Below, piece by piece: positions 1 to 64,000 of a stretch of 64,000 bases of DNA (positions within the stretch are counted from its first letter, which is position 1; each line of letters begins with the position of its first letter). The position numbers were made by a program, and so were the translations under genes. Where the stretch lies: the NCBI GenBank assembly GCA_016193175.1, contig JACPSR010000142.1, positions 54,332-118,331 on the forward strand, read 5' to 3'. The notes under the pieces were generated by a model. It was not told the origin of the DNA. It did no database searches and saw nothing but the letters and a program-made list of their open reading frames with translations. Source of the stretch: Candidatus Omnitrophota bacterium (GTDB taxonomy: Bacteria > Omnitrophota > Gorgyraeia > Aquiviventales > Aquiviventaceae).

Positions 1-4
1 GCGG

Positions 5-988
5 ATGGCGCCGCAGCGCATCCTCGAGCTGTATGAGCGGATGTGGCGCATCCGGGTGGTGGAGGAGCGCATCAAAGATGAGTACGCCAGCCGTCGCATC
101 CGCGGGCCGGTCCATCTGAGCATCGGTCAGGAAGCGATTGCGGTGGGGGTGCTGTCTCCTTGCCGCCAAGCCGATGTCTGCTTGAGCACGCACCGCAACC
201 ACGCGCACTATCTGGCGAAAGGGGGAGGTCTGACGGGCATGGTGCATGAGCTGTACGGGTTGCCGAGCGGCTCGTGCAAAGGCTATGGCGGATCGATGCA
301 CCTGTTTGATCGGCAGGCCAACGTTCTGCTGTCGAGCGCCGTCGTGGCGGGGTCGGTGCCGATCGCAGCCGGGATCGCCTTTGCGCTGAAGCGGGATGGC
401 ACCGATGGTGTGTGCATCAGCTTCGTGGGGGATGGCGGGACGGATGAAGGGGTGTTCTACGAAACGCTCAATCTCGCGGCACTGCTCAAACTGCCCGTGT
501 TCTTCGTCGTGGAGAATAACGGCGTGTCCACGCTCACGCCCTTGGCGAAGCGGCAGGCGGTGCCTGACGTCGTATCCAAAGCCGAACGGTTCGGGGTGCA
601 GGGCATGAGGGTGGATGGGAACGACGCCGTCGAGGTCGCTGCGGCGTCGCAGCAGATCCTGGAGTGCATCCGGCGCAGCGGGGAGCCGTTGTTGCTGGAA
701 GCGGTCACCTATCGATTGTGCGCGCACGTCGGCCCGGCGGTCTACACCAGCGGCATCGGGGCGGATGAAGAGCTGTTGACGCACCTGGAGCAGGAGCCAT
801 TGAAAGCCTTCAAAGCCAGGATCCGGAGCGACTACCCTGAGCTCATCGAGGCCTGCGCGAAGCGAGAGCAAGCCGTGTCAGAGGAAGTCCATCAGGTGTT
901 CGAAGAGGCCAAGCGCCGGTTTGACGAGGAAGCGGTGCGGGTCGGATTGCCCCCGCCGCCTCCCCCGCCGGATCCTCGCCGGGTGTAA
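5..988 (+). CDS. ThDP-dependent 2-oxoacid dehydrogenase E1 component, alpha subunit (pyruvate/acetoin dehydrogenase E1-alpha family)
   Basis: 327-aa ORF. N-terminus LELYERMWRIRVVEERI and ThDP block GDGGTDEGVFYETLNLAALLKLPVFFVVENNG are typical of E1-alpha. A matching E1-beta gene follows. C-terminal poly-Pro tail. Confidence 0.8.
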   Translation: MAPQRILELYERMWRIRVVEERIKDEYASRRIRGPVHLSIGQEAIAVGVLSPCRQADVCLSTHRNHAHYLAKGGGLTGMVHELYGLPSGSCKGYGGSMHLFDRQANVLLSSAVVAGSVPIAAGIAFALKRDGTDGVCISFVGDGGTDEGVFYETLNLAALLKLPVFFVVENNGVSTLTPLAKRQAVPDVVSKAERFGVQGMRVDGNDAVEVAAASQQILECIRRSGEPLLLEAVTYRLCAHVGPAVYTSGIGADEELLTHLEQEPLKAFKARIRSDYPELIEACAKREQAVSEEVHQVFEEAKRRFDEEAVRVGLPPPPPPPDPRRV

Positions 989-1008
989 CGCATGGGAGGC
1001 GATGCCGT

Positions 1009-1154
1009 GATCCCACGCCCTGCGACGGGCTGCCGCAGGCAGCCCCTGCAACGCGAGCAAGACGGACGGACATGGTGAGGCAAGCGTTCTTCAGTCTAGG
1101 TGGTGTTGCAGCGCCCCGCCCAAGGGCGGGGCAGCCGCAGGGCGTGGGATGATC
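1009..1154 (+). repeat. Palindromic junction element, copy 1 (146 bp)
   Basis: Left arm GATCCCACGCCCTG 1009-1022 and right arm CAGGGCGTGGGATGATC 1138-1154 (13-bp inverted repeat). Hairpins GGGCTGCC-GCA-GGCAGCCC 1027-1045 and CCCCGCCC-AA-GGGCGGGG 1114-1131. Inner stem CTGCAAC/GTTGCAG 1046-1052/1105-1111. The ATG of the next CDS (1149) lies in the right arm. Confidence 0.85.
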
Positions 1155-2162
1155 GCTGCGCAGCAACGCGACACCGTCGTGCTGACCTTTGGCGAGGCCC
1201 TGGCCCGCGCGACGACGCAGGCGATGGAACAGGACGAACGCGTCGTGATGTATGGCGAGGGGATCAACGATCCCGGCGGGTTCTTCGGGTCGACCGTCGG
1301 GGTGAGGGACCGCTTCTCCGAAGCGAGGTGTTTCGACGTGCCGAATTCAGAGGAAGCGTTGATGGGGTTCGGGATCGGAGCCGGCCTCATGGGGTATCGG
1401 CCGATCTTCGTCAACCTTCGCGTCGAGTTTCTGATGTTGGCTATGAATCAGCTCGTCAATCACGCGGCGCGATTACCAACGATGTCCGGCTATCAATGCA
1501 CGATCCCGATGACCGTCAGGGCCATTATCGGCAAGTCGTGGGGACAAGCCGCGCAGCATTCCAGCGCCCTGCACTCGCTGTTTGCGAACATCCCCGGTCT
1601 GCAGGTCGTCGTGCCATCGAATGTCCAGGATGCCCCAGGGTTGCTCCTGGCCTCCATCCAGTCCGATAGACCGACGGTGTTCATTGAGCTCAAATCGCTG
1701 TACGACCTGAAAGCTCCGGTGATGGTGCCGGTGGAGCCGCTTCCATTGGGGCAGGCTCAGGTCGTCCGCCCCGGCGCCGATCTGACCTGTGTGGCCATCT
1801 CCGAGATGGTGGGGTTCGCCGAGCGCGTCGCCCAGCGCCTGGCTCCTCTGGGCATCGAAGCGGAGGTGCTTGATCTGAGGACCCTGGCTCCCTTGGATGC
1901 CGAGGCGATTCTCGCGTCGGTGAAGAGGACGCGACGGGTGGCGGTCTTCGACATCGGGTGGGAGCCGTTCGGCCTGGCAGCCGAAGTCGCCCGGGTGGTC
2001 AGCACCAGCGATCAGTTTCGTCTCGCCGGCCCGCTCCTGAGCGTTGCCCGAGCGCACGAGCACACCCCGGCGAGTTGTTTTTTGGAATACCGCCACTATC
2101 CCGGGGAAGACGAGACGGTGGCGAGGATCCGCGCGCTCTTTTCACGGAGTGATGCCTCATGA
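1149..2162 (+). CDS. ThDP-dependent 2-oxoacid dehydrogenase E1 component, beta subunit (transketolase-like pyrimidine-binding and C-terminal domains)
   Basis: 337-aa ORF. LTFGEALARATTQAMEQDERVVMYGEGI and FDVPNSEEALMGFGIGAGLMGYRPI are typical E1-beta blocks. Pairs with the upstream alpha subunit. Confidence 0.85.
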   Translation: MIAAQQRDTVVLTFGEALARATTQAMEQDERVVMYGEGINDPGGFFGSTVGVRDRFSEARCFDVPNSEEALMGFGIGAGLMGYRPIFVNLRVEFLMLAMNQLVNHAARLPTMSGYQCTIPMTVRAIIGKSWGQAAQHSSALHSLFANIPGLQVVVPSNVQDAPGLLLASIQSDRPTVFIELKSLYDLKAPVMVPVEPLPLGQAQVVRPGADLTCVAISEMVGFAERVAQRLAPLGIEAEVLDLRTLAPLDAEAILASVKRTRRVAVFDIGWEPFGLAAEVARVVSTSDQFRLAGPLLSVARAHEHTPASCFLEYRHYPGEDETVARIRALFSRSDAS

Positions 2163-3139
2163 CGCCGGCCCTGATCTCCATCATCATCCCGGCGCGCAAC
2201 GAAGAAGGCAACATCCCTCGCCTGGAGCAGGAAGTGCTGGCCGTCGTGGAGGCCTTGCCGGATGAGTTTGAGTTCATCGTCGTGGATAACGACAGCACGG
2301 ACCGCACGGGGGAGCTAGTCAAAGCCATCTGCGCCCGCGATCCGCGCTGGAAATATCTGCGGTTGAGCCGCAACTTCACGGTGGAGATGTCGATGACCGC
2401 CGGCTTGCGCGCGGCGCGCGGTGAGGCCATGATCGTCCTGTATTCCGACCTCCAGGACCCTCCGGCGGTGATCCCTCGATTCATTGCGAAGTGGCGCGAG
2501 GGGTATGACGTGGTGTACGGGGTGCGGACGGCCAGGCCGGGAGAACCGGTCTGGAGAAACCTGGCGGTCCATTGGGTGTATCGCGTGATCGCCTGGTCAT
2601 CCGACGTGCCGATCCCGCCGGATGCGGGCGATTTTCGTCTGATCAGCCGGCAGGTCCGCGACGCCCTTGAGCGGTGCGGGGAGTACAACCGCTACCTGCG
2701 GGGGCTGATTGCCTGGCTGGGGTTTCGGCAGGTCGGCATCCCGTATGAGCGGCGGGCGAGAACCGCGGGGAGGAGCCAAGCCCCGTTTTGGCATCTCGTG
2801 TTCTTCGCCTTCAACGCCATCACGAGCTTTTCCCTCAAGCCGCTGCGGCTCTTTACGTTTCTCGGGTTGGCCCTGTTATTGCTGTCCGCCTTGGCGCTGC
2901 CGGTCTACGTCATCCTGGCCATTGTGGGATCGCCCCCGCCCGGGATCACGACCATCATCACCCTCCTCTTTGTGGCGATCGGGTTGAACAGCCTGGGGAT
3001 CGGCATCTTGGGAGAGTACCTCGGCCGGACCTACGCTGAGGTGAAGCGCCGGCCGCTCTATGTCATTCAAGAAACCGTCAACCTTCCAGCGGATGCGACA
3101 GGTCCTGTAGCGCTTCACCCGGTGTTGGAAGAGCGATGA
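2159..3139 (+). CDS. Family 2 glycosyltransferase, polyprenyl-phosphate sugar synthase type (DPM1/GtrB/CsbB/ArnC-like)
   Basis: SIIIPARNEEGNI, VVDNDSTDRT and DLQDPP motifs, plus two C-terminal TM helices. ATGA overlap with both neighbours. Confidence 0.8.
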   Translation: MTPALISIIIPARNEEGNIPRLEQEVLAVVEALPDEFEFIVVDNDSTDRTGELVKAICARDPRWKYLRLSRNFTVEMSMTAGLRAARGEAMIVLYSDLQDPPAVIPRFIAKWREGYDVVYGVRTARPGEPVWRNLAVHWVYRVIAWSSDVPIPPDAGDFRLISRQVRDALERCGEYNRYLRGLIAWLGFRQVGIPYERRARTAGRSQAPFWHLVFFAFNAITSFSLKPLRLFTFLGLALLLLSALALPVYVILAIVGSPPPGITTIITLLFVAIGLNSLGIGILGEYLGRTYAEVKRRPLYVIQETVNLPADATGPVALHPVLEER

Positions 3140-5520
3140 CCGCGAAGAAGCCGGTGAAAACGTTGAACATCGAGTTTCTCGTGCCGCTGATGGTCTTGCT
3201 GGTCTTCAATGTCTCCTACTGTCTTAGCACCTTCATTCCGATTCACGACACCATGTTCAACGCCCAGGCCTTCCACGTGTTCTATCGCGAGTGGTTCTTT
3301 CATGGCGACCTGGCGCACTGGATTCCGTACGGGACATACGGCTGGACAAGCACGATGGAGCAACTGGCGTTCCTCTCGCCCATGAGCTACGTGGTGGCGT
3401 TGGCGGGCCGGCTGTTGCGCGTGACAGATGCTCTCCTCCTGTTCAAGGGTTCCGTGATCCTTGAGCAGCTCGTCCTGCTCCTCGGGATGTATCTGTTGTC
3501 TCGTCAGCTCTTCTCGAGGAGGAGCACGGTCCTCCTGGTCTGTCTCGGGGCGGTTGGCAGCACGGTCTGGTACGCTCAATACCATTTCAATTTTCGGATC
3601 TTCTATATGTTCCCGTTAGTTGTCCACCTCCTCATCCGCTTCTTTGAGACCCACCAGTCCGCGTGGTTGTGGGTCGCGGGCATCACGACAGTGGCCTGGG
3701 CGCTCGGCAACGTGCCGTACTTTGTGGCGCCATGGCTGTTGACGCTGTCGATCATCGTGCTGGTCCTCTTCTCGGCTGACCGCAAGAGCTGGCGCGCTCT
3801 GCGTGCGCGGTCGCGGGGCAACGTCCTCACGTTGACGCTCTTCACGGTCGCGGTGGCGGTCTATCTGTATCAGGTCGCCAAGGCAGCCGACTTCACGTTT
3901 CTGTCAGCCGGGAGGGATGCGACGACCGGAGCCGTGGGCATCCAGCCCTTCCTGTACCATGGTGGCCGCGCGGATCCTGGCGCGGTCCTGAAAAGCTTGG
4001 TGTTCGGATGGCCTTCGCATTTGCCGTGGGGCTCCACGCGAGATAACAGCATCTACGTCGGGCTGCTGTGCGTGGCCTGTTTTCTCTGGGCCGTCCTGCG
4101 AGTTCGTACGACGCGGTTTCTGGCATTGGCGGGCGCGCTCGCTGCCCTGGTCTGGCTCTCGTTTGGCGGGTTCTTCGCCACGGTCGCCTATTACGTGGTT
4201 CCGACGATGGATCGTTACCGACACGTTGGGCTGGTGTATGGGCTGGCAAAAATATTGTTCCTCCTGTGCGCGGGCTTCGGATGGGAGCACTTTTGGTCCG
4301 CTCGCAGTCGGGTCCGCACCGTCCTGGCGATGCTCATCGTCATGGGTGTGCTGGTGGACGCGTTGCGCGTCGTCTTTCCGTTTGATTTCTATCCATTGAC
4401 GCAACATGGGTGGGCGCGTCTTCGCGAGTTGCTGCAAGCCGGGGGACAGCTCGCGAACGAGGAGGTGTGGCCAACGATCTTTCTCTGGCGGGTGGGTCTC
4501 TACGTTCTCCTGATCGGACTGGGGAGCCTCATCATGCGTGTGGTGATCACGCTGCTGGGGAGGGCCCGTACGCGCCTGGTCGTCCCAACCCATGTGCATG
4601 GGGTCGCCCTGCGGACCGCGTTGGTCCTCGGCTTGGTGTTGGATCTGGTCTCCTACCAGGCGGTGGTCTATGCCGAGGCGCCCAAACTGTCTCCATCCTA
4701 CGTGGCGTATCTTGATGCGATGACGGTGGCCAACTGGCAATTCCAGGATCAGCGAACGACCAAGCCCGCTGGGGTCCGGGAGCAACAGGCGATGGATCTG
4801 ATTACCCGCCCGGGCGCCATGGCCTCCTATGCCTTGGCATACAGTTTCGCGCAGTTCGATCCGTGCGCAACGGCGTTCAGGGGGGACTGGTGGTCGGCAG
4901 GGGTTGTCACGCTGCTGCGAGCCACCAGCGAGGGCGAGTGGTGGGATGCCAAGGGCGAGGTGGTAGCACGCCTCGTGGGTTGCAACTCGCCAAAACTGCG
5001 CCTGGTGCCCCATGCGGTGTCCGCCGAGACCATTGAAGAAGCCATCGCGCTGATCCGCAGGACAACGGATCTCGAGCACGTAGTAGTGCTGCGAGGGGTG
5101 ACGCTGCCAGCCCAACCAGATCATGTTCGTGATGTTGGCACGGAGGCGGCTGGAACCGTGCGGGTGACGCGCTTTACGGCCAATGACTTGATTGTGGAAG
5201 CCGATGTGGCCTCGAACGTCGGCGCATGGCTCGTGTATGCGGATGCGTTTCATCCGGGTTGGATGGTTACTGTGAACGGACGACGCGTGCCCATCGCAGA
5301 GGCGTACCTCGCATTCAAAGCCGTCTGGTTGAATGATGGCCACTCGATCGTGCACTTCACGTTTCGTCACGGGGTGAGCTGGTTCCTCAGTTACATGATC
5401 GCGTTCTTTGGAACGTGCGCAGGCCTCGTCTTGCTGGCTGCCTGTTGGTGGGCCGCATGGTCCTCGCCACGACTGGTTCAGAACAGGATGACGCATGCGA
5501 GTGCTGGTCACAGGGCATAA
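3136..5520 (+). CDS. YfhO-like polytopic membrane protein (GT-C type glycosyltransferase candidate)
   Basis: 794 aa with many hydrophobic helices. The C-terminal soluble domain ends in YADAFHPGWMVTVNGRRVPIAEAYLAFKAVWLNDGHSIVHFTF, the pattern I associate with the YfhO family. Follows a polyprenyl-P-sugar GT2. Confidence 0.65.
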   Translation: MTAKKPVKTLNIEFLVPLMVLLVFNVSYCLSTFIPIHDTMFNAQAFHVFYREWFFHGDLAHWIPYGTYGWTSTMEQLAFLSPMSYVVALAGRLLRVTDALLLFKGSVILEQLVLLLGMYLLSRQLFSRRSTVLLVCLGAVGSTVWYAQYHFNFRIFYMFPLVVHLLIRFFETHQSAWLWVAGITTVAWALGNVPYFVAPWLLTLSIIVLVLFSADRKSWRALRARSRGNVLTLTLFTVAVAVYLYQVAKAADFTFLSAGRDATTGAVGIQPFLYHGGRADPGAVLKSLVFGWPSHLPWGSTRDNSIYVGLLCVACFLWAVLRVRTTRFLALAGALAALVWLSFGGFFATVAYYVVPTMDRYRHVGLVYGLAKILFLLCAGFGWEHFWSARSRVRTVLAMLIVMGVLVDALRVVFPFDFYPLTQHGWARLRELLQAGGQLANEEVWPTIFLWRVGLYVLLIGLGSLIMRVVITLLGRARTRLVVPTHVHGVALRTALVLGLVLDLVSYQAVVYAEAPKLSPSYVAYLDAMTVANWQFQDQRTTKPAGVREQQAMDLITRPGAMASYALAYSFAQFDPCATAFRGDWWSAGVVTLLRATSEGEWWDAKGEVVARLVGCNSPKLRLVPHAVSAETIEEAIALIRRTTDLEHVVVLRGVTLPAQPDHVRDVGTEAAGTVRVTRFTANDLIVEADVASNVGAWLVYADAFHPGWMVTVNGRRVPIAEAYLAFKAVWLNDGHSIVHFTFRHGVSWFLSYMIAFFGTCAGLVLLAACWWAAWSSPRLVQNRMTHASAGHRA

Positions 5521-6559
5521 CGGATATCTCGGGTCGGTCATGACCCCGCTACTGGTCGAATCCGGTCATGACGTTGTGGGTTTGGACACTGACTACTATG
5601 CGGGGTGCACCCTCGTGCCTGAGGCGGTACGGGTGCCGTCGCTCCGCAAAGACCTACGCGACCTTGAACCCCGTGACCTGGAAGGCTTCGATGCGGTGGT
5701 TCATTTGGCGGCACTGAGCAACGACCCGATCGGCAATCTGAATTCCCGCTGGACCGAGGAGATCAACTTCCAGGCCTCGGTGCGGCTGGCGGAGTACGCC
5801 AAGGCGGCGGGCGTGCGGCGGTTCCTGTTTTCTTCTTCCTGCATCATGTACGGAATGTCAGAGGCGGCGGTGGTCACGGAGGAGTCGCCGTTGGATCCCC
5901 AAACGGACTACGCCCGATCGAAGGTCAAGAGCGAACGGGCCATCGCGGCCCTGGCCGGCGACGGCTTCGCCCCGACGTTCCTGCGTAACGGCACGATCTA
6001 TGGCCTGTCCCCTCACATGCGGTTTGACACCGTCTTGAACAATCTCATGGGCTCGGCGGTTGCGACAGGGAAGGTCGTGCTGTACAGCGACGGCCAGCCG
6101 TGGCGGCCGGTCATCCATATTGAAGATGTGGCCCGCGCGTTCCTCCGGGTTCTGCAAGCCCCCATCGCGGTCGTACGGAGCCAGGCCTTCAATATAGGGG
6201 ATGCTGGTATGAATATCCAAATCGGCGAGCTGGCGCGGATCGTGGCGACGATTGTCCCTCGCTGCACCATCGAGCAGCTATCGCGTCCGGACGCCGACCA
6301 GCGGACCTACAAAACCGACTTCAGTAAGTTCGCCAAGACCTTTCCGGACTTTCGGTTTCATTGGACGGTAGAAGAAGGAGCGCGGGATCTGCACCGCGCG
6401 TTGACGGCGATTGGGTTGCGCCATGAGGCGTTTCTCGACCGTCGGTTTACCAGGCTGAAGTGGCTGCGCCATCTGCTCGACAGCGGCCGGCTTGACGCCA
6501 ATCTGCGGTGGCAGGAAAAGACAGCGGAGAGCGTAGAGCGGAGAGCGTGCAGCAGATGA
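5495..6559 (+). CDS. NAD-dependent sugar epimerase/dehydratase (extended SDR)
   Basis: MRVLVTGHNGYLGS Rossmann motif and catalytic YARSK. Confidence 0.8.
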   Translation: MRVLVTGHNGYLGSVMTPLLVESGHDVVGLDTDYYAGCTLVPEAVRVPSLRKDLRDLEPRDLEGFDAVVHLAALSNDPIGNLNSRWTEEINFQASVRLAEYAKAAGVRRFLFSSSCIMYGMSEAAVVTEESPLDPQTDYARSKVKSERAIAALAGDGFAPTFLRNGTIYGLSPHMRFDTVLNNLMGSAVATGKVVLYSDGQPWRPVIHIEDVARAFLRVLQAPIAVVRSQAFNIGDAGMNIQIGELARIVATIVPRCTIEQLSRPDADQRTYKTDFSKFAKTFPDFRFHWTVEEGARDLHRALTAIGLRHEAFLDRRFTRLKWLRHLLDSGRLDANLRWQEKTAESVERRACSR

Positions 6560-7065
6560 CGACGAAACACTTTAAGGATCTGCTCAACGCTGAACGCTCA
6601 ACGCTGAACGCTCGAATGATCGACGGCGTCAAGATCATCCCGCTCAAGCAGATCGTCGATGAGCGGGGAAAAGTCATGCACATGCTCAAAGCCACCGACC
6701 CGCACTTTCTCCGGTTTGGGGAGATTTATTTTTCCTGCGCCTGGCCTGGAGCCATCAAAGCCTGGCATGTGCACAAATCAATGACGTTGCATAACGCGGT
6801 GATCTCCGGGCGGGCCAAGCTCGTCCTGTACGACGGTCGCGACAGTTCACCGACGAAGGGTCAGCTCCAAGAGCTCTTCCTAGGTGAAGACAACTACTGC
6901 CTCGTGCAGATCCCACCGGGCATCACCAACGGCTACAAGGCCTATGGCGACAAGCTGGTGATCCTGGCCAACTGCGCGACGGAGCCGTATGACCCGGAGG
7001 AGATCATCCGCCTGGATCCGTTCACGCCGGACATCCCGTACCGGTGGGAGGTGAAGCATGGTTGA
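6556..7065 (+). CDS. RmlC-like cupin sugar-nucleotide 3,5-epimerase family protein
   Basis: IIPLKQIVDERGKV and FGEIYFSCAWPGAIKAWHVHK resemble the dTDP-4-dehydrorhamnose 3,5-epimerase fold. The 6556 start is an ATGA overlap. An alternative start at 6616 (MIDGVKIIPL) would leave a 56-bp spacer containing the 14-bp tandem repeat. Confidence 0.7.
   Translation: MTTKHFKDLLNAERSTLNARMIDGVKIIPLKQIVDERGKVMHMLKATDPHFLRFGEIYFSCAWPGAIKAWHVHKSMTLHNAVISGRAKLVLYDGRDSSPTKGQLQELFLGEDNYCLVQIPPGITNGYKAYGDKLVILANCATEPYDPEEIIRLDPFTPDIPYRWEVKHG
6583..6610 (+). repeat. 14-bp perfect tandem duplication (CTCAACGCTGAACG x2)
   Basis: Read directly: 6583-6596 is identical to 6597-6610, followed by a partial CTC. Confidence 0.9.
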
Positions 7066-8122
7066 CGCTCGCGTCCTGCACGCTGAGGGGGCGACGATCT
7101 CCGTGCCGCGGCGGCCGGCCGGCTCTGAGCCGGGGCTGGTCGTGACACGGACCCCGCTGCGGGTGAGCTTCGCGGGGGGTGGAACGGATCTGCCGGCCTT
7201 CTATGAACGCGAGCCGGGGGCCGTGCTGAGCACGACCATTGATCAGTACCTCTATGTGACGGTCAAGCGGCACGGCACACTCTTTCATGAGGGTTTCCGC
7301 CTGAACTACTCCGAAAGCGAACAGGTCGATCGGCTCGAGGACATGAAGAACAACATCGCCCGCGAATGTCTCCGGTTCCTCCAGGTCGAGTCGCCCGTCT
7401 ACATCAGTACGATCGCCGATCTGCCGGAGTTCTCCGGCCTTGGATCCTCCAGCAGTTTTGCCGTGGGACTCCTGAACGCCCTGCATGTCTTCAGGGGCGA
7501 GCGCGTCTCAGCCGGGCAGTTAGCGGAGGAGGCCGCGCATGTGGAGATCGATGTCTTGCGGCGACCCATCGGCAAGCAGGATCACTATGCGGCGGCATTT
7601 GGCGGGCTGAATTTCTTCTGCTTCATGCCGGATGGACGGGTGAGCGTCGAGCATCAACCGCTTCCACGTAGCGTCGTGCAACGGTTCTTCGAGCACCTGC
7701 TGTTGTTCTGGACGAGGATCCGTCGCGATGCCGGCACCGTCTTGATGGAACAGCAGCGCCGCATCGATGAGACGTTTGGGACGTTGCAGGCGATGCGGGA
7801 GGATGCCCGGACCCTCCACGCGCTCATGCGCAACGGCTTTGATCCGCTCGCGTTTGGAGCGGTCTTGGACCGCACCTGGTCGCTGAAGCGGCAATTGGCG
7901 AGCGGCATCACCAATGACTGCATTGATGCGTGGTACCAGCGGGCGCGGGAGGCGGGAGCTGTGGGGGGCAAGATCTGCGGAGCAGGCGGTGGCGGGTTTT
8001 TGCTCCTCGTGTTGCCGCCGGATCGCCGAGACACTGTCCGCCGAGCGCTTCCAGACCTGGACGAAGTGACGATCGGCTACGAGGCGCAGGGCTCGCGCGT
8101 CTTGCTGCCGTTTGTGGAGTGA
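7058..8122 (+). CDS. hddA: GHMP-family sugar kinase, D-glycero-D-manno-heptose 7-phosphate kinase-like
   Basis: RTPLRVSFAGGGTDLPAFY N-terminus and GHMP ATP motif PEFSGLGSSSSFAV. gmhA and gmhB are in the same cluster. Confidence 0.7.
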   Translation: MVDARVLHAEGATISVPRRPAGSEPGLVVTRTPLRVSFAGGGTDLPAFYEREPGAVLSTTIDQYLYVTVKRHGTLFHEGFRLNYSESEQVDRLEDMKNNIARECLRFLQVESPVYISTIADLPEFSGLGSSSSFAVGLLNALHVFRGERVSAGQLAEEAAHVEIDVLRRPIGKQDHYAAAFGGLNFFCFMPDGRVSVEHQPLPRSVVQRFFEHLLLFWTRIRRDAGTVLMEQQRRIDETFGTLQAMREDARTLHALMRNGFDPLAFGAVLDRTWSLKRQLASGITNDCIDAWYQRAREAGAVGGKICGAGGGGFLLLVLPPDRRDTVRRALPDLDEVTIGYEAQGSRVLLPFVE

Positions 8123-9093
8123 TGCAGGCGATGGGCGCCATCGGATCGCGCCACGTGCTGGTGACCGGGGGGACGGGCCTGGTCGGCTCCCACCTGGCCC
8201 GGCGGCTGACCGAAGCCGGGCACCGCGTGACCTTGCTGGTCCGCCCAACGTCAGACCGCAGCCGCCTGGCGGGATTCGAGTCTCGCCTGGAATGGGTCAG
8301 CGGGGATCTTCGGGATGCGGCCTCGGTGCAAGCTGCGGTTCGGCAGGCGGATCCGGAGCTGGTCTACCATTTGGCAAGCACGGCGCTGAACCAGGGCCAC
8401 GCTGGTCCGCGGGATCACGTTGAAACGATTGTCCTGGGCACGCAACATCTCTTGGAAGCGCTGAAGGACCGCCCGGGTCTGCGGATCGTGGCGGCCGGTT
8501 CCGCCGCGGAATACGGCAGTGGCACCGGCGTGCGCGAGGACCAACTGCTTCGTCCCAGCACCGTGCTGGGGGCGGCCAAAGCTGCGGCCTTCCATTTGCT
8601 GCAGGCCTATGCGCAGACCACCGGATTGCAGCCGGTGACGCTGCGGCTGTTCACGCCCTACGGGCCAGGCGAGCATCCGCGGCGCCTGATCCCATACGTC
8701 ATTGTGAGCGCGCTGGCCAAACAGGAGGTTGCGCTGACCTCGGGCGAGCAGGAGCGGGATTTTGTGTACATCGAAGATGTGGTGGACGCGTTGCTGGCGG
8801 CGACCTCGCCGTCGGTAGCCGGCGGCTCGGTCTTCAATATCGGATCGGGGCAGGGCACGCGCGTGCGCGACGTGGTCGAGCGCGTGCTCGGTTTGATGGG
8901 CAATCCGGTGCAGGCTCGCTTCGGCGCCGTTCCCACGCGGGCGGATGAGATCGTGCGCATGTCGGCCGACATCACCGCGGCGCAAGCGCAACTGGGCTGG
9001 TCGCCGCGCGTGCCGCTGGAGGAGGGGCTGCGGCGTTCGATCGCCTGGTTCGTTCAGCGCCGCCAGCCGACCGAGGCGGTGGCCGGGCGCTAA
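8122..9093 (+). CDS. NAD-dependent sugar epimerase/dehydratase/reductase (extended SDR)
   Basis: HVLVTGGTGLVGSHL Rossmann motif. TGATG junction with hddA. The in-frame ORF begins at 7930, but the N-terminal region overlaps hddA. Confidence 0.8.
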   Translation: MQAMGAIGSRHVLVTGGTGLVGSHLARRLTEAGHRVTLLVRPTSDRSRLAGFESRLEWVSGDLRDAASVQAAVRQADPELVYHLASTALNQGHAGPRDHVETIVLGTQHLLEALKDRPGLRIVAAGSAAEYGSGTGVREDQLLRPSTVLGAAKAAAFHLLQAYAQTTGLQPVTLRLFTPYGPGEHPRRLIPYVIVSALAKQEVALTSGEQERDFVYIEDVVDALLAATSPSVAGGSVFNIGSGQGTRVRDVVERVLGLMGNPVQARFGAVPTRADEIVRMSADITAAQAQLGWSPRVPLEEGLRRSIAWFVQRRQPTEAVAGR

Positions 9094-9094
9094 G

Positions 9095-10141
9095 ATGCCG
9101 GAGCAGAATCGCAAGTCGGCTTACGTGTACGACCAAGATGTCTTCCGGCCGGGAGCGCTCTTTTGCCGCCCTCATACAATCGCCTGGTTCGGTCGGATTC
9201 ACAGTGGCGGGGCGCTGGAGTTCTGTCACCAGGTGCGCTGGAACAACTGGGGATTCCGCGACGACGCACCGTATGGCCCACGGCGAACAGCGCGCGAACT
9301 CCGGATTGCTGTGCTCGGGGATTCTTTCGTGAGCAACCTCGACAGCGAGGCGGCGTGGCCAAATCTGGCGGATGGTTTGCTGAAAGCTCGCCTCGGGCCG
9401 GAAATCCGCGTGTTCAACTTAGGATTGCCCGGAGTCGGACCGGCGAACTGGATGGCGATGGAACACCTGGTGCGGGCGCTCGCGCCGGACCTGATTGTAG
9501 CGGCGTGTTATGACGGCATTCTGAAGCGACCGGCGATCCAGTTCGTTACAGACGTGCCTCGCCGGCGCTTTGTGTGCCGCTACGGCTATCCGCTGCACAG
9601 CGCGCGGCCGATCGGACTCTACGATCCGGCGTTCCGGACGCGGTGCGCTGAGGAGCGGGCGGCGGCGGTGCAGGCGCTGAATCATGCGCAGCGCGCTGCC
9701 GGGCCGACTACCTGGTCCCATGTGCGCACCTGGCTGGATCGGCGCTGGATGAATGGGCAGACCATCGGTGAGCTGAATGCGTCGCGCTTGCGGCGGATCC
9801 TTCGGTGGGCGCCCGCAGCCATGGTGGTGGGGTGTCCGTCCCAGGCCCGGTTCACGGGCGAGATCCTGGATGACGACTCCTCCCAAGCATTGGAGCGTGT
9901 GGCGGTGGCCGAACGGGTGCCATTGGTGGACCTGTACGCTGAGTTGCAGGGACGGAGTCCGGAGCAGCTCTATACCGCCAGCAGCGGTCATTGGAGCCGT
10001 TCCGGCAACCAGGCGGTGGCAGAGCGCCTCGCGGACCACTGGGAAGCATGGGCCCGGGCGCGCTGGACCGGTGCGGCGATGCGTGAAGCTACGCCATCCA
10101 TTCACGTGGATGGAGCTCCCGTCCGGGCAGCGGGACAATGA
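9095..10141 (+). CDS. SGNH/GDSL-type hydrolase or acyl-esterase family protein
   Basis: Block I IAVLGDSFV. Size and context fit a glycan O-acyl esterase/transferase. Start is the first ATG after the upstream stop. Confidence 0.55.
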   Translation: MPEQNRKSAYVYDQDVFRPGALFCRPHTIAWFGRIHSGGALEFCHQVRWNNWGFRDDAPYGPRRTARELRIAVLGDSFVSNLDSEAAWPNLADGLLKARLGPEIRVFNLGLPGVGPANWMAMEHLVRALAPDLIVAACYDGILKRPAIQFVTDVPRRRFVCRYGYPLHSARPIGLYDPAFRTRCAEERAAAVQALNHAQRAAGPTTWSHVRTWLDRRWMNGQTIGELNASRLRRILRWAPAAMVVGCPSQARFTGEILDDDSSQALERVAVAERVPLVDLYAELQGRSPEQLYTASSGHWSRSGNQAVAERLADHWEAWARARWTGAAMREATPSIHVDGAPVRAAGQ

Positions 10142-11394
10142 GCGCTGAGATGGAGGAGGTGGTGGTGGAGCCGCCTGTCGCGTGTGTCGTATGCGGCGGA
10201 ACGGCGGTGGAGTTGGTGCTCGACCTCGGGTGCACCGCACTGGCGAACAAGTTCCTTGCAACCTCTGAACTGGGGCGGCCGGAGCCGGTGTACCCGCTGC
10301 GCCTTGGGTATTGCCGCGAGTGCACGCATGTGCAGCTCCTCGACCGCGTGCCGCCCTCGGCCATGTTCACCGATTACCTCTATATGTCCTCCGCCTCTGA
10401 CACGCTGAAGGCGCACCTGTGGTCGCTGAGCGACGTCGTCCAGCGGCGCGCCCGCCTGACGGCGAGCGATTTGGTGATCGACATCGGTTGCAACGACGGC
10501 ACGCTGCTGGACGGGTTTGCGCGCTACGGCGTGCGGCTGCTGGGCGTCGATCCGGCGAAAAACCTGGCCGAGATAACCCGGTCCAAGCGCGTCGAGCGCT
10601 ACATCGGTTTTTTCAACGCGGAGACGGCCTGCGAGATTGTGCAGCGGTGGGGTCGGGCCTCGGCGGTGACCGCGACGAACACCTTCCCGCACATCCCTAA
10701 GCTGGAGGATTTTCTGACTGGCATCGAGCACGTGCTGGCGCCGGGCGGAGTGTTCGTGATCGAGGCACACTACCTGATGGATCTCCTGGACCGCTGCGCG
10801 TTCGATACGGTCTATCACGAGCATGTCTCGTACTGGGCGCTGGCACCCATGCAGCGGCTGTTTGCGCGCCATGGGATGCAGGTGGTGGACGTGGAGCGGT
10901 TGCCGATTCATCACGGGCAGCTGCGGGTGTTCGTGCAGCGGCGGGGTGAGGGAACGGTGCAGCCACGTGTGGCCGAGTTGCTGGACCTGGAGCGAGTCCG
11001 AGGGCTGAACCGGTTTGAAACGTACCAGCGCTTTGCTGGACAGGCCCAACGGATCAAGCGCGAGTTGCGCCAGACGCTGAGTCGATTGGCGGCGCAGGGC
11101 AAGCGCCTCGCCGGCTACGGGGCGCCCGCAAAAGCCAGCACGCTGCTGGGGTTTGTCGGGATCGGTCCGGAGAGGCTTGCGTACATCGCGGATAACAACC
11201 CTCTGAAACAAGGACGCTACATACCAGGCGTCCGCATCCCCGTCGTTCCGCCGGCACGGATTCTGGAGGACCCGCCGGATTATCTGTTGCTGTTGGCATG
11301 GAACTTTACAGACGAGATCATGCGGCAACAGGCGGAGTACCGAACGCGGGGCGGGAAGTTTATCATCCCCGTTCCTGAAGTGCAGTACCTGTAG
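10138..11394 (+). CDS. SAM-dependent sugar C-methyltransferase (TylCIII-like: Zn-ribbon, class I MT and C-terminal C-MT domains)
   Basis: Cys pairs CVVCGG ... CRECTHVQ, SAM motif VIDIGCNDG, and a long C-terminal domain as in NDP-hexose C-methyltransferases. Confidence 0.7.
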   Translation: MSAEMEEVVVEPPVACVVCGGTAVELVLDLGCTALANKFLATSELGRPEPVYPLRLGYCRECTHVQLLDRVPPSAMFTDYLYMSSASDTLKAHLWSLSDVVQRRARLTASDLVIDIGCNDGTLLDGFARYGVRLLGVDPAKNLAEITRSKRVERYIGFFNAETACEIVQRWGRASAVTATNTFPHIPKLEDFLTGIEHVLAPGGVFVIEAHYLMDLLDRCAFDTVYHEHVSYWALAPMQRLFARHGMQVVDVERLPIHHGQLRVFVQRRGEGTVQPRVAELLDLERVRGLNRFETYQRFAGQAQRIKRELRQTLSRLAAQGKRLAGYGAPAKASTLLGFVGIGPERLAYIADNNPLKQGRYIPGVRIPVVPPARILEDPPDYLLLLAWNFTDEIMRQQAEYRTRGGKFIIPVPEVQYL

Positions 11395-11418
11395 AGGGAG
11401 TGCGACATCGAGATCGAG

Positions 11419-12918
11419 ATGGAACGTGCAGACCACCGAGGTGAAGGTACCCTCTCGCCCCGCGAGGTTGAGATGGTCAATGCCTACGGTCCCTATCATC
11501 ATGCCGTCTGGTCTGCTGGGGGTGTGGCGATCAGCCATGAAGAACGGCTCAGCGGCCGCGGGGAGTTCTTGGTCGATCGGATTCGCGAATCCCTCCTGAA
11601 GCGTTTCACACTCGATGAGATCAAGACGTTTTCCATTCTGGACGTGGGATGCTATGACGGGTGGATCCTGCAGCAACTCAGCGAGTTACCGTTTGCCCGG
11701 TTGGTCGGCATCGAGCCGCGAGAGAAAAATCTCATGAAAGGGCAGAAGGTGAGGGAACTCCTGCGCATTCCCTCGCGCGTTGAGTTCAAAGTCGGCGACC
11801 TTGATTCGCTGGGCGAGGAGACGTTCGACGTGGTCATCTGCGCTGGGTTGCTTCATCATGTCGAATCTACGCCGGCGGCGCTGCGCCGCCTGAGGGCTGT
11901 CTGCCGGCGGTTCCTGTTTATCGAGACGATCTGTCTCTCATCCCGGCATATCACGAAGGCGCTCCAGCGCGAGATTGAGATGAAGGATGTCGTGTACTTT
12001 TATAAGCGCAAAATCTGCGGGGTGACAGGCCAGAAATGGGAGTCATCCTATTCCGATGGGTCAACTACCAGGCTCTGTGTCGTGAACATCCCGTCCTTGG
12101 AATCGCTGACGATGTATCTGGATCTCTGTGGATTTGAAGGGGTGGACATCGTGACGAATCCCGCGGAGTACCGTGCAGCCGTCTGGAGGGATCAACGGGC
12201 CTGCAACGCCGTCTGTCTTTCCGCGGTCATCCGGGCCGAACAGCCGGAAGCCGTTTCTGAGGAAGAGTCCTGGGTGCAGGGGTATGAGAGGGGGCTGGCC
12301 AGAACGATCCTGAAGAAAGCGTACGTGCAACCGCTCTATGAGATCTGGTGTCTGCGAAAGAAACGGGTCCGTCTTCCCGTGTCCTGTTGGACCACCTGGC
12401 TGTATCTCCGTTCGCCAAACCGGTGGGCGGGCCTGTGTCATTCCCTCACGGCCATCTGGTTCAAGGATCGGTATGCGCTGGAGATCGTCAAAAATCTGAG
12501 GTTTAACCCGGAAGACAAGCTCCGTCTGGAATATGGCAAAGTCCTCTGCGACGAGGGCGATACCGAGGGGGCCATCGCGGTTCTGAAGGCCGTGGTGCAG
12601 ACGCTCAACGCGGATTGGTGGTCGGTGTATCGGTCCTTTGCGCTGCTCTCGGACGCCTACGTGCGGATCGGATCGCACGAAGAAGCACAGCGGTATGCCT
12701 CGTTGTGCGCCACCTGCAACCCGAAGTTTCCGCACATCGCTCAGGCGGCACGGGGATTTCCCGAGAGCGACCGACAGGACCACGATGATGGTGCGATGTC
12801 GATGATCCCACGCCCTGCTTCGGTCCCGCCAACGGCGGGACCGTGTTTGCCCACAGCGCATCAACCCATCTTGCAAACACACGCTGCCTGCGGCAGCGGG
12901 AAGCGGGGCGTGGGATGA
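11419..12918 (+). CDS. Class I SAM-dependent methyltransferase with C-terminal helical-repeat (TPR-like) region
   Basis: ILDVGCYDGWILQQL and FDVVICAGLLHHV motifs. The last ~38 codons (12805-12918) are encoded by junction element copy 2, so the true C-terminus is uncertain. An alternative start is at 11473. Confidence 0.6.
   Translation: MERADHRGEGTLSPREVEMVNAYGPYHHAVWSAGGVAISHEERLSGRGEFLVDRIRESLLKRFTLDEIKTFSILDVGCYDGWILQQLSELPFARLVGIEPREKNLMKGQKVRELLRIPSRVEFKVGDLDSLGEETFDVVICAGLLHHVESTPAALRRLRAVCRRFLFIETICLSSRHITKALQREIEMKDVVYFYKRKICGVTGQKWESSYSDGSTTRLCVVNIPSLESLTMYLDLCGFEGVDIVTNPAEYRAAVWRDQRACNAVCLSAVIRAEQPEAVSEEESWVQGYERGLARTILKKAYVQPLYEIWCLRKKRVRLPVSCWTTWLYLRSPNRWAGLCHSLTAIWFKDRYALEIVKNLRFNPEDKLRLEYGKVLCDEGDTEGAIAVLKAVVQTLNADWWSVYRSFALLSDAYVRIGSHEEAQRYASLCATCNPKFPHIAQAARGFPESDRQDHDDGAMSMIPRPASVPPTAGPCLPTAHQPILQTHAACGSGKRGVG
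12802..12918 (+). repeat. Palindromic junction element, copy 2 (117 bp, right arm slightly degenerate)
   Basis: Left arm ATGATCCCACGCCCTG 12802-12817 and right arm GGGGCGTGGGATGA 12905-12918. Hairpins GGTCCCGCC-AAC-GGCGGGACC 12822-12842 and CGCTGCC-TGC-GGCAGCG 12882-12898. Inner stem GTGTTTGC/GCAAACAC 12843-12850/12873-12880. Confidence 0.85.
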
Positions 12919-12934
12919 GCTGCGAAGGGATCAT

Positions 12935-13837
12935 GTGACGATGCGGGTGGTGGTGACCGGATCAGAGAGCTTCATCGGTAGGGAATTGCGACGGCATGGC
13001 CAAGCGAAACAGATCGAATGGGTCGGCCTGGATACGGCCCCCGCTGACGATCCGGGGCACATCCAGATCGACATTCGCTCTCCGGAGCTTGCGGATGTCA
13101 TCCCAGAGGGGCTGGACGCGGTGGTGCACCTCGCGGCCATTTCGCGTGATCAAGATTGTCGTGCCAACCCGCAGCAGGCATTTGATGTCAACGTGTCAGG
13201 GACCCTGAACGTCATACGGGCCGCACGGGAGCGAAACGCCCGCCAATTCATCTTCGCCTCGAGTGAATGGGTGTATGGGGACGTGAGCTCCGATGCCGTC
13301 CAGACGGAAGATCAGCCCATTGCGGTGACGGGGATCCGGTCCGAGTATGCACTGTCCAAACTAGTCGGGGAGCAAGTGCTCCGCATGGCCTTCGCCCAGG
13401 GTCTCTGTCCGGTCACCGTGCTGCGGTTCGGGATTGTGTACGGCCCAAGGCCTTCCAACTGGTCGGCCGTGGAGACGCTCTTTCACGCGGTACGGACACA
13501 ACAGACCGTGACGGTGGGAAGCCTGGAGACGGCAAGACGATTCATCCATGTCTCCGACATCGCTGAGGGGATTGTGAGCGCGATCGGACAGGACGGATTC
13601 CAGATCTTCAATCTCAGCGGGGATCGGCTCATCACCCTGCGTGAAGTAATCGAGCAGAGTGCGTTGTTGCTTGATCGACGCCCCACCGTGGTAGAGCGGG
13701 CGCCGGAAGGCGTGAGCATCCGCAATCCTGATAACCGAAAGGCGAAGCACCTGCTTGGCTGGGAACCCGCCACGGATCTCCCACATGGATTGCGATCCCT
13801 GGACGAGACGCTGCAGACGACCGGTGCGCATGAGTGA
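12935..13837 (+). CDS. NAD-dependent sugar epimerase/dehydratase (SDR)
   Basis: RVVVTGSESFIGREL Rossmann motif and catalytic YALSK. GTG start at 12935 or ATG at 12941. Confidence 0.8.
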   Translation: MTMRVVVTGSESFIGRELRRHGQAKQIEWVGLDTAPADDPGHIQIDIRSPELADVIPEGLDAVVHLAAISRDQDCRANPQQAFDVNVSGTLNVIRAARERNARQFIFASSEWVYGDVSSDAVQTEDQPIAVTGIRSEYALSKLVGEQVLRMAFAQGLCPVTVLRFGIVYGPRPSNWSAVETLFHAVRTQQTVTVGSLETARRFIHVSDIAEGIVSAIGQDGFQIFNLSGDRLITLREVIEQSALLLDRRPTVVERAPEGVSIRNPDNRKAKHLLGWEPATDLPHGLRSLDETLQTTGAHE

Positions 13838-13843
13838 CCACGC

Positions 13844-14005
13844 GATCCCACGCCCTGGCACCGGTAGCGCCTCAATGACCACGAGTGAATACGCGGACAC
13901 CGCAGGCTGGTTCGGCACTGCCGAGGCCGGCCAGCAGATGAGACCAACCGGAGGAGCCGGCCAGGGCCACGCGATGCGTGGCCCGTGCCAGGGCGTGGGA
14001 TGATC
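13844..14005 (+). repeat. Palindromic junction element, copy 3 (162 bp, longest)
   Basis: Arms extend to 15 bp: CCCACGCCCTGGCAC 13847-13861 and GTGCCAGGGCGTGGG 13985-13999. Hairpin GGGCCACGC-GAT-GCGTGGCCC 13964-13984. The downstream ATG at 14000 lies in the right arm. Confidence 0.85.
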
Positions 14006-14845
14006 ACGACGCCTAAGGCCACGCGGCCGCCTCACAAGGGCTCCGTGCGGGGCCATCCCATCGAGGTTCGCAAATCCGTGTTGTCCATCCTCTACAAGAG
14101 CAAGGCCTCGCACCTGGGACCCTCCATGTCGGCGGTCGAGATGTTGCTTGCGATCTACAATTCCGTGGACCTTGATGCCATCCGTGCCAAAGATGTGCTC
14201 CGGCCTCGGGTGATCATCAGTAAAGGCCATTGCGCGGCGGCGACCTACAGCGTGATGGCCCACGTCGGGCTCATGGATTTTCGGACCCTCGAGACCTACC
14301 ATCAAGACGATTCCGCGCTGGCCGGGCATGTCAGCCATGCCGTGGAGTTCGTCGAACACTCGACGGGAGCGCTCGGCCATGGGCTGCCGGTCGCGTGTGG
14401 ATGCGCCATGGGGCTTCGGGCTCGTGGTGCCCCACAGACCCCCGTCTTTGCGCTCCTGGGTGATGGAGAACTCCAAGAGGGGGCGGTGTGGGAAGCCATC
14501 ATGTTCGCCAAGCACCACCAGCTGGCCAACCTCATCCTCCTGATCGATGACAACCGGATCAGTAGCATCACCAACACCGCAGAGGTCATCAACCTGCTGC
14601 CCCTGAAGGACCGCTTCGCCGGGTTCGGGCTTCGGGTCTATGAAGTCGATGGCCATGATGTCGAAGCGATCATTGAGGCGATTGATGACATCAAGAGGAT
14701 TCGGGAAGTCAGCGTGATTATTTGCCGGACGACGAAGGGCTACGGGGTCCCCTTCGCTGAAGGCGAGCCGATCTGGCATTACCGGACCCTGAACGAGCAG
14801 GACTACCGCGCTGCGATGGCGTATCTCGAACAGGGGCAGATCTGA
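14000..14845 (+). CDS. Transketolase, N-terminal (ThDP-binding) subunit
   Basis: SKASHLGPSMSAVEMLLAIY, GALGHGLPVACG and ThDP motif LLGDGELQEGAVWEA. Start is the ATG within the repeat arm. Confidence 0.85.
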   Translation: MITTPKATRPPHKGSVRGHPIEVRKSVLSILYKSKASHLGPSMSAVEMLLAIYNSVDLDAIRAKDVLRPRVIISKGHCAAATYSVMAHVGLMDFRTLETYHQDDSALAGHVSHAVEFVEHSTGALGHGLPVACGCAMGLRARGAPQTPVFALLGDGELQEGAVWEAIMFAKHHQLANLILLIDDNRISSITNTAEVINLLPLKDRFAGFGLRVYEVDGHDVEAIIEAIDDIKRIREVSVIICRTTKGYGVPFAEGEPIWHYRTLNEQDYRAAMAYLEQGQI

Positions 14846-15762
14846 TGCGAGGCCGCATCATGAACGCCGTCTTCGCGCGGATGCAGGCTGATGAGAACGT
14901 CTTCTTCCTCACGGCCGACATGGGAATTAATTTGGTCGAGAAGATTCAACAGGTGTTTCCATCCCGGTATCTCAATGTGGGCATTGCCGAACAGAACTTG
15001 ATCGGCATCTGTGCCGGGCTGTGCAATCTGGGCTTCCGTCCGGTGGCCTATACGATCTCGCAGTTCATCAGCCATCGCTGCTATGAGCAAATTCGCAACG
15101 ACCTGAAGCTTCACGACTATCCTATTACGCTGCTGGGAACCTCTGCGGGGTTTGATAACGCTCCGCTGGGCCCGACCCACCATATCGTGGACGACTGGGG
15201 CGCGGTCCGCACCATCCCGGGGATTGACATCTACTGTCCGTCCAGCGTCAGTTATGCGGACACGCTCGTGGACAAGATCTTGGCGCAGCCTCGTCCGGCG
15301 TATGTGCGGATTCCAAAGGGAGCCTTTGAACAACCCGCCTCGCGAGACGATACCCTGTATCTCGAGGGGGCACGCGGGGGCCCCTTGCTGATCTCGTATG
15401 GGTCAACCGTACAGACGTGCTTAGCGCTTCAGGCGCGGCATGCGGAGGTATCAGTCCTGGTGTGTAATCGGTTGCGTCCACTGCAGGCCGATCTCGTGCG
15501 GGCCGCGCTGCAGCGGCATCCCAGCGCATTCGTGGTCGAGGATCATTTCCCCAGCAGCGGCCTGTACAACATGCTATGTCAGTTCTGCATGGAGCATCGC
15601 CTCGCCTGCCAGCTGAGCAGTTTGGGCCCGCGGGAGGAGTATCACCTGAAGGTCGGGGCCTCGGCAGGCTACTATCATCGGCTCTATGGTTTTGACGAAC
15701 AAGGGATCGAGCGCGCGTTGTGGGGCCAATCACATGCTCTCATTGATTCTCCCAACCTATAA
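14845..15762 (+). CDS. Transketolase, C-terminal (pyrimidine-binding) subunit
   Basis: FFLTADMG, NVGIAEQNLIGICAGL and GPTHH motifs. TGATG junction with the N-terminal subunit. Confidence 0.85.
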   Translation: MRGRIMNAVFARMQADENVFFLTADMGINLVEKIQQVFPSRYLNVGIAEQNLIGICAGLCNLGFRPVAYTISQFISHRCYEQIRNDLKLHDYPITLLGTSAGFDNAPLGPTHHIVDDWGAVRTIPGIDIYCPSSVSYADTLVDKILAQPRPAYVRIPKGAFEQPASRDDTLYLEGARGGPLLISYGSTVQTCLALQARHAEVSVLVCNRLRPLQADLVRAALQRHPSAFVVEDHFPSSGLYNMLCQFCMEHRLACQLSSLGPREEYHLKVGASAGYYHRLYGFDEQGIERALWGQSHALIDSPNL

Positions 15763-16831
15763 TCGACCCGGGTTGCTTCGCCGGGTCCTGAGGTATTACG
15801 AGGCATGCCAATTTCCGCATCGGGTGCTCGTGGCGGACTCGAGTGACGCGCCTGCGGCGGAGGCGAACCGGCAGATCGTGGAGGCCGTCTCCCGCGCCAT
15901 GCCGGTCGAGTACCGGCGGTATGATTCCGCTCTTGAGGTGCCGATGAAACTGGCGGAAGCGCTCGAAGGGATTCAGTCGACGTACGCGGTGATCGGATCG
16001 GATGACGATTTTTTTGTTCCGAGTGCACTAGAACGAGGGGTGGCGTTTCTGGAATCGCATCCCGACTACGCCCTGGCGCATGGTGAGTCGGCGTATTTCG
16101 TCTTAGAGTCTGACAGGATCGTTTCCGGCCGGTGTGTGGGGGTGGGGCGATATCTGCAACGCACGATCGATCACGCGAGCGGCTCGGAGCGATTGGCGGC
16201 GCATCTCGCGCAATACACCACCACCTTTTATTCAGTCCATCGGACGGAGCAACTGCGCAGGAATTGGCGTCGAGTGGCTGCGCTGCCTCTCGATCATTTG
16301 TTCGACGAGTTGCTCCCGTCATGCCTGTCGCTCATCGAAGGCAAGAGTCAGAAACTCGACGAACTCTACATGGTGAGGCAAATCCACTCTGCGCAAACAG
16401 CACGGACACGGGGTTCCAGAGGCCTCGGTTGGGTGATGGGTCAACGCTGGTCAGAACACTACGCACGATTTCAGGATCTGCTGGCTGAGGAGCTGGTTGG
16501 CCAGGACAGGATCACCATGGAGGCCGCGAGGGAAGTTGCCAAACAGGCGTTCCGGCCCTATGTAGCCCGATATGTGGCCAAAGAAGTGGGGAAGTCGCGT
16601 CAGTTGCACGATAGCGTCGCCATCAGGATCGGGGCGCGAGTGCGCAGGGTGGCACGAGGGATGCCTCTGCTGCGTTGGGGCTGGCACCTGGCACGCGCGA
16701 TCAGGCCGATGTCGCGCACAGCCATCTCGCTTGAGGCGTTGCTTCGCCAGACCTCGCGCTATCACGAAGGATTTATGCCGATCTATCGAGCGGTGACGGC
16801 GCAGAACGGTCACGAGGTCGGTGCGTCATGA
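15734..16831 (+). CDS. Glycosyltransferase family 2-like protein (paralog 1 of a tandem pair)
   Basis: LILPTYNRPGLLRRVLRYY N-terminus (GT-A style) and VADSSD. C-terminal SRYHEGFMPIYRAVT is shared with the next gene. Confidence 0.5.
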   Translation: MLSLILPTYNRPGLLRRVLRYYEACQFPHRVLVADSSDAPAAEANRQIVEAVSRAMPVEYRRYDSALEVPMKLAEALEGIQSTYAVIGSDDDFFVPSALERGVAFLESHPDYALAHGESAYFVLESDRIVSGRCVGVGRYLQRTIDHASGSERLAAHLAQYTTTFYSVHRTEQLRRNWRRVAALPLDHLFDELLPSCLSLIEGKSQKLDELYMVRQIHSAQTARTRGSRGLGWVMGQRWSEHYARFQDLLAEELVGQDRITMEAAREVAKQAFRPYVARYVAKEVGKSRQLHDSVAIRIGARVRRVARGMPLLRWGWHLARAIRPMSRTAISLEALLRQTSRYHEGFMPIYRAVTAQNGHEVGAS

Positions 16832-16941
16832 TCCGCCCTAGCAGTCCCGCCGAAGGCGGGGTCGCCCGACGACCACAGGATTGCAACAGCGGGTGCGACG
16901 GCTCCACCACGGGTGGAGCCCTGCCAGGGCGTGGGATGATC
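16828..16941 (+). repeat. Palindromic junction element, copy 4 (114 bp, left arm carries a 2-nt deletion)
   Basis: Left arm ATGATCCGCCCT 16828-16839 (CA missing) and right arm CAGGGCGTGGGATGATC 16925-16941. Hairpins CCCGCC-GAA-GGCGGG 16846-16860 and GGCTCCACC-ACG-GGTGGAGCC 16900-16920. Upstream stop TGA 16829-16831 lies in the left arm; downstream ATG 16936 lies in the right arm. Confidence 0.85.
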
Positions 16942-18096
16942 ACCCTGTGCGTTCCCACCTACAATCGTCCCGCGTTCATCGAGCGGTTGCTGCGCTACTA
17001 CGCAGCCACCAGCTCTCGGCACTGGATCTTCATCGGCGATTCCAGCGATCCCAATGATGCCAAGCGCACCCAGCGGGCGGTCGCGTCGTGGGGGGGGCGG
17101 CTCCAGGTGCGCTACGAGGCGTGCGCGGGCTTAAGTTCCTGTGCCGCCTTGGAACATGTCAGTCGCCTCATCATGACCCCCTATTGCGCCTTTTTAGGCG
17201 ATGACGATTTCCTCTGCACGAATGGGATCGAGCAGTGCCTGGAGTTTCTGGAGCGCCATCCCAGCTACGGGGCGGCTCATGGAAAAGGCCTCCTGTTCCA
17301 AACCGAAACCGGAGCTGCGTACGGACCGATTGGGATGGTCAGGCCGTATCCGCAGGTCGTGCTGAATGCGGATTCTGCTGCCGGGCGACTGCGAGACGTA
17401 TTGACCGCACGCGTCGGCGGGCTGCTGTATTCGGTGCATCGGACTCACACGTGGCGGGCCATGTTCGCGGGGATCGGGCGGCTCTCAGGCACGACGAATA
17501 CGAACATCTTCAAAGATGAGCTCATCGCGGTTTGCCTCTCCGCCATTCGCAACACGGTGCAGGAACTCGACTGTTTGTACCTGATTCGTCACACACATGA
17601 GGCGATCTATAAGTACCCCACTATCTACGATTGGGTGACAGATCCGATGTGGTTTCCGTCGTTCCAGGCATTCCGTGATCGCCTGGTCACGGAACTGATG
17701 GAGCAGGACCGTCTGCATGAGCCAGACGCGCAGGCCGTCTTCAAGGATGTGTTCTGGTCCTTTCTGGCTCATGTCCTCATGAACGGTTGGCAGCGATCCC
17801 GGCAACCAGCGCGAGTGAAACCAGTGAGTCGGCTGCAGGTTCTGGCCAAGCGCGTGCCGGGCCTACAGCGCGGGTGGCAAAAGGTGTTGGCCATTCGGCA
17901 GCGGTGGCAAGACGAACTGTCGCTGCCGGCGCTGCTTCACCCCTCCTCACCGTACCATGACGATTTCATGCCGATTTATGAGGCGGTGACCCACGCGCCC
18001 GCGGACGCACTCGTGGCGGTGGCGTCCGAGCGCCACCTGGTGTCCAGCAAGGGCGCGTTGGATGCTGGTGCGGTGCTGAGAGAGCCCCATGGCTGA
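16936..18096 (+). CDS. Glycosyltransferase family 2-like protein (paralog 2 of a tandem pair)
   Basis: MITLCVPTYNRPAFIERLLRYY, IGDSSD and C-terminal SPYHDDFMPIYEAVT parallel the preceding gene. The open frame extends to the ATG at 16828 through the repeat. Confidence 0.5.
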   Translation: MITLCVPTYNRPAFIERLLRYYAATSSRHWIFIGDSSDPNDAKRTQRAVASWGGRLQVRYEACAGLSSCAALEHVSRLIMTPYCAFLGDDDFLCTNGIEQCLEFLERHPSYGAAHGKGLLFQTETGAAYGPIGMVRPYPQVVLNADSAAGRLRDVLTARVGGLLYSVHRTHTWRAMFAGIGRLSGTTNTNIFKDELIAVCLSAIRNTVQELDCLYLIRHTHEAIYKYPTIYDWVTDPMWFPSFQAFRDRLVTELMEQDRLHEPDAQAVFKDVFWSFLAHVLMNGWQRSRQPARVKPVSRLQVLAKRVPGLQRGWQKVLAIRQRWQDELSLPALLHPSSPYHDDFMPIYEAVTHAPADALVAVASERHLVSSKGALDAGAVLREPHG

Positions 18097-18271
18097 ACGG
18101 GATCAGACGCGGGTGTTGATTGTTGGGTGCCGACAAGTGGGCAGTCGGCATCTGCAGGCCGTCGCGACGTTGCCACACGTTGCTGAGATTGACGTCATCG
18201 ATCCGCGCGCTGCGGCGACGCTGACGAGGCACACAGAATCGGTGTTTGGCTACGAAGGAGGAACTGGATGA
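18089..18271 (+). pseudogene. N-terminal remnant (about 40 aa) of a Rossmann oxidoreductase, paralogous to the 5' end of CDS 21227-22231
   Basis: MAERDQTRVLIVGCRQVGSRHLQAVATLPHVAEIDVIDPR versus MAESDNARVLIVGCGELGSRHLQAVATLPDVAEIDVVDSR. Both have the same ATGGCTGA junction. The 60-codon ORF then diverges and stops. Confidence 0.65.
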
Positions 18272-18981
18272 CGCTCACAGGACTCGTGCAACGGGGATGT
18301 CGCACGTTTGGCTTCGAGGTGCGCCGTCTCCACGGCGGGGTCGTACCCCAGCCGCCGCCCATGATTGCGTACTGGCTCGACCGGGTCGAATATGTCCGGT
18401 GCCGCATGGAGCAGATTGCCCATCTCGATGGCGCTATCGTTGAATGCGGGGTCTATCGGGGTCGTACCCTGTCGATGTTCGCCTATTGGATGCAGCGGCC
18501 GGCGCACGCCCAGCGCCACCTCTTTGGATTCGATTCGTTCCGAGGGTTCCCCGCACCGACGCCGAACGATGGAGGAAACCGGGAGGCTCACGAGGGGAAC
18601 TATGGAGACACCTCCCCAGCGATCGTGCGCGCGTTCCTTGAAGCCTCAGGCATTCCTCGGGAATTCATGGAGACGCGGTGTCACCTGATCCCTGGCTTTT
18701 TCAGCGAGACCGTGCCCAATTGGACGCCGCAGCCTATTGCCCTGCTGCATGTGGACTGCGATCTCTATGAATCCACCATGCAGGTGCTCACCCTCCTTGC
18801 GCCGCAGGTCGTCCCAGGAGGCGTCATCCTGTTTGATGAGTACGAAGAGCCTCGGTATCCTGGGGCCAGGCAGGCGATCGAGGAGTATTTCGGTGAGGAG
18901 GTCTCGGCAATCCAAACGGACGCCTTCCGGAACAAGCACTACCTCGTCAAGGTAGGTGTGCCGGCTCAGAGGAGCGCCTAG
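18268..18981 (+). CDS. TylF/MycF-family class I SAM-dependent O-methyltransferase
   Basis: LLHVDCDLYESTMQVLTLLAPQVVPGGVILFDEY is characteristic of the macrocin-O-methyltransferase family. Confidence 0.7.
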   Translation: MTLTGLVQRGCRTFGFEVRRLHGGVVPQPPPMIAYWLDRVEYVRCRMEQIAHLDGAIVECGVYRGRTLSMFAYWMQRPAHAQRHLFGFDSFRGFPAPTPNDGGNREAHEGNYGDTSPAIVRAFLEASGIPREFMETRCHLIPGFFSETVPNWTPQPIALLHVDCDLYESTMQVLTLLAPQVVPGGVILFDEYEEPRYPGARQAIEEYFGEEVSAIQTDAFRNKHYLVKVGVPAQRSA

Positions 18982-20076
18982 GTGTCAGGATCGCCATGGC
19001 GTGGTGAGATGACGGCTGTGCTGACCGAGTATGCACAGGCCCATGTGGTGCGGGAGCCGCGTCTTGTCGAGCGGCTGTTAGTCATCGGGGGGCTGCCCGG
19101 GTGCGGGAAGGGCCTGTTGGCGCCGATCCTCGGCACCTTGGCCCGGATCGAGATCCAGAAGTACAACGAGGCCATCGAGCATGTCTGTGGACTGCGCCTC
19201 CTCGGCAAGCTGGATGAGGAGACGGCCACGGTGATGATCCGGATGCTCACGGACTTGGATCTCTATTACCTCAGCATGTCCAGAGAAGTTAATCTGAGAT
19301 TCGGGGACATCACATCCGTGTGGAAGAATGCCGGAACCCTCCGATATCTCCGAAGGCTGTACCAGCCCGGGGATGCGGCGGCGGTCGAGAGGATTCGACG
19401 CGAACACCCCATCCTCCAGATTCTCCTGCACAGCGGTCTGGCGATCAGCCCGCCGCTGTTTCGGGCCTTGGGAAGCGCCGTGCGGTTGCTCGATCTGGTC
19501 CGGCATCCCCTCCACCTCATTCACGTGTCGTGGCGGGCGTACATCGAACGCTATGGCATCGATGTCCGAGATTTCACGCTCTGGTGTGCGTACGAGGGCC
19601 GGGCGGTGCCGTATTTTGCGCAGGGATGGGAGGACCTCTACCTCAGATCGAACCCCATGGATCGCGTGATTTTTTCGATCGAGCGCTTGCTGGAGATGGG
19701 TCGCCAGGCGATAGAGAGCTTGCCTGATGATCAGAAGGCACAGGTGTTGATTGTCCCATTCGAGCGCTTTGTGCTGGATCCCTGGCCGTACCTGGAGCAA
19801 ATCGAGGGGTGGCTGGGCACACGGCGGACCTCCCTGACACGCAGGACCATGAAGCGGCAGCGCGTGCCGAGGGATCGGGTGACCGCGACGGTTGACCGTC
19901 CGATCGACAAGCTGTATCGCTGGAAGTCTGCGGGGAAGGCCACAGGTGCAGGCGGTGAGTTGGCCCAGCTGCGGCGCGCGGTGGCGACGGAGGCCTCCGC
20001 GGAGGGCCTCAAGGTACTCGACCGACTGTGTGCCGACTATGAGGCGACCTACCTCGACGGCGGCGTGAGATGGTGA
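18982..20076 (+). CDS. P-loop (GxPGxGKG) protein of unknown function, kinase- or sulfotransferase-like
   Basis: VIGGLPGCGKGLL resembles an NMP-kinase-type Walker A motif. GTG start at 18982 or ATG at 19009. The C-terminus LCADYEATYLDGGVRW is duplicated as a remnant at 23326-23413. Confidence 0.4.
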   Translation: MSGSPWRGEMTAVLTEYAQAHVVREPRLVERLLVIGGLPGCGKGLLAPILGTLARIEIQKYNEAIEHVCGLRLLGKLDEETATVMIRMLTDLDLYYLSMSREVNLRFGDITSVWKNAGTLRYLRRLYQPGDAAAVERIRREHPILQILLHSGLAISPPLFRALGSAVRLLDLVRHPLHLIHVSWRAYIERYGIDVRDFTLWCAYEGRAVPYFAQGWEDLYLRSNPMDRVIFSIERLLEMGRQAIESLPDDQKAQVLIVPFERFVLDPWPYLEQIEGWLGTRRTSLTRRTMKRQRVPRDRVTATVDRPIDKLYRWKSAGKATGAGGELAQLRRAVATEASAEGLKVLDRLCADYEATYLDGGVRW

Positions 20077-20342
20077 CCGGCGTCGGTCTCAGGGGGCTTG
20101 CGACGTCCACGCGACGTGGAGGGATTGGCACGCTGCGGGTTGCGGTTCTCGGGACGGGAAGTGCCGGCCTGATGCCTCTGCGTGCGCTGCGTCAGCTCGA
20201 GGGAGTTGAGCCAGTCGCGGTGCCAAGGCGTCTTGAATGCATCGAGGCGTTGGCTGCGATGGGCATGCGCACATCGCGAGATCTGCGTGAGGCAGCCGCA
20301 ACGGGCGCCATCCGCCGTGAGGGGCAATCCCATGACTCCTGA
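20070..20342 (+). pseudogene. N-terminal remnant (about 70 aa) of a Gfo/Idh/MocA oxidoreductase, paralogous to the 5' end of CDS 23407-24423
   Basis: RVAVLGTGSAGLMPLRALRQLEGVEPVAVPRR...RDLREAAATGA versus RVAVVGTGSAGMRHLDVLRQLDGVESIAVPKR...RDLREVVASGA. Both have the same ATGGTGA stop/start junction. Similarity ends near 20312 and the ORF stops at 20342. Confidence 0.65.
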
Positions 20343-21234
20343 GGCAGCCGAAGTTCGTATCGCCGCACCATCCATCGACGCTGGAGAACTCTATGATGTG
20401 GCGGCGGCTGGTGGGGAGTTCTGGTTCTACCAAGATCTCCGAGACAAGAGCCCTCGGTGGTATGATGAATGCTATTTCAACCCAGACTGCGTGTTGCTGT
20501 TTCCGGAGACCCGGCAGGTCTACTGGTTTGATCTCGACCACGTCTCGGTGGGGGCGGAGGCGACCGGTACCCGGCGGCACGTCTTGGGGAACCTCTGGAG
20601 GAAAAAATTCGCCTTCGCCTCCGATGGTAATCGACTGAGTATCCTGCCCTGTGCAGTGACAGGCCTGTGGAGGGGCAGGCCCACGGCGATGCGGCCGCAG
20701 GAGACAGAAGGCATCGCCTACGTGGTCGGCGATCGCTATCGGAGAGTATGCGAGATCAGGGCCGATGGCACGATGGATCCTCAAGAGCGACGCGAGCTCG
20801 ATGAGGCCTGGCGTCAGCACCGGAAGTTGAAGGTGGGGGTACCACTGGGCCGGAGCGTGCTCATCTATGGGATCCGGCTGGCGTTCCAGCAAAAGGGGGT
20901 CTACAGTTTTGCTTCGAAAACCGTGGTCATCCCATCCCCGCAGGCGCGGGCGTTCTCATGGGAGCAGGCATCACTTGGGAACATCTGCGTGGGATCGGAT
21001 GGCTCCTGTTCCATCTACCGTGAACAGACCTCGCGGCCGGGTCTCCTGCAGGTCCTCGCAACCTATGCTCCCACGGTGCTGCAACGGGCTAGCGGCATGT
21101 TGAACCGATCCCCGGATGGGTTCAAGGAATGGGTGCGGTCGCTGGCGCGGCCGATGCTTCGGTGTCTGCTCACATTTGAAGTCGACCATGCGCGGTGCCC
21201 GTTCACGATCTTTGTGAGGGAGGCCGATGGCTGA
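20332..21234 (+). CDS. Hypothetical protein (300 aa), no domain recognised
   Basis: Long ORF with balanced, protein-like composition. Its stop lies in an ATGGCTGA junction with the next gene. It sits between the two remnant-bearing junctions. Confidence 0.5.
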   Translation: MTPEAAEVRIAAPSIDAGELYDVAAAGGEFWFYQDLRDKSPRWYDECYFNPDCVLLFPETRQVYWFDLDHVSVGAEATGTRRHVLGNLWRKKFAFASDGNRLSILPCAVTGLWRGRPTAMRPQETEGIAYVVGDRYRRVCEIRADGTMDPQERRELDEAWRQHRKLKVGVPLGRSVLIYGIRLAFQQKGVYSFASKTVVIPSPQARAFSWEQASLGNICVGSDGSCSIYREQTSRPGLLQVLATYAPTVLQRASGMLNRSPDGFKEWVRSLARPMLRCLLTFEVDHARCPFTIFVREADG

Positions 21235-22231
21235 GTCGGACAACGCTCGGGTGCTGATCGTCGGGTGCGGCGAGCTTGGCAGTCGTCATCTGCAGGCCGT
21301 CGCGACGCTCCCAGACGTGGCGGAGATTGACGTCGTGGACTCACGCACCGAGGCGTTGAGGCAGGGACAGGAACGCCTCGTTGAGGTCACGGAGCGCAAC
21401 CCCCAAACGCGGTATCGTTGGCTATCCTCGTTGGAGGAGGCTGCTGGTGGGGGTCAACTGTGCATTGTGGCTACCCAGGCGGAAGGGCGCTGTCAGCTCG
21501 TGCGGGATGTGGTTGAGCGGCTAGGGTACGGAGGGTTTCTTTTGGAGAAGATCGTCGGCCAGTCCATCGAGGAAATTGAAGGTCTCGAAACGTTCTTGGG
21601 GGTGCGGGGGTGTACCGCCTGGGTCAACCTGAAAACACGGACGTACCCCATCTATCAGCACATCAAGCAGCGGCTGGAGCCTGGCGAGCCCATCCAATTG
21701 ACGTCGCTCGGCGGTAATCACGGTCTGGCCACGAACGGCGTGCATACGGCGGATTTGTTTGCGTTCTTCGATGGAACCGAGGAGATCGAGTTGGTTGGCT
21801 GCCGCGTTGATCCGATCCTGCATCCGTCAAAGCGGGGCGAGCGTCTCTTTGACCTCAGCGGAACCCTCCAAGGGGCCACGAAGAACGGGAGCCATTTTAT
21901 GCTGTCGTATGCGAAGGACCACAAGCAGTCGGAGCAGATCACGATTGCGGGTCGGCGCTATCGGTGCATCGTCGATCAGAGCGAGAGGAAGCGGTGGGTG
22001 GTCGAAAGCCACGTGGACACGGGTTGGGTGTGGCAGCCGGTCCCATCGACAGAGAACCTTCGGGTCAGCCTGATGAGCCGGCAATTTGTCCGGGAGATCC
22101 TCCATACCGGAACCTGCAGCCTGCCGACGCTCAAGGAGTCCTTGGTGGCGCACCGGTTCATCTTCGGGGCCATTCAGCCGGTGTTCAGTCAGCTGATGGG
22201 ACATGAGGTTGAGTTATGTCCGGTGACGTGA
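21227..22231 (+). CDS. Rossmann-fold oxidoreductase, Gfo/Idh/MocA-like
   Basis: RVLIVGCGELGSRHLQA N-terminal dinucleotide fold and FLLEKIVG (a variant of the EKP motif). Confidence 0.55.
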   Translation: MAESDNARVLIVGCGELGSRHLQAVATLPDVAEIDVVDSRTEALRQGQERLVEVTERNPQTRYRWLSSLEEAAGGGQLCIVATQAEGRCQLVRDVVERLGYGGFLLEKIVGQSIEEIEGLETFLGVRGCTAWVNLKTRTYPIYQHIKQRLEPGEPIQLTSLGGNHGLATNGVHTADLFAFFDGTEEIELVGCRVDPILHPSKRGERLFDLSGTLQGATKNGSHFMLSYAKDHKQSEQITIAGRRYRCIVDQSERKRWVVESHVDTGWVWQPVPSTENLRVSLMSRQFVREILHTGTCSLPTLKESLVAHRFIFGAIQPVFSQLMGHEVELCPVT

Positions 22232-23280
22232 CGGGGTCGGCGCTTGAGGCGCGCGCGCCGTGCTCTGCGTCGGAGCTTGCAGCCGCCATCGCCCGGGCGG
22301 ATGTGGCGGGTGCCGTTGCGACCGTGGTCGGAATCGGCACGATGGGCAAACACTTCGTGAGCGCGCTCCGGGCGCTCGGGGTGAAGCGTGTGCGCCTCTG
22401 CGCTCGTTCGCCAGGACCCTTGGAGTCGTTCCGAGCGTTCGAGGGGTTCGAAACGTTCGCCGGCGGCATTGAGCGGTTCGTCGGCCGACCGGCTCCTGGC
22501 GAGCTGGCGATTATCGCGACCCCGACGGCCTTGCTCATCCCGGCCGCCCGGCGGCTGGCGTCGCTGGGCTTCCGTCGGCTGCTGATTGAGAAACCTGTCT
22601 CGCTCTGGCCGGCGGAGATTGAGCGGCTGGCCGAGGAGCTTGAGGGCGAGGGGGTCGAGGCGTCCTGCGCCTACAACCGCGTCGCGTATCCCTCGTGTCA
22701 AGAAGTGCGGGCTCGTGTCGCCCGCGAGGGCGGGGCCACCTCGTGTACCTATACGTTCACCGAGCGGATCAAGCCGGATTGGCCGCAGACGTTTTCCGCG
22801 GAAGAGCTGGCGCGGTGGGGCATCGCCAACAGCTTGCATGTGATGAGCATGGCGCATGGGGTGATCGGCTGGCCCGCGTCCTGGTCGGCCCATCGTTCCG
22901 GCAGCCTGCCGTGGCACCCGACCGGAGCCGTCTTTATGGGGTCCGGCGTCTCGGATCGTGGGATCCCCTTTGGGTATCATGCGGATTGGGGTTCCACTGG
23001 CCGCTGGTCCGTCGAGGTCCATACCGCGGCCGCGTCGTATCGGTTGTGTCCCCTCGAACAAGTGTTTCGCCGGACATCGACGACGAGCGGCTGGACAGAC
23101 ATTCCGGTCGCGGCCTTCGCGCCGCAGGTGAAGGCGGGAATCACGGAGCAGGTGGCGGCGATGTTGTGTGAGGAGATCGGGGAGCGGGTGCCGCTGGTGT
23201 CGCTGCGCGCGGCCGCCTCGCTGTCGAGATACGCTGAAGCGGTCTTCGGCTATGACTCGGCGGAGACAGAGGCGCCATGA
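22216..23280 (+). CDS. Rossmann-fold oxidoreductase, Gfo/Idh/MocA-like
   Basis: VVGIGTMGKHFVSAL, IATPTALLIPAARRL and LLIEKPVS (EKP motif). Confidence 0.55.
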   Translation: MSGDVTGSALEARAPCSASELAAAIARADVAGAVATVVGIGTMGKHFVSALRALGVKRVRLCARSPGPLESFRAFEGFETFAGGIERFVGRPAPGELAIIATPTALLIPAARRLASLGFRRLLIEKPVSLWPAEIERLAEELEGEGVEASCAYNRVAYPSCQEVRARVAREGGATSCTYTFTERIKPDWPQTFSAEELARWGIANSLHVMSMAHGVIGWPASWSAHRSGSLPWHPTGAVFMGSGVSDRGIPFGYHADWGSTGRWSVEVHTAAASYRLCPLEQVFRRTSTTSGWTDIPVAAFAPQVKAGITEQVAAMLCEEIGERVPLVSLRAAASLSRYAEAVFGYDSAETEAP

Positions 23281-23325
23281 TCGTCGCAGTCGATCGCGCG
23301 GATCGATGAGGATGGAGACGCCAGT

Positions 23326-23413
23326 GCCAACCGTGTCATCCTTCGTTGAGACAGCGAGGCGGCTGTGCGCAGCCTATGAGGCGATGTACCTCGACGGTGG
23401 CGTGGCATGGTGA
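23326..23413 (+). pseudogene. C-terminal remnant of a paralog of CDS 18982-20076
   Basis: ARRLCAAYEAMYLDGGVAW* versus LDRLCADYEATYLDGGVRW*. DNA similarity runs from 23363, matching 20026 onward. It lies in otherwise non-coding 23281-23406. Confidence 0.55.
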
Positions 23414-24423
23414 TGGGCAGAGTGGCGACGCGGGTCGGGGTGCGGCGGGTGGCCGTCGTCGGAACGGGAAGCGCTGGCATGAGGCATCTGGATGTCCTAC
23501 GTCAACTCGACGGCGTTGAGTCGATCGCCGTGCCCAAGCGTCCCGAGCGTGCCGCAGAACTGGCCGGAGCTGGCCAGGCGGCGTTGCGCGATTTGCGCGA
23601 GGTGGTGGCGTCCGGTGCCACGCGCGCGATCATCGCGACGGATACCGGCTGTCACCTTGAAGATGGGCTTGCAGCGCTGGGGCAGGGGTTGGACCTGCTC
23701 ATCGAAAAGCCGCTGGCGACCAACGCCACCGACGCGGCACGGCTTCGCGCGGCGGCTGTCCACGCCGGGCGAAGACTATTCGTTGGTTGCGTCTTACGGT
23801 TTTCGGAATCCCTCAACGCCTTCCACTCGTTGCTGAAGCAGATCGGCCGGGTGCACTCGGTGCGCATCGAATGCCAGTCATATCTGCCGGACTGGCGGCC
23901 CGCCCGCCCCTATCAGGAGTCCTATGTGGCGCGTCGCGTAGAAGGCGGGGTCTTGTTAGATCTCATTCATGAGATCGACTACGCGGGGTGGATCTTCGGG
24001 TGGCCCAAGGCGGTTCAGGCGAGGCTACGCAACGTGGGGCGCTTGAGCATCGCGGAAGAGGAAACCGTTGATCTGCTGTGGGAAACGCCCATGGCCGGCT
24101 GCGTCTCGATGAGCTTGGATTATCTGACCCGCCCCCCACGCCGCGTGACGCGGGCCTGCGGGGAACGGGGGACCGTGGAGTGGGATGGCATCGCGGGGAC
24201 GGCGAGCTTGGCCCTTGCGGGACAAGCGCCGATGGTCGTCCGCTCTTCACAGACACGCGAGGAGATGTTCCTCGCCCAGGTGCGCGCGTTCCTCGAAGCG
24301 TGTGGTGACGGGCGCGATCCGCGACTGGCCACAGCTGAGGATGGCGTGAGGGCTCTGGCGGTCTGTGACGCAGCACGCCGGTCCTCTCAGAGCCGGCAGG
24401 AGGAGCCGGTGGTGATCCTATGA
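23407..24423 (+). CDS. Gfo/Idh/MocA family oxidoreductase (PtmF-like position in a nonulosonic acid cluster)
   Basis: RVAVVGTGSAGMRHL, LLIEKPLA (EKP motif) and a C-terminal alpha/beta domain. Directly upstream of neuA. Confidence 0.75.
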   Translation: MVMGRVATRVGVRRVAVVGTGSAGMRHLDVLRQLDGVESIAVPKRPERAAELAGAGQAALRDLREVVASGATRAIIATDTGCHLEDGLAALGQGLDLLIEKPLATNATDAARLRAAAVHAGRRLFVGCVLRFSESLNAFHSLLKQIGRVHSVRIECQSYLPDWRPARPYQESYVARRVEGGVLLDLIHEIDYAGWIFGWPKAVQARLRNVGRLSIAEEETVDLLWETPMAGCVSMSLDYLTRPPRRVTRACGERGTVEWDGIAGTASLALAGQAPMVVRSSQTREEMFLAQVRAFLEACGDGRDPRLATAEDGVRALAVCDAARRSSQSRQEEPVVIL

Positions 24424-25172
24424 GCGTCGGCAGGCGGTTGCTGGCGGTGATTCCCGCGAGGGGAGGATCGCGCGGGCTGCCGGGCAAGAACATCCGACTG
24501 TTTGCGGGGCTGCCCTTGATCGGCCATGCGGTTCGCTTTGCGCAAATGTGTCTTGAGATCACGCGAAGCGTCGTCTCCACGGATGACGAGGAGATTGCCC
24601 GAGTGGCGCGGAACTGTGGCGCGGAGGTCCCGTTCATCCGACCATCAGCGCTCTCGCAGGATGACACACCGCTGTGGCCGGTGGTTCGCCATGCGCTGGC
24701 ATGGGTCGAGGAGCACGAGGGAGAGGCCTACGACCTCGTGTTGCTCTTGGATCCCACCTCACCAGCGAGGGAGCCCTTGGATGTGAGCCAGGCGATGGAG
24801 CGGCTGCGGCACGCCCCAGAAGCCGACGGCATCATCGGGGTATCGCAGCCGGACTTCAACCCCATCTGGCACTGCGTGGTCGAACGTGACGGATGGATGG
24901 CCCATCTGATTGATAGCGGCAGGCAATTTCATCGTCGGCAGGACGTTCCCACGGTGTACCGCATCAACGGCTCGCTCTACCTGTGGCGGGCCGCTTTCGT
25001 CCGGGACCAAGCCGCTGCGTGGGAAGCGGGAAGGCACCTGATGTACGAGATTCCGGAGTCTCGGGCGATGTCGATCGACACGATCGAGGAGTTTGAACAG
25101 GCGGAGTTGTTGGTCACAGGGGGCCTCATCCATCTGCCGTGGGTGCAGGAGGACGAAAGCAGAGCAAGATGA
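24420..25172 (+). CDS. neuA: N-acylneuraminate (nonulosonate) cytidylyltransferase
   Basis: LAVIPARGGSRGLPGKNIRLFAGLPLIGHAV is the CMP-NeuAc synthetase family signature. Confidence 0.85.
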   Translation: MSVGRRLLAVIPARGGSRGLPGKNIRLFAGLPLIGHAVRFAQMCLEITRSVVSTDDEEIARVARNCGAEVPFIRPSALSQDDTPLWPVVRHALAWVEEHEGEAYDLVLLLDPTSPAREPLDVSQAMERLRHAPEADGIIGVSQPDFNPIWHCVVERDGWMAHLIDSGRQFHRRQDVPTVYRINGSLYLWRAAFVRDQAAAWEAGRHLMYEIPESRAMSIDTIEEFEQAELLVTGGLIHLPWVQEDESRAR

Positions 25173-26002
25173 CCAAGGGTCAGGTGACGGCAACGGCGAC
25201 GCGAACCCTCGCGGATCTCATGCGACTGTCAGGACGCAAGGCGCTGATTACTGGAGGGACCGGGCATGTGGGGGTGGCGGTCGGCGAGGCGCTGGTTGAG
25301 TTGGGCGCGACCGTGGCGGTGCTCGATGTCGATGCCGCGAGATGCCAGGAGCGCGCGGACGCCTTGGGCCGGATGCGAGCGCGCAGCGCGGTGGCGATTC
25401 CTTGCGACCTTCGTGACGAGCAAGCGACCCGGGGCGCCATCCACCGGTCGATTGAATGGCTGGGGGGTTTGGACATCCTCGTCCATTGCGCGGCCTATGT
25501 GGGGACGGACCAGCTCCCCGGCTGGGTGGTACCGTTTGAGCAGCAGACGGTGGACGCGTGGGATGCGGCCATGCGGGTCAATCTGACCTCCGCCTTCATT
25601 ATGGTGCAGGAAGCCCGCACGATGCTGGACGCCTCCGGTACCGGCTCGGTGATCCTCATTGGCTCGACGTACGGACTGGTCGGCCCTGATCCGCGCCTCT
25701 ACGAGGGTACGACGATGGGGACTCCCGCAGGTTACGCGGCTTCCAAGGGCGGCGTGCTGCAACTCACGCGGTATCTCTCGACCGTCCTGGCGCCACGCGT
25801 GCGCGTGAATGCCATCACCCCGGGAGGGATCTGGCGCAATCAGCCGGAGGCGTTCCACCAGCGCTATGTCAGCCGCACGCCGCTGGGCCGCATGGCTTCC
25901 GAGGAAGATCTGAAAGGGGCGGTCGCGTATCTGGCCAGCGACCTCTCGGCCTACGTGACAGGGCAGAATCTCGTCGTCGATGGAGGATGGACGGCATGGT
26001 GA
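25169..26002 (+). CDS. Short-chain dehydrogenase/reductase (PtmA-like)
   Basis: ALITGGTGHVGVAVG, YAASKGG catalytic Y-x3-K, and C-terminal VTGQNLVVDGGWTAW. Confidence 0.8.
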   Translation: MTKGQVTATATRTLADLMRLSGRKALITGGTGHVGVAVGEALVELGATVAVLDVDAARCQERADALGRMRARSAVAIPCDLRDEQATRGAIHRSIEWLGGLDILVHCAAYVGTDQLPGWVVPFEQQTVDAWDAAMRVNLTSAFIMVQEARTMLDASGTGSVILIGSTYGLVGPDPRLYEGTTMGTPAGYAASKGGVLQLTRYLSTVLAPRVRVNAITPGGIWRNQPEAFHQRYVSRTPLGRMASEEDLKGAVAYLASDLSAYVTGQNLVVDGGWTAW

Positions 26003-27039
26003 TCGCCGAGCGATCCGTCGGTCCGGGGCAGCCGTGCCTCATTATCGCGGAGGCCGGGGTCAATCATAACGGCGACATGGCGCTCGCGCGGCGCTTGATC
26101 GACGCCGCCGCCGAGGCCGGGGCTGACGCGGTCAAGTTCCAGACCTTCAAGGCCGAACGGTTAGCGAGCGCATCGGCTCCCAAGGCCGCTTATCAATGGC
26201 AGGCCACCGATCGCTGGGAATCGCAGCGCGAGATGCTGCGTCGATTGGAGCTGTCGGAATCGGCTCATCGAGGCCTCATGGTCTCTTGCCAGCAGCGCGG
26301 CATCCTGTTTCTCTCATCTGCTTTTGAGGAGGAAAGCGCCGATCTGTTGGAGCGGTTGGGCGTGTGCGCCTTCAAGATTCCATCAGGAGAACTGACGAAT
26401 CTGCGGTTCTTGGAGCATGTCGCTCAGAAGGGCAAGCCGATGATTGTGTCGACCGGGATGTCCACCCTCTCGGAGGTTGAGCAGGCGGTGCAGATCATTC
26501 GACGAGCCAGGAACGATCAACTCATCCTGCTCCATTGTGTCAGCGACTACCCGGCCAATCCATCGGATGCAAATCTGCGCGCCATGCATACGATGGCTGA
26601 GGCGTTCAACGTGCCAGTGGGGTATTCCGATCACACCCCGGGTGTCGATGTCGCCTTAGCCGCCGTGGCCTTAGGGGCGTGTGTCATCGAAAAGCATTTC
26701 ACGTTGGATCGGGCGCTTCCGGGACCGGATCATCGCGCTTCACTCGAGCCCAATGAGTTGCGTCAACTGGTTGAAGGTATTCGGAGGGTCGAAGCTGCGC
26801 TGGGACATGGGCGCAAGGAACCGGCTCAGCGCGAAGCCCCGACCGCCGCGGTGGCGCGCAAAAGTCTCGTGGCCGCCAGGGATATTCCGGCTGGGAGTCT
26901 CCTGACCGAAACACTCATTGTGGCCAAGCGTCCCGGGACCGGTTTACCGCCAGCCCTCTTGCCTCAACTGGTTGGACGAAAGACCGTCCACGATATTCCT
27001 GCCGGCGCGCTCTTGACCCTCGACATGGTGGCTTCATGA
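25987..27039 (+). CDS. neuB: N-acetylneuraminate/legionaminate synthase family (NeuB) with C-terminal SAF domain
   Basis: PCLIIAEAGVNHNGDMALARRLIDAAAEAGADAVKFQTF and GYSDHTPG. An alternative start at 25996 gives an ATGGTGA overlap. Confidence 0.9.
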   Translation: MDGMVIAERSVGPGQPCLIIAEAGVNHNGDMALARRLIDAAAEAGADAVKFQTFKAERLASASAPKAAYQWQATDRWESQREMLRRLELSESAHRGLMVSCQQRGILFLSSAFEEESADLLERLGVCAFKIPSGELTNLRFLEHVAQKGKPMIVSTGMSTLSEVEQAVQIIRRARNDQLILLHCVSDYPANPSDANLRAMHTMAEAFNVPVGYSDHTPGVDVALAAVALGACVIEKHFTLDRALPGPDHRASLEPNELRQLVEGIRRVEAALGHGRKEPAQREAPTAAVARKSLVAARDIPAGSLLTETLIVAKRPGTGLPPALLPQLVGRKTVHDIPAGALLTLDMVAS

Positions 27040-28961
27040 GAACGATTGGGGTGGTGACGGTTGGTCGCTCAGATTACGGCATCTACGTGCCCATCCTGCG
27101 CGCCATTCAGCACGAGCCGGCTCTGCAGTTGCATCTCATCGTTAGCGGGATGCATCTGTTGGAGGAGTTCGGGTTGACGGTGCGCGAGATTGAAGCCGAC
27201 AGATTTCCGATCGGCGCGCGCGTGTTCCTCCCGTTGCCTGAGGACAGCCCCGAGGCGATCGCGGCGGCGATCGGTGCGGCGGTGACGGGGTTTGCTCGCG
27301 CGTATGCCTCGCAGCGGCCGGATCTGTTGATCGTGCTGGGGGACCGGTTCGAGATGTACGCCGCGGCGGTGGCGGCTTTGCCCTTGAAGATTCCGGTGGC
27401 GCATATCCATGGTGGGGAACTGACGCAAGGTGCGATGGATGACGCGCTGCGTCATTCACTGACGAAACTCAGCCATCTTCACTTCGTCGCGACGGAGGAG
27501 TATGCCCACCGCGTCATCCAACTCGGGGAAGAGCCCTGGCGCGTGACGGTGTCGGGTGCGCCGAGCTTGGATCACGTCGGGATGGTGCCGTTGCTGACGG
27601 CTGAAGCCCTGTGTAACCGGTTTGGATGGCATTGGGAGGCGGCGCCGCTACTGGTGACCTACCATCCGGTGACACTGGAGTACGAGCAGACCGAGTGGCA
27701 GATGACTGAACTCCTCGACGCCCTGGAGGAATGCAAGCGGCCCATGATCTTCACGATGCCCAATGCCGACATGCATGGCCGTGTGATTCGACGACTCCTC
27801 ACAGCGTTCATCGCCTCCCACCCCAATGCGCACGCGGTGGAGAATCTTGGAACCCAAGGCTATTTCAGCTTGATGGCCGCTGCCGCGGCGATGATCGGAA
27901 ACTCCTCCAGCGGTCTGATTGAAGCGCCGTCGTTCGGTCTGCCGGTCGTGAACATCGGGACGAGGCAACAGGGGCGGGTACGGGCCTCGAACGTCATTGA
28001 TGTGGGCTATAGTCGAACGGAGATCATCCGCGGCATTCGCCAGGCGCTGACGGCCGAGTTCCGAGCCGCCATCCGCCATGGCACCAACCCCTATGGCGAT
28101 GGGCACGCCGCCACGGTGATCGTGAACACCCTCAAGGCGATGCCGTTGGATGATCGGTTGATCAAAAAGCGATTCGTCGATCTGCCGGTGGAGAGGCCGG
28201 ACCGTGCTGACTCGCCGGCCCTCGTGCCAACTCGGGGTGAACCGATGGAACGGTGTGTGATCCTTGGGGGCGGAGGGCACGCCCGTGTGGTCATCGACAG
28301 CCTCCTCGCCAGCAAGCTGGCGGTGCCGTATGCCGTCGTTGACGCTGATCGGTCGCTGTGGGGCAAGGAGCTGTTGGGCGTGCCGGTCGTCGGGGACGAT
28401 GAGCGGCTGCGAGAACTGCGCTGTGAGGGGGTGACGCGATTCATCGTGGGGCTTGGCGGGGTCGGGGATAACGGCCCGCGACAGCAGCTCTTTTGTCTGG
28501 GAATGACCAGTGGTCTTGCCCCGCTGACGGTATGCCACCCGTCTGCGATTTGTTCACCCTCAGCGGTGATCGGTGAGGGATCCTTTCTCGCGCCGGCAAC
28601 CGTGGTGAACTCAGGGGCCGGACTGGGGGTGAATGTGATTGTGAATACGGGGGCGATCGTGGAACATGACTGCGCCATCGGTGACCACGTCCACCTCGCG
28701 ACCGGGGCAAGACTCTCAGGGCACGTCCTCGTCGGCGCGGGCGCCCATATTGGCGCCGGGGCCACCATTCGGCAGCGTGTGACGATCGGCGAGGGGGCGA
28801 TTGTTGGCGCGGGCGCGGTCGTCGTGAAATCGGTTGAGCCCTGGACGGTTGTGGTGGGCGTGCCCGCCCGAGTCCTGGAGCAAGAGCCGGCTGACGCTCA
28901 CGACAAAACGCATGACCGCCAACACGTCTCAGGGCGACAACAGAAGGAAGGGGCCCTATGA
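27036..28961 (+). CDS. neuC: Fusion protein: hydrolysing UDP/GDP-N-acetylhexosamine 2-epimerase (NeuC/LegG-like) with a NeuD/PglD-family hexapeptide acetyltransferase
   Basis: The N-terminal ~385 aa start IGVVTVGRSDYGIYVPILRAI. The C-terminal ~220 aa contain VILGGGGHARVVIDSL plus left-handed beta-helix repeats (GAHIGAGATIRQRVTIGEGAIVGAGAVV). Confidence 0.85.
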   Translation: MRTIGVVTVGRSDYGIYVPILRAIQHEPALQLHLIVSGMHLLEEFGLTVREIEADRFPIGARVFLPLPEDSPEAIAAAIGAAVTGFARAYASQRPDLLIVLGDRFEMYAAAVAALPLKIPVAHIHGGELTQGAMDDALRHSLTKLSHLHFVATEEYAHRVIQLGEEPWRVTVSGAPSLDHVGMVPLLTAEALCNRFGWHWEAAPLLVTYHPVTLEYEQTEWQMTELLDALEECKRPMIFTMPNADMHGRVIRRLLTAFIASHPNAHAVENLGTQGYFSLMAAAAAMIGNSSSGLIEAPSFGLPVVNIGTRQQGRVRASNVIDVGYSRTEIIRGIRQALTAEFRAAIRHGTNPYGDGHAATVIVNTLKAMPLDDRLIKKRFVDLPVERPDRADSPALVPTRGEPMERCVILGGGGHARVVIDSLLASKLAVPYAVVDADRSLWGKELLGVPVVGDDERLRELRCEGVTRFIVGLGGVGDNGPRQQLFCLGMTSGLAPLTVCHPSAICSPSAVIGEGSFLAPATVVNSGAGLGVNVIVNTGAIVEHDCAIGDHVHLATGARLSGHVLVGAGAHIGAGATIRQRVTIGEGAIVGAGAVVVKSVEPWTVVVGVPARVLEQEPADAHDKTHDRQHVSGRQQKEGAL

Positions 28962-30505
28962 TTCTGGTAACGATTGTCAGACCGCCCGTGGTGTTCTCCC
29001 GGCGGTCCTATAGCGTCGCCATCGTGCCCCCGCTTGGGCCCGCCTATTTAGCGGCGGCGCTGCGAACAGCAGGGCATCAGGTGAGGATCGTTGATGCCGT
29101 GGGGGGACGGATTTCGCACATCGGGGCCACCGCACGGCCGAACCTCCTCTATCAGGGGCTCTCGATCGACGAGATGATCGCCGGCATGGACCCCGAGACG
29201 CAGCTCATGGCCGTGTCGGCCATGTTCTCACAGGATTGGCCGCATGTCGAAGTCTTGATCGCGAAGATTGCGCAGCGGTTTCCAGAGGTCCCGATCGTGG
29301 TCGGAGGAGAACATGCCACCGCCGCGTGGGACTACATCTTGGACACCTCGCCAGCGATCACCTGTGTCGGTCTGGGCGAGGGGGAAGAGACCATTTGTGA
29401 TCTGGCCAGGTGGGTCGAACACGGAGGCGACCTGAGCGCCATCCCGGGCATCGCCTACCGGCAAGCCGGGCGTCCCGTCATGACGTCGCCGCGCAAACGG
29501 ATCATGGCCGTCGATGACATTCCCCCTCCGGCCTGGAATTTGGTTCCGCTCGAGGCCTATCTGGACGGCGGCTACGGCCACGGGGTCGATTTGGGACGGA
29601 GCATGCCGATCTTGGCCACACGCGGATGCCCATTCCAGTGCACGTTCTGCTCAAACCCGGCGATGTGGACGACCCGCTATGTGATGCGGGATGTCGGCAA
29701 AGTCGTCGATGAAATTGCGCGCTATCTGCGCGAGTATCGCGCGACGAACGTCGATTTTTACGACCTCACCGCCATCATCAGGAAAGATTGGATCATGAAG
29801 TTCTGCGACGAAATTCTGCACAGGCGGCTGACACTCACCTGGCAGCTTCCGAGCGGAACGCGCAGCGAAGCCCTTGACGCCGAAGCGCTGCGCAAAATGT
29901 TTGAGGCTGGATGCCGCAACCTGACCTATGCCCCTGAGAGCGGGTCCGAGCGGACATTGAAGGCGATCAAGAAAGAAGTGCGCTTGCCAAAGATGGTCAG
30001 ATCGATCAAAGCGGCGAAGCGCGCGGGCATTCATCTCAAGTGTAACCTGATCATCGGCTTTCCGAAGGAACGGCGCCGTGACCTCTTTCGCACGATCTGG
30101 TTTGCCTTGAAGATGGCCTGGATGGGCGTCGATGACGCCCCGCTCTTTCTGTTTTCGCCCTACCCCGGAAGCGAGTTGTATCACTATCTGCGCTCAACCG
30201 GAGCGATCCAGAAGATGGACAACGACTATTTTGAGTCGCTGCTCTGCTTTATGGATCTGTCCAAGTCGAGCCGCTATTGTGAGCGCATCGGGCCTCTGGA
30301 GCTCAACATCTACCGATGTGTCGGGATGTCCCTCTTCTATGTGCTGAGCTACCTGCGGCACCCCGCACGAATCGTGCGGACGATCCGGAACCTCTGGCAC
30401 AGCGAGTCAGCCACCGTGTTTGAGCAACGGCTCATTGAGATGAAGCGACGAGTGTCCATGGCGATGGCAGGCCGGTCGGTCGAATCGGCGGTGAATTCTC
30501 GATGA
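28958..30505 (+). CDS. B12-binding domain radical SAM enzyme (class B)
   Basis: N-terminal cobalamin-binding-like Rossmann region and radical SAM cluster motif RGCPFQCTFCSNP. Confidence 0.8.
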   Translation: MILVTIVRPPVVFSRRSYSVAIVPPLGPAYLAAALRTAGHQVRIVDAVGGRISHIGATARPNLLYQGLSIDEMIAGMDPETQLMAVSAMFSQDWPHVEVLIAKIAQRFPEVPIVVGGEHATAAWDYILDTSPAITCVGLGEGEETICDLARWVEHGGDLSAIPGIAYRQAGRPVMTSPRKRIMAVDDIPPPAWNLVPLEAYLDGGYGHGVDLGRSMPILATRGCPFQCTFCSNPAMWTTRYVMRDVGKVVDEIARYLREYRATNVDFYDLTAIIRKDWIMKFCDEILHRRLTLTWQLPSGTRSEALDAEALRKMFEAGCRNLTYAPESGSERTLKAIKKEVRLPKMVRSIKAAKRAGIHLKCNLIIGFPKERRRDLFRTIWFALKMAWMGVDDAPLFLFSPYPGSELYHYLRSTGAIQKMDNDYFESLLCFMDLSKSSRYCERIGPLELNIYRCVGMSLFYVLSYLRHPARIVRTIRNLWHSESATVFEQRLIEMKRRVSMAMAGRSVESAVNSR

Positions 30506-32025
30506 CGCGAGGAGGAGGTTGGCGGCTCCCGCTGCTGCTCTATCTGGCGGGCCTGCTCCATTGGATCGGCTTCCTGTATCTCGATGTCACGCCCTCCGGC
30601 CAGGAGCGGGAACTGGTGTCCATAGCGCTCCGGAGTCCTGAGACGCTCTTGAAGCGTCCGAACTTCGGGATGGAAGACGGCGTCTACATCGGCGACGTCT
30701 GGTTCGTCTATGAGCGCATGCTCACGGCGCTCCAGCAGGCGGTTCGCAGCCGCCAGATCCCCTACCATCTGCCTGGCCTGAGCGGCTATGAGATGATGCC
30801 AACCACCGCCTCGCCGGTCGGCGATCGGCTCTTCGGTTTTCCCAATGGCTGGCCCTGGTCGCCGGAGGCGCTCCTCTTGGCCGTCCTGGATCTTCCAACC
30901 TTCGTCATCGTGACGTGGCTCATCATGTACTCGGTGGGATTTGCGGGGTGCCTCTTGATCCGGCGCCAGTACAGTCTGGGGCCGATGGCCTTCACGTTCC
31001 TGGCGGTGCTGTTCCATCTGAACGGTTGGATCACCACCCACATGACGACCAAGATGCCCGATAACACCGGCTACTATCTGAGCCCGTATCTCGTGCTGCT
31101 CCTGCTGAGGGCCGGGGAAGTGGCCCCCACGGATCGCTACGCGCAGCGGCGTCTCGGGTTATGGATCGGGTTGGTGATGGCGCTGATGTGGTGGCAGGGG
31201 TCGTGCCATCCCTTCATCCACTGGCTCACCATGCTGGGCTTCTGGGGCATTGTGAATTGGAGGAAATGGCGGGTCACGGTGGTGAGTGTGGTGAGCGCGT
31301 TTGCCCTGGCGGCGTTTCGCGTGATTCCGCCTGCGCTCAGTTGGGGCATGAAGCACCGCTATCATGTGGACAATCCCGCGATCATGGGGTTCTGGTCATT
31401 CGATCAATACATCGACGCGCTCGCGGTGTGCCACCCGTTCATCCCCGACGGGGGGTGGGAGCAATTCAATTGCTACGTCAGCGTGTTTGGCTTATGGGCG
31501 ATTCTCTATCTCGCGTTCTGGGCACCATGGAACGGCTCGAGGTGGGTGCGCCTGCGTCCCTGGCAGTCCTTGCTCATTCCCTCCGTGATCTTGGCGGTGA
31601 TGTCGTTCCGTCACATGAAGAGCGTGCTCATTCCGAATTGGATCCCCCTCTTTAACGCCGAGGCCTACACAGGACGATACATGATGATCCCCCTGGTCGT
31701 GTGGATCATTGTCGCGAGTATCAACCTCCAGGGCGCGGTCGAGGCGTTCTGGTCGCAGCGGCGGCTGCGATGGCTCATGGTCAGCGGGCTTGGCGTGATC
31801 GCGGCGTCCTTGCTGAACCATTCGCGCTTGTGGCGCATCTGGATGGCGACAAAGTTTGCGCACTGGGGTGGCTATGGGCCCACGCTGCCTGCGCGGTTGG
31901 CGAACGACATGACCGACCGCCTGTACATCAACGCGGTCGACCTGAGTCTGGGCATCAGCCTGGTCGCCTTGGTCGTGGTGATCGCCTTGTTGGTCGTGCC
32001 GCGCAAGCGACAGGGCGTGGGATGA
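30502..32025 (+). CDS. Polytopic membrane protein of unknown function (polymerase, ligase or GT-C candidate)
   Basis: 507 aa with many hydrophobic helices. ATGA junctions on both sides. The last codons QGVG* coincide with a solo junction-element arm. Confidence 0.55.
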   Translation: MTRGGGWRLPLLLYLAGLLHWIGFLYLDVTPSGQERELVSIALRSPETLLKRPNFGMEDGVYIGDVWFVYERMLTALQQAVRSRQIPYHLPGLSGYEMMPTTASPVGDRLFGFPNGWPWSPEALLLAVLDLPTFVIVTWLIMYSVGFAGCLLIRRQYSLGPMAFTFLAVLFHLNGWITTHMTTKMPDNTGYYLSPYLVLLLLRAGEVAPTDRYAQRRLGLWIGLVMALMWWQGSCHPFIHWLTMLGFWGIVNWRKWRVTVVSVVSAFALAAFRVIPPALSWGMKHRYHVDNPAIMGFWSFDQYIDALAVCHPFIPDGGWEQFNCYVSVFGLWAILYLAFWAPWNGSRWVRLRPWQSLLIPSVILAVMSFRHMKSVLIPNWIPLFNAEAYTGRYMMIPLVVWIIVASINLQGAVEAFWSQRRLRWLMVSGLGVIAASLLNHSRLWRIWMATKFAHWGGYGPTLPARLANDMTDRLYINAVDLSLGISLVALVVVIALLVVPRKRQGVG

Positions 32026-32027
32026 TC
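32011..32027 (+). repeat. Solo right arm of the junction element
   Basis: CAGGGCGTGGGATGATC is identical to the right arms of copies 1, 3 and 4. It carries the stop of 30502-32025 and the ATG (32022) of the hisF paralog. No convincing left arm is present. Confidence 0.7.
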
Positions 32028-32900
32028 GTGCGGCTGATTCCGCGGCTGGACATCAAGGGACCGAATTTGGTGAAGGGGATCCATCTCGAGGGTCTGCGCG
32101 TGCTCGGGAAACCCGAACGATTTGCGCGGATCTACTACGAGCAGGGGGCCGATGAGCTGTTGTACATGGATGTGGTGGCCAGTCTCTATGGCCGTAAGAG
32201 CCTTTTAGACATCGTGACGAGAACCGCCAAGGAGCTCTTTATCCCCCTGACAGTTGGCGGGGGGTTGCGGACGTTAGAGGATATCACACAGGCGTTATGG
32301 GCTGGAGCGGACAAAGTCGCCATCAACACCGCGGCCATCCAGCAGCCCCAACTGATTCATGACGCCGCGCGGAAGTTCGGCTCTTCCACGATCGTCGTCT
32401 CCATTGAGGCGATGCACAAGCCTGATGGACGATACGAGGCCTATACCGATAACGGGCGCCAACGCACAGGCGTCGATGCCGTGGAGTGGGCCCAGCGGGC
32501 AGCGGAGCTGGGTGCCGGCGAGCTGTTGGTGACATCGATCAACCGTGAGGGAACCGGCACCGGGTTTGATGTCGAGCTGACCAGACAGATTGCTGAACGC
32601 GTTCCGATTCCTGTGATCGCATGCGGAGGGGCTGGGATGGTCAGGCACGTCTACGAGGTGATCACGCAGGGCAAGGCCGATGCCGTCTGTCTGGCGTCGA
32701 TCCTGCACTACGGTGTCGTTCGGAACCTCCCACCCAGTGAACGCGACGTTGCTGAAGAAGGCAATACCGCGTATCTCAGAAGCGGCAAGGGCTTTTCGCG
32801 AGTCGAGGAGGCGACCTTGCCGGACATCAAGGCCTACCTCCTCGAGCGAAGGATCTTCTGCCGCGGGGCTCTGCGGGAGTCCGCCAATGCGATCGTGTAA
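32022..32900 (+). CDS. hisF: Imidazole glycerol phosphate synthase cyclase subunit paralog (HisF/WbuZ-like)
   Basis: RLIPRLDIKGPNLVKGIHLEGLRVLGKP and GADELLYMDV. Located in a glycan cluster next to hisH- and wbuX-like genes. Confidence 0.85.
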   Translation: MIVRLIPRLDIKGPNLVKGIHLEGLRVLGKPERFARIYYEQGADELLYMDVVASLYGRKSLLDIVTRTAKELFIPLTVGGGLRTLEDITQALWAGADKVAINTAAIQQPQLIHDAARKFGSSTIVVSIEAMHKPDGRYEAYTDNGRQRTGVDAVEWAQRAAELGAGELLVTSINREGTGTGFDVELTRQIAERVPIPVIACGGAGMVRHVYEVITQGKADAVCLASILHYGVVRNLPPSERDVAEEGNTAYLRSGKGFSRVEEATLPDIKAYLLERRIFCRGALRESANAIV

Positions 32901-33579
32901 GAAGCGGGTGGCGATTGTCGATTACGGGATGGGCAATCTGTTCAGCGTCCAGCAGGCCTGCGAGCACGTGGGGCTGGAGGCGGCGATCACCTCATCCGCA
33001 CAGGCCATCCTGTCGGCGGACGGGGTGATTCTCCCCGGCGTCGGGGCCTTCGGGGACGCCATGGCGACGCTCGCGCAGCGAGATCTGATCGGCGTCCTGA
33101 GGGACGTGGCCGACTCGGACAAACCGTTCCTCGGGATCTGTTTAGGCATGCAGTTGCTCATGACGGAAAGCCATGAGTTTGGGCGGCACGAGGGGTTGAA
33201 GATCTTGGAGGGTGACGTCGTGCGCTTGGCCGAGACGCGTCCCGAAGATGGTCGGATCGTGAAGGTCCCTCAAGTCGGGTGGAATCGAATCCGGCAGATC
33301 AACGGGCGACCGTGGGACGATTCCTGGTTGGCAGGGCTGGCGGATGGCACGTTTATGTACTTCGTCCACTCCTTCTATGTCCAACCGGCCGATCCGAGCC
33401 TGATCTGCGCCACGACCCGGTATGGGCAGACGACGTTTTGCTCAAGCCTTCGGCGTGGGAACGTGTTAGCCTGTCAGTTTCACCCGGAGCGCAGCGGCCC
33501 TCAGGGGCTGCAGGTGTATGCGAATTTCGGCGCGGCGCTGCAGCGGCCGGTTGCGGAATCGAGGGTCTCGACTCGATGA
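32887..33579 (+). CDS. hisH: Glutamine amidotransferase subunit paralog (HisH/WbuY-like)
   Basis: VAIVDYGMGNLFSVQQA, catalytic GICLGMQLL and FHPERS. Confidence 0.85.
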   Translation: MRSCKKRVAIVDYGMGNLFSVQQACEHVGLEAAITSSAQAILSADGVILPGVGAFGDAMATLAQRDLIGVLRDVADSDKPFLGICLGMQLLMTESHEFGRHEGLKILEGDVVRLAETRPEDGRIVKVPQVGWNRIRQINGRPWDDSWLAGLADGTFMYFVHSFYVQPADPSLICATTRYGQTTFCSSLRRGNVLACQFHPERSGPQGLQVYANFGAALQRPVAESRVSTR

Positions 33580-34799
33580 GTCTGGCCGTCCCCACACAAC
33601 GCTCCGAAGCCAAATATGGGTTGCCCGAGGCGGTGGTCTTCTGTCAGCGCTGCGTCATGTCGAACCAGCGTCCCTGCTCCTCGGTTGAATTCCGGCACAC
33701 GAAGGACCGGAGACATCGAACCCTCCGGTTTGACGATGAAGGGGTCTGCGATGCCTGCCGGGTCGCCGAACAGAAGGAGCAGATTGACTGGGCCAAGCGG
33801 GAAGAGGAACTGCTCCGGTTGCTTGACCGGCATCGCCGACGCGACGGCGGGTATGACTGCATCGTGCCGGGCAGCGGCGGCAAGGACAGCGCCTACGCCG
33901 CGCATGTGCTGAAGTACAAGTACGGGATGCACCCCTTGACGGTCACCTGGCCTCCGATCCTCTATACCGAGATCGGATGGAAGAACTTCAGGAGCTGGCT
34001 CGAGGTGGGCGGCTTTGACAACATCACGTTCAAGCCAAACGGCCGGGTGCATCGATTGTTGACACGGCTGGCCATTGAACACCTCCTGCATCCCTTTCAG
34101 ACCTTCATTCTTGGACAGAAGAATCTCGCTCCAAAGATCGCGTTACAAACGCGGGTGCCGCTGATTTTCTATGGCGAAAACGAAGCCGAGTACGGCAACC
34201 CTATTGCCGATACGAGCTCGTCGCTGCGCGATCGATCGTACTACACGATGCGCAACCTCTCGGAAGTGTACCTCGCGGGACTGTCCATCCCCGAGCTGCA
34301 GGAGCGGTATCGCCTGTCCTTGAATGATCTCAGCGCCTACCTGCCGGCCGACGGCCACGCCCTGGAAGAGTCGCAGATCGAAGTCCACTACCTTGGCTAC
34401 TACCTCAAGTGGACACCGCAGGAGAGCTACTACTACGCCGTAGAGCATACGGGCTTTGAGGCCAACCCGTTTCGAACCGAAGGGACGTACAGCAAGTACA
34501 ACAGCTTGGATGACAAGATCGACGGCCTGCACTACTACACGACGTACATCAAATTTGGCATCGGACGCGCCACGTATGATGCCTCGCAGGAAATCCGCAA
34601 CAAGCACCTCACGCGAGAGGAGGGGGTGGCACTCGTGCGGCGCTTTGACGGGGAGTTTCCGGAGCGGTACCTCCGTGAGGTGATGGACTTCATCGAATGC
34701 TCGCCAGAGCGGTTCCTGGAGTTGTGCGATACGTTCCGCTCCCCCCATCTCTGGAAGAAGGTCGAGGGTCGCTGGATGCTCCGTTGCCAGGTGGCATGA
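33576..34799 (+). CDS. N-acetyl sugar amidotransferase (WbuX/PseA/PtmG family, PP-loop ATPase)
   Basis: CQRCVMSN ... CDAC zinc-ribbon-like N-terminus and PP-loop CIVPGSGGKDSAY. Confidence 0.85.
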   Translation: MSLAVPTQRSEAKYGLPEAVVFCQRCVMSNQRPCSSVEFRHTKDRRHRTLRFDDEGVCDACRVAEQKEQIDWAKREEELLRLLDRHRRRDGGYDCIVPGSGGKDSAYAAHVLKYKYGMHPLTVTWPPILYTEIGWKNFRSWLEVGGFDNITFKPNGRVHRLLTRLAIEHLLHPFQTFILGQKNLAPKIALQTRVPLIFYGENEAEYGNPIADTSSSLRDRSYYTMRNLSEVYLAGLSIPELQERYRLSLNDLSAYLPADGHALEESQIEVHYLGYYLKWTPQESYYYAVEHTGFEANPFRTEGTYSKYNSLDDKIDGLHYYTTYIKFGIGRATYDASQEIRNKHLTREEGVALVRRFDGEFPERYLREVMDFIECSPERFLELCDTFRSPHLWKKVEGRWMLRCQVA

Positions 34800-34812
34800 A
34801 CGAGGACGCTCA

Positions 34813-35889
34813 ATGTACACGGACCTGACCACGTTGTGCATCGGACGAGCGAGTTCGTTACGAGCCGCCATAGCCCAGATGGACCGCAGCCGATTTGGCA
34901 TCGTGCTGGTGACCGACGACCAGCGACGCCTGGTGGGCACGATCACCGATGGGGATATCCGCCGCGCCATTTTGGCGAACGTGGATCTTGAGCAATCGGT
35001 GAACGTGCTCCTGGCGCGAAAGGCAACAACTCGCTTTGCGAAGCCCATCACGGCCGCGGCGGGCTCCGATCCCAATCTCTACCTGGCACTCCTGAAACAG
35101 CACAACATCCTTCACCTTCCGCTGATCGACGATGAGCAGCACGTCGTGGGGATGGTGACGAGGGATGAATTTCTGCCCAACGAGGTGCTGCCGCTCCACG
35201 CAGTGGTCATGGCGGGAGGGCTCGGTAGTCGTCTGCACCCCCTCACCGAAGAGCTCCCGAAACCGATGCTGCCGATCGGCAATCGTCCATTGCTCGAGAT
35301 CATCATCGCGCAGCTACGAGAGGCCGGCATTCGTCGCGTCCAGGTCACGACGCACCACAAGCCGGAGAAGATTGAGGAGCATTTTGGCGATGGGAAGGAC
35401 TTCGGGATCAACCTCTCCTATGTCGCAGAAGACCGACCGTTAGGAACAGCGGGGGCCCTGGGATTGCTCGGCGTTCCCAAGGAGACGACGTTGGTCATGA
35501 ACGGCGATATCCTGACGCAGGTGGATTTCCGGGCGATGCTGGTCTACCACCGGGAGTACGGGGCGGACCTCACGATGGCAGTGCGCCAGTACGACCTCAA
35601 GGTGCCCTACGGCGTGGTCGAGTGCGAGGATTCGGTGGTCCGTTCCCTCAGCGAAAAACCCACGGTGGGATTTTTTGTCAACGCGGGCATTTATCTGCTG
35701 GAGCCTCCCGTCTACCAATTCATCCCGAACGGCCAACCGTTCGACATGACGGAGTTGATCCAGTGCCTGCTCAAGGCGGGGAGGATGGTCGTCAGCTTCC
35801 CGGTCCGGGAATACTGGCTTGATATCGGAGAGCACGCGGGGTATGAGCGGGCAGAGCAAGACGTTCGCAACGAGAAGGTGCGGGTATGA
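34813..35889 (+). CDS. CBS-domain sugar-phosphate nucleotidyltransferase (PtmE/HddC-like)
   Basis: Tandem CBS region (LVGTITDGDIRR, VVGMVTRDEF), then NTP-transferase motif AVVMAGGLGSRLHPLTEELPKPMLPI. Confidence 0.8.
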   Translation: MYTDLTTLCIGRASSLRAAIAQMDRSRFGIVLVTDDQRRLVGTITDGDIRRAILANVDLEQSVNVLLARKATTRFAKPITAAAGSDPNLYLALLKQHNILHLPLIDDEQHVVGMVTRDEFLPNEVLPLHAVVMAGGLGSRLHPLTEELPKPMLPIGNRPLLEIIIAQLREAGIRRVQVTTHHKPEKIEEHFGDGKDFGINLSYVAEDRPLGTAGALGLLGVPKETTLVMNGDILTQVDFRAMLVYHREYGADLTMAVRQYDLKVPYGVVECEDSVVRSLSEKPTVGFFVNAGIYLLEPPVYQFIPNGQPFDMTELIQCLLKAGRMVVSFPVREYWLDIGEHAGYERAEQDVRNEKVRV

Positions 35890-36002
35890 TCCCACGCCCT
35901 AGCTGGGCTCCGCCTAAAGGCGGAGCCGCGAAACGGTGCCCCGTGTTTCTGTCATTGATGTTTCGCCCCACCAATAGGCGGGGCAGCCAGGGCGTGGGAT
36001 GA
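35886..36002 (+). repeat. Palindromic junction element, copy 5 (117 bp)
   Basis: Left arm ATGATCCCACGCCCT 35886-35900 and right arm CAGGGCGTGGGATGA 35988-36002. Hairpins GGCTCCGCC-TAAA-GGCGGAGCC 35906-35927 and CCCCACC-AATA-GGCGGGG 35966-35983. Inner stem CGAAAC/GTTTCG 35929-35934/35960-35965. Upstream TGA 35887-35889 and downstream ATG 35999 lie in the arms. Confidence 0.9.
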
Positions 36003-36970
36003 AGGTGCTGCTAACAGGCGGGGCGGGCTATGTGGGGTCAGTCGTGGCGCACGACTTGCTGTCCCGTGGACATGAAGTGCGGGTCGTTGATATGTTGCTG
36101 TACGGAGGCCAGGGGCTGTTGGGGTTGTACCAGGATGAGCGATTCAGTTTCTTGGGTGGGGATCTCCGGTCTGCACAGCTCGTCGAATTGGCCCTGCACG
36201 GTATGGACGCCGTGGTCCATTTGGCGGCGATCGTGGGCGACCCGGCCTGCGCGCGCCAGCCTGAGCTCGCGCGTGCCGTGAACCTCGATGCTTCCCTCCA
36301 GCTCTTCCGCGCGAGCTGCGCGCGAGAGGTTGAGCGGTTCGTATTCGCCTCGACCTGCAGCAACTACGGTCGGATGTCGAACCCGTCTGTCTGGCTCACC
36401 GAGGAGTCCGAACTGCGTCCCGTCTCGCTGTACGCCCAAACCAAAGTGGAGGTGGAACAAGCCTTCTTGAGTCCCTCGGCGGCTTCTCGGCCCGTCACGA
36501 CCGTCCTCCGGTTCGCGACGGTGTTTGGGGTGTCACCTCGGATGCGGTTTGATCTCACGGTGAACGAGTTCACGATGGAGCTGCTGACAAAACGCAAGCT
36601 CACGATCTACGGCGCGCAGTTCTGGCGGCCCTACCTCCACGTCCGGGATGCGGCGCGGGCCATCGGGTTGGTGCTGGAGAGTCCGCTCGACAAGATCGCC
36701 AACCAGGCGTTCAACGTGGGCGATGCCAATCAGAACTACCAGAAGGGGGCATTAGCGGAGCTGATCCGCGCGCAGATCGGCAACCACGCGCGGATTGAGC
36801 GCGTTGAGAAAACGGAGGATCCGCGGGATTACCGGGTCTCATTTGACAAGATTCAACGGGGGTTGGGTTTCCAGATCACCCGGACGGTCGAGCAGGGCGT
36901 TCAAGAGCTCATCGAGGCCATCTCCTCCGGCGTCATCACCGAATGCGATCACTCACGGTATCGAAACTAG
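35999..36970 (+). CDS. NAD-dependent sugar epimerase/dehydratase (extended SDR; LegB-like dehydratase candidate)
   Basis: MKVLLTGGAGYVGS and catalytic YAQTK. Confidence 0.8.
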   Translation: MKVLLTGGAGYVGSVVAHDLLSRGHEVRVVDMLLYGGQGLLGLYQDERFSFLGGDLRSAQLVELALHGMDAVVHLAAIVGDPACARQPELARAVNLDASLQLFRASCAREVERFVFASTCSNYGRMSNPSVWLTEESELRPVSLYAQTKVEVEQAFLSPSAASRPVTTVLRFATVFGVSPRMRFDLTVNEFTMELLTKRKLTIYGAQFWRPYLHVRDAARAIGLVLESPLDKIANQAFNVGDANQNYQKGALAELIRAQIGNHARIERVEKTEDPRDYRVSFDKIQRGLGFQITRTVEQGVQELIEAISSGVITECDHSRYRN

Positions 36971-38181
36971 CGCCCCGCCGAGCGCCTGGCGGTCCTGAGG
37001 CGGCCCGAGCGCCTGAAATCCCGCTCTCGGTCCCCGCGCTGCGTGGGAACGAATGGAAGTATCTCAAGGCATGCCTGGATACCGGCTGGGTCTCATCCGC
37101 CGGACCGTTTGTGGAACGGTTCGAGCAAGCGTTCGCCCACCATCTTGGTGGAGCCGTGTATGCCGTGGCGGTCGTGAATGGGACCGCGGGTCTGCATCTG
37201 GCGCTTCGCGCCATCTGTGTCGAGCCTGAGGACGAGGTGATCGTGCCAACCCTTACGTTCATTGCACCGGTCAACGCGATCCGGTATTGCGGGGCGCATC
37301 CGGTGTTTATCGATGCGGATCCGCAGACCTGGCAGATCGATGTCAACCAGGTGGGGCGATTTTTGGGGCAGGAATGCGAAGTTCGACCGGACGCCCCAGG
37401 GCCAGCGGTGTCCGCGAAGACCTGCTGGAACAAGCGGACCGGACACCGCGTGCGGGCCATTCTGCCTGTCCATGTACTCGGATTGGCGTGCGACATGGAG
37501 CGCCTTAACGCGTTGGCCAACACCTACCACCTCAAGGTCATTGAAGATGCGGCTGAGGCGATCGGTGTGCGCTATCACAACCGGCCGGCTGGCATGTGGG
37601 GAGACATCGGCGTGTTCAGCTTTAACGGCAACAAGACGCTGACCTGTGGTGGCGGAGGGATGGTTGTCGCGGAGAAACGGTACACGGACTACGTTCGTTA
37701 TCTCTCCACGCAAGCCAAGGATGATCCGCGGGACTACTATCATAAAGAAGTGGGATACAACTATCGGCTGACGAACCTCCATGCGGCGCTCGGGTTGGCT
37801 CAACTCGAACAACTCGATGCCTTCCTGCAGCGCAAGCGGAACATCGCGAGACGGTATCGTGAGGCGTTCGCCGAAATCCCCAACGTCACGCCCATGCCGC
37901 AGCAAGACGGGGCGGCCTCTTGGTTATACACGATCCTGACGCCGGACCGTGAGCAGCGGGATTCGTTCTTAGCTGCGCTGGAGGATGAGGGCATTGAAGC
38001 CCGGCCCTTGTGGCGGCCGATTCATACCTTGCCGCCCTACAAGGGCTGCCAGAGCGCCGGATCGCTTGAGACCGCGGTGAATCTCTACGAGCGGGCGGTC
38101 AGTCTTCCCAGCAGCGTGGGATTGAGCGATCAGGAGTTGGCGCGGTGCGTCCAGACGGTACGCGCGTGGGCGCAGCGATGA
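36943..38181 (+). CDS. DegT/DnrJ/EryC1/StrS family PLP-dependent sugar aminotransferase
   Basis: VVNGTAGLHLALRA, and FSFNGNKTLTCGGGG containing the PLP lysine. The start is uncertain (28-nt overlap with the upstream gene if 36943). Confidence 0.85.
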   Translation: MRSLTVSKLAPRRAPGGPEAARAPEIPLSVPALRGNEWKYLKACLDTGWVSSAGPFVERFEQAFAHHLGGAVYAVAVVNGTAGLHLALRAICVEPEDEVIVPTLTFIAPVNAIRYCGAHPVFIDADPQTWQIDVNQVGRFLGQECEVRPDAPGPAVSAKTCWNKRTGHRVRAILPVHVLGLACDMERLNALANTYHLKVIEDAAEAIGVRYHNRPAGMWGDIGVFSFNGNKTLTCGGGGMVVAEKRYTDYVRYLSTQAKDDPRDYYHKEVGYNYRLTNLHAALGLAQLEQLDAFLQRKRNIARRYREAFAEIPNVTPMPQQDGAASWLYTILTPDREQRDSFLAALEDEGIEARPLWRPIHTLPPYKGCQSAGSLETAVNLYERAVSLPSSVGLSDQELARCVQTVRAWAQR

Positions 38182-40316
38182 TGTATTTCATTGAGCGTCT
38201 GACACTCAGAGTCTGGGTCGGGTGGGTTCTGCCGCAGCTGCTTCGGGATCGTGTGGGAGGACGTCGCGGCGGTCGGTGTTACGTCTTCGATGGCTCCAGA
38301 CCCGCCATGAGGGTGGCGCGGATGTCACGCTGGCTGACGGGAGTCGGGGTTGAGTGGTGTCACTTCCGAGCCCTGGAGGTTCGCGATGAGCGCGGCGTCC
38401 AGCTACGGTTGAGGACGATCACTCAGGACATGGCTGACGTTCTGGATGAGGTGACGAACAACCCGCTGTTCCGCCACGTCGCGCGCAACGGCAGCTCGGG
38501 GAGGCTCTGGACCTATCTGACGAAGATTCTCGGGACGATCGTCGTTCATGAGTGCCCATCGTTTTGTCGCACACCGTTTGTCATCCAGTTATGCGCGTGG
38601 AAGCTTCGCAGGGAGCGGCCGGGTGGCCAATGGCCGGTCGCGTTCTTAGACCAACAGCCGTGGATGGACGAGCTCGTGCGGTATGGAGCTCGGTCTGGCG
38701 TTACGGTCATCCCGGTCGGCCGACCCCTCAAGCTGCACGCAGGGTTGCGGCGCCAGCTGACGCCGGAGCTCAGGGAGTGGGTATGGGTCCTGAAGACGTG
38801 CTGGCAGCTTGCCAGGCTGCGGCTTCATCGGCAGCACAGGCGGATCCTCAAGACCAGCGATAGGGCTGGTGAGATCCGCGCCTCTTGCCAGAGGTCGCGG
38901 GTTGGGGTTCAGTACAACGGGCACCTGAATCTCAAGTGCCCAGAACGGCATTCGGATCTATTTTTCTGGCAACAGTCATCGCTCGCAGGAAACGATCTCG
39001 TGGTGGTCTTCAAGGATCCGTGGTATCCACTTGATGAGCCGCAGGGGACTGAACTCACCGCGTGCGGCATGGAGGCGGTCGTGCTGGCGCCTCTCGCCAC
39101 GACCCTTCCCACAGCACCCGTGTTCATTCATCGACCTCAGAGGAAATATTGGGAGCGACCTCGGCTGGCGCTCCCACGACGAAATCTGAATGCCGCGTGG
39201 CTGCGTGATCAGATGTCCGACTATAGGGCGGTGCAAGACTACTGGGCCGCTCTGTGCGACGCCTGTGGCATCAAGGTCTTCGTCACGTGGTTTAAGTACG
39301 ACGCCGTGCACTGTGCGATCGCCGAGGCGCTCCGGCAGGTTGGGGGTCTCCTGGCGATGTACCAGCGGGCCTACGAATTTAATCCTTCACCGGAGACGGC
39401 CGTGGCCACGGATCTGTTCTTCGGGTTCTCGAAGCGCGGCGCCGAGATCGAGCGCCGCTCCCGCTCGGTGATCCAGTATCATGTAACGACCGGCTATCTG
39501 GGCGATCATCGGTTCCCGCTCCTGCAACCAGCAGCGCGGCGTGTTCGACAGGAACTTGAGCGACACGGGGCGCGTCATGTCCTTGCGTACTGTGATGAGA
39601 ACTCGAGAGCTGATGAGCGTTGGTACGTCGGCAACACGTTGATGCGCCAACACTACGCGTTCCTGCTTGAGCGGGTCCTCATGGAACCCTGGTTCGGGCT
39701 CCTGGTGAAGCCGAAGGCGCCTTCGACGCTGAGACAGCGGCTCGGTCCGGTGTCTGAGCTCCTGCAGCGGGCCGAGGCGACGGGACGGTGTGTCGTGTAT
39801 CAGGATGGGCTCAGGCACAGCTCGATTCCGCCGGCTGCCGCGGCGCTCGCCTCCGACATCCTGGTCCACGGTCATCTGACCGCGGGAACGGCGGCAGCAG
39901 AGGCCACCCTGGCCGGCGTGCCGACGCTCTTGCTGGATCGGGAGGGCTGGTCGATTAGTCCGTTGCATCAGCTGGGTGGGCAGGTGGTCTTTACCGACTT
40001 GGACCGTCTATGGAAGGCCTGTCTTGAACACTGGAAACACCCTGGGGGGGTGCCAGGCTTCGGCGATTGGTCCCCCATGCTGGATGATCTCGATCCGTTT
40101 CGGGATGGTCGAGCCGCCCAGCGCATGGGCACGTATCTGAACTGGCTGTTGGACGGATTCAAGGCGGGGAAGGATCGGGAGACCGTGATGGCCGATGCGG
40201 CCGAACGCTACGGTTCCATCTGGGGCCAGGATAAGATCACCACGGTCAATGCGAGTCATCCGAACCGCCCCGAGACGGATGCGCGCCTCGCGGATTCAGC
40301 TGCTGTGGGCGTCTGA
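38178..40316 (+). CDS. Large hypothetical protein (712 aa), possible GT-B-like glycosyltransferase
   Basis: No firm motif. The C-terminal region (ILVHGHLTAGTAAAEATLAGVPTLLLDREGW) resembles the end of GT-B folds. ATGA junction upstream. Confidence 0.45.
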   Translation: MMYFIERLTLRVWVGWVLPQLLRDRVGGRRGGRCYVFDGSRPAMRVARMSRWLTGVGVEWCHFRALEVRDERGVQLRLRTITQDMADVLDEVTNNPLFRHVARNGSSGRLWTYLTKILGTIVVHECPSFCRTPFVIQLCAWKLRRERPGGQWPVAFLDQQPWMDELVRYGARSGVTVIPVGRPLKLHAGLRRQLTPELREWVWVLKTCWQLARLRLHRQHRRILKTSDRAGEIRASCQRSRVGVQYNGHLNLKCPERHSDLFFWQQSSLAGNDLVVVFKDPWYPLDEPQGTELTACGMEAVVLAPLATTLPTAPVFIHRPQRKYWERPRLALPRRNLNAAWLRDQMSDYRAVQDYWAALCDACGIKVFVTWFKYDAVHCAIAEALRQVGGLLAMYQRAYEFNPSPETAVATDLFFGFSKRGAEIERRSRSVIQYHVTTGYLGDHRFPLLQPAARRVRQELERHGARHVLAYCDENSRADERWYVGNTLMRQHYAFLLERVLMEPWFGLLVKPKAPSTLRQRLGPVSELLQRAEATGRCVVYQDGLRHSSIPPAAAALASDILVHGHLTAGTAAAEATLAGVPTLLLDREGWSISPLHQLGGQVVFTDLDRLWKACLEHWKHPGGVPGFGDWSPMLDDLDPFRDGRAAQRMGTYLNWLLDGFKAGKDRETVMADAAERYGSIWGQDKITTVNASHPNRPETDARLADSAAVGV

Positions 40317-40943
40317 ATGGGGAACGCGCACAGACCGGACATCCGTCGAGCCGTGTTTCTCGATCGGGATGGCACCATTGCCCAGTACCGGGAGTACTGT
40401 TGTCGCCCGCAGGATTTTCGATTGCTCCCAGGGGTGGGCCACGCCATTCGGACATTGAATCACGCGGGGCTGGCGGTGATCGTCATGACCAACCAATCGG
40501 CGATTGCGCGAGGCTGGTTGACGGGGGACGTCTTGGAGCAGATTCACCGAAAAATGCGCCGTGCCCTCAGTCGCGTGGGGGCGCGGATCGACGCCATCTA
40601 CGTCTGTCCGCACCATCCGGACGACGGATGTGCGTGTCGAAAACCTGGGATCGCGATGCTCCAGCAGGCTGCAAAGGACTTTGAGCTGTCCTTGGCGTCC
40701 TCCTATGTGGTGGGAGACCGGATGCTGGATGTGCTCTCGGGGCGCGCCGCGGGAAGTCAGACTATCCTTGTCCGCTCAGGCCACAGACTGGAACCGACCA
40801 ACGGCGTTACGCCTGACCACGAGGCGCAGGACCTGAGCGAGGCCGTGGCGTGGATCCTTCAACAGGAGGGGCTGCAAGCGGGACGGGGCAGGCCTCTTGC
40901 CGCGGCGCGAGGTCCGAGCGACCATGCGGGAGTGCAGAGATGA
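40317..40943 (+). CDS. gmhB: D-glycero-D-manno-heptose 1,7-bisphosphate phosphatase (HAD-IIIA)
   Basis: AVFLDRDGTI, VMTNQSAIARG and Zn-binding CPHHPDDGCACRKP. Confidence 0.85.
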   Translation: MGNAHRPDIRRAVFLDRDGTIAQYREYCCRPQDFRLLPGVGHAIRTLNHAGLAVIVMTNQSAIARGWLTGDVLEQIHRKMRRALSRVGARIDAIYVCPHHPDDGCACRKPGIAMLQQAAKDFELSLASSYVVGDRMLDVLSGRAAGSQTILVRSGHRLEPTNGVTPDHEAQDLSEAVAWILQQEGLQAGRGRPLAAARGPSDHAGVQR

Positions 40944-42607
40944 CATTGGACACGCGAGTGGAGACTCCTCCAACCTTGGCAGACGAACCCTCTCATCCTG
41001 ACGCTGAAGGATCCACCCAGACATCTGCAAGGGCGCTCGAGCAACTGGAAGCTGCCTTGGACGCGGTGCGTCGTCAGTGCCCCTGGCTTCCGGTGTTCGC
41101 AATTCGATGGATGCACTTAAAGCATCCCGTGCACCCCGTGCAGCTGCTCCTCCTGCGCGAACATCTGGGTGTTAGTGGAGAGACACCCGATCGTACCGAG
41201 CGACCTCGGTGGGTATTCACCCAGTGGATTCGCCCAAGACTCCTGAGGCGACTCGGACAATGTGTGATCTATGCGATCTACGTCAGTTGCCGGCTGGTCA
41301 GGCTTCAGATTGCGCTGCGTCGTCAGGTGCGGGCCCTCAGGCGACAGCCGTTTGAGGTGCTGATCAAAACGTGCTGCTTTGAAGCAGAGCGGCCGGCGGA
41401 TGGGAGCGATTTTTATTTCGGTGATTTGCAGCAACGATTGGTCAGGCGTGGCGTGCGAACACTGCTCTTGTCCGGGAATGTGCGGCGTGGCAGTTGGACG
41501 GCGTTTGGCCGGGCCCATCTCGCCGCGCCGCCGCTGGCACGGCTGCCGGAGTTAGCGCTGCTGTCTCCACTGGCGCCACTTCGTCTGATGCTGGCGCAAG
41601 TTCGGGCCGCCATCCGGTTGCGTCGCAGGGTGCGGGAGACCGACGATCCGTTGATCAAACACATCACCCTGCTCGCCAGCCACGATTGTCTGGCGCCGGA
41701 TACCACGCGGGCTGGACTGTATTGCTGGGTCATGAAGCGTGCCGTTCAGACGTGGCGTCCTCGGGCCTTCGTGACCCTCTACGAGGGACACGCCTGGGAG
41801 GCGTGTGCGCGATGGGGCGTGAAGGCTCACGATCCGTCCTGTCAAACCGTGGGGTATCAACATACCGCCATCTTTCCGGAATCGCTGTCGTTAACGTCTC
41901 CATCGAAGGCGCCGACAGACCGTCTCGTGCCTGACACCATTCTGGCCTTGGGGCAGATTCCGTTGGACTTCATGGCGTCTGGACACGCAGATCATCACGT
42001 CCGTCTGGTGCGGTTTGGGAGTTTTCGCTATCGCCATGCGAATGTCGATCGACCGGCGGATCGAACCCGTCGTGTCATCCTCGTCGTTCCCGAAGGGTTT
42101 GCGTCGGAGGTCAAGGTGCTCTTTGAGTTCGCCGTGGCCTGCGCCAAGCGGTTGCCCCGCTATACCTTTGTGCTCCGATGCCATCCAGAAGTGCCCATGG
42201 CCGTGGCGGTCCGATTGATGCCAGGGGCACTGACCAGCCAACCGAACATTGAGCTTTCGGACCGTCGTCTGATCGAGGAGGATTTTGCCCGCTCGTCAGC
42301 CGTGTTGTATCGCGGATCCTCGACGGTCCTCTATGCGGTCCTTCACGGCCTGTTGCCGCTGTACGTCCATATGCCCACCCTGCTGGATCGTGACCCGCTG
42401 TACCGCATGCCGGCCTGGCGCCGACGCTGTGTCAGTCCTGATCATCTCGCGACGCAGTTGGCGTGGCATGAGCAAGCCCCGATGGAGCGCTTGGAAGAGG
42501 AATGGGCGCGGGCGGTGCGGTATGTCACGGATTATACCGGCCCGGTGACCGATGAGCAGATCGACGCGTGGCTTACCACGGTCGGTCTCAACGGGAGCGC
42601 GCGCTGA
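40940..42607 (+). CDS. Large hypothetical protein (555 aa), possible GT-B-like surface carbohydrate biosynthesis protein
   Basis: No firm motif. C-terminal SAVLYRGSSTVLYAVLHGLLPLYVH resembles the GT-B C-terminal region. Its stop TGA 42605-42607 opens junction element copy 6. Confidence 0.45.
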   Translation: MTLDTRVETPPTLADEPSHPDAEGSTQTSARALEQLEAALDAVRRQCPWLPVFAIRWMHLKHPVHPVQLLLLREHLGVSGETPDRTERPRWVFTQWIRPRLLRRLGQCVIYAIYVSCRLVRLQIALRRQVRALRRQPFEVLIKTCCFEAERPADGSDFYFGDLQQRLVRRGVRTLLLSGNVRRGSWTAFGRAHLAAPPLARLPELALLSPLAPLRLMLAQVRAAIRLRRRVRETDDPLIKHITLLASHDCLAPDTTRAGLYCWVMKRAVQTWRPRAFVTLYEGHAWEACARWGVKAHDPSCQTVGYQHTAIFPESLSLTSPSKAPTDRLVPDTILALGQIPLDFMASGHADHHVRLVRFGSFRYRHANVDRPADRTRRVILVVPEGFASEVKVLFEFAVACAKRLPRYTFVLRCHPEVPMAVAVRLMPGALTSQPNIELSDRRLIEEDFARSSAVLYRGSSTVLYAVLHGLLPLYVHMPTLLDRDPLYRMPAWRRRCVSPDHLATQLAWHEQAPMERLEEEWARAVRYVTDYTGPVTDEQIDAWLTTVGLNGSAR

Positions 42608-42719
42608 TCCCACGCCCTCGCAGCCTCGCCTTCGGCGAGGTCGCCAACGAGACGAAATGTCAAGAGGGGCTGGCGACGGCTCCGCCTACGGCGGAGCCCT
42701 GCCAGGGCGTGGGATGATG
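42605..42719 (+). repeat. Palindromic junction element, copy 6 (115 bp)
   Basis: Left arm TGATCCCACGCCCT 42605-42618 and right arm CAGGGCGTGGGATGATG 42703-42719. Hairpins CCTCGCC-TTC-GGCGAGG 42624-42640 and GGCTCCGCC-TAC-GGCGGAGCC 42678-42698. Inner stem GTCGCCA/TGGCGAC 42640-42646/42671-42677. Confidence 0.9.
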
Positions 42720-43739
42720 CGGTGTCTCCTGTTTGGCTTTGGCTACATGGGCAAGATCCGCTATCAGGTCCTGCGTCAACATCCCCTAGTGCGCGGCATC
42801 ACCATCGTGGATCACGGCGTGGATCCATCAACCGTCGGGCTCGATGGGCTCCTCCTTCCTGCAGGGGCCCCCATTCCGTGGGACGAAACCGACGCCGTCT
42901 TCGTCTGTACCCCGAACAATGTCACACCGGACCTGTGCGTGGAAGGGCTGCGTCGGTGTCGCCGGGTGTTTTGTGAAAAGCCGCCAGGACGAAACTGGGA
43001 GGATTTCTGTCGGATCGCCGACATGGCGGCCGCGGTCCCTGACCACACGCTGGTGTTCGGGTTCAACCACCGGTTGCACCCGTCTGTGCAGGCGGCCAAG
43101 TCGCTCATCGGCGAGGGCGGCCTGGGCGAGGTGCTGTATCTGAAGGGGACCTACGGCAAATCAGGCGGCATCCGGTATCGTGAGAGCTGGCGCACCAATC
43201 CGGACATCGCAGGCGGGGGCATTTTGCTCGATCAGGGCATCCATATGCTGGATTTGTTTCACCTCTTCCTTGGGCCGCTTACCGTGGTCGATGCCGTCCT
43301 GGTGGATTCCTTCTGGGGAACGGGATTGGAAGACAACGCCTTCATCCTGCTCCGCTCCGAGCAGGGAGTGCCGGTGTTCCTGCATTCTTCCGCGACGTTC
43401 TGGAAACACACGTTCCGCATCGAGGTCGGCTGTCGCAATGGCTACTTGGTGGCCAGTGGGTTGTTGTCACAGACCGGCAGCTACGGCCGTGAGCAGCTCG
43501 TCATCGGCAAGCGACAGTTCGAAGATGAGGCGCTGGCGCTGGGCAACCCCCGCGAGGAAATCATCCACTTCGACCGTGATGAGTCATGGGACAAAGAGGT
43601 CAACGAATTTCTTCTTGCCGCCCATGAAGGCCGACCGGCCACGCATGGCACGCTCGAGGATGCCCGACGGGTCATGCAGGTCATTCGGGATGTCTACGCC
43701 TTGGCCGATCGCCACGTCGTGAAACGGGCCGTCCCATGA
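42714..43739 (+). CDS. Gfo/Idh/MocA family oxidoreductase
   Basis: LLFGFGYMGKIRYQVL N-terminal fold, VFCEKPPG (EKP motif) and a C-terminal domain. Start is the ATG in the repeat arm. Confidence 0.8.
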   Translation: MMRCLLFGFGYMGKIRYQVLRQHPLVRGITIVDHGVDPSTVGLDGLLLPAGAPIPWDETDAVFVCTPNNVTPDLCVEGLRRCRRVFCEKPPGRNWEDFCRIADMAAAVPDHTLVFGFNHRLHPSVQAAKSLIGEGGLGEVLYLKGTYGKSGGIRYRESWRTNPDIAGGGILLDQGIHMLDLFHLFLGPLTVVDAVLVDSFWGTGLEDNAFILLRSEQGVPVFLHSSATFWKHTFRIEVGCRNGYLVASGLLSQTGSYGREQLVIGKRQFEDEALALGNPREEIIHFDRDESWDKEVNEFLLAAHEGRPATHGTLEDARRVMQVIRDVYALADRHVVKRAVP

Positions 43740-44728
43740 GAACCATTCAGACCAGTGCGAGCTTTCCCCTCTCCTCCGTCAAGCCCCTCGATGGGTTGCT
43801 GCGCTATCGCAGCTACTGTCTGGAGAGGACGCGCCAGGCGCTTCGCGGTCCCACCAGGCGCCGTCAACGCTCACCCATTGACGGCGCACCGCTTGAGCCC
43901 TTCGGCGACGTCGAGGGATTGCGCTACCTGCGGTGTCCGAACAGCGGGAGCCTGTTTCTCGAGGAGTTGCCGGCGTCGGCATCATGGGCGAAGCTCCTCC
44001 AGGACGTGAGCCGCCACCGGTTTTCATCAGAGGGCTTCTACCCTGGATTGGCGCAGTCGCGCACCGATCACGTCTACACCCCAAAGTTGGAATGGATTCG
44101 GGACACCCTCCGATTGCAGGGGATGCATCAGCCGATCATCCTGGAGGCCGCCACACCTCCCAGCACCTTCACGCATCTGCTGAAGGACAGCGGGATGTGT
44201 TCAGAGGTGCTGGTCGTTGATGAAATGACCGTGGCCGCGGGGTCCGGCCACGACGCTGACGCGCCTCGCGTCCACGCCGCGATTCTGCTAGAATCGCTGG
44301 ATCGCGTGGATGATCCGGTGGCGCTGTTGCAAGCCGTGGTGAGTCGGATGGAGGAGGGCGGGTTGCTGTTTGTGACGGCGTTGGTGTGTTCAGGGTTTGA
44401 CCTGGCGGTGCTGGGACTCAACAATCTGTATCTGTGTCCCCCGGATCGGACCAACTGTTTTAGCCTCCAGGGGCTGTCGCGCGTGCTGACCCAAGCCGGG
44501 TTGACGTTACTCGAAGTCAGCACGCCGGGGGTGTTGGACGTCGAGGTGGTCCGCGCCCACCTCCAGCACAATCCGTCGCTGCCGGTGTCGCGCTTCGAGC
44601 GGCAGCTCATCGAGGCCGATGCCCCAACCCACGTGACGCTCCAGGCCTTTTTACAGCAGCAAGGCCTGAGCTCATTTGCGCGGTTAGTCGGAAAGAAGGT
44701 GTCCTTAGGAAAGGGGGAGCACGTATGA
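43736..44728 (+). CDS. Hypothetical protein, class I methyltransferase-like fold (weak)
   Basis: 330 aa. AAILLESLDRVDDPVALLQAVVSRMEEGGLLFV resembles the distal part of SAM-MT folds, but no clear GxGxG motif is present. Confidence 0.4.
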   Translation: MRTIQTSASFPLSSVKPLDGLLRYRSYCLERTRQALRGPTRRRQRSPIDGAPLEPFGDVEGLRYLRCPNSGSLFLEELPASASWAKLLQDVSRHRFSSEGFYPGLAQSRTDHVYTPKLEWIRDTLRLQGMHQPIILEAATPPSTFTHLLKDSGMCSEVLVVDEMTVAAGSGHDADAPRVHAAILLESLDRVDDPVALLQAVVSRMEEGGLLFVTALVCSGFDLAVLGLNNLYLCPPDRTNCFSLQGLSRVLTQAGLTLLEVSTPGVLDVEVVRAHLQHNPSLPVSRFERQLIEADAPTHVTLQAFLQQQGLSSFARLVGKKVSLGKGEHV

Positions 44729-46284
44729 CCGAACGACATCAGTTTCGGGTATTACTGGCCTATCCGAATTTGAGCATGATGCTCACCCCATCCTATGCAG
44801 TGGGATTGTTTACCGCTATTCTGAAAGCCCAGGGGTATGAGATCGAGCTGTTTGACTGCACCCCCTATCTGGCGACGTACGAATACCTGGGGGAGCCGTT
44901 GCCCGTCACACGAGCCAACAAACTCCTCAACAGCCGGCGGTTTGACGCCTTCACCCTCTGGGGCGAGCCAAAAACACATCTCCTGGATGACTTTGTCAAG
45001 ACCATCGAAGCGTTCAAGCCGCACGTCGTCATCTTTTCAACCCTGGTGGAAGACACCTGGCCCCAGGCGAAAGACCTCCTGAAGCTCCTGGCCCACTACC
45101 CCTCCATCAAGACGCTGGTCGGTGGAGTCTTCTCCACGATGGCCCCCGAGGTGATCGCAGATCCTCACACGCAGTGTGTCGGGCTTGGGGAGGGTGAGGA
45201 GGTCATCGTGGAGTTCTGCGAGTGCGTCCGCCACGGCGTGGCTCCGACCCACATCCAGGGGACCTGGGCGAAGGATGTTGATGGGACGGTGATCCACAAC
45301 CCGGCGCGCCCGCTTGTGGATATCAACAAGGTGGTGCCGGATTTCTCACTGTTCGACGAGCGGCGGTTTCTCCGGCCGTTGGGAGCACGGATCTGGAAGG
45401 CGATCCCGCTGGAAACCTACCGCGGCTGCCCGTATACCTGCACCTTCTGCAATTCCCCCAGACAGGTCCTCCTCGCGAAAGAACGGCAGCAGGGATTCTT
45501 CCTGCGACGCAAGACCATGGCGACACTCCGTCATGAGATGGAGGTCATGATCGAGCGCTACCGACCGGAGTTCTTTTACATCAACGATGACGCGTTCATG
45601 GCCCGGCCGAAGCAGGAGATCGCCGAGTTCGTCGCCATGTACAAGGACTTCAAGATTCCGTTTTGGTTTCAAACGCGATTCGAGGACGTCGATGCCGAGA
45701 AGCTGGACTGGGTGTCGAGCGTGGGGTGCTACCGGATCTCGTTTGGTCTTGAGCATGGCAACGAGCACTACCGGCAGGAGAAACTCAGGCGGAAGATGAC
45801 GAACGAGTTCATCCTGCAGCAGTCAAAGATTGTCACGGCATCAGGCATTCCGTATACGCTGAATGTCCTCGTCGGCATGCCCTATGAGACCCGGGAGTTG
45901 CTCTTCGACAGCATTCGGCTCTGCCGCGGGATTGGCATGTTTGATTCCCTGAGCGTGAACGTCTTCGTGCCGTACCACGGTACACCCCTGCGGGAGATGG
46001 CGATTCAAGAAGGGTGGTTAGATCCCGAGGCTCAGACCACCTCGGTCATCTCGAAGTCTCTCCTGACAATGCCTGAGCCCTATCTACAAGCCGATGAGAT
46101 CCTTGCGCTGCAGCGGGTCTTTCCCCTGTACGTGCGGTTGCCCGAATCACGATACCAGGAGGTTCGGATCGCGGAGCAGGACGATGACGAAGGGAAGGCG
46201 GTCTTTGAAGCCCTGTCAAAGGAGTTCTATCAAATGGTGTATGGGAAAGATGAAGCCGAACGCATGCTCACGTATGCTGGCTAG
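44725..46284 (+). CDS. B12-binding domain radical SAM enzyme (class B)
   Basis: N-terminal B12-like domain (FKPHVVIFSTL, LVGGVF) and cluster motif YRGCPYTCTFCNSP. Confidence 0.8.
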   Translation: MTERHQFRVLLAYPNLSMMLTPSYAVGLFTAILKAQGYEIELFDCTPYLATYEYLGEPLPVTRANKLLNSRRFDAFTLWGEPKTHLLDDFVKTIEAFKPHVVIFSTLVEDTWPQAKDLLKLLAHYPSIKTLVGGVFSTMAPEVIADPHTQCVGLGEGEEVIVEFCECVRHGVAPTHIQGTWAKDVDGTVIHNPARPLVDINKVVPDFSLFDERRFLRPLGARIWKAIPLETYRGCPYTCTFCNSPRQVLLAKERQQGFFLRRKTMATLRHEMEVMIERYRPEFFYINDDAFMARPKQEIAEFVAMYKDFKIPFWFQTRFEDVDAEKLDWVSSVGCYRISFGLEHGNEHYRQEKLRRKMTNEFILQQSKIVTASGIPYTLNVLVGMPYETRELLFDSIRLCRGIGMFDSLSVNVFVPYHGTPLREMAIQEGWLDPEAQTTSVISKSLLTMPEPYLQADEILALQRVFPLYVRLPESRYQEVRIAEQDDDEGKAVFEALSKEFYQMVYGKDEAERMLTYAG

Positions 46285-46903
46285 AGGGCAGTCGTTCCTC
46301 CAGCAATATCGCGACGAGGCCGCCCAGATTGCCCAGGCGCTGGACGTCGAGACGATGGATCACATGGTGGGGCGGCTTGTCCGGTTGCGCGATGAAGGCG
46401 GTCGTCTCTTCCTCTGCGGCGTGGGCGGGAGTGCCGGAAACTGCAGCCATGCGGTGAACGATTTTCGCAAGCTCGCCGGGATCGAAGCGTACAGTCCGGT
46501 GGATAATGTCTCAGAGCTGACAGCGCGAACCAACGACGAGGGCTGGGAGACGGTGTTTGCGGCATGGCTGAAGGTGAGCCGGGCCAGTTCGCGTGACGTG
46601 CTGTTCATCCTGTCAGTCGGTGGGGGCAGCCGAGAGCGCAACATCAGCGCCAACCTGGTGGCCGCTATTGATGAGGCCAAGGCCCGGGGCATGGATGTGT
46701 TGGGGGTCGTGGGACGGGACGGCGGGTACACGAAGCGACGAGGCGATCTGGTGCTGGTCATTCCGACGGTCAACGAGCAATCGGTCACGCCGCACACCGA
46801 GGCGTTCCAGGCCGTCGTGTGGCATGCCCTCGTGTCCGATCCACGCCTGATGGTGTGTGGCAACAAGTGGGAGACGCAGACCCTCCATGAGTCGAAGGTG
46901 TAA
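46274..46903 (+). CDS. gmhA: SIS-domain sedoheptulose 7-phosphate isomerase
   Basis: RLFLCGVGGSAGNCSHAVNDFRK and VLFILSVGGGS are typical of phosphoheptose isomerase. Start chosen inside the longer ORF at 46094. Confidence 0.8.
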   Translation: MLARGQSFLQQYRDEAAQIAQALDVETMDHMVGRLVRLRDEGGRLFLCGVGGSAGNCSHAVNDFRKLAGIEAYSPVDNVSELTARTNDEGWETVFAAWLKVSRASSRDVLFILSVGGGSRERNISANLVAAIDEAKARGMDVLGVVGRDGGYTKRRGDLVLVIPTVNEQSVTPHTEAFQAVVWHALVSDPRLMVCGNKWETQTLHESKV

Positions 46904-47996
46904 CCGAACCGCACGACGCCACCAACCCATCGGCAAGACGAAAGCCGTCGTCTTCACGACGCTCGCGGTGTTCCTCTCGGCAGCTCTCACGGCTGGTGCC
47001 GTGATCGGCGTGGATCTCTCTCTGCACAAGCGATTCGAAACCTCAGCGGGGCTGAACGTCCGGGGCTACCGCGGTCCGCTGGTCGGAAGGAAGCAACCCG
47101 GAGAGCGGCGGATCGTCGTGCTGGGCGGCAGCGCCGCCTTCGGCTATGGTGTGCGGGTGCATGAAGCGTTCCCCGCGGCCCTTGAGCGACAGCTCAACGA
47201 CGGCCAACGACGGGGGGATCGGGGAGCTGTCGGTGTGGTGAACCTCGCGTACAACCGGGAAGGGGCCTACGCGTTACTCTCTACACTCAAAGACTATGAG
47301 GCGCTGGATTACGACATGGCGCTTTTCTACACGGGATATAACGACTTGCCAGAAGAGCCAAACCTCCAGGTCTATCGACACGAATCGCTCGCCTTCACGT
47401 TGACCGGCTACCACCCAATTCTCCCCCTGGTCTTGAAAGAGAAGTGGATGGCCCTGCGTCACGGAGGCAATCTGGAAGCGGCGTATCGGGAAGCCGGTCA
47501 GCGGGTGCCACCCCACCCCGTCCTCTTCCGGCCGGGGGGTGGGCCGCCGGGCAATGCCGAGATGCGCAAGACGGCTGCCGATATCCGGCAAGCCCTGGAA
47601 CGTCGTCTCGGCCGCCTGACCTACCCGGACACATTGGTTGCCGCGGCGGGCGTCGAGTGCGGTGGTCGCTGGGCGCACTATTGCCAGGGCGTGGCGGTTG
47701 CGGTTGAGTACGCGTTTGAACGCGGGAAGCGGGTCCTCGTCGTGACCGAGCCCTATCTCTCGGACGACCATGTGGCGCAGCAGGCCGCGCTGGCGAACAT
47801 GCTGAAGGCGCGCTTCGGAAACGAACAGCGAGTGCAATATGTGAACCTCGGCCAGGGCGTGGTGGACCTCGACGATTCGAATCTGTGTTTCGATGGGATG
47901 CATCTGACGGCAGCGGGCAACGAGCGGATCGCCGAACACCTCGCCGGTCCCATCCTGGAGATCTTGGATCGGGCCGCAGCGACTGCGGGTTCATGA
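46887..47996 (+). CDS. Membrane-anchored SGNH-like hydrolase/acyltransferase family protein
   Basis: N-terminal TM helix (VVFTTLAVFLSAALTAGAVIG), VVLGGSAAFGYG block and distal DGMH block. Confidence 0.5.
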   Translation: MSRRCNRTARRHQPIGKTKAVVFTTLAVFLSAALTAGAVIGVDLSLHKRFETSAGLNVRGYRGPLVGRKQPGERRIVVLGGSAAFGYGVRVHEAFPAALERQLNDGQRRGDRGAVGVVNLAYNREGAYALLSTLKDYEALDYDMALFYTGYNDLPEEPNLQVYRHESLAFTLTGYHPILPLVLKEKWMALRHGGNLEAAYREAGQRVPPHPVLFRPGGGPPGNAEMRKTAADIRQALERRLGRLTYPDTLVAAAGVECGGRWAHYCQGVAVAVEYAFERGKRVLVVTEPYLSDDHVAQQAALANMLKARFGNEQRVQYVNLGQGVVDLDDSNLCFDGMHLTAAGNERIAEHLAGPILEILDRAAATAGS

Positions 47997-48154
47997 TGGG
48001 AAAGGCCAGAATCCTGTTTGAGTTTTGGGAGTTTCTGAGAACACAGAAGAAGTGTTGGCTCCTTCCGATCATCGTGGTGCTGTGCCTGCTGGGGATCTTG
48101 GTCGCCTTTTCTCAAAGCAGCGTGGTGGCGCCATTCATCTACACCCTGTTTTAG
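47993..48154 (+). CDS. Small membrane protein, DUF5989-like (carbamoyltransferase-associated)
   Basis: 53 aa, MMGKARILFEFWEFLRTQKKCWLLPIIVVLCLLGILV. I recall this type next to SxtJ and carbamoyltransferase genes. ATGA junction upstream. Confidence 0.6.
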   Translation: MMGKARILFEFWEFLRTQKKCWLLPIIVVLCLLGILVAFSQSSVVAPFIYTLF

Positions 48155-48550
48155 ATGGCGGACACGACGCGCGCACAGGAGCGGTCGTTCGGACTATCGG
48201 TCGGTCTCATCTTCGGACTGCTGGCGGCCTTCGCCCTGTGGCGGGGGCGGCCGGCGGTGGGATGGGTGTGCGGACTGATCGCCGTTGCGCTCGTGGTGCC
48301 TGCCCTCACCAGGCCGGCGTGGCTTCGCATCCCCAGCCGCCTGTGGTGGCGGCTGGCCCGTGCGCTGGGATGGGTCAACACGCGGGTGCTGTTGTCGGTG
48401 TTCTTCTTCTTCGTTGTGACGCCGACGGGACTGGTCATGCGGTTATGCGGCTGGGATCCCCTGCACCGGCGACGCGCCAGCCGCGGCAGCGGCTGGGTGC
48501 CGCATTCGGAGCGGTATCGAGACCCCAAGCACTACGAACGGATGTACTGA
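48155..48550 (+). CDS. SxtJ-family membrane protein
   Basis: 131 aa. ERSFGLSVGLIFGLLAAFALWRG and TRVLLSVFFFFVVTPTGLVMR match my recollection of SxtJ-like proteins. Confidence 0.6.
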   Translation: MADTTRAQERSFGLSVGLIFGLLAAFALWRGRPAVGWVCGLIAVALVVPALTRPAWLRIPSRLWWRLARALGWVNTRVLLSVFFFFVVTPTGLVMRLCGWDPLHRRRASRGSGWVPHSERYRDPKHYERMY

Positions 48551-48586
48551 ACCTCTTCATGAGAAGCGAACCATGAGGTGCGAGCG

Positions 48587-49591
48587 ATGAATGCTTCGCC
48601 AGAAGTGTCGATGATCTTCCCACTGCGTGATGAAGCCGGCAACCTCAAGGTCTTATACGAACGGGTCCGGGAAGCCTTTCGTCAGGCGGGCGTGCCGTCG
48701 TACGAACTGGTGTTTGTCGATGATGGAAGTCGAGACGAGTCGCTGACCATCATTAAGACCTTGCGTGCAGACGATCCCTGTGTCCGGTACCTGTCTCTGA
48801 GCCGAAGCTTCGGGCACCAGGCGGCGCTGTTTGCTGGACTGTGCTGGGCCCGTGGTCGAGCCGTGATAATGATGGACGCCGATTTACAGCATCCGCCAGA
48901 GCTCATCCCTGAGATGATCCGACTCTGGCGCGAGGGCTATGAGATCGTCTACACGACGAAGCGCAACGCCCAGATAGCGTGGTTCTGGCGGTGGCAAATG
49001 CGGTTGGTCTACCCAGTGCTTTCGAAGCTCGCTGGTCTGCGGCTCTCCTTCGGGCAGTCCGACTTTAGGCTACTGGACAGCAAGGTCGCCGAGGTCCTGC
49101 GCTCCATGCCGGAATATCGGAAGTTTCTCCGCGGATTGGTCAGCTGGGTCGGATTCAAGCAAATCGGGATCGCCTACACGGTTCCGAAGAGGTGCGAGGG
49201 TCGTTCGAAGTATTCCTACCGGACGCTCGCGCGACTCGCCCTGGACGGCCTCTTCGCGTTTTCAGCGTTCCCCTTACGCATGCTATTGTGGTTTGGAATC
49301 ACGCTCTCGGCAATACTTGCGCCGTACATGGTCTGGGTCATGTCCCTGGGTGTGAGGAGGATGTTGGGGGAAGTCGTCGACTATCCGACAGGGTGGGTGA
49401 CGGTCGTGGTCGCGGTGTTGTTGATAGGGAGTGTCCAGCTCGTTGCCATCGGGTTGATGGGAGAATACATTGCACGGATTTTTGAGCAGACGCAAGGCCG
49501 CCCGCCCTTCATCGTTCGCGAGTATTCAGATCAGGAACAACGGGCCGTGCCGGTTCCTGAGAGATGGGCGGAGCCTGTTGGACTTGGGTGA
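48587..49591 (+). CDS. Family 2 glycosyltransferase, polyprenyl-phosphate sugar synthase type (paralog of 2159-3139)
   Basis: SMIFPLRDEAGNL, FVDDGSRDES, DADLQHPP and two C-terminal TM helices. GTG at 48578 is an alternative start. Confidence 0.8.
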   Translation: MNASPEVSMIFPLRDEAGNLKVLYERVREAFRQAGVPSYELVFVDDGSRDESLTIIKTLRADDPCVRYLSLSRSFGHQAALFAGLCWARGRAVIMMDADLQHPPELIPEMIRLWREGYEIVYTTKRNAQIAWFWRWQMRLVYPVLSKLAGLRLSFGQSDFRLLDSKVAEVLRSMPEYRKFLRGLVSWVGFKQIGIAYTVPKRCEGRSKYSYRTLARLALDGLFAFSAFPLRMLLWFGITLSAILAPYMVWVMSLGVRRMLGEVVDYPTGWVTVVVAVLLIGSVQLVAIGLMGEYIARIFEQTQGRPPFIVREYSDQEQRAVPVPERWAEPVGLG

Positions 49592-49601
49592 TGTCTCGCC
49601 G

Positions 49602-50480
49602 ATGAGAGCGAGCGTGGTCATTAACGCTGACGACTTTGGGATCCATCGCGCGGTGAATCGAGCCATCCAACGAGCGCATCATGAGGGCGTGGTGACCAGC
49701 GCCTCTCTGATGACGTGCGGGGTGGCGTTCGATGATGCGCTGGAACGCCTCAAGGTGAGCCCTGCGCTCGGGGTCGGGATCCATTTGACGTTAGTGGAAG
49801 AACGTCCGGTGCTGCCGTCCTCACACGTGCCGTCATTAGTGGGTCCTGATGGCCGGATGCCGAGATCCTATTGGCACTTTGTGAACGGATGGCTCAGGGG
49901 TCGCATTCAGCCATGCGATGTCCAGCGCGAATTGGAAGCCCAAGTGGACCGACTGCTTGCCAACGGGATTCAGCCCACCCATGCGGATAGCCATCAACAC
50001 ATCCACGTGGTGCCTGGAGTGTGGTCCATCGTGGCGCGGATTGCCCACGCCTACCGGATTCCGTTTCTCCGAACGCCGTGCTTCACGTCGTTGTGGGAGC
50101 ACATCGACAGCTGGTCAGAGCCGTTTCTAAGGGGCGGGATGAATCTGCTAAGGGCCATGCGTTGTCTGTGGTGGCCATCCAAGATTGCCCGGGCCGATTA
50201 CCTTGATGGACTGAGCCAGAGCGGCCGCATGACAGCCGAAGCGTTGCTGAGGATTCTGACGTCCCTGCGCCCTGGGCTTACCGAAATCATGGTGCATCCC
50301 GGAGAGGAGAACGAGACGTTACGACGCCTGTACTCCTGTGGACCCTGGCAGGGGTTCGATTGGGAAGCTGAGCTGGCGGCGTTGACCGATGCGCGGGTCC
50401 AGGCCGTCTGTCGTCAGGAGACGTTCTCGTTGACTCACTTCGGGGCTGTGTGGGCATCCATCTCAGAGGAGCGGCGATGA
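49602..50480 (+). CDS. YdjC/ChbG/HpnK-family carbohydrate deacetylase
   Basis: VVINADDFGIHRAVNRAIQRAHHEGVVTSASLM and HADSHQHIH metal-site motifs. Confidence 0.8.
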   Translation: MRASVVINADDFGIHRAVNRAIQRAHHEGVVTSASLMTCGVAFDDALERLKVSPALGVGIHLTLVEERPVLPSSHVPSLVGPDGRMPRSYWHFVNGWLRGRIQPCDVQRELEAQVDRLLANGIQPTHADSHQHIHVVPGVWSIVARIAHAYRIPFLRTPCFTSLWEHIDSWSEPFLRGGMNLLRAMRCLWWPSKIARADYLDGLSQSGRMTAEALLRILTSLRPGLTEIMVHPGEENETLRRLYSCGPWQGFDWEAELAALTDARVQAVCRQETFSLTHFGAVWASISEERR

Positions 50481-52480
50481 GGTCGGACGAACGTCGGAGC
50501 GACACCAGCGCGCCTGCCATGACGACGCGGATTTTGGGAATTTCCGCCTACTATCACGATGCGGCCGCGTGCCTGCTGGTCGACGGGGAGATTGTCGCTG
50601 CCGCGCAGGAGGAGCGCTTTACGCGCAAGAAGCACGATGAGCGGTTTCCGTCGAACGCGATCAGGTACTGTCTTCAGGCAGGCAGAATTCCCATCGAGGC
50701 GGTCGATCTCGTCGGCTTCTATGAGAAGCCCATTGTGAAATTCGAGCGGCTCATTGAAACCTACTTGGCCGACGCCCCGCGGGGTCTGCGCTCGTTTTTG
50801 ATGGCGATGTCAACGTGGTTGGGGGAAAAACTGTGGTTGGCGGACACGATCCAACGGGAGCTGGGCTGGAGGCGTCCCGTGTTGTTTGGTGATCACCACG
50901 AATCCCATGCGGCCTCGGCCTTTTACCCCTCACCGTTTGAGGAGGCGGCGGTCCTCACGATGGATGCCGTTGGGGAATGGGCCACGGCCTCGTATGGCTA
51001 CGGGAAGGGCAACGAGCTGGTCCTGTTGAAGGAGATGCGATTCCCCCACTCCTTGGGATTGTTGTACTCGGCGTTCACCTATTTCTGCGGGTTCAAGGTC
51101 AACTCGGGCGAATACAAGTTGATGGGTCTGGCCCCCTACGGCGAGCCTCGGTATGTCGAGGCCATTCGGGATCACCTCGTGGACATTCGCGAGGACGGCA
51201 GTCTGTGGCTCAACCTTGAGTCCTTCAACTACTGCACCGGTCTGACGATGACCTCCCCCGCCTTTGCGCGGCTCTTCGGGGGACCTCCGCGTAAGCCTGA
51301 CGACGCCATCACGCAGCGAGAGATGGATCTCGCTCGCTCGATTCAGGAGATTACCGAGGAGATCATGCTCCGTATGGCCTGCCATGTCTATCGAGAAACA
51401 CGGCTGCCCTATCTGTGCCTCGCGGGCGGGGTGGCGTTGAACTGTGTCGGCAATGGCCGGATCTTGCGGGAGGGTCCGTTCAAGGAGCTTTGGGTGCAGC
51501 CGGCTGCGGGTGATGCCGGGGGCGCGTTGGGTGTGGCCATGGCGCTGTGGCATCGGTATCTGGGGAAGCCTCGGCTCAGCCCGGAGCGCGAGGGCACGTG
51601 GCATCCTGCCATGAAGGGGAAGGGGCGCGGGGCGCCGGTTGCTCTCGCCGTCGGTGCGGGTCTGCAGCGTGGCGAGGGTGCCACGTTGGCGTCGGCGCAT
51701 GAATCCAACGACCTGCCCGTGTACACGGATCGGATGAAGAGTGCGCTGTTGGGCCCGGCGTTCTCCGAGGAGGAGATTGGTGCGTGGCTGGCAAAGCAAG
51801 GCTACCCTGCGCAGCGCCTCGAGCGCGAGGCGCTGGTTGAGCGCGTGGCGGAGCTGTTGGCTAAGGGTGAGGTCATTGGGCTGTTCCAGTCTCGCATGGA
51901 GTTTGGGCCACGGGCGCTCGGCGCGCGATCCATCATCGGGGATGCCCGTTCGCCCCAGATGCAGTCGCTCATGAACCTGAAGATCAAATTCCGGGAATCC
52001 TTCCGGCCATTTGCGCCCTCCGTCCTGCGGGAACATGTCGGGGACTGGTTTGCATTTGACGGGGAGAGTCCGTACATGCTGCTCGTGTGTGATGTCGCGG
52101 TCCATCGGCGGCTGCCGCTGGCGCCAGCCGATGCGGCGCGCCTAGGCCTGGAGAAACTCCAAGTTCCCCGCTCGGAGATTCCGGCGGTGACCCATGTCGA
52201 TCACTCGGCGAGGATCCAGACCGTGCGGCGGAAGCACAACCCGCTGTTCTACGACATCCTGCGCGCCTTCTATGAGCGGACCGGCTGCCCCGTCATCATC
52301 AATACCTCGTTCAACGTCCGTGGGGAGCCGATCGTCTGCACGCCGGATGACGCCTATCGATGCTTCATGCGCACCCAGATTGACGCGCTCGTGTTGGAGT
52401 GTTTTGTCCTCGAGAAGGGTGAGCAGGTCCCGACCGGGGAGCCACAGGAAGTCTGGCAATGGGAGATCCCGCCCGATTGA
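50477..52480 (+). CDS. NodU/CmcH-family carbamoyltransferase
   Basis: ILGISAYYHDAAACLLVDGEIVAAAQEERFTRKKHD N-terminus and a C-terminal carbamoyltransferase domain (NTSFNVRGEPIVCTP). The 50477 start gives an ATGA overlap; 50519 is an alternative. Confidence 0.85.
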   Translation: MRSDERRSDTSAPAMTTRILGISAYYHDAAACLLVDGEIVAAAQEERFTRKKHDERFPSNAIRYCLQAGRIPIEAVDLVGFYEKPIVKFERLIETYLADAPRGLRSFLMAMSTWLGEKLWLADTIQRELGWRRPVLFGDHHESHAASAFYPSPFEEAAVLTMDAVGEWATASYGYGKGNELVLLKEMRFPHSLGLLYSAFTYFCGFKVNSGEYKLMGLAPYGEPRYVEAIRDHLVDIREDGSLWLNLESFNYCTGLTMTSPAFARLFGGPPRKPDDAITQREMDLARSIQEITEEIMLRMACHVYRETRLPYLCLAGGVALNCVGNGRILREGPFKELWVQPAAGDAGGALGVAMALWHRYLGKPRLSPEREGTWHPAMKGKGRGAPVALAVGAGLQRGEGATLASAHESNDLPVYTDRMKSALLGPAFSEEEIGAWLAKQGYPAQRLEREALVERVAELLAKGEVIGLFQSRMEFGPRALGARSIIGDARSPQMQSLMNLKIKFRESFRPFAPSVLREHVGDWFAFDGESPYMLLVCDVAVHRRLPLAPADAARLGLEKLQVPRSEIPAVTHVDHSARIQTVRRKHNPLFYDILRAFYERTGCPVIINTSFNVRGEPIVCTPDDAYRCFMRTQIDALVLECFVLEKGEQVPTGEPQEVWQWEIPPD

Positions 52481-52529
52481 CGGCGAACACTATGGCACAG
52501 GGACAGTCCTGAAGAGAAAGGTGGAAGCC

Positions 52530-53288
52530 ATGAGAACCTTAACCGGGATCTTTTTGGACACCGGAAGTCTGGAAGAGATTCGGAAGTACCATGCGTTGGG
52601 GATCATCCGGGGTGTGACGACCAACCCGACGATCCTGGCGAAAGAGGGACTGAGGGGAGGATGGTTGGGGATTGAGGAGCGCTGCCGGCAGATCGCGCAG
52701 CTCGTCAGCCCGCTGCCCGTCTCGGTGGAAGTCACCACGAACGACCCAGAAGGGATGCTCGAGCAGGCCCAGAGGTTTGTCAGCTGGGCGCCCAACATCA
52801 ACGTCAAGATTCCGATTCACGACGTGGAGGGCGGCACGGAGAACTTGCGGCTCGTGCATGAGCTGGAGACGCAACACGACATTCGCGTCAACGTGACCGC
52901 CATGATGAGCGCGCAGCAGTGTCTGCTGGCGGCGATGGCGGGTGCGACCTATGTCTCCTTGTTCGGGGGGCGGGTCAACAACATGGGCTACAACGCGTGC
53001 CAGGAGATCCGGCGCCTCCGGGGTTTGTTGGATGCCTTTGGCAGCCCCGCCAAGATGATCGTCGGATCCACCCGCGAGGTCCTGAACATCGTGGAGTGGT
53101 TTGAAGCGGGCGCGGATATTGTTACGACGGTCCCGCCGTTGCTGGAAGGGATGCTTGTGCATCCCTACAGCAAGGAGACGGTCCAGCAGTTCCTCCGGGA
53201 CGCCGCGAAGCTGGAGCAGGTTGACGAGCGTCGACAGCCGGAGCGTATCTCGAAACCGGGTCCTCGTGTTGCGCGCGTGTTGGCCTGA
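52530..53288 (+). CDS. Transaldolase family protein (fructose-6-phosphate aldolase/TalC-like)
   Basis: IFLDTGSLEEIRKYHALGIIRGVTTNPTIL and Schiff-base lysine context NINVKIP. GAAAGGTGGA precedes the ATG, RBS-like. Confidence 0.85.
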   Translation: MRTLTGIFLDTGSLEEIRKYHALGIIRGVTTNPTILAKEGLRGGWLGIEERCRQIAQLVSPLPVSVEVTTNDPEGMLEQAQRFVSWAPNINVKIPIHDVEGGTENLRLVHELETQHDIRVNVTAMMSAQQCLLAAMAGATYVSLFGGRVNNMGYNACQEIRRLRGLLDAFGSPAKMIVGSTREVLNIVEWFEAGADIVTTVPPLLEGMLVHPYSKETVQQFLRDAAKLEQVDERRQPERISKPGPRVARVLA

Positions 53289-53300
53289 CGGGGTGATGGG

Positions 53301-54242
53301 ATGAGCCAGTGGTACGACGATTGGCAGCACCAGCGGCATGCGGAGGCGTTCGATGGACGCTGGCAGCTCGATCGTCGCAACCTGATCCGCAACCAGGAAG
53401 GCTTCAACGACGTCCGGCTGCTGAATGAACGGATTGACCAGGATCGTTCGCTCCAGCTACTGGAAGTCGGATGCGCCACCGGAGAGTTCTACCGCTACTT
53501 GCGCAGTCGCTATCCCTACACGCGCTACTACGGTCTGGACGTCTCCGGTCCGGCCATCGCGCGAGCCAAACAGAAGTACGCCGAGGGGACATTCATCATG
53601 GGCGAGCCCGCCGCCTCCATCAGCGCGACCCTCCGACTCCATGGCCTGCCGGAGCATCCGCATCTCGTGTACGCCAAGGACGTCATCCAGCACCAGACCG
53701 AGCCTCTCGCCTTCCTCTCGGAGCTCATCAGAATCGCAGAGGAGACGGTGATCGTCCGATGCCGCACGCGGGATGTCGGCCACACGGAGTGGGATCCAGA
53801 ACGCTCCTGCCAGTACCATTACGAAGGCTGGATGCCATTCATCGTGCTCAATCTTCAGGAGCTCATTGACGCTGCGATGGCCGAGGCGCTCAGAGCAGAA
53901 GTGGTCGTCTATCGAAGCCATATCGTCCTCGGCGGAACGCACAACCGGTTTGTGCCCAAGGAGCTGTTTGTGGCCTCGACAGGAACCGCGGAGACAGCCC
54001 TTGGCGTGTTCAAGCGCACAGCGCATTCTGGGCGAGTGACGATTGCGGATCGTTTGGATCAGAATCCGAGGTATACCTGGGACTACGTGCTGAAGCACGC
54101 AGCGCGACAGGCCTGGGATGCCTTACGAGTGTGCAGGGTGCGCGACGCGGGGCCGCCTGTCGTGGCGCAGTTCCAATGGAGCCGTTCGAGCGGACTGATG
54201 CAGCACGACCAAGGGCGATCAGTCGAAGAGGCCAGAAGCTGA
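53301..54242 (+). CDS. Class I SAM-dependent methyltransferase
   Basis: LLEVGCATGEFYRYL and YYGLDVSGPAIARAK motifs. Confidence 0.7.
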   Translation: MSQWYDDWQHQRHAEAFDGRWQLDRRNLIRNQEGFNDVRLLNERIDQDRSLQLLEVGCATGEFYRYLRSRYPYTRYYGLDVSGPAIARAKQKYAEGTFIMGEPAASISATLRLHGLPEHPHLVYAKDVIQHQTEPLAFLSELIRIAEETVIVRCRTRDVGHTEWDPERSCQYHYEGWMPFIVLNLQELIDAAMAEALRAEVVVYRSHIVLGGTHNRFVPKELFVASTGTAETALGVFKRTAHSGRVTIADRLDQNPRYTWDYVLKHAARQAWDALRVCRVRDAGPPVVAQFQWSRSSGLMQHDQGRSVEEARS

Positions 54243-54243
54243 C

Positions 54244-55941
54244 ATGTGGCTCTTCATGATCCTCTGCAGCCTCCTGTATACGGTGACGCGCTTCACCGGG
54301 CTGGAATACCTGTCGCTGTACTCTGGCGGTGCGTTTCAGGTCCTGCATCCGGAGAGCTTTCCTGTCGATCGCTACATGCCGCCGTTTCGGGCCACGCTGC
54401 TCTCGCTCTATTATGTCGTCGTGCGGTTGGTGGGCGACCTCTGGCTGGACGATCGCTTTACGATTGTGGTGTACGGCGGGCTCGTCCTCATGGCCGTCGT
54501 GGTCTTGGACAAGACGGCACGGCTCTTCGGCGCAGACCGTCCCGCAGCACGTGTTGCGATGCTCTCCCTGATGCTGACGATTGGCAACGGCTTTAAACGC
54601 ACGCAGTTTGTGAGCGCGTTGGAGTTTAACCCCACGACCATGGCAGGACCCGTGGCGTACTGGTTGTTCTACCTGGTGCTTGCCGGAAAGCGCCCAGCCC
54701 TCATTTTCGCTGTCATGGCCCTTCTGGCGTCCATCTCCATCAAGAACGCATGGTTGCCAATCCTGATTGGCCTGGCGATCCTGTTCAAGGAACGCTTGAC
54801 ACCCCGCGGCAAATGGCGTGTGGGGTTGAGCGTCCTGGGACTGATCGCGGCGGCCCTTGGGGTGTATTACGCGGTGGTCAGGCTGCAGAATCCAAACCAG
54901 GTGGCCCTGTTCGACTTCATCCTGGAGGAGATGGAACGAGAAGAAGCCAACCCCTTCTGGGACGCCTGGTGGAGTAACCTGGCGTTTCTGGTGGTGTGCG
55001 CCGGAGCCTGGTGGGTCAGGCTTCCTTCCGTCGTGCTTGAACAACGGGTGAAGATGACCGCTGTCGTTGGGGCTACCGTCTGGTTGCTTGGTGGGGTGTA
55101 CCTGTCCTACACGCCGGACATGCTCAAGATCCCCTACGTGGTCCCCTTTGATGTCGAGAGGGCCCTGGTGTGGCCGCAGTATGTCCTCCTCGTCGCGATC
55201 GCGGCCTCGGTGTTGAGGCGTCTCGACTCGGCCTCCTCATGGAGAGGTGTCTGGGTTTGCATCGCGGTGCTGTTGGCGATCTATCTGACGCCATTCCACC
55301 TGAAGCGGGCCAGCACGGTCGTCGTCCTCTTGGGGCTGATGTGGCTGTGGCGGTACGTGTCTGAACGGCGGCGGGCGATCGATCCGTCCTGGCGGCTGCG
55401 GATCGTCGCTGGCGCGCTCTGCGCCACGACGTTGTCCACATTGGTCTCGTGGACGGTCCATCGGATGCCAGCCCTTCAGTTTTTGGCTGAGCATGGCATC
55501 ATGGGGGACAACCCGGGAGCCAAGTGGGTGGGAATCAACGAGTACATCCGGGAAAGGACACCCCCCAACTCGCTGGTCCTCGCCTTCTCGATGGGGGACT
55601 ATCCATGGCGGCGTCCTCAACGACTCACGCTCGAGACGTCCTTGCGCACGCGGACCGGTCGGTCTATGCCATTTGGATCTCCCGTGGTGTTCGTGTTCGA
55701 TTACCTCTCCATTGGCTGGTCCGTCCACGAACGTGGGCCACATCATGACCGGCTCATCGACGCATGGGAACGGCACGACGTGACTGGCGTCACGGCGAGC
55801 CTGAACGCCATTGGAGCGCCTGACTATCTGGTGGTCCCGACGACGAAGGCACAGTGGCTTCAAGACCGCTCGAGCTTTCCCTACCGGATCGAGACGGTCA
55901 TTCGCGAATTCACGATCCTGCGAAAGGCCATCTCTGCGTGA
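54244..55941 (+). CDS. Polytopic membrane protein with C-terminal soluble domain (GT-C or polymerase candidate)
   Basis: 565 aa, about 10 or more hydrophobic helices followed by a ~150-aa hydrophilic C-terminus. Confidence 0.55.
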   Translation: MWLFMILCSLLYTVTRFTGLEYLSLYSGGAFQVLHPESFPVDRYMPPFRATLLSLYYVVVRLVGDLWLDDRFTIVVYGGLVLMAVVVLDKTARLFGADRPAARVAMLSLMLTIGNGFKRTQFVSALEFNPTTMAGPVAYWLFYLVLAGKRPALIFAVMALLASISIKNAWLPILIGLAILFKERLTPRGKWRVGLSVLGLIAAALGVYYAVVRLQNPNQVALFDFILEEMEREEANPFWDAWWSNLAFLVVCAGAWWVRLPSVVLEQRVKMTAVVGATVWLLGGVYLSYTPDMLKIPYVVPFDVERALVWPQYVLLVAIAASVLRRLDSASSWRGVWVCIAVLLAIYLTPFHLKRASTVVVLLGLMWLWRYVSERRRAIDPSWRLRIVAGALCATTLSTLVSWTVHRMPALQFLAEHGIMGDNPGAKWVGINEYIRERTPPNSLVLAFSMGDYPWRRPQRLTLETSLRTRTGRSMPFGSPVVFVFDYLSIGWSVHERGPHHDRLIDAWERHDVTGVTASLNAIGAPDYLVVPTTKAQWLQDRSSFPYRIETVIREFTILRKAISA

Positions 55942-56780
55942 TGGTGAACGAGCGTGTTCAGGTGAAACGAGAAAAGCGGATGGATGTGGCAGATCCCCTG
56001 GCTGTGGCGGAACGGTTGCGTCGCCGCTTGAAGCAGCGGGCGCTCACCTTCGGGGCGTGGATCTCGATCGGGCATCCGGAGATCGCCAGCATCTTCGCCG
56101 GCGCGCGGGGGGACTTCGTGGGGTTCGACCTGGAGCATACGACGATCGATTTTGCGACAGCCCAGCAGATCATCCGGGCCTGCCACGAGTTTGGCCGCGC
56201 GTGCCTGCCACGCATTGGCCCGGGGAATCTGGAGCAGCTCAGTCGCCTGCTCGATGCCGGGGCCGACGGCGTGGTCGTCCCGCAGGTGCAGGGTCGTGAT
56301 GACATCGAGCGCGTCGTCGATGCGCTGCGGTACCCGCCGGCGGGCCGGCGTAGCTTCGGGGTCGCCGCGGCCCATCAGTACGGGCGCGCGTTTGACGCGT
56401 ATGTGCGGTCGGCGAACGCCTCCCTGTCGCTCATCGTGCAGGTCGAAACGATTGGGGCGGTGGAGCAGGTCAAGCCGATTGTGGCGCATCCGGATGTGGA
56501 TGGCGTGATGGTCGGACCCTATGACCTTTCTGGGTCCCTTGGCATTCCAGGGAAGCTGTCCGATCCCCGCGTCACCGAGGCAGCCGGGCGCGTGGTGACG
56601 GCGTGCGCCTCGGCCGGCAAGAGTTGCGGCACGCACCTCGTGCGCCCAAGCCTTGAGGGGATCCGGCGGCATCTCGCCGACGGGTTCACGTTTCTCGTCC
56701 TGGGCTCCGATGTCTTCAACCTGGCGCAGCGAAGCGAAGAGCTCGATGCGATGATCGAGGCGTGCCATGCCGACCGTTGA
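55941..56780 (+). CDS. HpcH/HpaI-family class II (pyruvate-dependent) aldolase
   Basis: TFGAWISIGHPEIASIFAGARGDFVGFDLEHT and VQVETIGAVEQV blocks are typical of 2-keto-3-deoxy-acid aldolases. Confidence 0.8.
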   Translation: MVNERVQVKREKRMDVADPLAVAERLRRRLKQRALTFGAWISIGHPEIASIFAGARGDFVGFDLEHTTIDFATAQQIIRACHEFGRACLPRIGPGNLEQLSRLLDAGADGVVVPQVQGRDDIERVVDALRYPPAGRRSFGVAAAHQYGRAFDAYVRSANASLSLIVQVETIGAVEQVKPIVAHPDVDGVMVGPYDLSGSLGIPGKLSDPRVTEAAGRVVTACASAGKSCGTHLVRPSLEGIRRHLADGFTFLVLGSDVFNLAQRSEELDAMIEACHADR

Positions 56781-57531
56781 GGAACGCTTCAATCTGCGCG
56801 GAAAAGTCGCCGCGATCATTGGGGGCGCGGGGTACCTGTGTTCCACGCTGGCGGAGGCGATGGCGGAAGCCGGCATATCGGTCTTCATCCTCGACGTGGC
56901 TGAGCCGGTGCGGGGCAACCCGGTACCGACGGGTACCATGCTGCCGTGCCTTCGCTGCGATGTCACCTCGAAGGATGATCTCATTCGCTGTCGGGACCAG
57001 ATTCAGCGAGAGCACGGCCGGATCGATATCCTGCTCAACGGCGCCGGGACAAACGCCCCCACCCCATTCTTCGACATCTCGCTCGAGGAATTCGACCGCA
57101 TCATGCGAGTGAACCTGCTGGGAACCCTCCTAAGTTGCCAAGTGTTCGGCGAAGTTATGGTGCGCCAGCGTGCGGGGAGCATCATCAATTTCACCTCTGT
57201 ATCCAAAGACCCCCCCCTTTCGAAAGCGTTCGTCTACTCCACGGCCAAGGCGGGCGTGGCCAATCTGACGCAGAACCTGGCGCGGGAGTGGGCGCCGTTC
57301 AACGTGCGGGTGAACGCGCTGCGGCCAGGGTTCTTCCCAACCGCCTGGAGCATGCGGCACTTCATTGACGAGCCGCGCAAGGCCGCCATCCTGAACCACA
57401 CTCCCATGGGTCGGTTTGGTCAGCCCGAGGAGCTCATCGGCGCGGTGCTGTGGCTGGCCTCCGATGCGGCCAGCTTCGTGACTGGTTCCATCGTGACGGT
57501 GGATGGCGGTTTCACGGCGATGACCATTTAA
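56767..57531 (+). CDS. Short-chain dehydrogenase/reductase
   Basis: AAIIGGAGYLCSTLA, YSTAKAG catalytic motif and C-terminal VTGSIVTVDGGFTA. Confidence 0.85.
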   Translation: MPTVEERFNLRGKVAAIIGGAGYLCSTLAEAMAEAGISVFILDVAEPVRGNPVPTGTMLPCLRCDVTSKDDLIRCRDQIQREHGRIDILLNGAGTNAPTPFFDISLEEFDRIMRVNLLGTLLSCQVFGEVMVRQRAGSIINFTSVSKDPPLSKAFVYSTAKAGVANLTQNLAREWAPFNVRVNALRPGFFPTAWSMRHFIDEPRKAAILNHTPMGRFGQPEELIGAVLWLASDAASFVTGSIVTVDGGFTAMTI

Positions 57532-58289
57532 TGAGCTTGCGACGTCAGGGTCGTGTCGTGGCGATCACGGGAGGCACACGGGGGATTGGTCGCTCGGTCG
57601 CAGAGCTGTTCCATGACCGTGGTGAAGCCGTTGCGGTCTGCGGCCGTTCAGACCCAGAGCCTGCGCTGCCACCCGAGATTCTGTTCGGCCGTGTCGACGT
57701 GCGCGATCGCGAGGCTCTGGACGGTTTCGTTGGGAAGGTTGTGGAGCAGTGGGGAGCGCCGAATGTGTTCGTCAATTGTGCCGGCGTCTCGCGGTGGCGG
57801 GCCGTTGAGGAGATCGATGAGGCCTTTGTGCGGGAGGTGCTGGACACGATTGTCCGTGGGACGCTGTGGGGATGTGCGGCGGCTGCGAAGGTGATGACAG
57901 AGGGCGGCTGCATCGTGAATATCTCGAGCCTCGCTGGCAAGCGAGGCAGCGCGAATAACAGCGTCTACTGCGCCGCCAAGTTCGCGGTCAACGGCATCAC
58001 CCAGGCGTTGGCGAAGGAGCTCGGTCCGAGGGGCATTCGCGTCAATGCGGTGTGTCCGGCCTATGTGCCGACACCTCAGGTCCTTGCCGCGTTAGCGGAG
58101 CCGGTCTCGCCAGCCCGTGGTCAAGATGTGGAGCAGTACCTGGAGCAATTTGCGGCGACGCAGACTGCGCTGGGGCGGCTCTCCGACGCGCACGAGATCG
58201 CCGAGGCCGTGTACTTCCTGGCCAGTCCAGCAGCGTCTGCGATCACCGGACAGTGTCTCAATGTGGACTGCGGAACGCTCCCTCAGTGA
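57531..58289 (+). CDS. Short-chain dehydrogenase/reductase
   Basis: VAITGGTRGIGRSV, YCAAKFA catalytic motif and ITGQCLNVDCG. TAATG junction. Confidence 0.85.
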   Translation: MSLRRQGRVVAITGGTRGIGRSVAELFHDRGEAVAVCGRSDPEPALPPEILFGRVDVRDREALDGFVGKVVEQWGAPNVFVNCAGVSRWRAVEEIDEAFVREVLDTIVRGTLWGCAAAAKVMTEGGCIVNISSLAGKRGSANNSVYCAAKFAVNGITQALAKELGPRGIRVNAVCPAYVPTPQVLAALAEPVSPARGQDVEQYLEQFAATQTALGRLSDAHEIAEAVYFLASPAASAITGQCLNVDCGTLPQ

Positions 58290-58299
58290 GACGCCACGC

Positions 58300-59076
58300 A
58301 TGCCGGTGCGGGTAGCGGCGGTCATCCCTGCGCGGATGGCCTCACACCGGTTTCCGGGCAAGCCGCTGCTTTCGATCAGAGGGCTGCCCCTCGTGGAGCA
58401 TGTGCGACGGCGGGCGACTTTGTGCGGCCGGTTCTCAGAGGTCGTCGTGGCGACGTGTGATCCGGAGATCGCCCAAGTGGTTGAGGGCTATGGTGGGCGG
58501 TGCCTGATGACCTCCTCAGCGCATCCGGCCGCGACCGATCGAGTCGCTGAGGCGGCCCGTCAGTTGGACTGCACCCATGTGGTCAACGTGCAGGGGGATG
58601 AAGTCTTGGTGCTGGCGAGCGACTTGGCACGGATGGTCCGCGCTATTGAGACAGAGCCTGAGGTACCAGCCTGGAATGCAGTGACGACCATTGAGCAAGC
58701 CAGCGAGCTGAGTGATTCGGCCATCGTCAAGTGCGTCGTCTCCATGTCTGGACGGATCCTCTATTGCTTGCGCGACGGTTCATCGCTGGCGATGAAGCTG
58801 GGTCCGGCGTATGAGCCCATTCGGACGGTCGTGGGAATCCTCGGCTATACCCGAACCTTCTTGGAGCAGTACACCGTCCTGGCGCGCACCCCGCTTGAAG
58901 TAGCCGAGGGGATCGACCAATCCCGCATCCTGGAGCATGACATCCTGTTGCGGGCGGTCGAGTTTAGCAGGGGCTATCCTGCCATCAACGAGCCGCGCGA
59001 GGTAGAGCTGGTGCGGCAGTATCTTGCCGAAGATCCGGTGCAACAGGCCGTGCTCGATCAGGTGCTCCAGCGATGA
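58300..59076 (+). CDS. KdsB-family 3-deoxy-ulosonate cytidylyltransferase
   Basis: VAAVIPARMASHRFPGKPLLSIRGLPLVEHV and VVNVQGDE motifs of the CMP-Kdo synthetase family. Confidence 0.8.
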   Translation: MPVRVAAVIPARMASHRFPGKPLLSIRGLPLVEHVRRRATLCGRFSEVVVATCDPEIAQVVEGYGGRCLMTSSAHPAATDRVAEAARQLDCTHVVNVQGDEVLVLASDLARMVRAIETEPEVPAWNAVTTIEQASELSDSAIVKCVVSMSGRILYCLRDGSSLAMKLGPAYEPIRTVVGILGYTRTFLEQYTVLARTPLEVAEGIDQSRILEHDILLRAVEFSRGYPAINEPREVELVRQYLAEDPVQQAVLDQVLQR

Positions 59077-60017
59077 GCCGTGGGGTCGTGTACGTCGCGC
59101 TGCAGCAGTTCTGCGAGTTCGAGCCAGTCCCGAAGCAGCTCTTGCGCGAGGCCGGATGGGAGGTTCGGGTCAACGAGCTGGGTCGTCGCTTAACATCAGA
59201 GGACTTGATCCACGTACTTCGTGACGCCGAGGCGGTCGTGGCGGGTGTCGAGCCCTACGATGCCGCCGTCCTCGAGGCGCTGCCCCGCCTGCAATGCATC
59301 AGCCGATGCGGTGTGGGGACGGATGCCATCGATCTCGATGTGGCGCGTCGGAAAGGCATTGCCGTGTACACAACGCCTGACGAAGTCGTCGAGCCCGTCG
59401 CGCAGATGACAGTGGCCATGATCCTGGCCTTGGCGAGGAATCTACCCCAATACCTCGCAGCCAGCCGACAGGGCGCGTGGGTCAAGCGTCCCGGATGGCT
59501 GCTGTCTGAGTGGACGGTGGGCCTGGTAGGGTTTGGCCGGATTGGCAGGACGGTGGAACGGTATCTCCGTGTTTTTGGGCCACGTGTCCTCGTGTCAGAT
59601 CCATTCGTCGCGCCCCACGAGGTTCCGGAGACGGCCCACTGGTGTCCGCTTCCTCGGCTATTAGCTGAGGCTGATGTGGTGTCGCTCCACGCGAACCGTC
59701 CTCGACAAGAAGGTGTGCTGATGGGCCGCGCAGAGTTGGGGCAGATGAAGGCCGGCAGTCGACTCATCAACACCTCGCGGGGATACCTCGTTGATGAGCA
59801 GGCCCTCGAGGCGGCGCTCCGATCCGGGCATCTGGCGGCAGCCGCATTCGATGTGTTTGAGCAGGAACCTTATACAGGGCCGTTGACGAGGTTCCCACAC
59901 GTGCTCTGCACGCCGCATGTCGCCTCGCTGACGCGCGCCTCACGGGCTGCCATGGAGCGGCGGGCCGTCCAGCACCTCCTGGAGCACTTTACGCGGATGC
60001 CAGCGCCAAGCCGATGA
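59073..60017 (+). CDS. D-isomer-specific 2-hydroxyacid dehydrogenase (phosphoglycerate dehydrogenase-like)
   Basis: NAD site VGLVGFGRIGRTVERYL, NTSRG, and catalytic-region TPHVAS. Confidence 0.85.
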   Translation: MSRGVVYVALQQFCEFEPVPKQLLREAGWEVRVNELGRRLTSEDLIHVLRDAEAVVAGVEPYDAAVLEALPRLQCISRCGVGTDAIDLDVARRKGIAVYTTPDEVVEPVAQMTVAMILALARNLPQYLAASRQGAWVKRPGWLLSEWTVGLVGFGRIGRTVERYLRVFGPRVLVSDPFVAPHEVPETAHWCPLPRLLAEADVVSLHANRPRQEGVLMGRAELGQMKAGSRLINTSRGYLVDEQALEAALRSGHLAAAAFDVFEQEPYTGPLTRFPHVLCTPHVASLTRASRAAMERRAVQHLLEHFTRMPAPSR

Positions 60018-61213
60018 TCAACACAGCTTCGAATCCGCGCGTGACGGTGCTGTTGCCGGTGTACAACGGGATGCCGTATCTCGCTGAGGCGATTGAGAGC
60101 GTCTTGGCCCAGACGTTCACCGACCTTGAGCTGCTGATCGTCGATGATGCCAGCACCGATGAGTCCATAGCCTGTATCCAGCGTTTCCGGGACCAGCGGA
60201 TTCGACTGGTGCGCAACGAGCGCAACATGGGGCAGGTGGGGTCATTAAATCGGGGATTGGCATTGGCCCGCGCGCCGTACATCGCCCGCCTCGACCAGGA
60301 TGATCGGTGTCTGCCCGACCGATTGCGGCAACAGGTCGCGGTGTTGGACCGATACCCCAACGTGGGGCTGGTGGGGTCGTGGTTGTGGTTGCATCGCGGG
60401 GGACTGCATGGGCGGCGGACGGTCGTTGTGGGCATGACGCAGGTTCAGGATTACGGCTCATTCCTCGGTGCAGTCCTCACCTACGCCTCTCCGATTGATC
60501 ACCCGACGGTGATGTTCCGCCGGGATGCCGCGCTGTCTGCAGGCGGCTATGACGACTCCTTCAAGTTCTGCGAAGACTATGCGCTCTGGTGCGCGATGGC
60601 GACAAGGCGCTGGAGTGCGGTGGTGCTCCGAGCCCCCCTGATCATGAGACGCGTCCATGAGACGCAGCAGAGCCGAACGTACGCAGGGGTACAGCGGCAG
60701 AATGCGCGGCGCGCTCATCACGCGTTGGTGGCGTCGCTGGGCGCGGATGGAGCGGCCCAGCGACTGAGTCAGGTCCTCCAGATGGAGGAGGCGTTTTGGG
60801 AGGCGTGTCCGTCTCAGGCGACAGTCCAGCAGGCCCTGGATGTGCTGGAGGCGTTCCTGCAGCGGCTGGAACGGGCCCTGGCGCTGACACCGTTTGAGGC
60901 TGCCCATCTGCGTCACCGGGTGCACTGGTGGATGAGCCATGGGGCTCTGATGGGGATTCTTCAGCGGCGGTACCGAAGCCTGCCGGTGTACCGGTTTGCG
61001 TTGCGCGGCGGCTGGCGGATGGCGCGGTGCCCGGCGATGTGGGTGTATCCCGTGTGTCTGGCGCTGTCACCCCTATTCGTCCCCTCGGTGCGTGGGGTGC
61101 TTGTGAAGATCCTCCTCCGGATCGGCCGGCAGAAGTACGTGGTGCGATCGTTGTCCCATCGCCTCGGGGAGTGGATCGGCCGGTTTTCGTCCCACTTATG
61201 CCGTGCGGTGTGA
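60014..61213 (+). CDS. Family 2 glycosyltransferase
   Basis: VTVLLPVYNGMPYLAEAIESVLAQTFTDLELLIVDDASTDES and RLDQDD (DxD-like) motif. Confidence 0.8.
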   Translation: MINTASNPRVTVLLPVYNGMPYLAEAIESVLAQTFTDLELLIVDDASTDESIACIQRFRDQRIRLVRNERNMGQVGSLNRGLALARAPYIARLDQDDRCLPDRLRQQVAVLDRYPNVGLVGSWLWLHRGGLHGRRTVVVGMTQVQDYGSFLGAVLTYASPIDHPTVMFRRDAALSAGGYDDSFKFCEDYALWCAMATRRWSAVVLRAPLIMRRVHETQQSRTYAGVQRQNARRAHHALVASLGADGAAQRLSQVLQMEEAFWEACPSQATVQQALDVLEAFLQRLERALALTPFEAAHLRHRVHWWMSHGALMGILQRRYRSLPVYRFALRGGWRMARCPAMWVYPVCLALSPLFVPSVRGVLVKILLRIGRQKYVVRSLSHRLGEWIGRFSSHLCRAV

Positions 61214-61222
61214 GGTCGGCCC

Positions 61223-62530
61223 ATGGAGCTCCTCTATATTTCCTATGACGGGATGTTGGAGCCGCTCGGCCAGTCGCAGGTCCTCAGTTATTTGCGCCAG
61301 ATCGCCAAGCACCGCACGGTTGCGCTCTTGTCGTACGAGAAACGGCGAGATCTGAAGGACCGTGGGCGGCTCGTGCCGCTGGCGCAGGAGCTTCAGGCTG
61401 CGGCGATCCACTGGCGACGGCTGCGCTACCACAAATGGCCTTCGCTGTTGGCGACAGGCTACGATGCCTTGCGCGGGATCGTTGCAGGGATCGTCCTCTG
61501 CCGACGGCATCGCATCCGTGTGGTGCACGCCAGGGGCTATGTGGCCTCCGTCATTGCGGTACGCCTCAAGCGGTGCTGCGGGACGCGGTTCATCTTCGAT
61601 ATGCGCGGGTTCTGGGCTGATGAGAAGGTGGACGCGGGACATTGGAGTTCCCATTCGCTTGCCTACCGACTGGCCAAGCGATGGGAGCGTCGGTTCTTTG
61701 AGGAGGCCGATGCGATCGTCTCGTTGACGGCGGAGGGCATCGCGGCATTTCCGACGCTTGGGTATCGAATCCCATCGGATCGGCCCACCGTCGTCGTGCC
61801 GACCTGCGTGGACCTCGATCGGTTTGTCCCTGGCCAGAAGGACCCGGAGCTGCTCACGCGGTTTGGATTGCACGACGCGACCGTCATAGGGTGTGTCGGC
61901 AACACCGGCAACTGGTATCTCCGGGACTGGATGTTGCGCTACCTGGCGTTTGTGTGTGGTCACCTCCCCAACGTCAAGGTCTTGTTAGTCACGAGGGATG
62001 ATCACGCGCGTCTGAAGAAAGACGCCGTGGCGGCCGGCGTGCCGCCTGACCGACTCGTGCTGACTCAAGCCTCGTTTGAAGAGATGCCGGCCTACCTGCG
62101 CCTGCTGGATCTTGCGGTATTCTTCAGGAAGCTGCAGTTTTCCAAACAGGGCTCCTTGGCGGCTAAGCTCGGAGAGCTGCTCGCGAGCGGCGTGCCAATG
62201 GTGATCAACGAAGGGATCGGGGATGCTGGCGCGCTGATCCGCCAGGAGCGGGTTGGTGTGGTGTTGTCAGACGTCAGCGATGCGGCGTTCGAGACGACGT
62301 TTGATGACGTGGCTCGACTGCTTCAGGACCCCCTGTGTCGAAGGCGATGTCGGCAGGTGGCTGAGCGCCACTTCGATCTCCGTATGGGGGTGGGGAGGTA
62401 TCTTGAGTTATACCGTCGCCTCAATGGGTCGGACGAACCGAGGGGAGGGGAGGATGAAGGTATTGGTGACCGGGGCGGAAGGGATGTTGAGCAGTGCCCT
62501 GTGCCCGGAGCTGCGGCAGCGGGGCCATGA
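61223..62530 (+). CDS. Family 4 (GT-B) glycosyltransferase
   Basis: MELLYISYDGMLEPLGQSQV N-terminus and C-terminal GT1/GT4-type region (SLAAKLGELLASGVPMVINEGIGD). The 3' end overlaps the next gene by 77 nt. Confidence 0.7.
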   Translation: MELLYISYDGMLEPLGQSQVLSYLRQIAKHRTVALLSYEKRRDLKDRGRLVPLAQELQAAAIHWRRLRYHKWPSLLATGYDALRGIVAGIVLCRRHRIRVVHARGYVASVIAVRLKRCCGTRFIFDMRGFWADEKVDAGHWSSHSLAYRLAKRWERRFFEEADAIVSLTAEGIAAFPTLGYRIPSDRPTVVVPTCVDLDRFVPGQKDPELLTRFGLHDATVIGCVGNTGNWYLRDWMLRYLAFVCGHLPNVKVLLVTRDDHARLKKDAVAAGVPPDRLVLTQASFEEMPAYLRLLDLAVFFRKLQFSKQGSLAAKLGELLASGVPMVINEGIGDAGALIRQERVGVVLSDVSDAAFETTFDDVARLLQDPLCRRRCRQVAERHFDLRMGVGRYLELYRRLNGSDEPRGGEDEGIGDRGGRDVEQCPVPGAAAAGP

Positions 62531-63350
62531 GGTGATCCCGACGGATCTGGAGCCGAGAAGCCCTGGCACCGTTCAGCTTGACGTGCGGGATGAGGGCGCC
62601 GTTCATGCGGTGCTCACGGCGGAGCGACCCCAGTTCCTCCTGCACCTTGCGGCAGAAACGGACGTGGATCGATGCGAGAAGGAACCCGCGCACGCGTACC
62701 TGACCAATGCCGTAGGGACCGAATACCTGGCAAGCGCCTGCGGGCGATCCCGCATCCGGATGCTCTATGTGAGTACCGCGGGGGTCTTCAACGGCCTGAA
62801 GCCCACGCCCTATGTGGAGTCTGATCAACCCGATCCGGTGAACGTCTATGGCCGGGCGAAACTGAGCGGGGAAATCGCCGTGCGGCACCACGTGTCCGCC
62901 CATCTGATCGTGCGGGCCGGATGGATGGTGGGCGGGCATGACCGGGACAAAAAATTCGCCGGAAAGATTCTGCAGTTGCTGCAGACTCGGAACACGCTGT
63001 CGGTCGTGACCGATAAGATCGGCAGCCCCACCTTCACCGAGGACCTCGCTCGGGGGATTGCCACGCTGATCGAAACCGAGCACGTCGGCATGTTTCACAT
63101 GACGAACCAAGGCGTGTGTTCCCGCTACGAGTTTGCGTGCAAGCTCGTGGAGTTCCTCGGTCGATCGGACATCACCATCAGGCCGGTGACCTCGGAGGCC
63201 TTCCCGTTGCCAGCGCCCAGAGCGCCCTCGGAGGCCATGGCGAACCAACGGCTGCAATCCTTGGGGTTGGATCACATGCCGCCGTGGCAGGACGCCTTGA
63301 GGATCTATGTGCAGCGGTACCTGACGCACAGCACGTTGCAGCAGGTGTGA
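62454..63350 (+). CDS. RmlD-like NAD(P)-dependent 4-keto-sugar reductase (SDR)
   Basis: MKVLVTGAEGMLSSAL and YGRAKLSGE catalytic motif. The purine-rich GAGGGGAGGGGAGG precedes the ATG. Confidence 0.8.
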   Translation: MKVLVTGAEGMLSSALCPELRQRGHEVIPTDLEPRSPGTVQLDVRDEGAVHAVLTAERPQFLLHLAAETDVDRCEKEPAHAYLTNAVGTEYLASACGRSRIRMLYVSTAGVFNGLKPTPYVESDQPDPVNVYGRAKLSGEIAVRHHVSAHLIVRAGWMVGGHDRDKKFAGKILQLLQTRNTLSVVTDKIGSPTFTEDLARGIATLIETEHVGMFHMTNQGVCSRYEFACKLVEFLGRSDITIRPVTSEAFPLPAPRAPSEAMANQRLQSLGLDHMPPWQDALRIYVQRYLTHSTLQQV

Positions 63351-63365
63351 CACGAAGTCAGCATC

Positions 63366-64000
63366 ATGCGCGTTCTCTTTCTAACCCCGCATCCCGCGGA
63401 AGGAGCGAGTAGCCGGTATCGTGTGTTGCAGTACCTGCCGCATTTGCGGCTGCAGGGCATCCACTGCATGGTGAGCCCCTTTCTGACGCCACGGTTCTAC
63501 CGGATTGCGTACCAACGGGGGCGGTGGGGAGCCAAGCTCGGCCACTTCCTCATCAGCAGCCTCAAGCGGCTTCGAGACGTCATCCGCAGCGGCCGATACG
63601 ATGCGGTGTTCATCCACCTCGAAGCCTTCCCGATCGGCCCCCCGATTATCGAGTGGCTCTTGGCGGTCCGCGATGTGCCGATGGTCTTTGACCTTGACGA
63701 TGCCATCTTTCTGTCTCGGAGCAGCCCGTCGAACCCCATCGCCGCGTGGCTTCGCATGCCGCAAAAATTGCCGTCGATCCTGCGGTGGAGTCGGTGCGTG
63801 ATTACCTGCAACGACTACCTGCGCCAGTACGCCGAACGGTTCAACCCTCAGGTCTACATGATTCCCACGTGTGTGGACGTCGAGCAGTTTTGCGTGCCTC
63901 CCCCCCGGCCTCTTCGGCGGCGCCCCCTGATCGGATGGATTGGCAGCCACAGCACGGCCCCCTTTCTCGAGGCCCTGAAACCCGTCTTGAGTCGTCTGGC
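63366..64000 (+). CDS. Family 4 (GT-B) glycosyltransferase, 3'-truncated by the window end
   Basis: My own translation from ATG 63366 is stop-free to 64000: MRVLFLTPHPAEGASSRYRVLQYLPHL...LIGWIGSHSTAPFLEAL. This ORF is not in the supplied track because it is open-ended. Confidence 0.7.
   Translation, partial: MRVLFLTPHPAEGASSRYRVLQYLPHLRLQGIHCMVSPFLTPRFYRIAYQRGRWGAKLGHFLISSLKRLRDVIRSGRYDAVFIHLEAFPIGPPIIEWLLAVRDVPMVFDLDDAIFLSRSSPSNPIAAWLRMPQKLPSILRWSRCVITCNDYLRQYAERFNPQVYMIPTCVDVEQFCVPPPRPLRRRPLIGWIGSHSTAPFLEALKPVLSRL

Follow-up and report, generated by a model that had tools for sequence, protein, structure and literature searches.

A 5′ stub of a Gfo/Idh/MocA gene and two further remnants point to a doubled, then pruned, gene module in an Omnitrophota nonulosonic-acid operon

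Organisation of the locus

The region described here belongs to a nonulosonic-acid (NeuA/NeuB/NeuC) glycan operon in the metagenome-assembled genome (MAG) of an uncultured Omnitrophota bacterium, and positions refer to the window, the whole stretch of 64,000 nucleotides that was analysed. Two diverged copies of a four-gene module, X-Y-P-Z, are arranged in tandem, head to tail and on the same (+) strand, with copy A at 18077-20315, copy B at 21215-24423 and an accessory gene, hyp300, in between. Copy A is made up of an X'::Y' stub, a TylF methyltransferase gene, an intact P-loop gene and a Z' stub, and copy B of an intact X, an intact Y, the tail stub of a P-loop gene (P'') and an intact Z. Each of X, Y, P and Z is present in one intact version, and the three remnants (X'::Y' at 18089-18271, Z' at 20070-20315 and the P'' tail at 23345-23410) are complementary. 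The region forms a single long operon: all gene junctions overlap, no promoter-like sites were found, and the three terminator-like matches are weak and fewer than the approximately five expected from shuffles. At the copy joints, neither a promoter nor a terminator was found. No insertion sequence (IS) or H-repeat element was found at the joints, and no Rfam match to a structured RNA in the 15-45 kb interval of the window. The GC and GC3 values of the genes of both copies all lie within the range of the window and are uninformative on foreign origin.

The first intact gene, between the Y' part of the stub and the P-loop gene, encodes a TylF-family O-methyltransferase (18268-18981; Pfam PF05711 TylF, E 4e-28). 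The P-loop gene of copy A (18982-20076) encodes a sulfotransferase-like protein of an uncharacterised family, for which homologues and their alignment are the basis of the assignment: 109 homologues of 340-390 aa were found, a few of them with a weak match to PF13469 (Sulfotransfer_3), and the GxxGxGK motif is invariant in the alignment, while the protein itself has no Pfam, NCBIfam or PDB match. Its true start is likely the ATG at 19009, located after the Shine-Dalgarno sequence GGAGAGG; the NCBI model of the protein has 355 aa. The intact accessory gene hyp300 (20332-21234), whose stop overlaps the start of X, belongs to a small conserved family with eight homologues of about 300 aa (37-54% identity, 47 invariant columns), which elsewhere occur in nonulosonic-acid clusters beside PglD-like, methyltransferase and HisF/HisH-like genes. 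The ATG at 20332 is backed by the N-termini of the eight homologues, which do not support a start at GTG 20182 or a frameshift fusion to the stub, and gene calling on Logan contigs independently agrees with it. A derivation of hyp300 from the glycosyltransferase-type (GT) gene that precedes X elsewhere was also considered and rejected, since no similarity was found and hyp300 has its own family, including a C-terminal VRE; upstream of the X start, the two copies have no more than the final ~12-20 nt in common.

In copy B, gene X (21227-22231) encodes a Rossmann-type protein of a conserved family, with 64% amino acid identity to the X proteins of two related loci (L008 and L009), where it has a conserved position upstream of Y. 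Gene Y (22216-23280) is distantly Gfo/Idh/MocA-like (PF01408, E 1.5e-6), and its product is 69-70% identical to Y of L008 and L009 and 80% identical to the C-terminus of Y in the closest relative, L010. Gene Z (23407-24423) encodes an intact Gfo/Idh/MocA oxidoreductase (PF01408, PF02894 and PF22725) with 74% identity to Z of L010 and 60% to Z of L008 and L009. Downstream of Z follow NeuA-like, SDR, NeuB and NeuC-NeuD genes (NCBIfam names).

A truncated Z behind the P-loop gene

A first-pass annotation of this DNA had described 20070-20342 as a remnant Gfo/Idh/MocA N-terminus behind the P-loop gene, lying in a DNA parallel between 20026-20312 and 23363-23622. Comparison of the sequence with itself by blastn reproduced the parallel, matching 20023-20232 to 23360-23542 with identical nucleotides in 67.1% of 210 columns (E 4e-15 when 13 kb were compared and 9e-14 in the whole window). 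The local alignment score was 82, against 21.1 +/- 2.4 and a maximum of 32 in 200 shuffles, and chance similarity is ruled out by these scores together with the E-values. At the protein level, tblastn matched residues 10-73 of Z to 20124-20315 (56% over 64 aa, E 2e-13), so that the ~54% identity to the start of 23407-24423 that had been estimated by eye became 56-57% when measured. The parallel was also said to include the last codons of the P-loop gene, and its last 22 codons (20008-20073) indeed match 23345-23410 with 64% identity (E 3e-4). The ATGGTGA stop/start junction is found at both sites, and the stretches of copies A and B that share it are collinear, on the same strand and 3.3 kb apart.

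Codons 1-82 of the 90-codon open reading frame (20070-20315) represent the N-terminal part of another, diverged Z, and are 56-67% identical to the N-termini of intact Gfo/Idh/MocA members from the same cluster type. The similarity to Z stops at codon 82 (20313-20315), close to the earlier estimate of 20312, and codons 83-90 run into foreign sequence. Right of this breakpoint, the segment 20316-20331 contains a Shine-Dalgarno-like GAGGGG (20319-20324), 7 nt before ATG 20332 of hyp300, and the stop of the stub (20340-20342) overlaps this ATG, as had been noted for the end of the fragment.

A Pfam scan of 20070-20342 gave no match at E<0.01; intact Z matches PF01408 over residues 14-127. The stub covers residues 10-73 of Z only, that is, about the first 60 of the 120 positions of the NAD-binding domain. 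This portion includes the GxGxxG-type motif (VAVLGTGSAG in the stub and VAVVGTGSAG in Z, aligned with 13 other family members) and lacks the EKP motif and the C-terminal domain (PF02894/PF22725), which in Z lie beyond residue 95 (LIEKPLA) and at residues 145-334, the reading frame of the stub stopping at codon 90. Judged from its sequence, the stub cannot be an enzyme, because half of the Rossmann domain, the EKP motif and the whole C-terminal domain are missing. Its predicted product is half a Rossmann domain without the catalytic part, and translation of the stub probably still starts at the conserved ATGGTGA junction.

No family of about 90 aa was found by exhaustive phmmer search of 1.84 billion representative proteins, and in a word-indexed search of a clustered collection of 5.8 billion proteins the stub query itself was the sole match. 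The other seven phmmer matches cover query residues 2-81 and never 82-90, and the Z-related ones, which align to query residues 12-81 only, are either the N-termini of full-length Z proteins or short fragments seemingly cut by contig ends. Z homologues in 15 loci have about 320-420 aa (338 aa for Z of the window). The protein searches returned no relative of the P-loop protein closer than 82%, and none for the stub.

Two further remnants

The Z' stub belongs to a larger pattern with a third stub, two module copies and complementary deletions. The first remnant (18089-18271), identified by blastn, tblastn and DNA alignment, is an in-frame fusion of the first 43 codons of X' with ~17-20 codons from the end of Y'. 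It overlaps both of its neighbours, with its start in the stop of the GT gene and its stop in the start of the methyltransferase gene (ATGA, 18268). By blastn, 18077-18217 matches 21215-21355 (76% over 141 nt, E 3e-23); by tblastn, the stub is 74% identical to X at the amino acid level, and its C-terminal part matches the C-terminus of Y (E 8e-5) and that of Y in L010 (E 4e-5). The switch from X' to Y' occurs at a CGCGC microhomology in the DNA alignment, and the second glycine of the GxGxxG motif has been lost (VGCG to VGCR).

The other remnant, the residue of the P-loop gene of copy B (23277-23413), was recognised by tblastn and in translations. The canonical ATGA junction of Y and P at 23277 opens an 11-codon open reading frame (MIVAVDRADR and a stop), whose stop overlaps the ATG at 23306 of a 35-aa open reading frame. 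The last ~22 codons of the latter (23345-23410) are a P-loop tail, 64% identical to the tail of P in the window and 73% to that in L010, and end in the ATGGTGA junction with Z. The parallel is reciprocal: at 23345-23413 it is Z that is intact and the P-loop gene that survives only as a tail remnant. An origin of the 64-nt spacer (23281-23344) from the body of the P gene was considered and dropped, because the similarity was not significant (17 of 500 shuffles reached the observed score).

The module in relatives and support for the assembly

Relatives from several phyla have a single-copy order, X-Y-(0-3 genes)-P-(0-4 genes)-Z-NeuA-SDR-NeuB. In the closest one, L010, whose P is 80% identical, Y, P and Z are contiguous and a full-length Z lies behind the same ATGGTGA junction. 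Z directly follows P in L018 and L023, and the order X-Y-MT-P, with a methyltransferase (MT) gene, is found in L026, a Terriglobia MAG. In none of the relatives' loci compared is P followed by a Z stub or Z preceded by a P tail. The comparison with L010, which is about as closely related to one copy as to the other, favours neither copy A nor copy B as the resident, and no intact cluster of the copy-A or copy-B type was found in a genome closer than L010.

The source of the sequence is a metagenome-assembled genome, and a related strain or species, L010, is present in the same sample series, so that a misjoining of two strains' versions of the cluster could produce an apparent duplication. This explanation has a negligible probability and is ruled out by seven independently assembled Logan contigs from seven different runs, all 100% identical to the window without gaps. 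Six of the seven span the P/Z'/hyp300 junction, and the contigs L001 and L003 additionally run across the junction of Y, the P tail and Z. Moreover, the repeats (140-210 nt, 67-76% identical) are too diverged to mislead an assembler.

Age of the copies and selection on the stub

The first-pass annotation had interpreted the stub as a duplication of the 5' end of 23407-24423. The stub is homologous to this gene, but it is not a simple copy of it, since the nucleotide identity of Z' and Z (65%) is lower than that of Z' and Z of L010 (72%), with 68% between Z and Z of L010. The three sequences form a near-star, with 25 unique nucleotide changes in Z', 31 in Z and 19 in L010, and no extra change on the Z' branch. 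The dN/dS ratios (0.23 for Z'-Z and 0.31 for both Z'-L010 and Z-L010) place the stub with the intact orthologues, although these values and the three-way tree come from 61 gap-free codons and three taxa and have a wide error. The dS between Z' and Z is about 1.3. Across its 82 codons the stub contains no frameshifts or stops, and it keeps 17 of the 19 family-conserved columns (17-19 in intact genes); the two conserved, otherwise near-invariant residues that have changed are a histidine to proline and an arginine to cysteine. In two stubs GC3 is 0.61 and 0.66, lower than in any of the intact genes examined (0.68-0.83).

These values bear on the possibility that the junction of the P tail and the Z 5' end (23345-23625) was recently copied behind the P-loop gene, by tandem duplication or slippage, and then decayed. 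The copies are collinear and head to tail, 3.3 kb apart and with the ATGGTGA in common, as such an event would leave them, but they are not closer to each other than to orthologues, the stub being no more distant from Z of L010 than from Z of the window. In the same comparison, X' and X are 76% identical, versus 72% for X'-L008 and 70% for X-L008. A nucleotide identity of just 65-67% and a dS of this size do not fit a fresh copy, and a fragment that was truncated at birth should drift towards a dN/dS of 1 on a longer branch, in contrast to the 0.23 and the 25 versus 31 changes observed. Further, a fresh duplication leaves unexplained the intact P in copy A, its tail in copy B and the X'::Y' stub. 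It is accordingly a very unlikely explanation.

From the near-star distances and dN/dS ratios equal to those of intact orthologues, Z' appears to be what is left of a separate copy that for most of its existence was a working gene, and not a fresh copy of 23407-24423. The module copies are old, with a divergence that seems to have built up under purifying selection. Because the ratios are 0.23-0.31 and 17 of the 19 conserved columns are kept, the truncation is probably recent relative to the divergence. A very recent truncation would fit the near-absence of decay, as would some remaining constraint.

Origin of the stubs

The reading that likely explains the locus is that 20070-20342 is a non-enzymatic 5' stub, a pseudogene fragment, of a second and long-diverged Z copy in a doubled X-Y-P-Z module. 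A cluster of the order GT-X'-Y'-MT-P-Z' would have been joined to a cluster of the order hyp300-X-Y-P''-Z-NeuA, one joint being illegitimate and located within Z' at codon 82. The joining could have been a recombination with DNA of a related lineage; alternatively, an old duplication could have left two copies that both remained functional. Subsequently, two internal deletions would have removed the redundant X'-Y' and P'' genes, leaving one intact version of each. Each deletion would have been internal to a gene or gene pair, keeping the stop/start overlaps and the ribosome-binding sites for the downstream genes, and short open reading frames would therefore have been left instead of clean gaps. 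The residual role of the stub, if any, might be only to carry ribosomes to hyp300.

That selection maintains the 90-codon frame and the other stubs is unlikely. The frame would then either serve as a bridge that couples the translation of hyp300 to that of the P-loop gene or encode a small Rossmann-fragment protein with its own function. The entire operon is a chain of overlapping genes, and in agreement with this proposal the three stubs are open with ends that overlap their neighbours (ATGGTGA at 20070; ATG 20332/TGA 20340; ATGA at 18268, 23277 and 23306), X' and Y' are fused in frame, and non-synonymous change is not raised in the stub. However, internal deletions preserve junctions automatically, so selection on the stubs is not needed, and hyp300 has its own Shine-Dalgarno sequence right of the breakpoint. 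The collections searched contain no conserved family of the length of the stub, which breaks off halfway through the Rossmann fold; the two changed near-invariant residues and the low GC3 of two stubs also argue against this proposal. A broader version, considered improbable as well, is that the stubs are more than debris and that, in an operon with this degree of overlap and translational coupling, only rearrangements that keep junctions survive. The mini-ORFs (60, 90, 10 and 35 codons) would then be kept as bridges that deliver ribosomes to the methyltransferase gene, hyp300 and Z, and the ATGA and ATGGTGA overlaps would be preferred seams for cassette swapping in nonulosonic-acid clusters. 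A weak hint in this direction is that the methyltransferase gene and P of L010 are alike at their 5' ends (17 of 23 nt).

Relation to known systems

Two known processes resemble the joining and pruning proposed above: the reciprocal (complementary) loss that follows the duplication of a gene block, and the homology-facilitated illegitimate recombination that occurs in natural transformation. As in these, there are two collinear copies in which each gene is kept once, and of the two joints one falls within homologous sequence while the second, an illegitimate one, falls inside a gene. The copies here are 65-76% identical, so that the duplicated state would be old or xenologous. The stub itself derives from the Gfo/Idh/MocA oxidoreductases (PF01408 with PF02894/PF22725), whose GTGSAG dinucleotide-binding motif it retains; unlike them, it has half an NAD-binding domain, no EKP motif, no C-terminal domain and no Pfam match.

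Remnants of this kind have been described in O-antigen clusters. Salmonella groups B1 and D1 carry wzy remnants between wbaV and wbaU, and group D2 is of recombinant origin, from D1 and E (Reeves et al., 2013; PMC3715488). As in O-antigen and capsule clusters, truncated, non-functional pieces of pathway genes have been left at the present locus after gain, replacement and serial deletion, and these footprints reveal the assembly of the cluster from diverged versions. In contrast to the Salmonella wzy remnants, the remnants here are not of one superseded gene but are three complementary stubs from a duplicated module of four genes, the joints have no IS or H-repeat, and the host is an uncultured Omnitrophota with a nonulosonic-acid branch whose product is uncharacterised. 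Overall, the locus is a genuine footprint of recombination and deletion, but an ordinary one for a surface-sugar gene cluster, and no new kind of biological system is revealed.

In conclusion, the three stubs may be read as a fossil record of an operon that arose when two diverged versions of X-Y-P-Z were joined and then pruned to one working copy of each gene, and that would have gained the methyltransferase gene and hyp300 in the course of these events. For annotation, 18089-18271, 20070-20342 and 23277-23413 should not be called proteins. The locus illustrates how internal deletions can preserve translational-coupling junctions, and its comparison with relatives defines a widespread module of uncharacterised X, Y, P-loop and Z proteins that recurs with NeuA and NeuB in several phyla.

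Duplicated sequence behind the P-loop gene

Sensitive blastn self-comparison of positions 14000-27000 returned only two internal matches, one of which pairs 20023-20232 with 23360-23542 (67.1% identity over 210 columns, E = 4e-15; 9e-14 for the whole window); its gaps, 27 nt net, are in frame and lie in the variable N-terminal region. Chance similarity as the source of this match was rejected on the E-values and on shuffling, local alignment of the two stretches scoring 82 against 21.1 ± 2.4 in 200 shuffles. At the protein level, residues 10-73 of the 338-aa product of Z, the intact Gfo/Idh/MocA oxidoreductase gene (23407-24423), match 20124-20315 (56% over 64 residues, E = 2e-13), and the 22 codons at the 3′ end of the P-loop gene P (20008-20073) match 23345-23410 at 64%. 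The same ATGGTGA stop/start overlap is found at both places. In the 90-codon frame behind P (Z', 20070-20342), homology to Z ends at codon 82 (20313-20315), where the frame continues with eight unrelated codons to a stop (20340-20342) that overlaps the ATG (20332) of the next gene, hyp300. The parallel that the first-pass annotation had drawn by eye is therefore significant by pairwise alignment, and its reading of 20070-20342 as the remnant of a Gfo/Idh/MocA N-terminus is the right one. For P itself, ATG 19009, with GGAGAGG in front of it, is a more likely start than GTG 18982; the protein as modelled by NCBI has 355 aa, and homologues align from the methionine at 19009.

The stub does not belong to an independent family of ~90-aa proteins, none being found over its full length. 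A word-indexed search of 5.8 billion clusters recovered only the query itself, on nine contigs, all of them Logan assemblies, and exhaustive phmmer against 1.84 billion representatives gave seven other matches (E from 8e-8 to 7e-4), mostly within query residues 12-81 and none reaching residues 82-90. These comprised full-length Z-type proteins (330 and 378 aa), short fragments whose sequence goes on as in an ordinary Z protein and that are apparently cut by contig ends, a weak match inside a 622-aa protein, and P0124 (116 aa), which diverges after ~50 residues. This last protein, from another metagenome, joins ~50 residues of a Z-type N-terminus to unrelated sequence and could represent a Z remnant, truncated or fused, that arose independently. 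Pfam searches gave no match to the stub, which covers approximately the first half of the NAD-binding domain only, without the EKP motif and without the entire C-terminal domain. Judged by these comparisons, Z' is neither a protein family nor an enzyme.

An assembly chimera was rejected. Seven sequencing runs (SRR12113390 to SRR12113432) each contributed one Logan contig that matches the window gap-free at 100% identity; six of these contigs span the P/Z'/hyp300 joint and two also the Y/P''/Z joint, so the structure is not an assembly artefact. The P-loop protein is identical to the hypothetical protein HYY59_07375 of a Candidatus Omnitrophica MAG, encoded on a contig of 192 kb.

Two module copies with complementary loss

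Z' is one of three complementary stubs, distributed over two diverged collinear copies. Behind a GT gene (16828/16936-18096), copy A (18077-20315) carries an X'::Y' stub, the TylF O-methyltransferase gene (18268-18981), intact P (18982-20076) and Z'; hyp300 (20332-21234) follows; copy B (21215-24423) carries intact X (21227-22231), intact Y (22216-23280), a P'' tail and intact Z, with genes named NeuA-like, SDR, NeuB and NeuC-NeuD by Pfam and NCBIfam downstream. X, Y, P and Z are thus each intact once in the window. The second self-match (18077-18217 with 21215-21355; 76% over 141 nt, E = 3e-23) covers the start of the X'::Y' stub, a 60-codon ORF (18089-18271) in which the first 43 codons of X' (74% amino acid identity to X) are fused in frame to the ~17-20 terminal codons of Y', with the switch at a short stretch of microhomology, CGCGC; X' and Y' are second copies of X and Y. 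The P'' tail (23345-23410), the sole surviving piece of a second P-loop gene, lies upstream of intact Z, behind the canonical Y/P ATGA junction (23277) and 64 nt without significant similarity to P.

Because all genes overlap or abut, the region is one long operon. Between 15.5 and 25.5 kb no promoter-like sites were found, and the three terminator-like matches are weak and fewer than expected from shuffles. Overlapping frames run unbroken through the P'' remnant (23277-23413): the Y stop overlaps ATG 23277 (ATGA), the TGA of the resulting 11-codon ORF overlaps ATG 23306 (again ATGA), and the 35-aa ORF from there ends in the ATGGTGA overlap with Z, a chain with a roughly estimated chance probability of ~0.1.

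The module in relatives

P has 109 homologues of ~340-390 aa, and the window's proteins were mapped onto several metagenomic loci and 60 from genomes. Omnitrophota, Acidobacteriota/Terriglobia, Elusimicrobiota and Planctomycetota are among the groups in which the order X-Y-(0-3 genes)-P-(0-4 genes)-Z-NeuA-SDR-NeuB is found again. In the closest relative, contig L010 from the same sample series (P protein 80% identical), the Y C-terminus, P and a full-length Z follow one another directly, with the ATGGTGA junction as in the window; Z directly follows P at two further loci (L018, L023), and X-Y-methyltransferase-P occurs at another (L026). Neither a Z stub after P nor a P tail before Z was present in any of the relatives' loci compared, so the window represents a derived, lineage-specific doubling of a normally single module. 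Positions 1-19 and the last ~20 nt of L010 are Nextera adapter sequence (GATGTGTATAAGAGACAG), and the end of its Z translation (…LLSLIHI) is therefore artefactual.

None of X, the P-loop protein and hyp300 is convincingly assigned by Pfam or NCBIfam, and Y is assigned by no more than a weak match to Gfo/Idh/MocA in Pfam; X, Y and P are nonetheless kept beside NeuA/NeuB genes in several phyla (loci L008-L073). The three make up a widespread and uncharacterised module that is accessory to nonulosonic-acid biosynthesis.

Age of the stub

Over 61 gap-free codons, nucleotide identity is 65% between the stub and the window's Z, 72% between the stub and L010 Z, and 68% between the two intact genes. 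Three-way site patterns assign 25 unique changes to the stub, 31 to intact Z and 19 to L010, a near-star without acceleration on the stub; in a neighbour-joining tree of 15 Z N-termini the three group together, with the stub beside L010. Nei-Gojobori dN/dS is 0.23 for stub and Z, 0.31 for stub and L010 and 0.31 for Z and L010 (0.19-0.42 in other intact pairs). The stub keeps 17 of 19 family columns conserved at 85% or more (17-19 in intact genes), having lost a near-invariant His (now Pro) and an Arg (now Cys). The X' part shows a similar picture: it is 76% identical in nucleotides to X and 72% to L008 X (X and L008 X, 70%), and has lost one invariant glycine of its GxGxxG motif.

These values suggest, on a small sample of 61 codons, that the split between the module copies is about as old as that between different species of the group, and that Z' was probably a working gene during most of that time, its truncation being recent relative to the divergence. 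A fresh in-situ duplication of the 5′ end of 23407-24423, truncated from birth, is disfavoured by the dN/dS and branch pattern, an argument that is suggestive and not statistically strong because of the sample size, and by the reciprocal stub pattern. The first-pass description of a duplicate of that 5′ end holds as to homology and is too narrow as to origin, since the stub comes from a separate, diverged copy.

hyp300 and neighbouring sequence features

Eight homologues (37-54% identity, ~300 aa, 47 invariant columns) indicate that hyp300 is a real gene, and in other genomes it lies in nonulosonic-acid clusters beside PglD-like acetyltransferase, methyltransferase and HisF/HisH-like genes. 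Its Shine-Dalgarno-like GAGGGG (20319-20324) is directly right of the homology breakpoint and therefore arrived together with hyp300. On the other side, inter-copy homology sets in no more than ~12-20 nt ahead of the X start codon, so that the ~900-nt hyp300 segment exactly fills the space from copy A to copy B. Over its first ~8 codons the methyltransferase gene (18268-18290; ATGACGCTCACAGGACTCGTGCA, MTLTGLVQ) matches the start of L010 P (170-192; ATGACGCTCGTTGACGCCGTGCA, MTLVDAVQ) at 17 of 23 nt, which hints at a methyltransferase cassette inserted just inside the old P start, a match short enough to be chance.

A family of palindromic intergenic elements of ~105-150 nt (13847-13999, ~16830-16935, 35891-35998 inverted, 42609-42713) has terminal inverted repeats CCCACGCCCTGGCAG and two internal GC-rich hairpins. 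Two of them (16834-16940 and 42613-42718) share 77% identity by blastn; fold energy is -60.6 kcal/mol (z -3.2), and the terminal-repeat motif has 20 matches against ~5 expected. They have no Rfam match, look like MITE/REP-type repeats and occur at none of the remnant breakpoints. One provides the first 36 codons (16828-16936) of the 422-aa GT ORF, whose true start is probably ATG 16936 (MITLCVPTYNRP...), in agreement with a 386-aa gene call on Logan contigs. The adjacent GT-like genes (15686-16831 and 16828-18096) are 33% identical to each other, and the pair is kept in both L008 and L009. Another SDR/SDR/NeuA-like set (56764-58503) has 27-43% identity to 24420-26002, which gives the window more than one module of nonulosonic-acid type.

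Origin of the stubs

A GT-X'-Y'-MT-P-Z' cluster (MT, the methyltransferase) was probably joined to hyp300-X-Y-P''-Z-NeuA, with one illegitimate joint inside Z'. The joining may reflect horizontal transfer, by recombination with DNA of a related lineage, or an old duplication whose two copies both stayed functional. The redundant X'-Y' and P'' genes would then have been removed by internal deletions. Because each deletion would have been internal, overlapping stop/start junctions and ribosome-binding sites in the upstream 3′ ends would have been kept, which would explain why the stubs persist as small open frames. Selection of the stubs as small ORFs or coupling bridges is an unlikely alternative that would fit the absence of decay signals and the overlapping junctions kept in all stubs; it is unnecessary and supported by no conservation elsewhere, hyp300 has its own ribosome-binding site, and GC3 of two stubs (0.61, 0.66) is below that of all intact genes checked (0.68-0.83). 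Translation of Z' probably continues from the conserved junction, but would yield half a domain without function. Leftover gene pieces of this sort are classic traces of recombination and gene replacement in polysaccharide clusters, as in Salmonella O-antigen clusters with their wzy remnants and recombinant origins (PMC3715488), and the Z' stub is a further instance of this well-known kind of feature.

Follow-up and report, generated by a model that had tools for sequence, protein, structure and literature searches.

The window, as we call the whole stretch of 64,000 nucleotides analysed here, comes from an uncultured member of the Omnitrophota. Across its positions 1-63350, ~55 consecutive genes are encoded on one strand, and ~30 of their junctions are 4-nt or 1-nt stop/start overlaps; the window represents an unusually long, tightly packed glycan-biosynthesis operon. 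The locus of interest runs, in order, through a glycosyltransferase gene (GT), a stub designated X2'::X3', TylF, P, a stub designated Gfo', X1, X2, X3, 79 nt followed by a remnant designated P', Gfo, and genes for a cytidylyltransferase, an SDR and NeuB. The PseF-like cytidylyltransferase, the short-chain dehydrogenase (SDR) and the NeuB-family synthase, which scores above its curated cut-off, identify the surrounding genes as a nonulosonic-acid-type sugar cluster. The individual features are as follows.

18089-18271, + strand: X2'::X3' stub of 60 codons, in which the first 43 codons of an X2 copy are joined in frame to the last ~17 codons of an X3 copy.
18982-20076, + strand: intact copy of P (P-A), 364 aa, with a predicted sulfotransferase fold and a GGLPGCGK loop.
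20070-20342, + strand: Gfo' stub, a 90-codon ORF whose first ~82 codons match the N-terminus of GfoB (below) and that of the Gfo protein on a related contig, L045.
20332-21234, + strand: X1, 300 aa, member of a rare family, lying exactly between the two copies of a repeated unit.
21227-23280, + strand: intact X2 (21227-22231) and X3 (22216-23280) of copy 2, whose orthologues lie upstream of P.
23277-23280, + strand: ATGA, in which the X3 stop TGA (23278-23280) overlaps an ATG; in L045 this is the start of full-length P.
23281-23359, + strand: 79 nt of unrecognisable origin from the X3 stop to the remnant, with an SD-like GAGGATGGAG at 23308-23317 and an in-frame GTG at 23324.
23306-23413, + strand: 35-codon ORF, MRMETPVPTVSSFVETARRLCAAYEAMYLDGGVAW and a stop, containing the remnant; its ATG is overlapped (ATGA) by the stop of a 10-codon ORF at 23277-23309.
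23330-23350 paired with 23390-23411, + strand: predicted RNA hairpin of 20 pairs (5 of them G-U) that covers GGTGG and ATG 23407.
23360-23413, + strand: P' remnant, by tail homology the last 17 codons and TGA of a deleted sulfotransferase-fold ("P-loop") gene.
23407-23415, + strand: stop/start overlap ATGGTGATG, in which the P' stop is TGA 23411-23413.
23407-24423, + strand: intact Gfo/Idh/MocA oxidoreductase gene (GfoB), the first of a conserved Gfo-cytidylyltransferase-SDR-NeuB block.

From the stop codon of X3 to ATG 23407, the gap measures 126 nt. Among the ~55 co-directional genes, where overlaps of 4 nt or 1 nt prevail, only ~8 junctions are longer than 100 nt, and the description of this gap in the initial annotation as unusually long for the operon was thus borne out. 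Three of these rare long gaps correspond to the three stubs; the remaining long gaps of the window yielded no further recognisable remnants.

In the frame of the ORF at 23168-23413, the last 17 codons before the stop read RLCAAYEAMYLDGGVAW, and the C-terminus of the P-A protein reads RLCADYEATYLDGGVRW. The two tails (20023-20073 in P-A) are identical at 14 of 17 amino acids and 42 of 51 nucleotides. Compared with P0002, the closest known homologue, which is encoded on the Logan contig L045, P' shares 15 of 17 amino acids over the core (E = 4e-7) and 45 of 51 nucleotides. When the full P-A protein was searched by tblastn against the 64-kb window, P' was the sole match below E = 0.01 outside the P-A gene itself (14 of 17 identical, E = 2e-4). 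By blastn, P' forms the 5' end of a continuous alignment of ~290 bp between 20023-20315 (A) and 23360-23625 (B), with E = 2e-27, which passes the stop/start overlap and reaches ~82 codons into Gfo. The 5' edge of the homology is sharp, only 4 of 15 bases matching in 23345-23359, and P' contains no indels. The match to the P-A C-terminus that had been read from the sequence at the outset is therefore real, but it extends over 54 bp including the stop and not over ~85 bp; by tblastn, the upstream reach of the similarity ends at 23360, with nothing robust in 23281-23359.

The same ATGGTGA junction had been said to follow both the remnant and the intact gene, and it does so, at 23407-23413 and at 20070-20076; the motif is also the same in contigs L045 and L046, and in L052 the junction is TGATG. 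Two candidate starts for Gfo are found here, ATG 23407, with a 7-nt overlap, and ATG 23413, with a 1-nt overlap (TGATG). Both ends of the former gene are accordingly still marked in the window, which keeps the X3-stop/ATGA junction and the P-stop/Gfo-start junction. The body of P is gone: 126 nt are available in place of the 1095 nt of the intact gene.

Relatives carry the complete arrangement. In L045, the X3 C-terminus (...GYDSAEGEAP and a stop) is followed by ATGA, a 359-aa P that is 82% identical to P-A, ATGGTGA and Gfo, which stays open for >204 residues, to the contig end. The source run of this contig, SRR12113385, has an accession neighbouring those of the runs that match the window exactly. 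Positions 1-18 of L045 are the Nextera transposase mosaic-end GATGTGTATAAGAGACAG, an untrimmed adapter, and its first bases are not genomic. In L052, where Gfo shares 76% identity with GfoB, the P C-terminal region runs into TGATG-Gfo; on the P0112 contig, P stands directly before Gfo and the upstream gene overlaps Gfo by 7 nt. P also directly precedes Gfo in an Acidobacteria genome (L007) and in two metagenome loci (L084 and L085). In more distant clusters, which are ordered GT-X2-X3-(SIS or TylF)-P, P and Gfo are separated by other genes. X2-X3 orthologues were found upstream of P in L001, L002, L005, L006, L009 and L012. The proposal that P was once followed by Gfo at this position, and was then largely deleted, is directly supported by these contexts. 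At the intact P copy of the window, the Gfo that follows P-A is itself only the 82-codon stub.

TylF in the window (18268-18276) begins with the same 9 nt as P in L045 (positions 170-178), ATGACGCTC. Both copies of ATGACGCTC lie at an X3-stop ATGA junction, a coincidence that is not significant alone (p = 0.13). Loss of TylF in the L045 lineage may have left the shared nonamer as its trace.

Tail-only copies of P were searched for by comparing the P tails of 40 homologues with 43 genome loci, L001 and the window; among these, the window alone contains a second, tail-only P copy. A tail-only stub next to Gfo was found in none of 80 further metagenome loci. A scan of JGI metagenomes with GfoB returned relatives that were at best only 66% identical, none of them with a tail-only stub. 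Five Logan assemblies, each from a different sequencing run, match the window at 100% identity along 2.8-10.8 kb that include the gap, and L047 (window 16836-27683) covers all three stubs. Because these independent assemblies are identical, the structure is not an assembly artefact. An Rfam search of 23150-23550 at a permissive E-value gave no match, and neither a sigma-70-like promoter nor an intrinsic terminator was found in 22900-23700.

The parent gene was characterized by homology and structure prediction. P-A had no Pfam or NCBIfam match above threshold; the PF13469 (Sulfotransfer_3) score for P was 13.5 bits against a cut-off of 27, and a few P homologues carry a precomputed PF13469 match. 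About 109 homologues were collected, mostly from MAGs of Omnitrophota, Acidobacteriota, Nitrospirota, SAR86 and others, and the record matching P-A at 100% is a hypothetical protein, HYY59_07375, of a Candidatus Omnitrophica MAG. Exact-sequence look-ups of the window GfoB and of P0001 returned no record, and the alternative-start version P0110 had one. An AlphaFold (AF2) model of P-A was built from 40 homologues (pLDDT 88), and the top Foldseek matches to it were TPST1/2 and bacterial sulfotransferases (TPST2 3ap3, E = 1e-7). In the family alignment, the GGLPGCGK loop is invariant at G37, G40, G42 and K43. On this model, P represents an uncharacterised family with a predicted PAPS-sulfotransferase fold that recurs in nonulosonic-acid clusters of several phyla, and this recurrence hints at sulfated nonulosonic acids.

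At the C-terminus, a motif LDRLCxEYEAxYL is conserved across the P family and forms a confidently predicted terminal helix (residues 340-358). The remnant corresponds to the second half of this helix and the tail, with none of the catalytic parts. From the alignment and the model, then, the remnant sequence is specific to the P family and not a generic motif. The initial annotation had raised the possibility of similarity confined to a few residues common in unrelated proteins; the family-specific motif and the alignment at E = 2e-27 refute this.

Comparison of the 79 nt upstream of the remnant (23281-23359) with full P genes (window, L045, L046 and L001), P 5' ends and TylF, the methyltransferase gene that precedes P-A, gave no robust similarity. 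The best marginal match, between 23309-23365 and the SD, start and first ~15 codons of P in L046, had p = 0.017, which fails over four tests. P-family N-termini are variable even among close homologues, and the 79 nt may, on sequence grounds, be such a variable 5' end of P. It is also possible that replacement or filler DNA lies here in place of a single clean internal deletion.

The initial annotation did not describe the wider arrangement of which the remnant is a part, in which two copies of a segment carry reciprocal deletions. The alignments resolve the locus into two diverged copies, collinear with each other, of an X2-X3-(TylF)-P-Gfo5' segment, with X1 between them and complementary internal deletions. 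Order and strand are the same in both copies (X2', X3', P, Gfo' in the first and X2, X3, P', Gfo in the second), and each gene survives in exactly one of them. Copy 1 has kept TylF and P, has lost X2-X3 (stub 18089-18271) and ends in the Gfo stub at 20070-20342; copy 2 has kept X2, X3 and Gfo and has lost P (stub 23360-23413).

The X2'::X3' stub sits in a 171-nt gap after the glycosyltransferase gene. Its X2' DNA (18077-18217) aligns with 21215-21355 without gaps at 76% identity (E = 6e-27), and its X3' tail reads RAAATLTRHTESVFGYEGGTG before the stop, compared with RAAASLSRYAEAVFGYDSAETEAP in X3. At its two ends, this stub shares bases with its neighbours, its start with the GT stop (ATGGCTGA) and its stop with the TylF start (ATGA). 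The Gfo' stub retains an intact Rossmann motif, GTGSAG; its homology extends to ~20315, and its stop lies in an 11-nt overlap with the X1 start.

X1, at the joint between the copies, starts at ATG 20332; the mechanically listed ORF 20182-21234 is over-extended. The X1 family has 8 members among 5.8 billion clustered proteins and no Pfam match. Elsewhere (L053, L054, L055 and L136), the gene directly after X1 is HisF-like, and a PglD-like acetyltransferase gene precedes X1 in three of these four contexts. In the window, these neighbours are found at ~28452-28898 and 32022, which places X1 out of its usual position. Two other readings of this joint were considered and rejected. The X1 C-terminus, "FTIFVRE...", belongs natively to the X1 family, which argues against its derivation from the GT tail, and Gfo' and X1 are not a single frameshifted gene because X1 homologues have no Rossmann N-terminus and occur in other contexts.

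Divergence between the copies was measured for each pair. P' and P-A are 82% identical at the nucleotide level with dN/dS 0.25, Gfo' and GfoB 63.5% with dN/dS 0.26, and X2' and X2 76% with dN/dS 0.22; pairs of functional orthologues gave dN/dS of 0.11-0.44, so that the stub ratios fall inside the functional range and bear the signature of purifying selection. None of the three stubs has a frame-breaking indel. P' and the functional P-A are equally close to the L045 P tail (45 of 51 nt each), which argues that the stub has not decayed. The word "decayed" in the initial annotation therefore does not hold for a remnant with no indels that is preserved like a functional copy (dN/dS 0.21-0.25). The dN/dS of ~0.2 for P' reflects its past as part of a whole gene; within the lineage there is no variation, all assemblies being identical. 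The divergence of the stubs would thus have arisen while each was part of a working gene, and truncation would be recent relative to that divergence.

At the 5' end of Gfo, identities are 63.5% between copies A and B and 68.9% for both A-C and B-C, where C is L045; for the P tail, the copies are 82% identical to each other and 88% identical to L045. The copies are not closer to each other than to the L045 orthologue, although with segments of only 51-219 nt the test is a weak one. Simple recent in-genome duplication is for this reason not supported. The data are compatible with an old duplication of which both copies long remained functional, or with import of a segment from a related lineage. 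Since the copies are as diverged as orthologues of different lineages, the second may be a recombination import from a relative and not an in-place duplicate. No lineage was found with the same stub in a different sequence.

Taken together, P' is very probably the surviving 3' end of a P gene that once stood between X3 and Gfo, and one of a set of complementary stubs in a two-copy locus. In the order of events that we propose, P would have lain between X3 (22216-23280) and Gfo (23407-24423), the position that it keeps in the nearest relatives. Nearly all of it would then have gone in an internal deletion that spared the ATGA junction at 23277 and the ATGGTGA junction at 23407. Loss of P could be tolerated because a second, diverged P copy (18982-20076) lies 3.3 kb upstream. 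More broadly, two diverged versions of a five-gene segment would have been joined and then thinned until one working copy of each gene was left; the copies would have diverged as whole genes and been truncated late. More tentatively, the stub may persist as the carrier of a termination-reinitiation site for Gfo translation.

The null version of this explanation differs from it only on present function. On this reading, which we consider probable, the stub would be the neutral scar of a very recent deletion, without a present role and still intact because too little time has passed for decay. Its divergence from homologues is that of the functional copies, indels are absent, and only one lineage shows the structure; gene remnants in polysaccharide clusters are, besides, a recognised sign of recent events (PMC7685785). 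For a single recent deletion, the unrecognisable 79 nt beside a perfectly preserved 54 nt are slightly odd.

A more doubtful alternative is that the stub is actively kept as a coupling bridge, in which translation of a short ORF would bring terminating ribosomes to the Gfo start; selection would then act against deletions of the stub. The ribosomes could arrive by a relay from X3 via two ATGA overlaps, or by initiation at GTG 23324 with its own SD, and their passage might unmask the hairpin. Each of the three stubs is an open ORF that overlaps neighbouring genes with both its start and its stop, and the overlap chain from X3 to Gfo is unbroken (ATGA at 23277, 10 codons, ATGA at 23306, 35 codons, then ATGGTGA or TGATG). 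Shuffled versions of the 79 nt reproduced the relay in 4% of cases under a strict, narrow rule and in 16% under a lax, broad one, which is not decisive. The GAGGATGGAG element lies 6 nt before GTG 23324 and forms a predicted anti-SD duplex of -8.5 kcal/mol, compared with -5.1 at the Gfo start; against this, equally weak SDs are found on many genes of this operon. The predicted hairpin over ATG 23407 pairs the unrecognisable part of the gap with the remnant. Its sub-region has z = -2.28, with 5 of 200 shuffles folding as well, a post hoc and weak result, and the whole-gap fold has z = -1.39; a counterpart at the intact P/Gfo' junction is absent (z = +0.49). In published work, coupling needs no more than the final 15 nt of the upstream gene and collapses at gaps of ~20 nt (PMC10666635). 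However, each of these statistics is marginal and post hoc, an internal deletion preserves both gene ends by construction, and the identity of all assemblies leaves no variation or covariation to examine.

The same idea can be extended, at a lower probability, to operons in general in which nearly all genes are coupled to the next. Gene loss there may be constrained to leave short bridge ORFs, which would preserve the stop/start overlap at either end and pass ribosomes over the gap. The three stubs, of 60, 90 and 10 + 35 codons, would then be selected relays and not inert scars, the third being an out-of-frame deletion rescued by an internal ATGA. We regard this reading as unlikely.

It is very improbable that the stub encodes a functional micro-protein of 29-35 residues keeping the C-terminal half-helix of a sulfotransferase-like enzyme. 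The ORF is open, with possible starts, an SD and 17 conserved C-terminal residues; half a terminal helix, however, has no plausible independent fold, the ORF has no Pfam match, and no free-standing small-ORF homologue was found in any locus examined. A chance match, or a short motif that unrelated proteins often share, is barely credible, for although only 17 residues are involved and the window-level E value is modest, they are contiguous with ~240 further homologous bases, end on the same stop/start overlap, lie where relatives carry the gene, bear the motif of the P-family C-terminal helix and have no second-copy counterpart in the 44 other loci of the tail search.

The three stubs record, nearly stepwise, the rebuilding of a long sugar-biosynthesis operon in an uncultured phylum, and provide a clean natural example for the study of operon rearrangement. 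For annotation, they explain three "hypothetical" small ORFs and one over-extended ORF. The locus could also be used as a natural test for limits that translational coupling may set on deletion endpoints. The scar is real but of an ordinary evolutionary kind, a tidy new case from an uncultured phylum, with no new kind of element or mechanism.

Several known systems are comparable. A review of E. coli O-antigen clusters lists 9 "gene remnant" anomalies among 178 serogroups, and gene remnants in polysaccharide clusters are read there as a sign of relatively recent rearrangement (PMC7685785). The present locus resembles these O-antigen and capsule remnants in having short fragments of pathway genes within a mosaic, co-directional sugar-biosynthesis cluster. 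It differs from them in its setting, a nonulosonic-acid-type cluster of an uncultured omnitrophote with no mobile element, and in that a complementary set of three stubs reconstructs a two-copy intermediate. With reciprocal loss after segmental duplication, itself an established idea, it shares two collinear copies in which stubs mark the lost genes, whereas here the copies are as diverged as orthologues of different lineages and a foreign gene, X1, lies at the joint.

P itself shares with the PAPS-dependent sulfotransferases (TPST2, PDB 3ap3; Sulfotransfer_3) the predicted fold and a GxxGxGK loop at the expected position. Unlike them, it falls below the Pfam threshold and belongs to an uncharacterised family, and the stub is without the catalytic parts. 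Translational coupling via overlapping stop and start codons is established (PMC6728339; PMC10666635). As in termination-reinitiation coupling at ATGA and TGATG (PMC6728339), the stop of the stub overlaps the Gfo start, just as it does in the intact pair; in contrast to those cases, stop and start here overlap by 7 nt or 1 nt and the upstream "gene" is a relic of 29-35 codons, a putative ORF.

Follow-up and report, generated by a model that had tools for sequence, protein, structure and literature searches.

The protein encoded at positions 27036..28961 of the window, by which we mean the whole 64,000-nucleotide stretch of DNA analysed, is probably a genuine bifunctional LegG-LegH-type enzyme of a GDP-sugar pathway to a legionaminic-acid-type (5,7-diamino nonulosonic) acid, as judged from its domain matches and gene context. 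Within 641 residues it joins an N-terminal hydrolysing NDP-sugar 2-epimerase domain of the NeuC/LegG type to a C-terminal NDP-4-amino-sugar N-acetyltransferase domain of the NeuD/PglB/VioB (PglD/PerB/LegH) type. The fusion is genuine, rare and recurrent, and represents an ordinary kind of evolutionary event. Nor is it confined to this protein: it occurs in at least 24 protein clusters, namely the query and 23 further homologues of 50-66 % identity that come from independent metagenomes (NCBI, JGI, ENA and Logan assemblies), and the query protein itself is already in GenBank as MBI3021809.1, an identical protein from a Candidatus Omnitrophota MAG whose name mentions the epimerase alone.

All features described here lie on the forward strand. 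The gene is a single ATG-to-stop ORF that shares an ATGA with each neighbour, its start overlapping the stop of the upstream NeuB-type gene and its stop overlapping the start of the gene that follows; a promoter and terminator scan gave no signal above shuffle expectation. The sequence-only reading had proposed one uninterrupted 641-residue frame, which the ORF listing returned with exactly the same coordinates, and the domain boundaries that it had drawn agree with the Pfam and NCBIfam limits. TIGR03568 covers residues 3-366 (27042..28133) and TIGR03570 residues 407-612 (28254..28871), while Pfam places Epimerase_2 at 22-367 (283 bits), PglD_N at 408-486 and Hexapep at 563-596; in the C-terminal domain, a left-handed beta-helix comes after the nucleotide-binding PglD_N subdomain. 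Between the two domains runs a linker of 25 residues, VDLPVERPDRADSPALVPTRGEPME (residues 381-405; 28176..28250). Its earlier description as Pro/Arg-rich is roughly right in view of 5 Pro and 3 Arg among the 25 residues, but passes over 3 Asp and 3 Glu. The claim that no stop intervenes stands, as the conserved motifs flanking the junction, DDRLIKKRFVD and CVILGGGGHARV, share one frame; both other frames carry stops at this point, and no homopolymer run was found inside the linker. An in-frame ATG (Met404; 28245..28247), preceded by GGGGTGAACCG, lies three codons ahead of the core of the acetyltransferase; it may be a remnant of a once-separate acetyltransferase gene, or an internal start for it. 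The acetyltransferase gene of L001, a relative with the split arrangement, begins MAEAKQCVILGGGG, with AAGGAG upstream.

Curated family models, alignments with PDB entries and the gene context all bear out both domain assignments of the sequence-only reading. The epimerase half matches TIGR03568 (NeuC_NnaA) with 439 bits against a cut-off of 235.9 (E 1e-131; model positions 2-365 of 365); the model for non-hydrolysing wecB scores only 87 bits on this half, against a cut-off of 210. Among 120 homologues, R11, D103, R104, H123, H125, E128, D135, H210 and the GNSS stretch at 288-291 are conserved, with D103, D135, H210, H125 and E128 kept in 118-120 of the 120. D103, D135 and H210 align with D112, D143 and H220 of GNE, which we take to be residues with catalytic roles. 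Among solved structures, residues 1-369 best match the hydrolysing GDP/UDP-N,N'-diacetylbacillosamine 2-epimerase of A. baumannii (5zlr/5xvs; 264 bits, 37-38 % identity, TMt 0.91-0.93), in which H125, E128 and D135 carry the same numbers, but which is a stand-alone enzyme of about 380 residues lacking a C-terminal acetyltransferase. The AlphaFold2 model of the epimerase half superimposes on 5xvs with a TMt of 0.93 and an rmsd of 2.3 A, in a two-Rossmann, GT-B-like fold. This closest solved homologue, together with the LegC and PtmE-like genes of the neighbourhood, points to a LegG-type substrate, GDP/UDP-diNAcBac rather than UDP-GlcNAc.

For the acetyltransferase half, the match to TIGR03570 (NeuD/PglB/VioB) reaches 209.3 bits against a cut-off of 160.8 (E 4e-62; a subfamily-level match that fixes neither the substrate nor the acylated position). 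Its best solved match across the whole domain is the GDP-perosamine N-acetyltransferase PerB (4ea7; 138 bits), on which the model of this half superimposes with a TMt of 0.94. The catalytic histidine on which the sequence-only reading had made the activity of this domain depend is present: His544 (codon 28665..28667), the predicted catalytic base within E543-H544-D545, aligns in the motif VEHDC with His141 of PerB, which is mutated in PDB entries 4eaa and 4eab, and likewise with the His of the EHE motif in C. jejuni PglD (2npo). A degenerate acetyltransferase half is thereby refuted, the EHD motif being invariant in the 24 fusions and the family cut-off being passed. PerB and PglD have the same fold as the query domain, PglD_N plus a left-handed beta-helix, and the same catalytic His, and PerB acts on a GDP-linked 4-amino-4,6-dideoxyhexose. 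Both are, however, stand-alone proteins of about 200-220 residues, and their sugars differ, namely perosamine for PerB and a UDP-linked bacillosamine precursor for PglD.

The surrounding genes place these two domains in a pathway. Upstream lie a GFO/IDH/MocA oxidoreductase (23407-24423), a CMP-sugar synthetase of the CTP_transf_3 family (24420-25172; 71.8 bits against 22.6), an SDR (25139-26002) and a NeuB/LegI-type synthase (25987-27039; TIGR03569, 460 bits against a cut-off of 399.65). The CMP-transferase falls below the cut-off of the PseF model, and no match to a Leg-specific CMP-transferase model was obtained for this gene. The downstream cassette (31701..38181) begins with WbuZ/HisF-like, HisH-like and WbuX amidotransferase genes (the last with 368.6 bits against a cut-off of 203.2) and continues with a PtmE-like gene of CBS plus NTP_transferase architecture (34813-35889), an SDR dehydratase (35999-36970) and a LegC-family aminotransferase (36943-38181; TIGR04181, 443.2 bits against a cut-off of 420), in a conserved PtmE-SDR-LegC order. 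The best NCBIfam match of the PtmE-like gene is a guanylyltransferase, below the cut-off of that model; a PtmE homologue has been used to recognise the GDP route (PMC5378307). Since the SDR scores only 80 bits with the LegB 4,6-dehydratase model TIGR04180 (cut-off 475), the dehydratase step is assigned by position only. Taken together, the cassette is best read as a complete Campylobacter-type GDP-sugar set for a legionaminic-acid-type product. A phmmer search of the 64-kb window (E <= 1) returned no second PglD-type or NeuC-type gene, and the clusters of three other fusions likewise held no additional gene of either type. The fused domain is thus the only LegH candidate in the window, and its position as sole acetyltransferase beside a LegC aminotransferase would argue for a LegH function; in the context of a GDP-sugar Leg cassette, the fusion protein is best read as a bifunctional LegG-LegH enzyme. 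In the relatives L002 and L017, a sugar formyltransferase occupies the acetyltransferase slot, which fits a slot devoted to N-acylation of a 4-amino sugar.

According to our model, the PglD/PerB-type domain would acetylate the 4-amino nitrogen of an NDP-4-amino-4,6-dideoxy-GlcNAc, with acetyl-CoA as donor (the LegH step), whereupon the NeuC-type domain would strip off the nucleotide and invert C-2 to give 2,4-diacetamido-2,4,6-trideoxy-mannose (the LegG step), the putative substrate for the NeuB/LegI synthase encoded immediately upstream. That LegH N-4 acetylation directly precedes NDP removal and 2-epimerisation by LegG is known from characterized pathways (PMC5378307, PMC6137143), in agreement with the order assumed by the sequence-only reading. 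The domain order of the query, epimerase before acetyltransferase, is the reverse of the reaction order. For the protein at hand, the analysis shows the domains, the residues, the gene context and the evolutionary origin, whereas substrate, reaction order, oligomeric state and any kinetic benefit are inferred. The main effect of the fusion would most likely be obligatory 1:1 co-expression and tethering of two consecutive activities. Since acetyltransferases of the PglD/PerB class form trimers (PMC9271549), a trimeric core with three epimerase domains arranged around it would be expected.

How the fusion came about is shown by its relatives, in which two adjacent genes are the usual state. The ancestral split state is found there with the same synteny: NeuC and the acetyltransferase are separate and 28 nt apart in L018, and overlap by 8 nt in L001, where the domain boundaries coincide with those of the fusion. 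The fusion arose by loss of the stop and start between such adjacent, overlapping genes, legG followed by legH. In bootstrapped neighbour-joining trees, a single clade of all fusions was recovered in 0 of 100 replicates with either half; 88 of 100 replicates place the query beside three unfused epimerases, the fusion P0002 groups with the unfused P0032 in all 100, and both halves yield the same sub-groups of fusions. These trees point to several independent fusion events in uncultivated lineages, the number of which is approximate because the 120 best hits on which the trees were built are a biased sample. Across the 24 fusions, D103, R104, E128, D135, H210 and E543-H544-D545 are invariant. 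The acetyltransferase module is also found fused to formyltransferase, aminotransferase, PtmE-like, methyltransferase and GNAT partners, and only one of its 150 nearest representatives is fused to an epimerase. Three proteins resembling the epimerase fusion by length (P0259, P0287 and P0368) turned out to combine GNAT/FemAB with the acetyltransferase, and the supposed full-length fusion L005 from Nanoarchaeota proved to be two genes, NeuC followed by an acetyltransferase-aminotransferase fusion.

It is conceivable, as the sequence-only reading had suggested in speaking of channelling, that such fusions are more than a near-neutral tethering of neighbours and represent an evolved substrate-channelling machine that protects a labile intermediate, a view that we consider unlikely. 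The LegH and LegG steps are consecutive, intermediates of the Leg pathway have been noted as labile (PMC5378307), and several independent fusions could reflect recurrent selection. In the AlphaFold2 monomer model, both domains fold confidently (mean pLDDT 90.4; pTM 0.67 for the best model), and disorder is predicted only in the linker, where pLDDT drops below 50 at residues 386-394, and in the C-terminal tail. Linkers among the 24 fusions are between about 5 and about 90 residues long, neither their sequence nor their length being conserved; being variable and predicted to be disordered, they favour tethering and co-expression over an evolved channel. Moreover, the closest relatives of both the query and P0002 are unfused on the same synteny, suggesting that the split state works equally well, and the many partners of the acetyltransferase module, together with the single epimerase fusion among its nearest representatives, suggest a general proneness to fusion. 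A more elaborate version of the channelling idea, which we regard as slightly less probable still, is that LegG and LegH were fused repeatedly because selection favoured passing the labile NDP-diacetamido sugar directly from one domain to the other, with a dimer/trimer mismatch generating a defined assembly such as a D3 hexamer metabolon. This would require a trimeric acetyltransferase half and a dimeric epimerase half, the latter assumed by analogy with its solved relatives. An internal start at Met404 might in addition yield some separate acetyltransferase and so tune the stoichiometry.

There is also a small chance that the acetyltransferase half catalyzes another acylation: N-acetylation of GDP-GlcN, O-acetylation of the finished nonulosonic acid in the manner of NeuD, or both N-acetylations of the pathway. 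The GDP route requires two N-acetylations and the cluster holds one acetyltransferase gene; in C. jejuni, N-acetylation of GDP-GlcN is the step assigned to GlmU, which could sit elsewhere in the genome of our organism. TIGR03570 lumps NeuD, PglB and VioB without resolving their substrates, and NeuD has been described, for both E. coli K1 and group B Streptococcus, as an enzyme that O-acetylates sialic acid (PMC2408645). Yet the five closest solved types are PerB, PglB, PglD, A. baumannii 4m9c and VioB, among which PerB (perosamine), PglD (bacillosamine) and VioB are 4-amino-sugar N-acetyltransferases according to deposited names and papers, and the catalytic EHD motif matches enzymes of the PerB/PglD/VioB type. 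The LegC-family aminotransferase would furnish a 4-amino group in need of acylation, and the formyltransferase in the same slot of relatives speaks for N-acylation as well.

An artefact of sequencing, assembly or gene calling that joined two adjacent genes can be set aside as highly improbable, the first two of these sources having been named by the sequence-only reading as a possible refutation. The two genes of the closest relative, L001, do overlap by just 8 nt in different frames, so that a small indel would fuse them, and all copies of the exact query gene trace back to a single group of related runs (source samples SRR12113390, SRR12113419 and SRR12113422). Yet the assemblies of three separate sequencing runs (L019, L020 and L021), made independently, and the NCBI MAG agree in all 1926 nt of the gene, the junction is free of homopolymers with its flanking motifs in a single frame, and the 23 further fusions have group-specific linkers with both halves conserved.

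The same two families catalyze consecutive steps in the Leg pathways of C. jejuni (LegG, Cj1328; LegH, Cj1298), T. forsythia and Halorubrum, whose clusters also hold PtmE-like, LegC, LegI and LegF homologues. In these systems the two activities reside in separate proteins, as the sequence-only reading had maintained, and are often encoded by non-adjacent genes. A fused relative of the epimerase is vertebrate GNE (UDP-GlcNAc 2-epimerase/ManNAc kinase; 4zht, 191 bits), whose N-terminal part belongs to the same family of hydrolysing 2-epimerases and, like that of the query, is coupled to another enzyme of a nonulosonic acid pathway. The partner in GNE is, however, the downstream ManNAc kinase, whereas that of the query is the upstream acetyltransferase; a ROK-family ManNAc kinase domain found no match in the C-terminal half with Pfam and NCBIfam models, and GNE has Glu134 where the query and A. 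baumannii 5zlr have His125. As regards the acetyltransferase, Neisseria PglB (4m98 being its acetyltransferase domain) is a PglD-type enzyme fused to a neighbouring pathway enzyme, and Mimivirus L142 combines an N-acetyltransferase with a glycosyltransferase, fused and split states alternating among close relatives. In both, the partners are transferases that act after acetylation rather than a hydrolysing epimerase. A NeuB-phosphatase fusion in Leptospira, again lineage-specific and inside a nonulosonic acid cluster, has been used to infer pathway logic, but involves other domains and another pathway step. Our literature search found no published description of a NeuC-NeuD or LegG-LegH fusion, and nothing on nonulosonic acids in Omnitrophica. 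The protein is thus an architectural variant of known enzymes: the pairing appears to be new, while similar acetyltransferase fusions were already known.

The names of fused proteins in GenBank and JGI mention only the epimerase, and pathway reconstructions from such MAGs would wrongly call LegH missing. The fusion can serve as a natural 'Rosetta stone' that ties a PglD-type acetyltransferase to the hydrolysing epimerase in legionaminic acid synthesis, and identifies a LegH candidate in clusters where this enzyme is hard to assign, as it was in T. forsythia (PMC5378307). It also provides a candidate catalyst that would combine two steps on the way to CMP-legionaminic acid in a single polypeptide, and its natural fused and split relatives constitute a matched set for assessing the kinetic benefit of fusing consecutive sugar-nucleotide enzymes.

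The single ORF at 27036..28961 (+) encodes a 641-aa protein that is very probably bifunctional and best read as a LegG-LegH enzyme, with a hydrolysing 2-epimerase as the N-terminal and an N-4 acetyltransferase as the C-terminal half. Pfam places Epimerase_2 at residues 22-367, PglD_N at 408-486 and Hexapep at 563-596, and the NCBIfam models NeuC_NnaA (TIGR03568; residues 3-366, 439 bits versus a cut-off of 235.9) and NeuD/PglB/VioB (TIGR03570; residues 407-612, 209.3 bits versus 160.8) cover the same two regions, joined by a linker of residues 381-405 (VDLPVERPDRADSPALVPTRGEPME). The sequence-only reading, a NeuC-type epimerase fused to a NeuD/PglD-type acetyltransferase, was thus right in its coordinates, domain limits and description by ORF listing, Pfam and NCBIfam. 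An in-frame ATG (Met404, 28245-28247), preceded by GGGGTGAACCG, lies 3 codons ahead of the acetyltransferase core, at the position where the split relative L001 starts its separate acetyltransferase gene; it may be a relic of a formerly separate start or an internal start site. The AlphaFold2 model, built from an alignment of 88 sequences, has a mean pLDDT of 90.4, with low confidence only at residues 386-394 and 626-641, and its epimerase half superposes on 5xvs with a TMt of 0.93, its acetyltransferase half on PerB with 0.94; no PDB chain was found to span both.

Each half is an ordinary member of a well-characterised family. Two solved enzymes match the epimerase half over its full length: the A. 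baumannii GDP/UDP-N,N'-diacetylbacillosamine 2-epimerase (5zlr, 264 bits) and human GNE (4zht, 191 bits). D112, D143 and H220 of GNE correspond to D103, D135 and H210; GNE E134 is replaced by His125, as in the A. baumannii enzyme. Fused or not, 118-120 of 120 homologues keep R11, D103, R104, H123, H125, E128, D135, H210 and GNSS 288-291. For the acetyltransferase half, the top solved match across its full length is PerB (4ea7, 138 bits), followed by Neisseria PglB (107 bits) and C. jejuni PglD (~87 bits). Loss of the catalytic His, a case against the fusion considered in the sequence-only reading, does not apply: PerB His141, the site of the mutations in 4eaa and 4eab, aligns with His544 in the motif VEHDC, and E543-H544-D545 is kept in all 24 fusions (this protein and 23 homologues). 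The C-terminal domain would acetylate NDP-4-amino-4,6-dideoxy-GlcNAc, the N-terminal domain would then hydrolyse and 2-epimerise the product, and the epimerised sugar would be supplied to the NeuB/LegI synthase encoded just upstream. As C3 trimers are the working form of this acetyltransferase class (PMC9271549), the fused protein should be at least trimeric, with peripheral epimerase domains.

The fused gene lies within a plus-strand gene run in which stops overlap the next starts, without enrichment of promoter-like or terminator-like sites. Upstream, also on the plus strand, are genes for a GFO/IDH/MocA oxidoreductase, a CMP-sugar synthetase (CTP_transf_3), an SDR and, just before the fusion, the NeuB-type synthase (TIGR03569, 460 bits versus 399.65). 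The plus-strand genes downstream comprise a B12-binding radical SAM gene (28958-30505) whose start overlaps the fused-gene stop, a 507-aa ORF (30502-32025), WbuZ/HisF-like, HisH-like and WbuX (N-acetyl sugar amidotransferase; 368.6 bits versus 203.2) genes at 31701-34799, a PtmE-like gene (CBS plus NTP-transferase), an SDR predicted as dehydratase and a LegC-family aminotransferase (TIGR04181, 443 bits versus 420). The dehydratase step is given to this SDR by position only, because it falls short of the LegB model (80 bits versus 475). No further PglD-type or NeuC-type gene occurs across the 64 kb window. In the legionaminic acid pathway the order is LegB, LegC, LegH (N-4 acetylation), LegG (NDP removal and 2-epimerisation), LegI and LegF (PMC5378307; identically in PMC6137143), a PtmE homologue signalling the GDP-linked route (PMC5378307). 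Since WbuZ/HisF-like, HisH and WbuX form the acetamidino-forming trio, the end product is probably not plain Leg5,7Ac2 but an acetamidino derivative; the trio also lies 3' of the epimerase/acetyltransferase genes in the related loci L001, L002, L017 and L018.

The sugar cluster holds a second B12-binding radical SAM gene (44725-46284); the top family matches of both are of the C- or P-methyltransferase type, all far under cut-off, and the two are possible modifiers of the nonulosonic acid or of its N-acyl group. Large ORFs (507-794 aa) within the glycan island, at 30502-32025, 38145-40316, 40850-42607, 54244-55941 and 3136-5520, have no Pfam match, the first three no NCBIfam match either. The 723-aa one of these, 3' of the LegC gene, perhaps a transferase, is probably a conserved component of the system, as L003 has a 715-aa counterpart at the same position. 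Within 13985-15762 and 49470-53288, this one-strand island encodes a transketolase as two adjacent half-genes (N and C), plus YdjC-like, carbamoyltransferase and transaldolase-like genes, which hint at other unusual sugar chemistry. With all long ORFs with a family match on the plus strand (1-64000) and GC skew positive in 32 of 32 two-kilobase bins, the window seems to form a single, very long glycan-biosynthesis island of co-oriented genes.

Separate genes are commoner than the fusion. In a library of 1.84 billion representatives, the 150 nearest acetyltransferase relatives comprise about 130 that stand alone and just one (P0011) that is epimerase-fused; the best 120 matches to this half are all 213-264 aa proteins, a list that lacks the query itself and is hence not exhaustive, and searches with sub-fragments (acetyltransferase half; junction) missed the full-length query and known fusions, so that such lists under-sample long multi-domain proteins. 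The divergent fusions P0002 (L003), P0017 (L015) and P0013 share the cassette of the query (CMP-transferase, NeuB, fusion, PtmE-like, SDR and DegT, with HisF/HisH); P0016 (L016) shares its CMP-transferase, NeuB, fusion and HisF/HisH portion, but the 9 kb shown for it lack genes of the PtmE-like, dehydratase and DegT kinds. A separate PglD_N gene is absent from all four neighbourhoods. Among close relatives the slot directly 3' of the NeuC/LegG gene varies. The Armatimonadetes MAG locus L018 has the query's synteny, with NeuC and acetyltransferase (1455-2147) separate and 28 nt apart. In L001, which has the closest epimerase (77 %), the next gene (6441-7775, 444 aa) is separate and overlaps the epimerase gene by 8 nt; its product joins an acetyltransferase domain, with the boundaries of the query's and 62 % identical to it, to a C-terminal formyltransferase domain. 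In L002 (7191-7859) and L017 (2826-3503) the slot holds a plain formyltransferase. This variation suggests N-acetyl and N-formyl versions of one nonulosonic acid.

Neighbour-joining trees (100 bootstraps), one per half, never recovered the 24 fusions as a single clade (0/100 for either half). In the epimerase tree the query groups with three unfused epimerases (88/100) and fusion P0002 with unfused P0032 (100/100); in the acetyltransferase tree a fused protein is never the query's nearest neighbour (0/100). Four groups recur in both trees (epimerase/acetyltransferase support): P0003, P0006, P0009 and P0015 (77/71); P0010, P0011 and P0013 (100/100); P0017, P0020, P0024, P0025 and P0026 (100/100); and P0004 and P0007 (98/90). 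Linkers, of ~5 to ~90 residues, are alike inside these groups and unrelated across them. By these trees and group-specific linkers, the fusion has been gained, or lost, several times, that of the window being lineage-specific.

The same acetyltransferase module has other partners. A Nanoarchaeota MAG (L005, JAHJEM010000137.1) encodes at 1513-3378 a 621-aa protein of LegH-LegC type (N-terminal PglD-type acetyltransferase, C-terminal DegT-type aminotransferase), directly preceded by a stand-alone NeuC gene; P0283 (573 aa, representative library) is of LegH-PtmE type (acetyltransferase, CBS, NTP-transferase). The module is also joined to methyltransferases (P0306, P0316) and GNAT/FemAB domains (P0259, P0287, P0368), and occurs in at least two tandem copies in P0241, P0257, P0342 and P0356.

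Channelling between the halves, put forward in the sequence-only reading, may occur but is unsupported: the linkers differ from group to group and are predicted to be disordered, close relatives have two separate genes, and the acetyltransferase also accepts formyltransferase, DegT, PtmE-like, methyltransferase and GNAT/FemAB partners. All of this suggests a module that readily joins its neighbours, not a channel that evolved as such. A sequencing or assembly artefact, the other case against the fusion considered there, is very unlikely, as the conserved motifs flanking the junction share one frame (stops in both others; no homopolymer run inside the linker), the 1926 nt show no mismatch across separate assemblies of SRR12113390, SRR12113419 and SRR12113422, and 23 more proteins (568-669 aa, 50-66 % identity; NCBI, JGI, ENA and Logan assemblies) have the same architecture.

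Precedents for a PglD-type acetyltransferase fused to a pathway neighbour are Neisseria PglB (acetyltransferase domain, PDB 4M98) and Mimivirus L142, split in related strains; GNE and the Leptospira NeuB-phosphatase are known fusions within nonulosonic-acid pathways. We found no published epimerase-acetyltransferase (LegG-LegH or NeuC-NeuD) fusion in the literature, and the second domain is absent from the database names of these proteins, the present one, from a Candidatus Omnitrophota MAG, being named 'UDP-N-acetylglucosamine 2-epimerase (hydrolyzing)' in GenBank (MBI3021809.1), which covers the epimerase only. The fusion gives known enzymes a new architecture, one that is rare, recurrent and to date seen only in metagenome-derived sequences. 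Though mechanistically unsurprising, it can serve annotation and biocatalysis, and it offers a natural test case for what enzyme fusion is worth.
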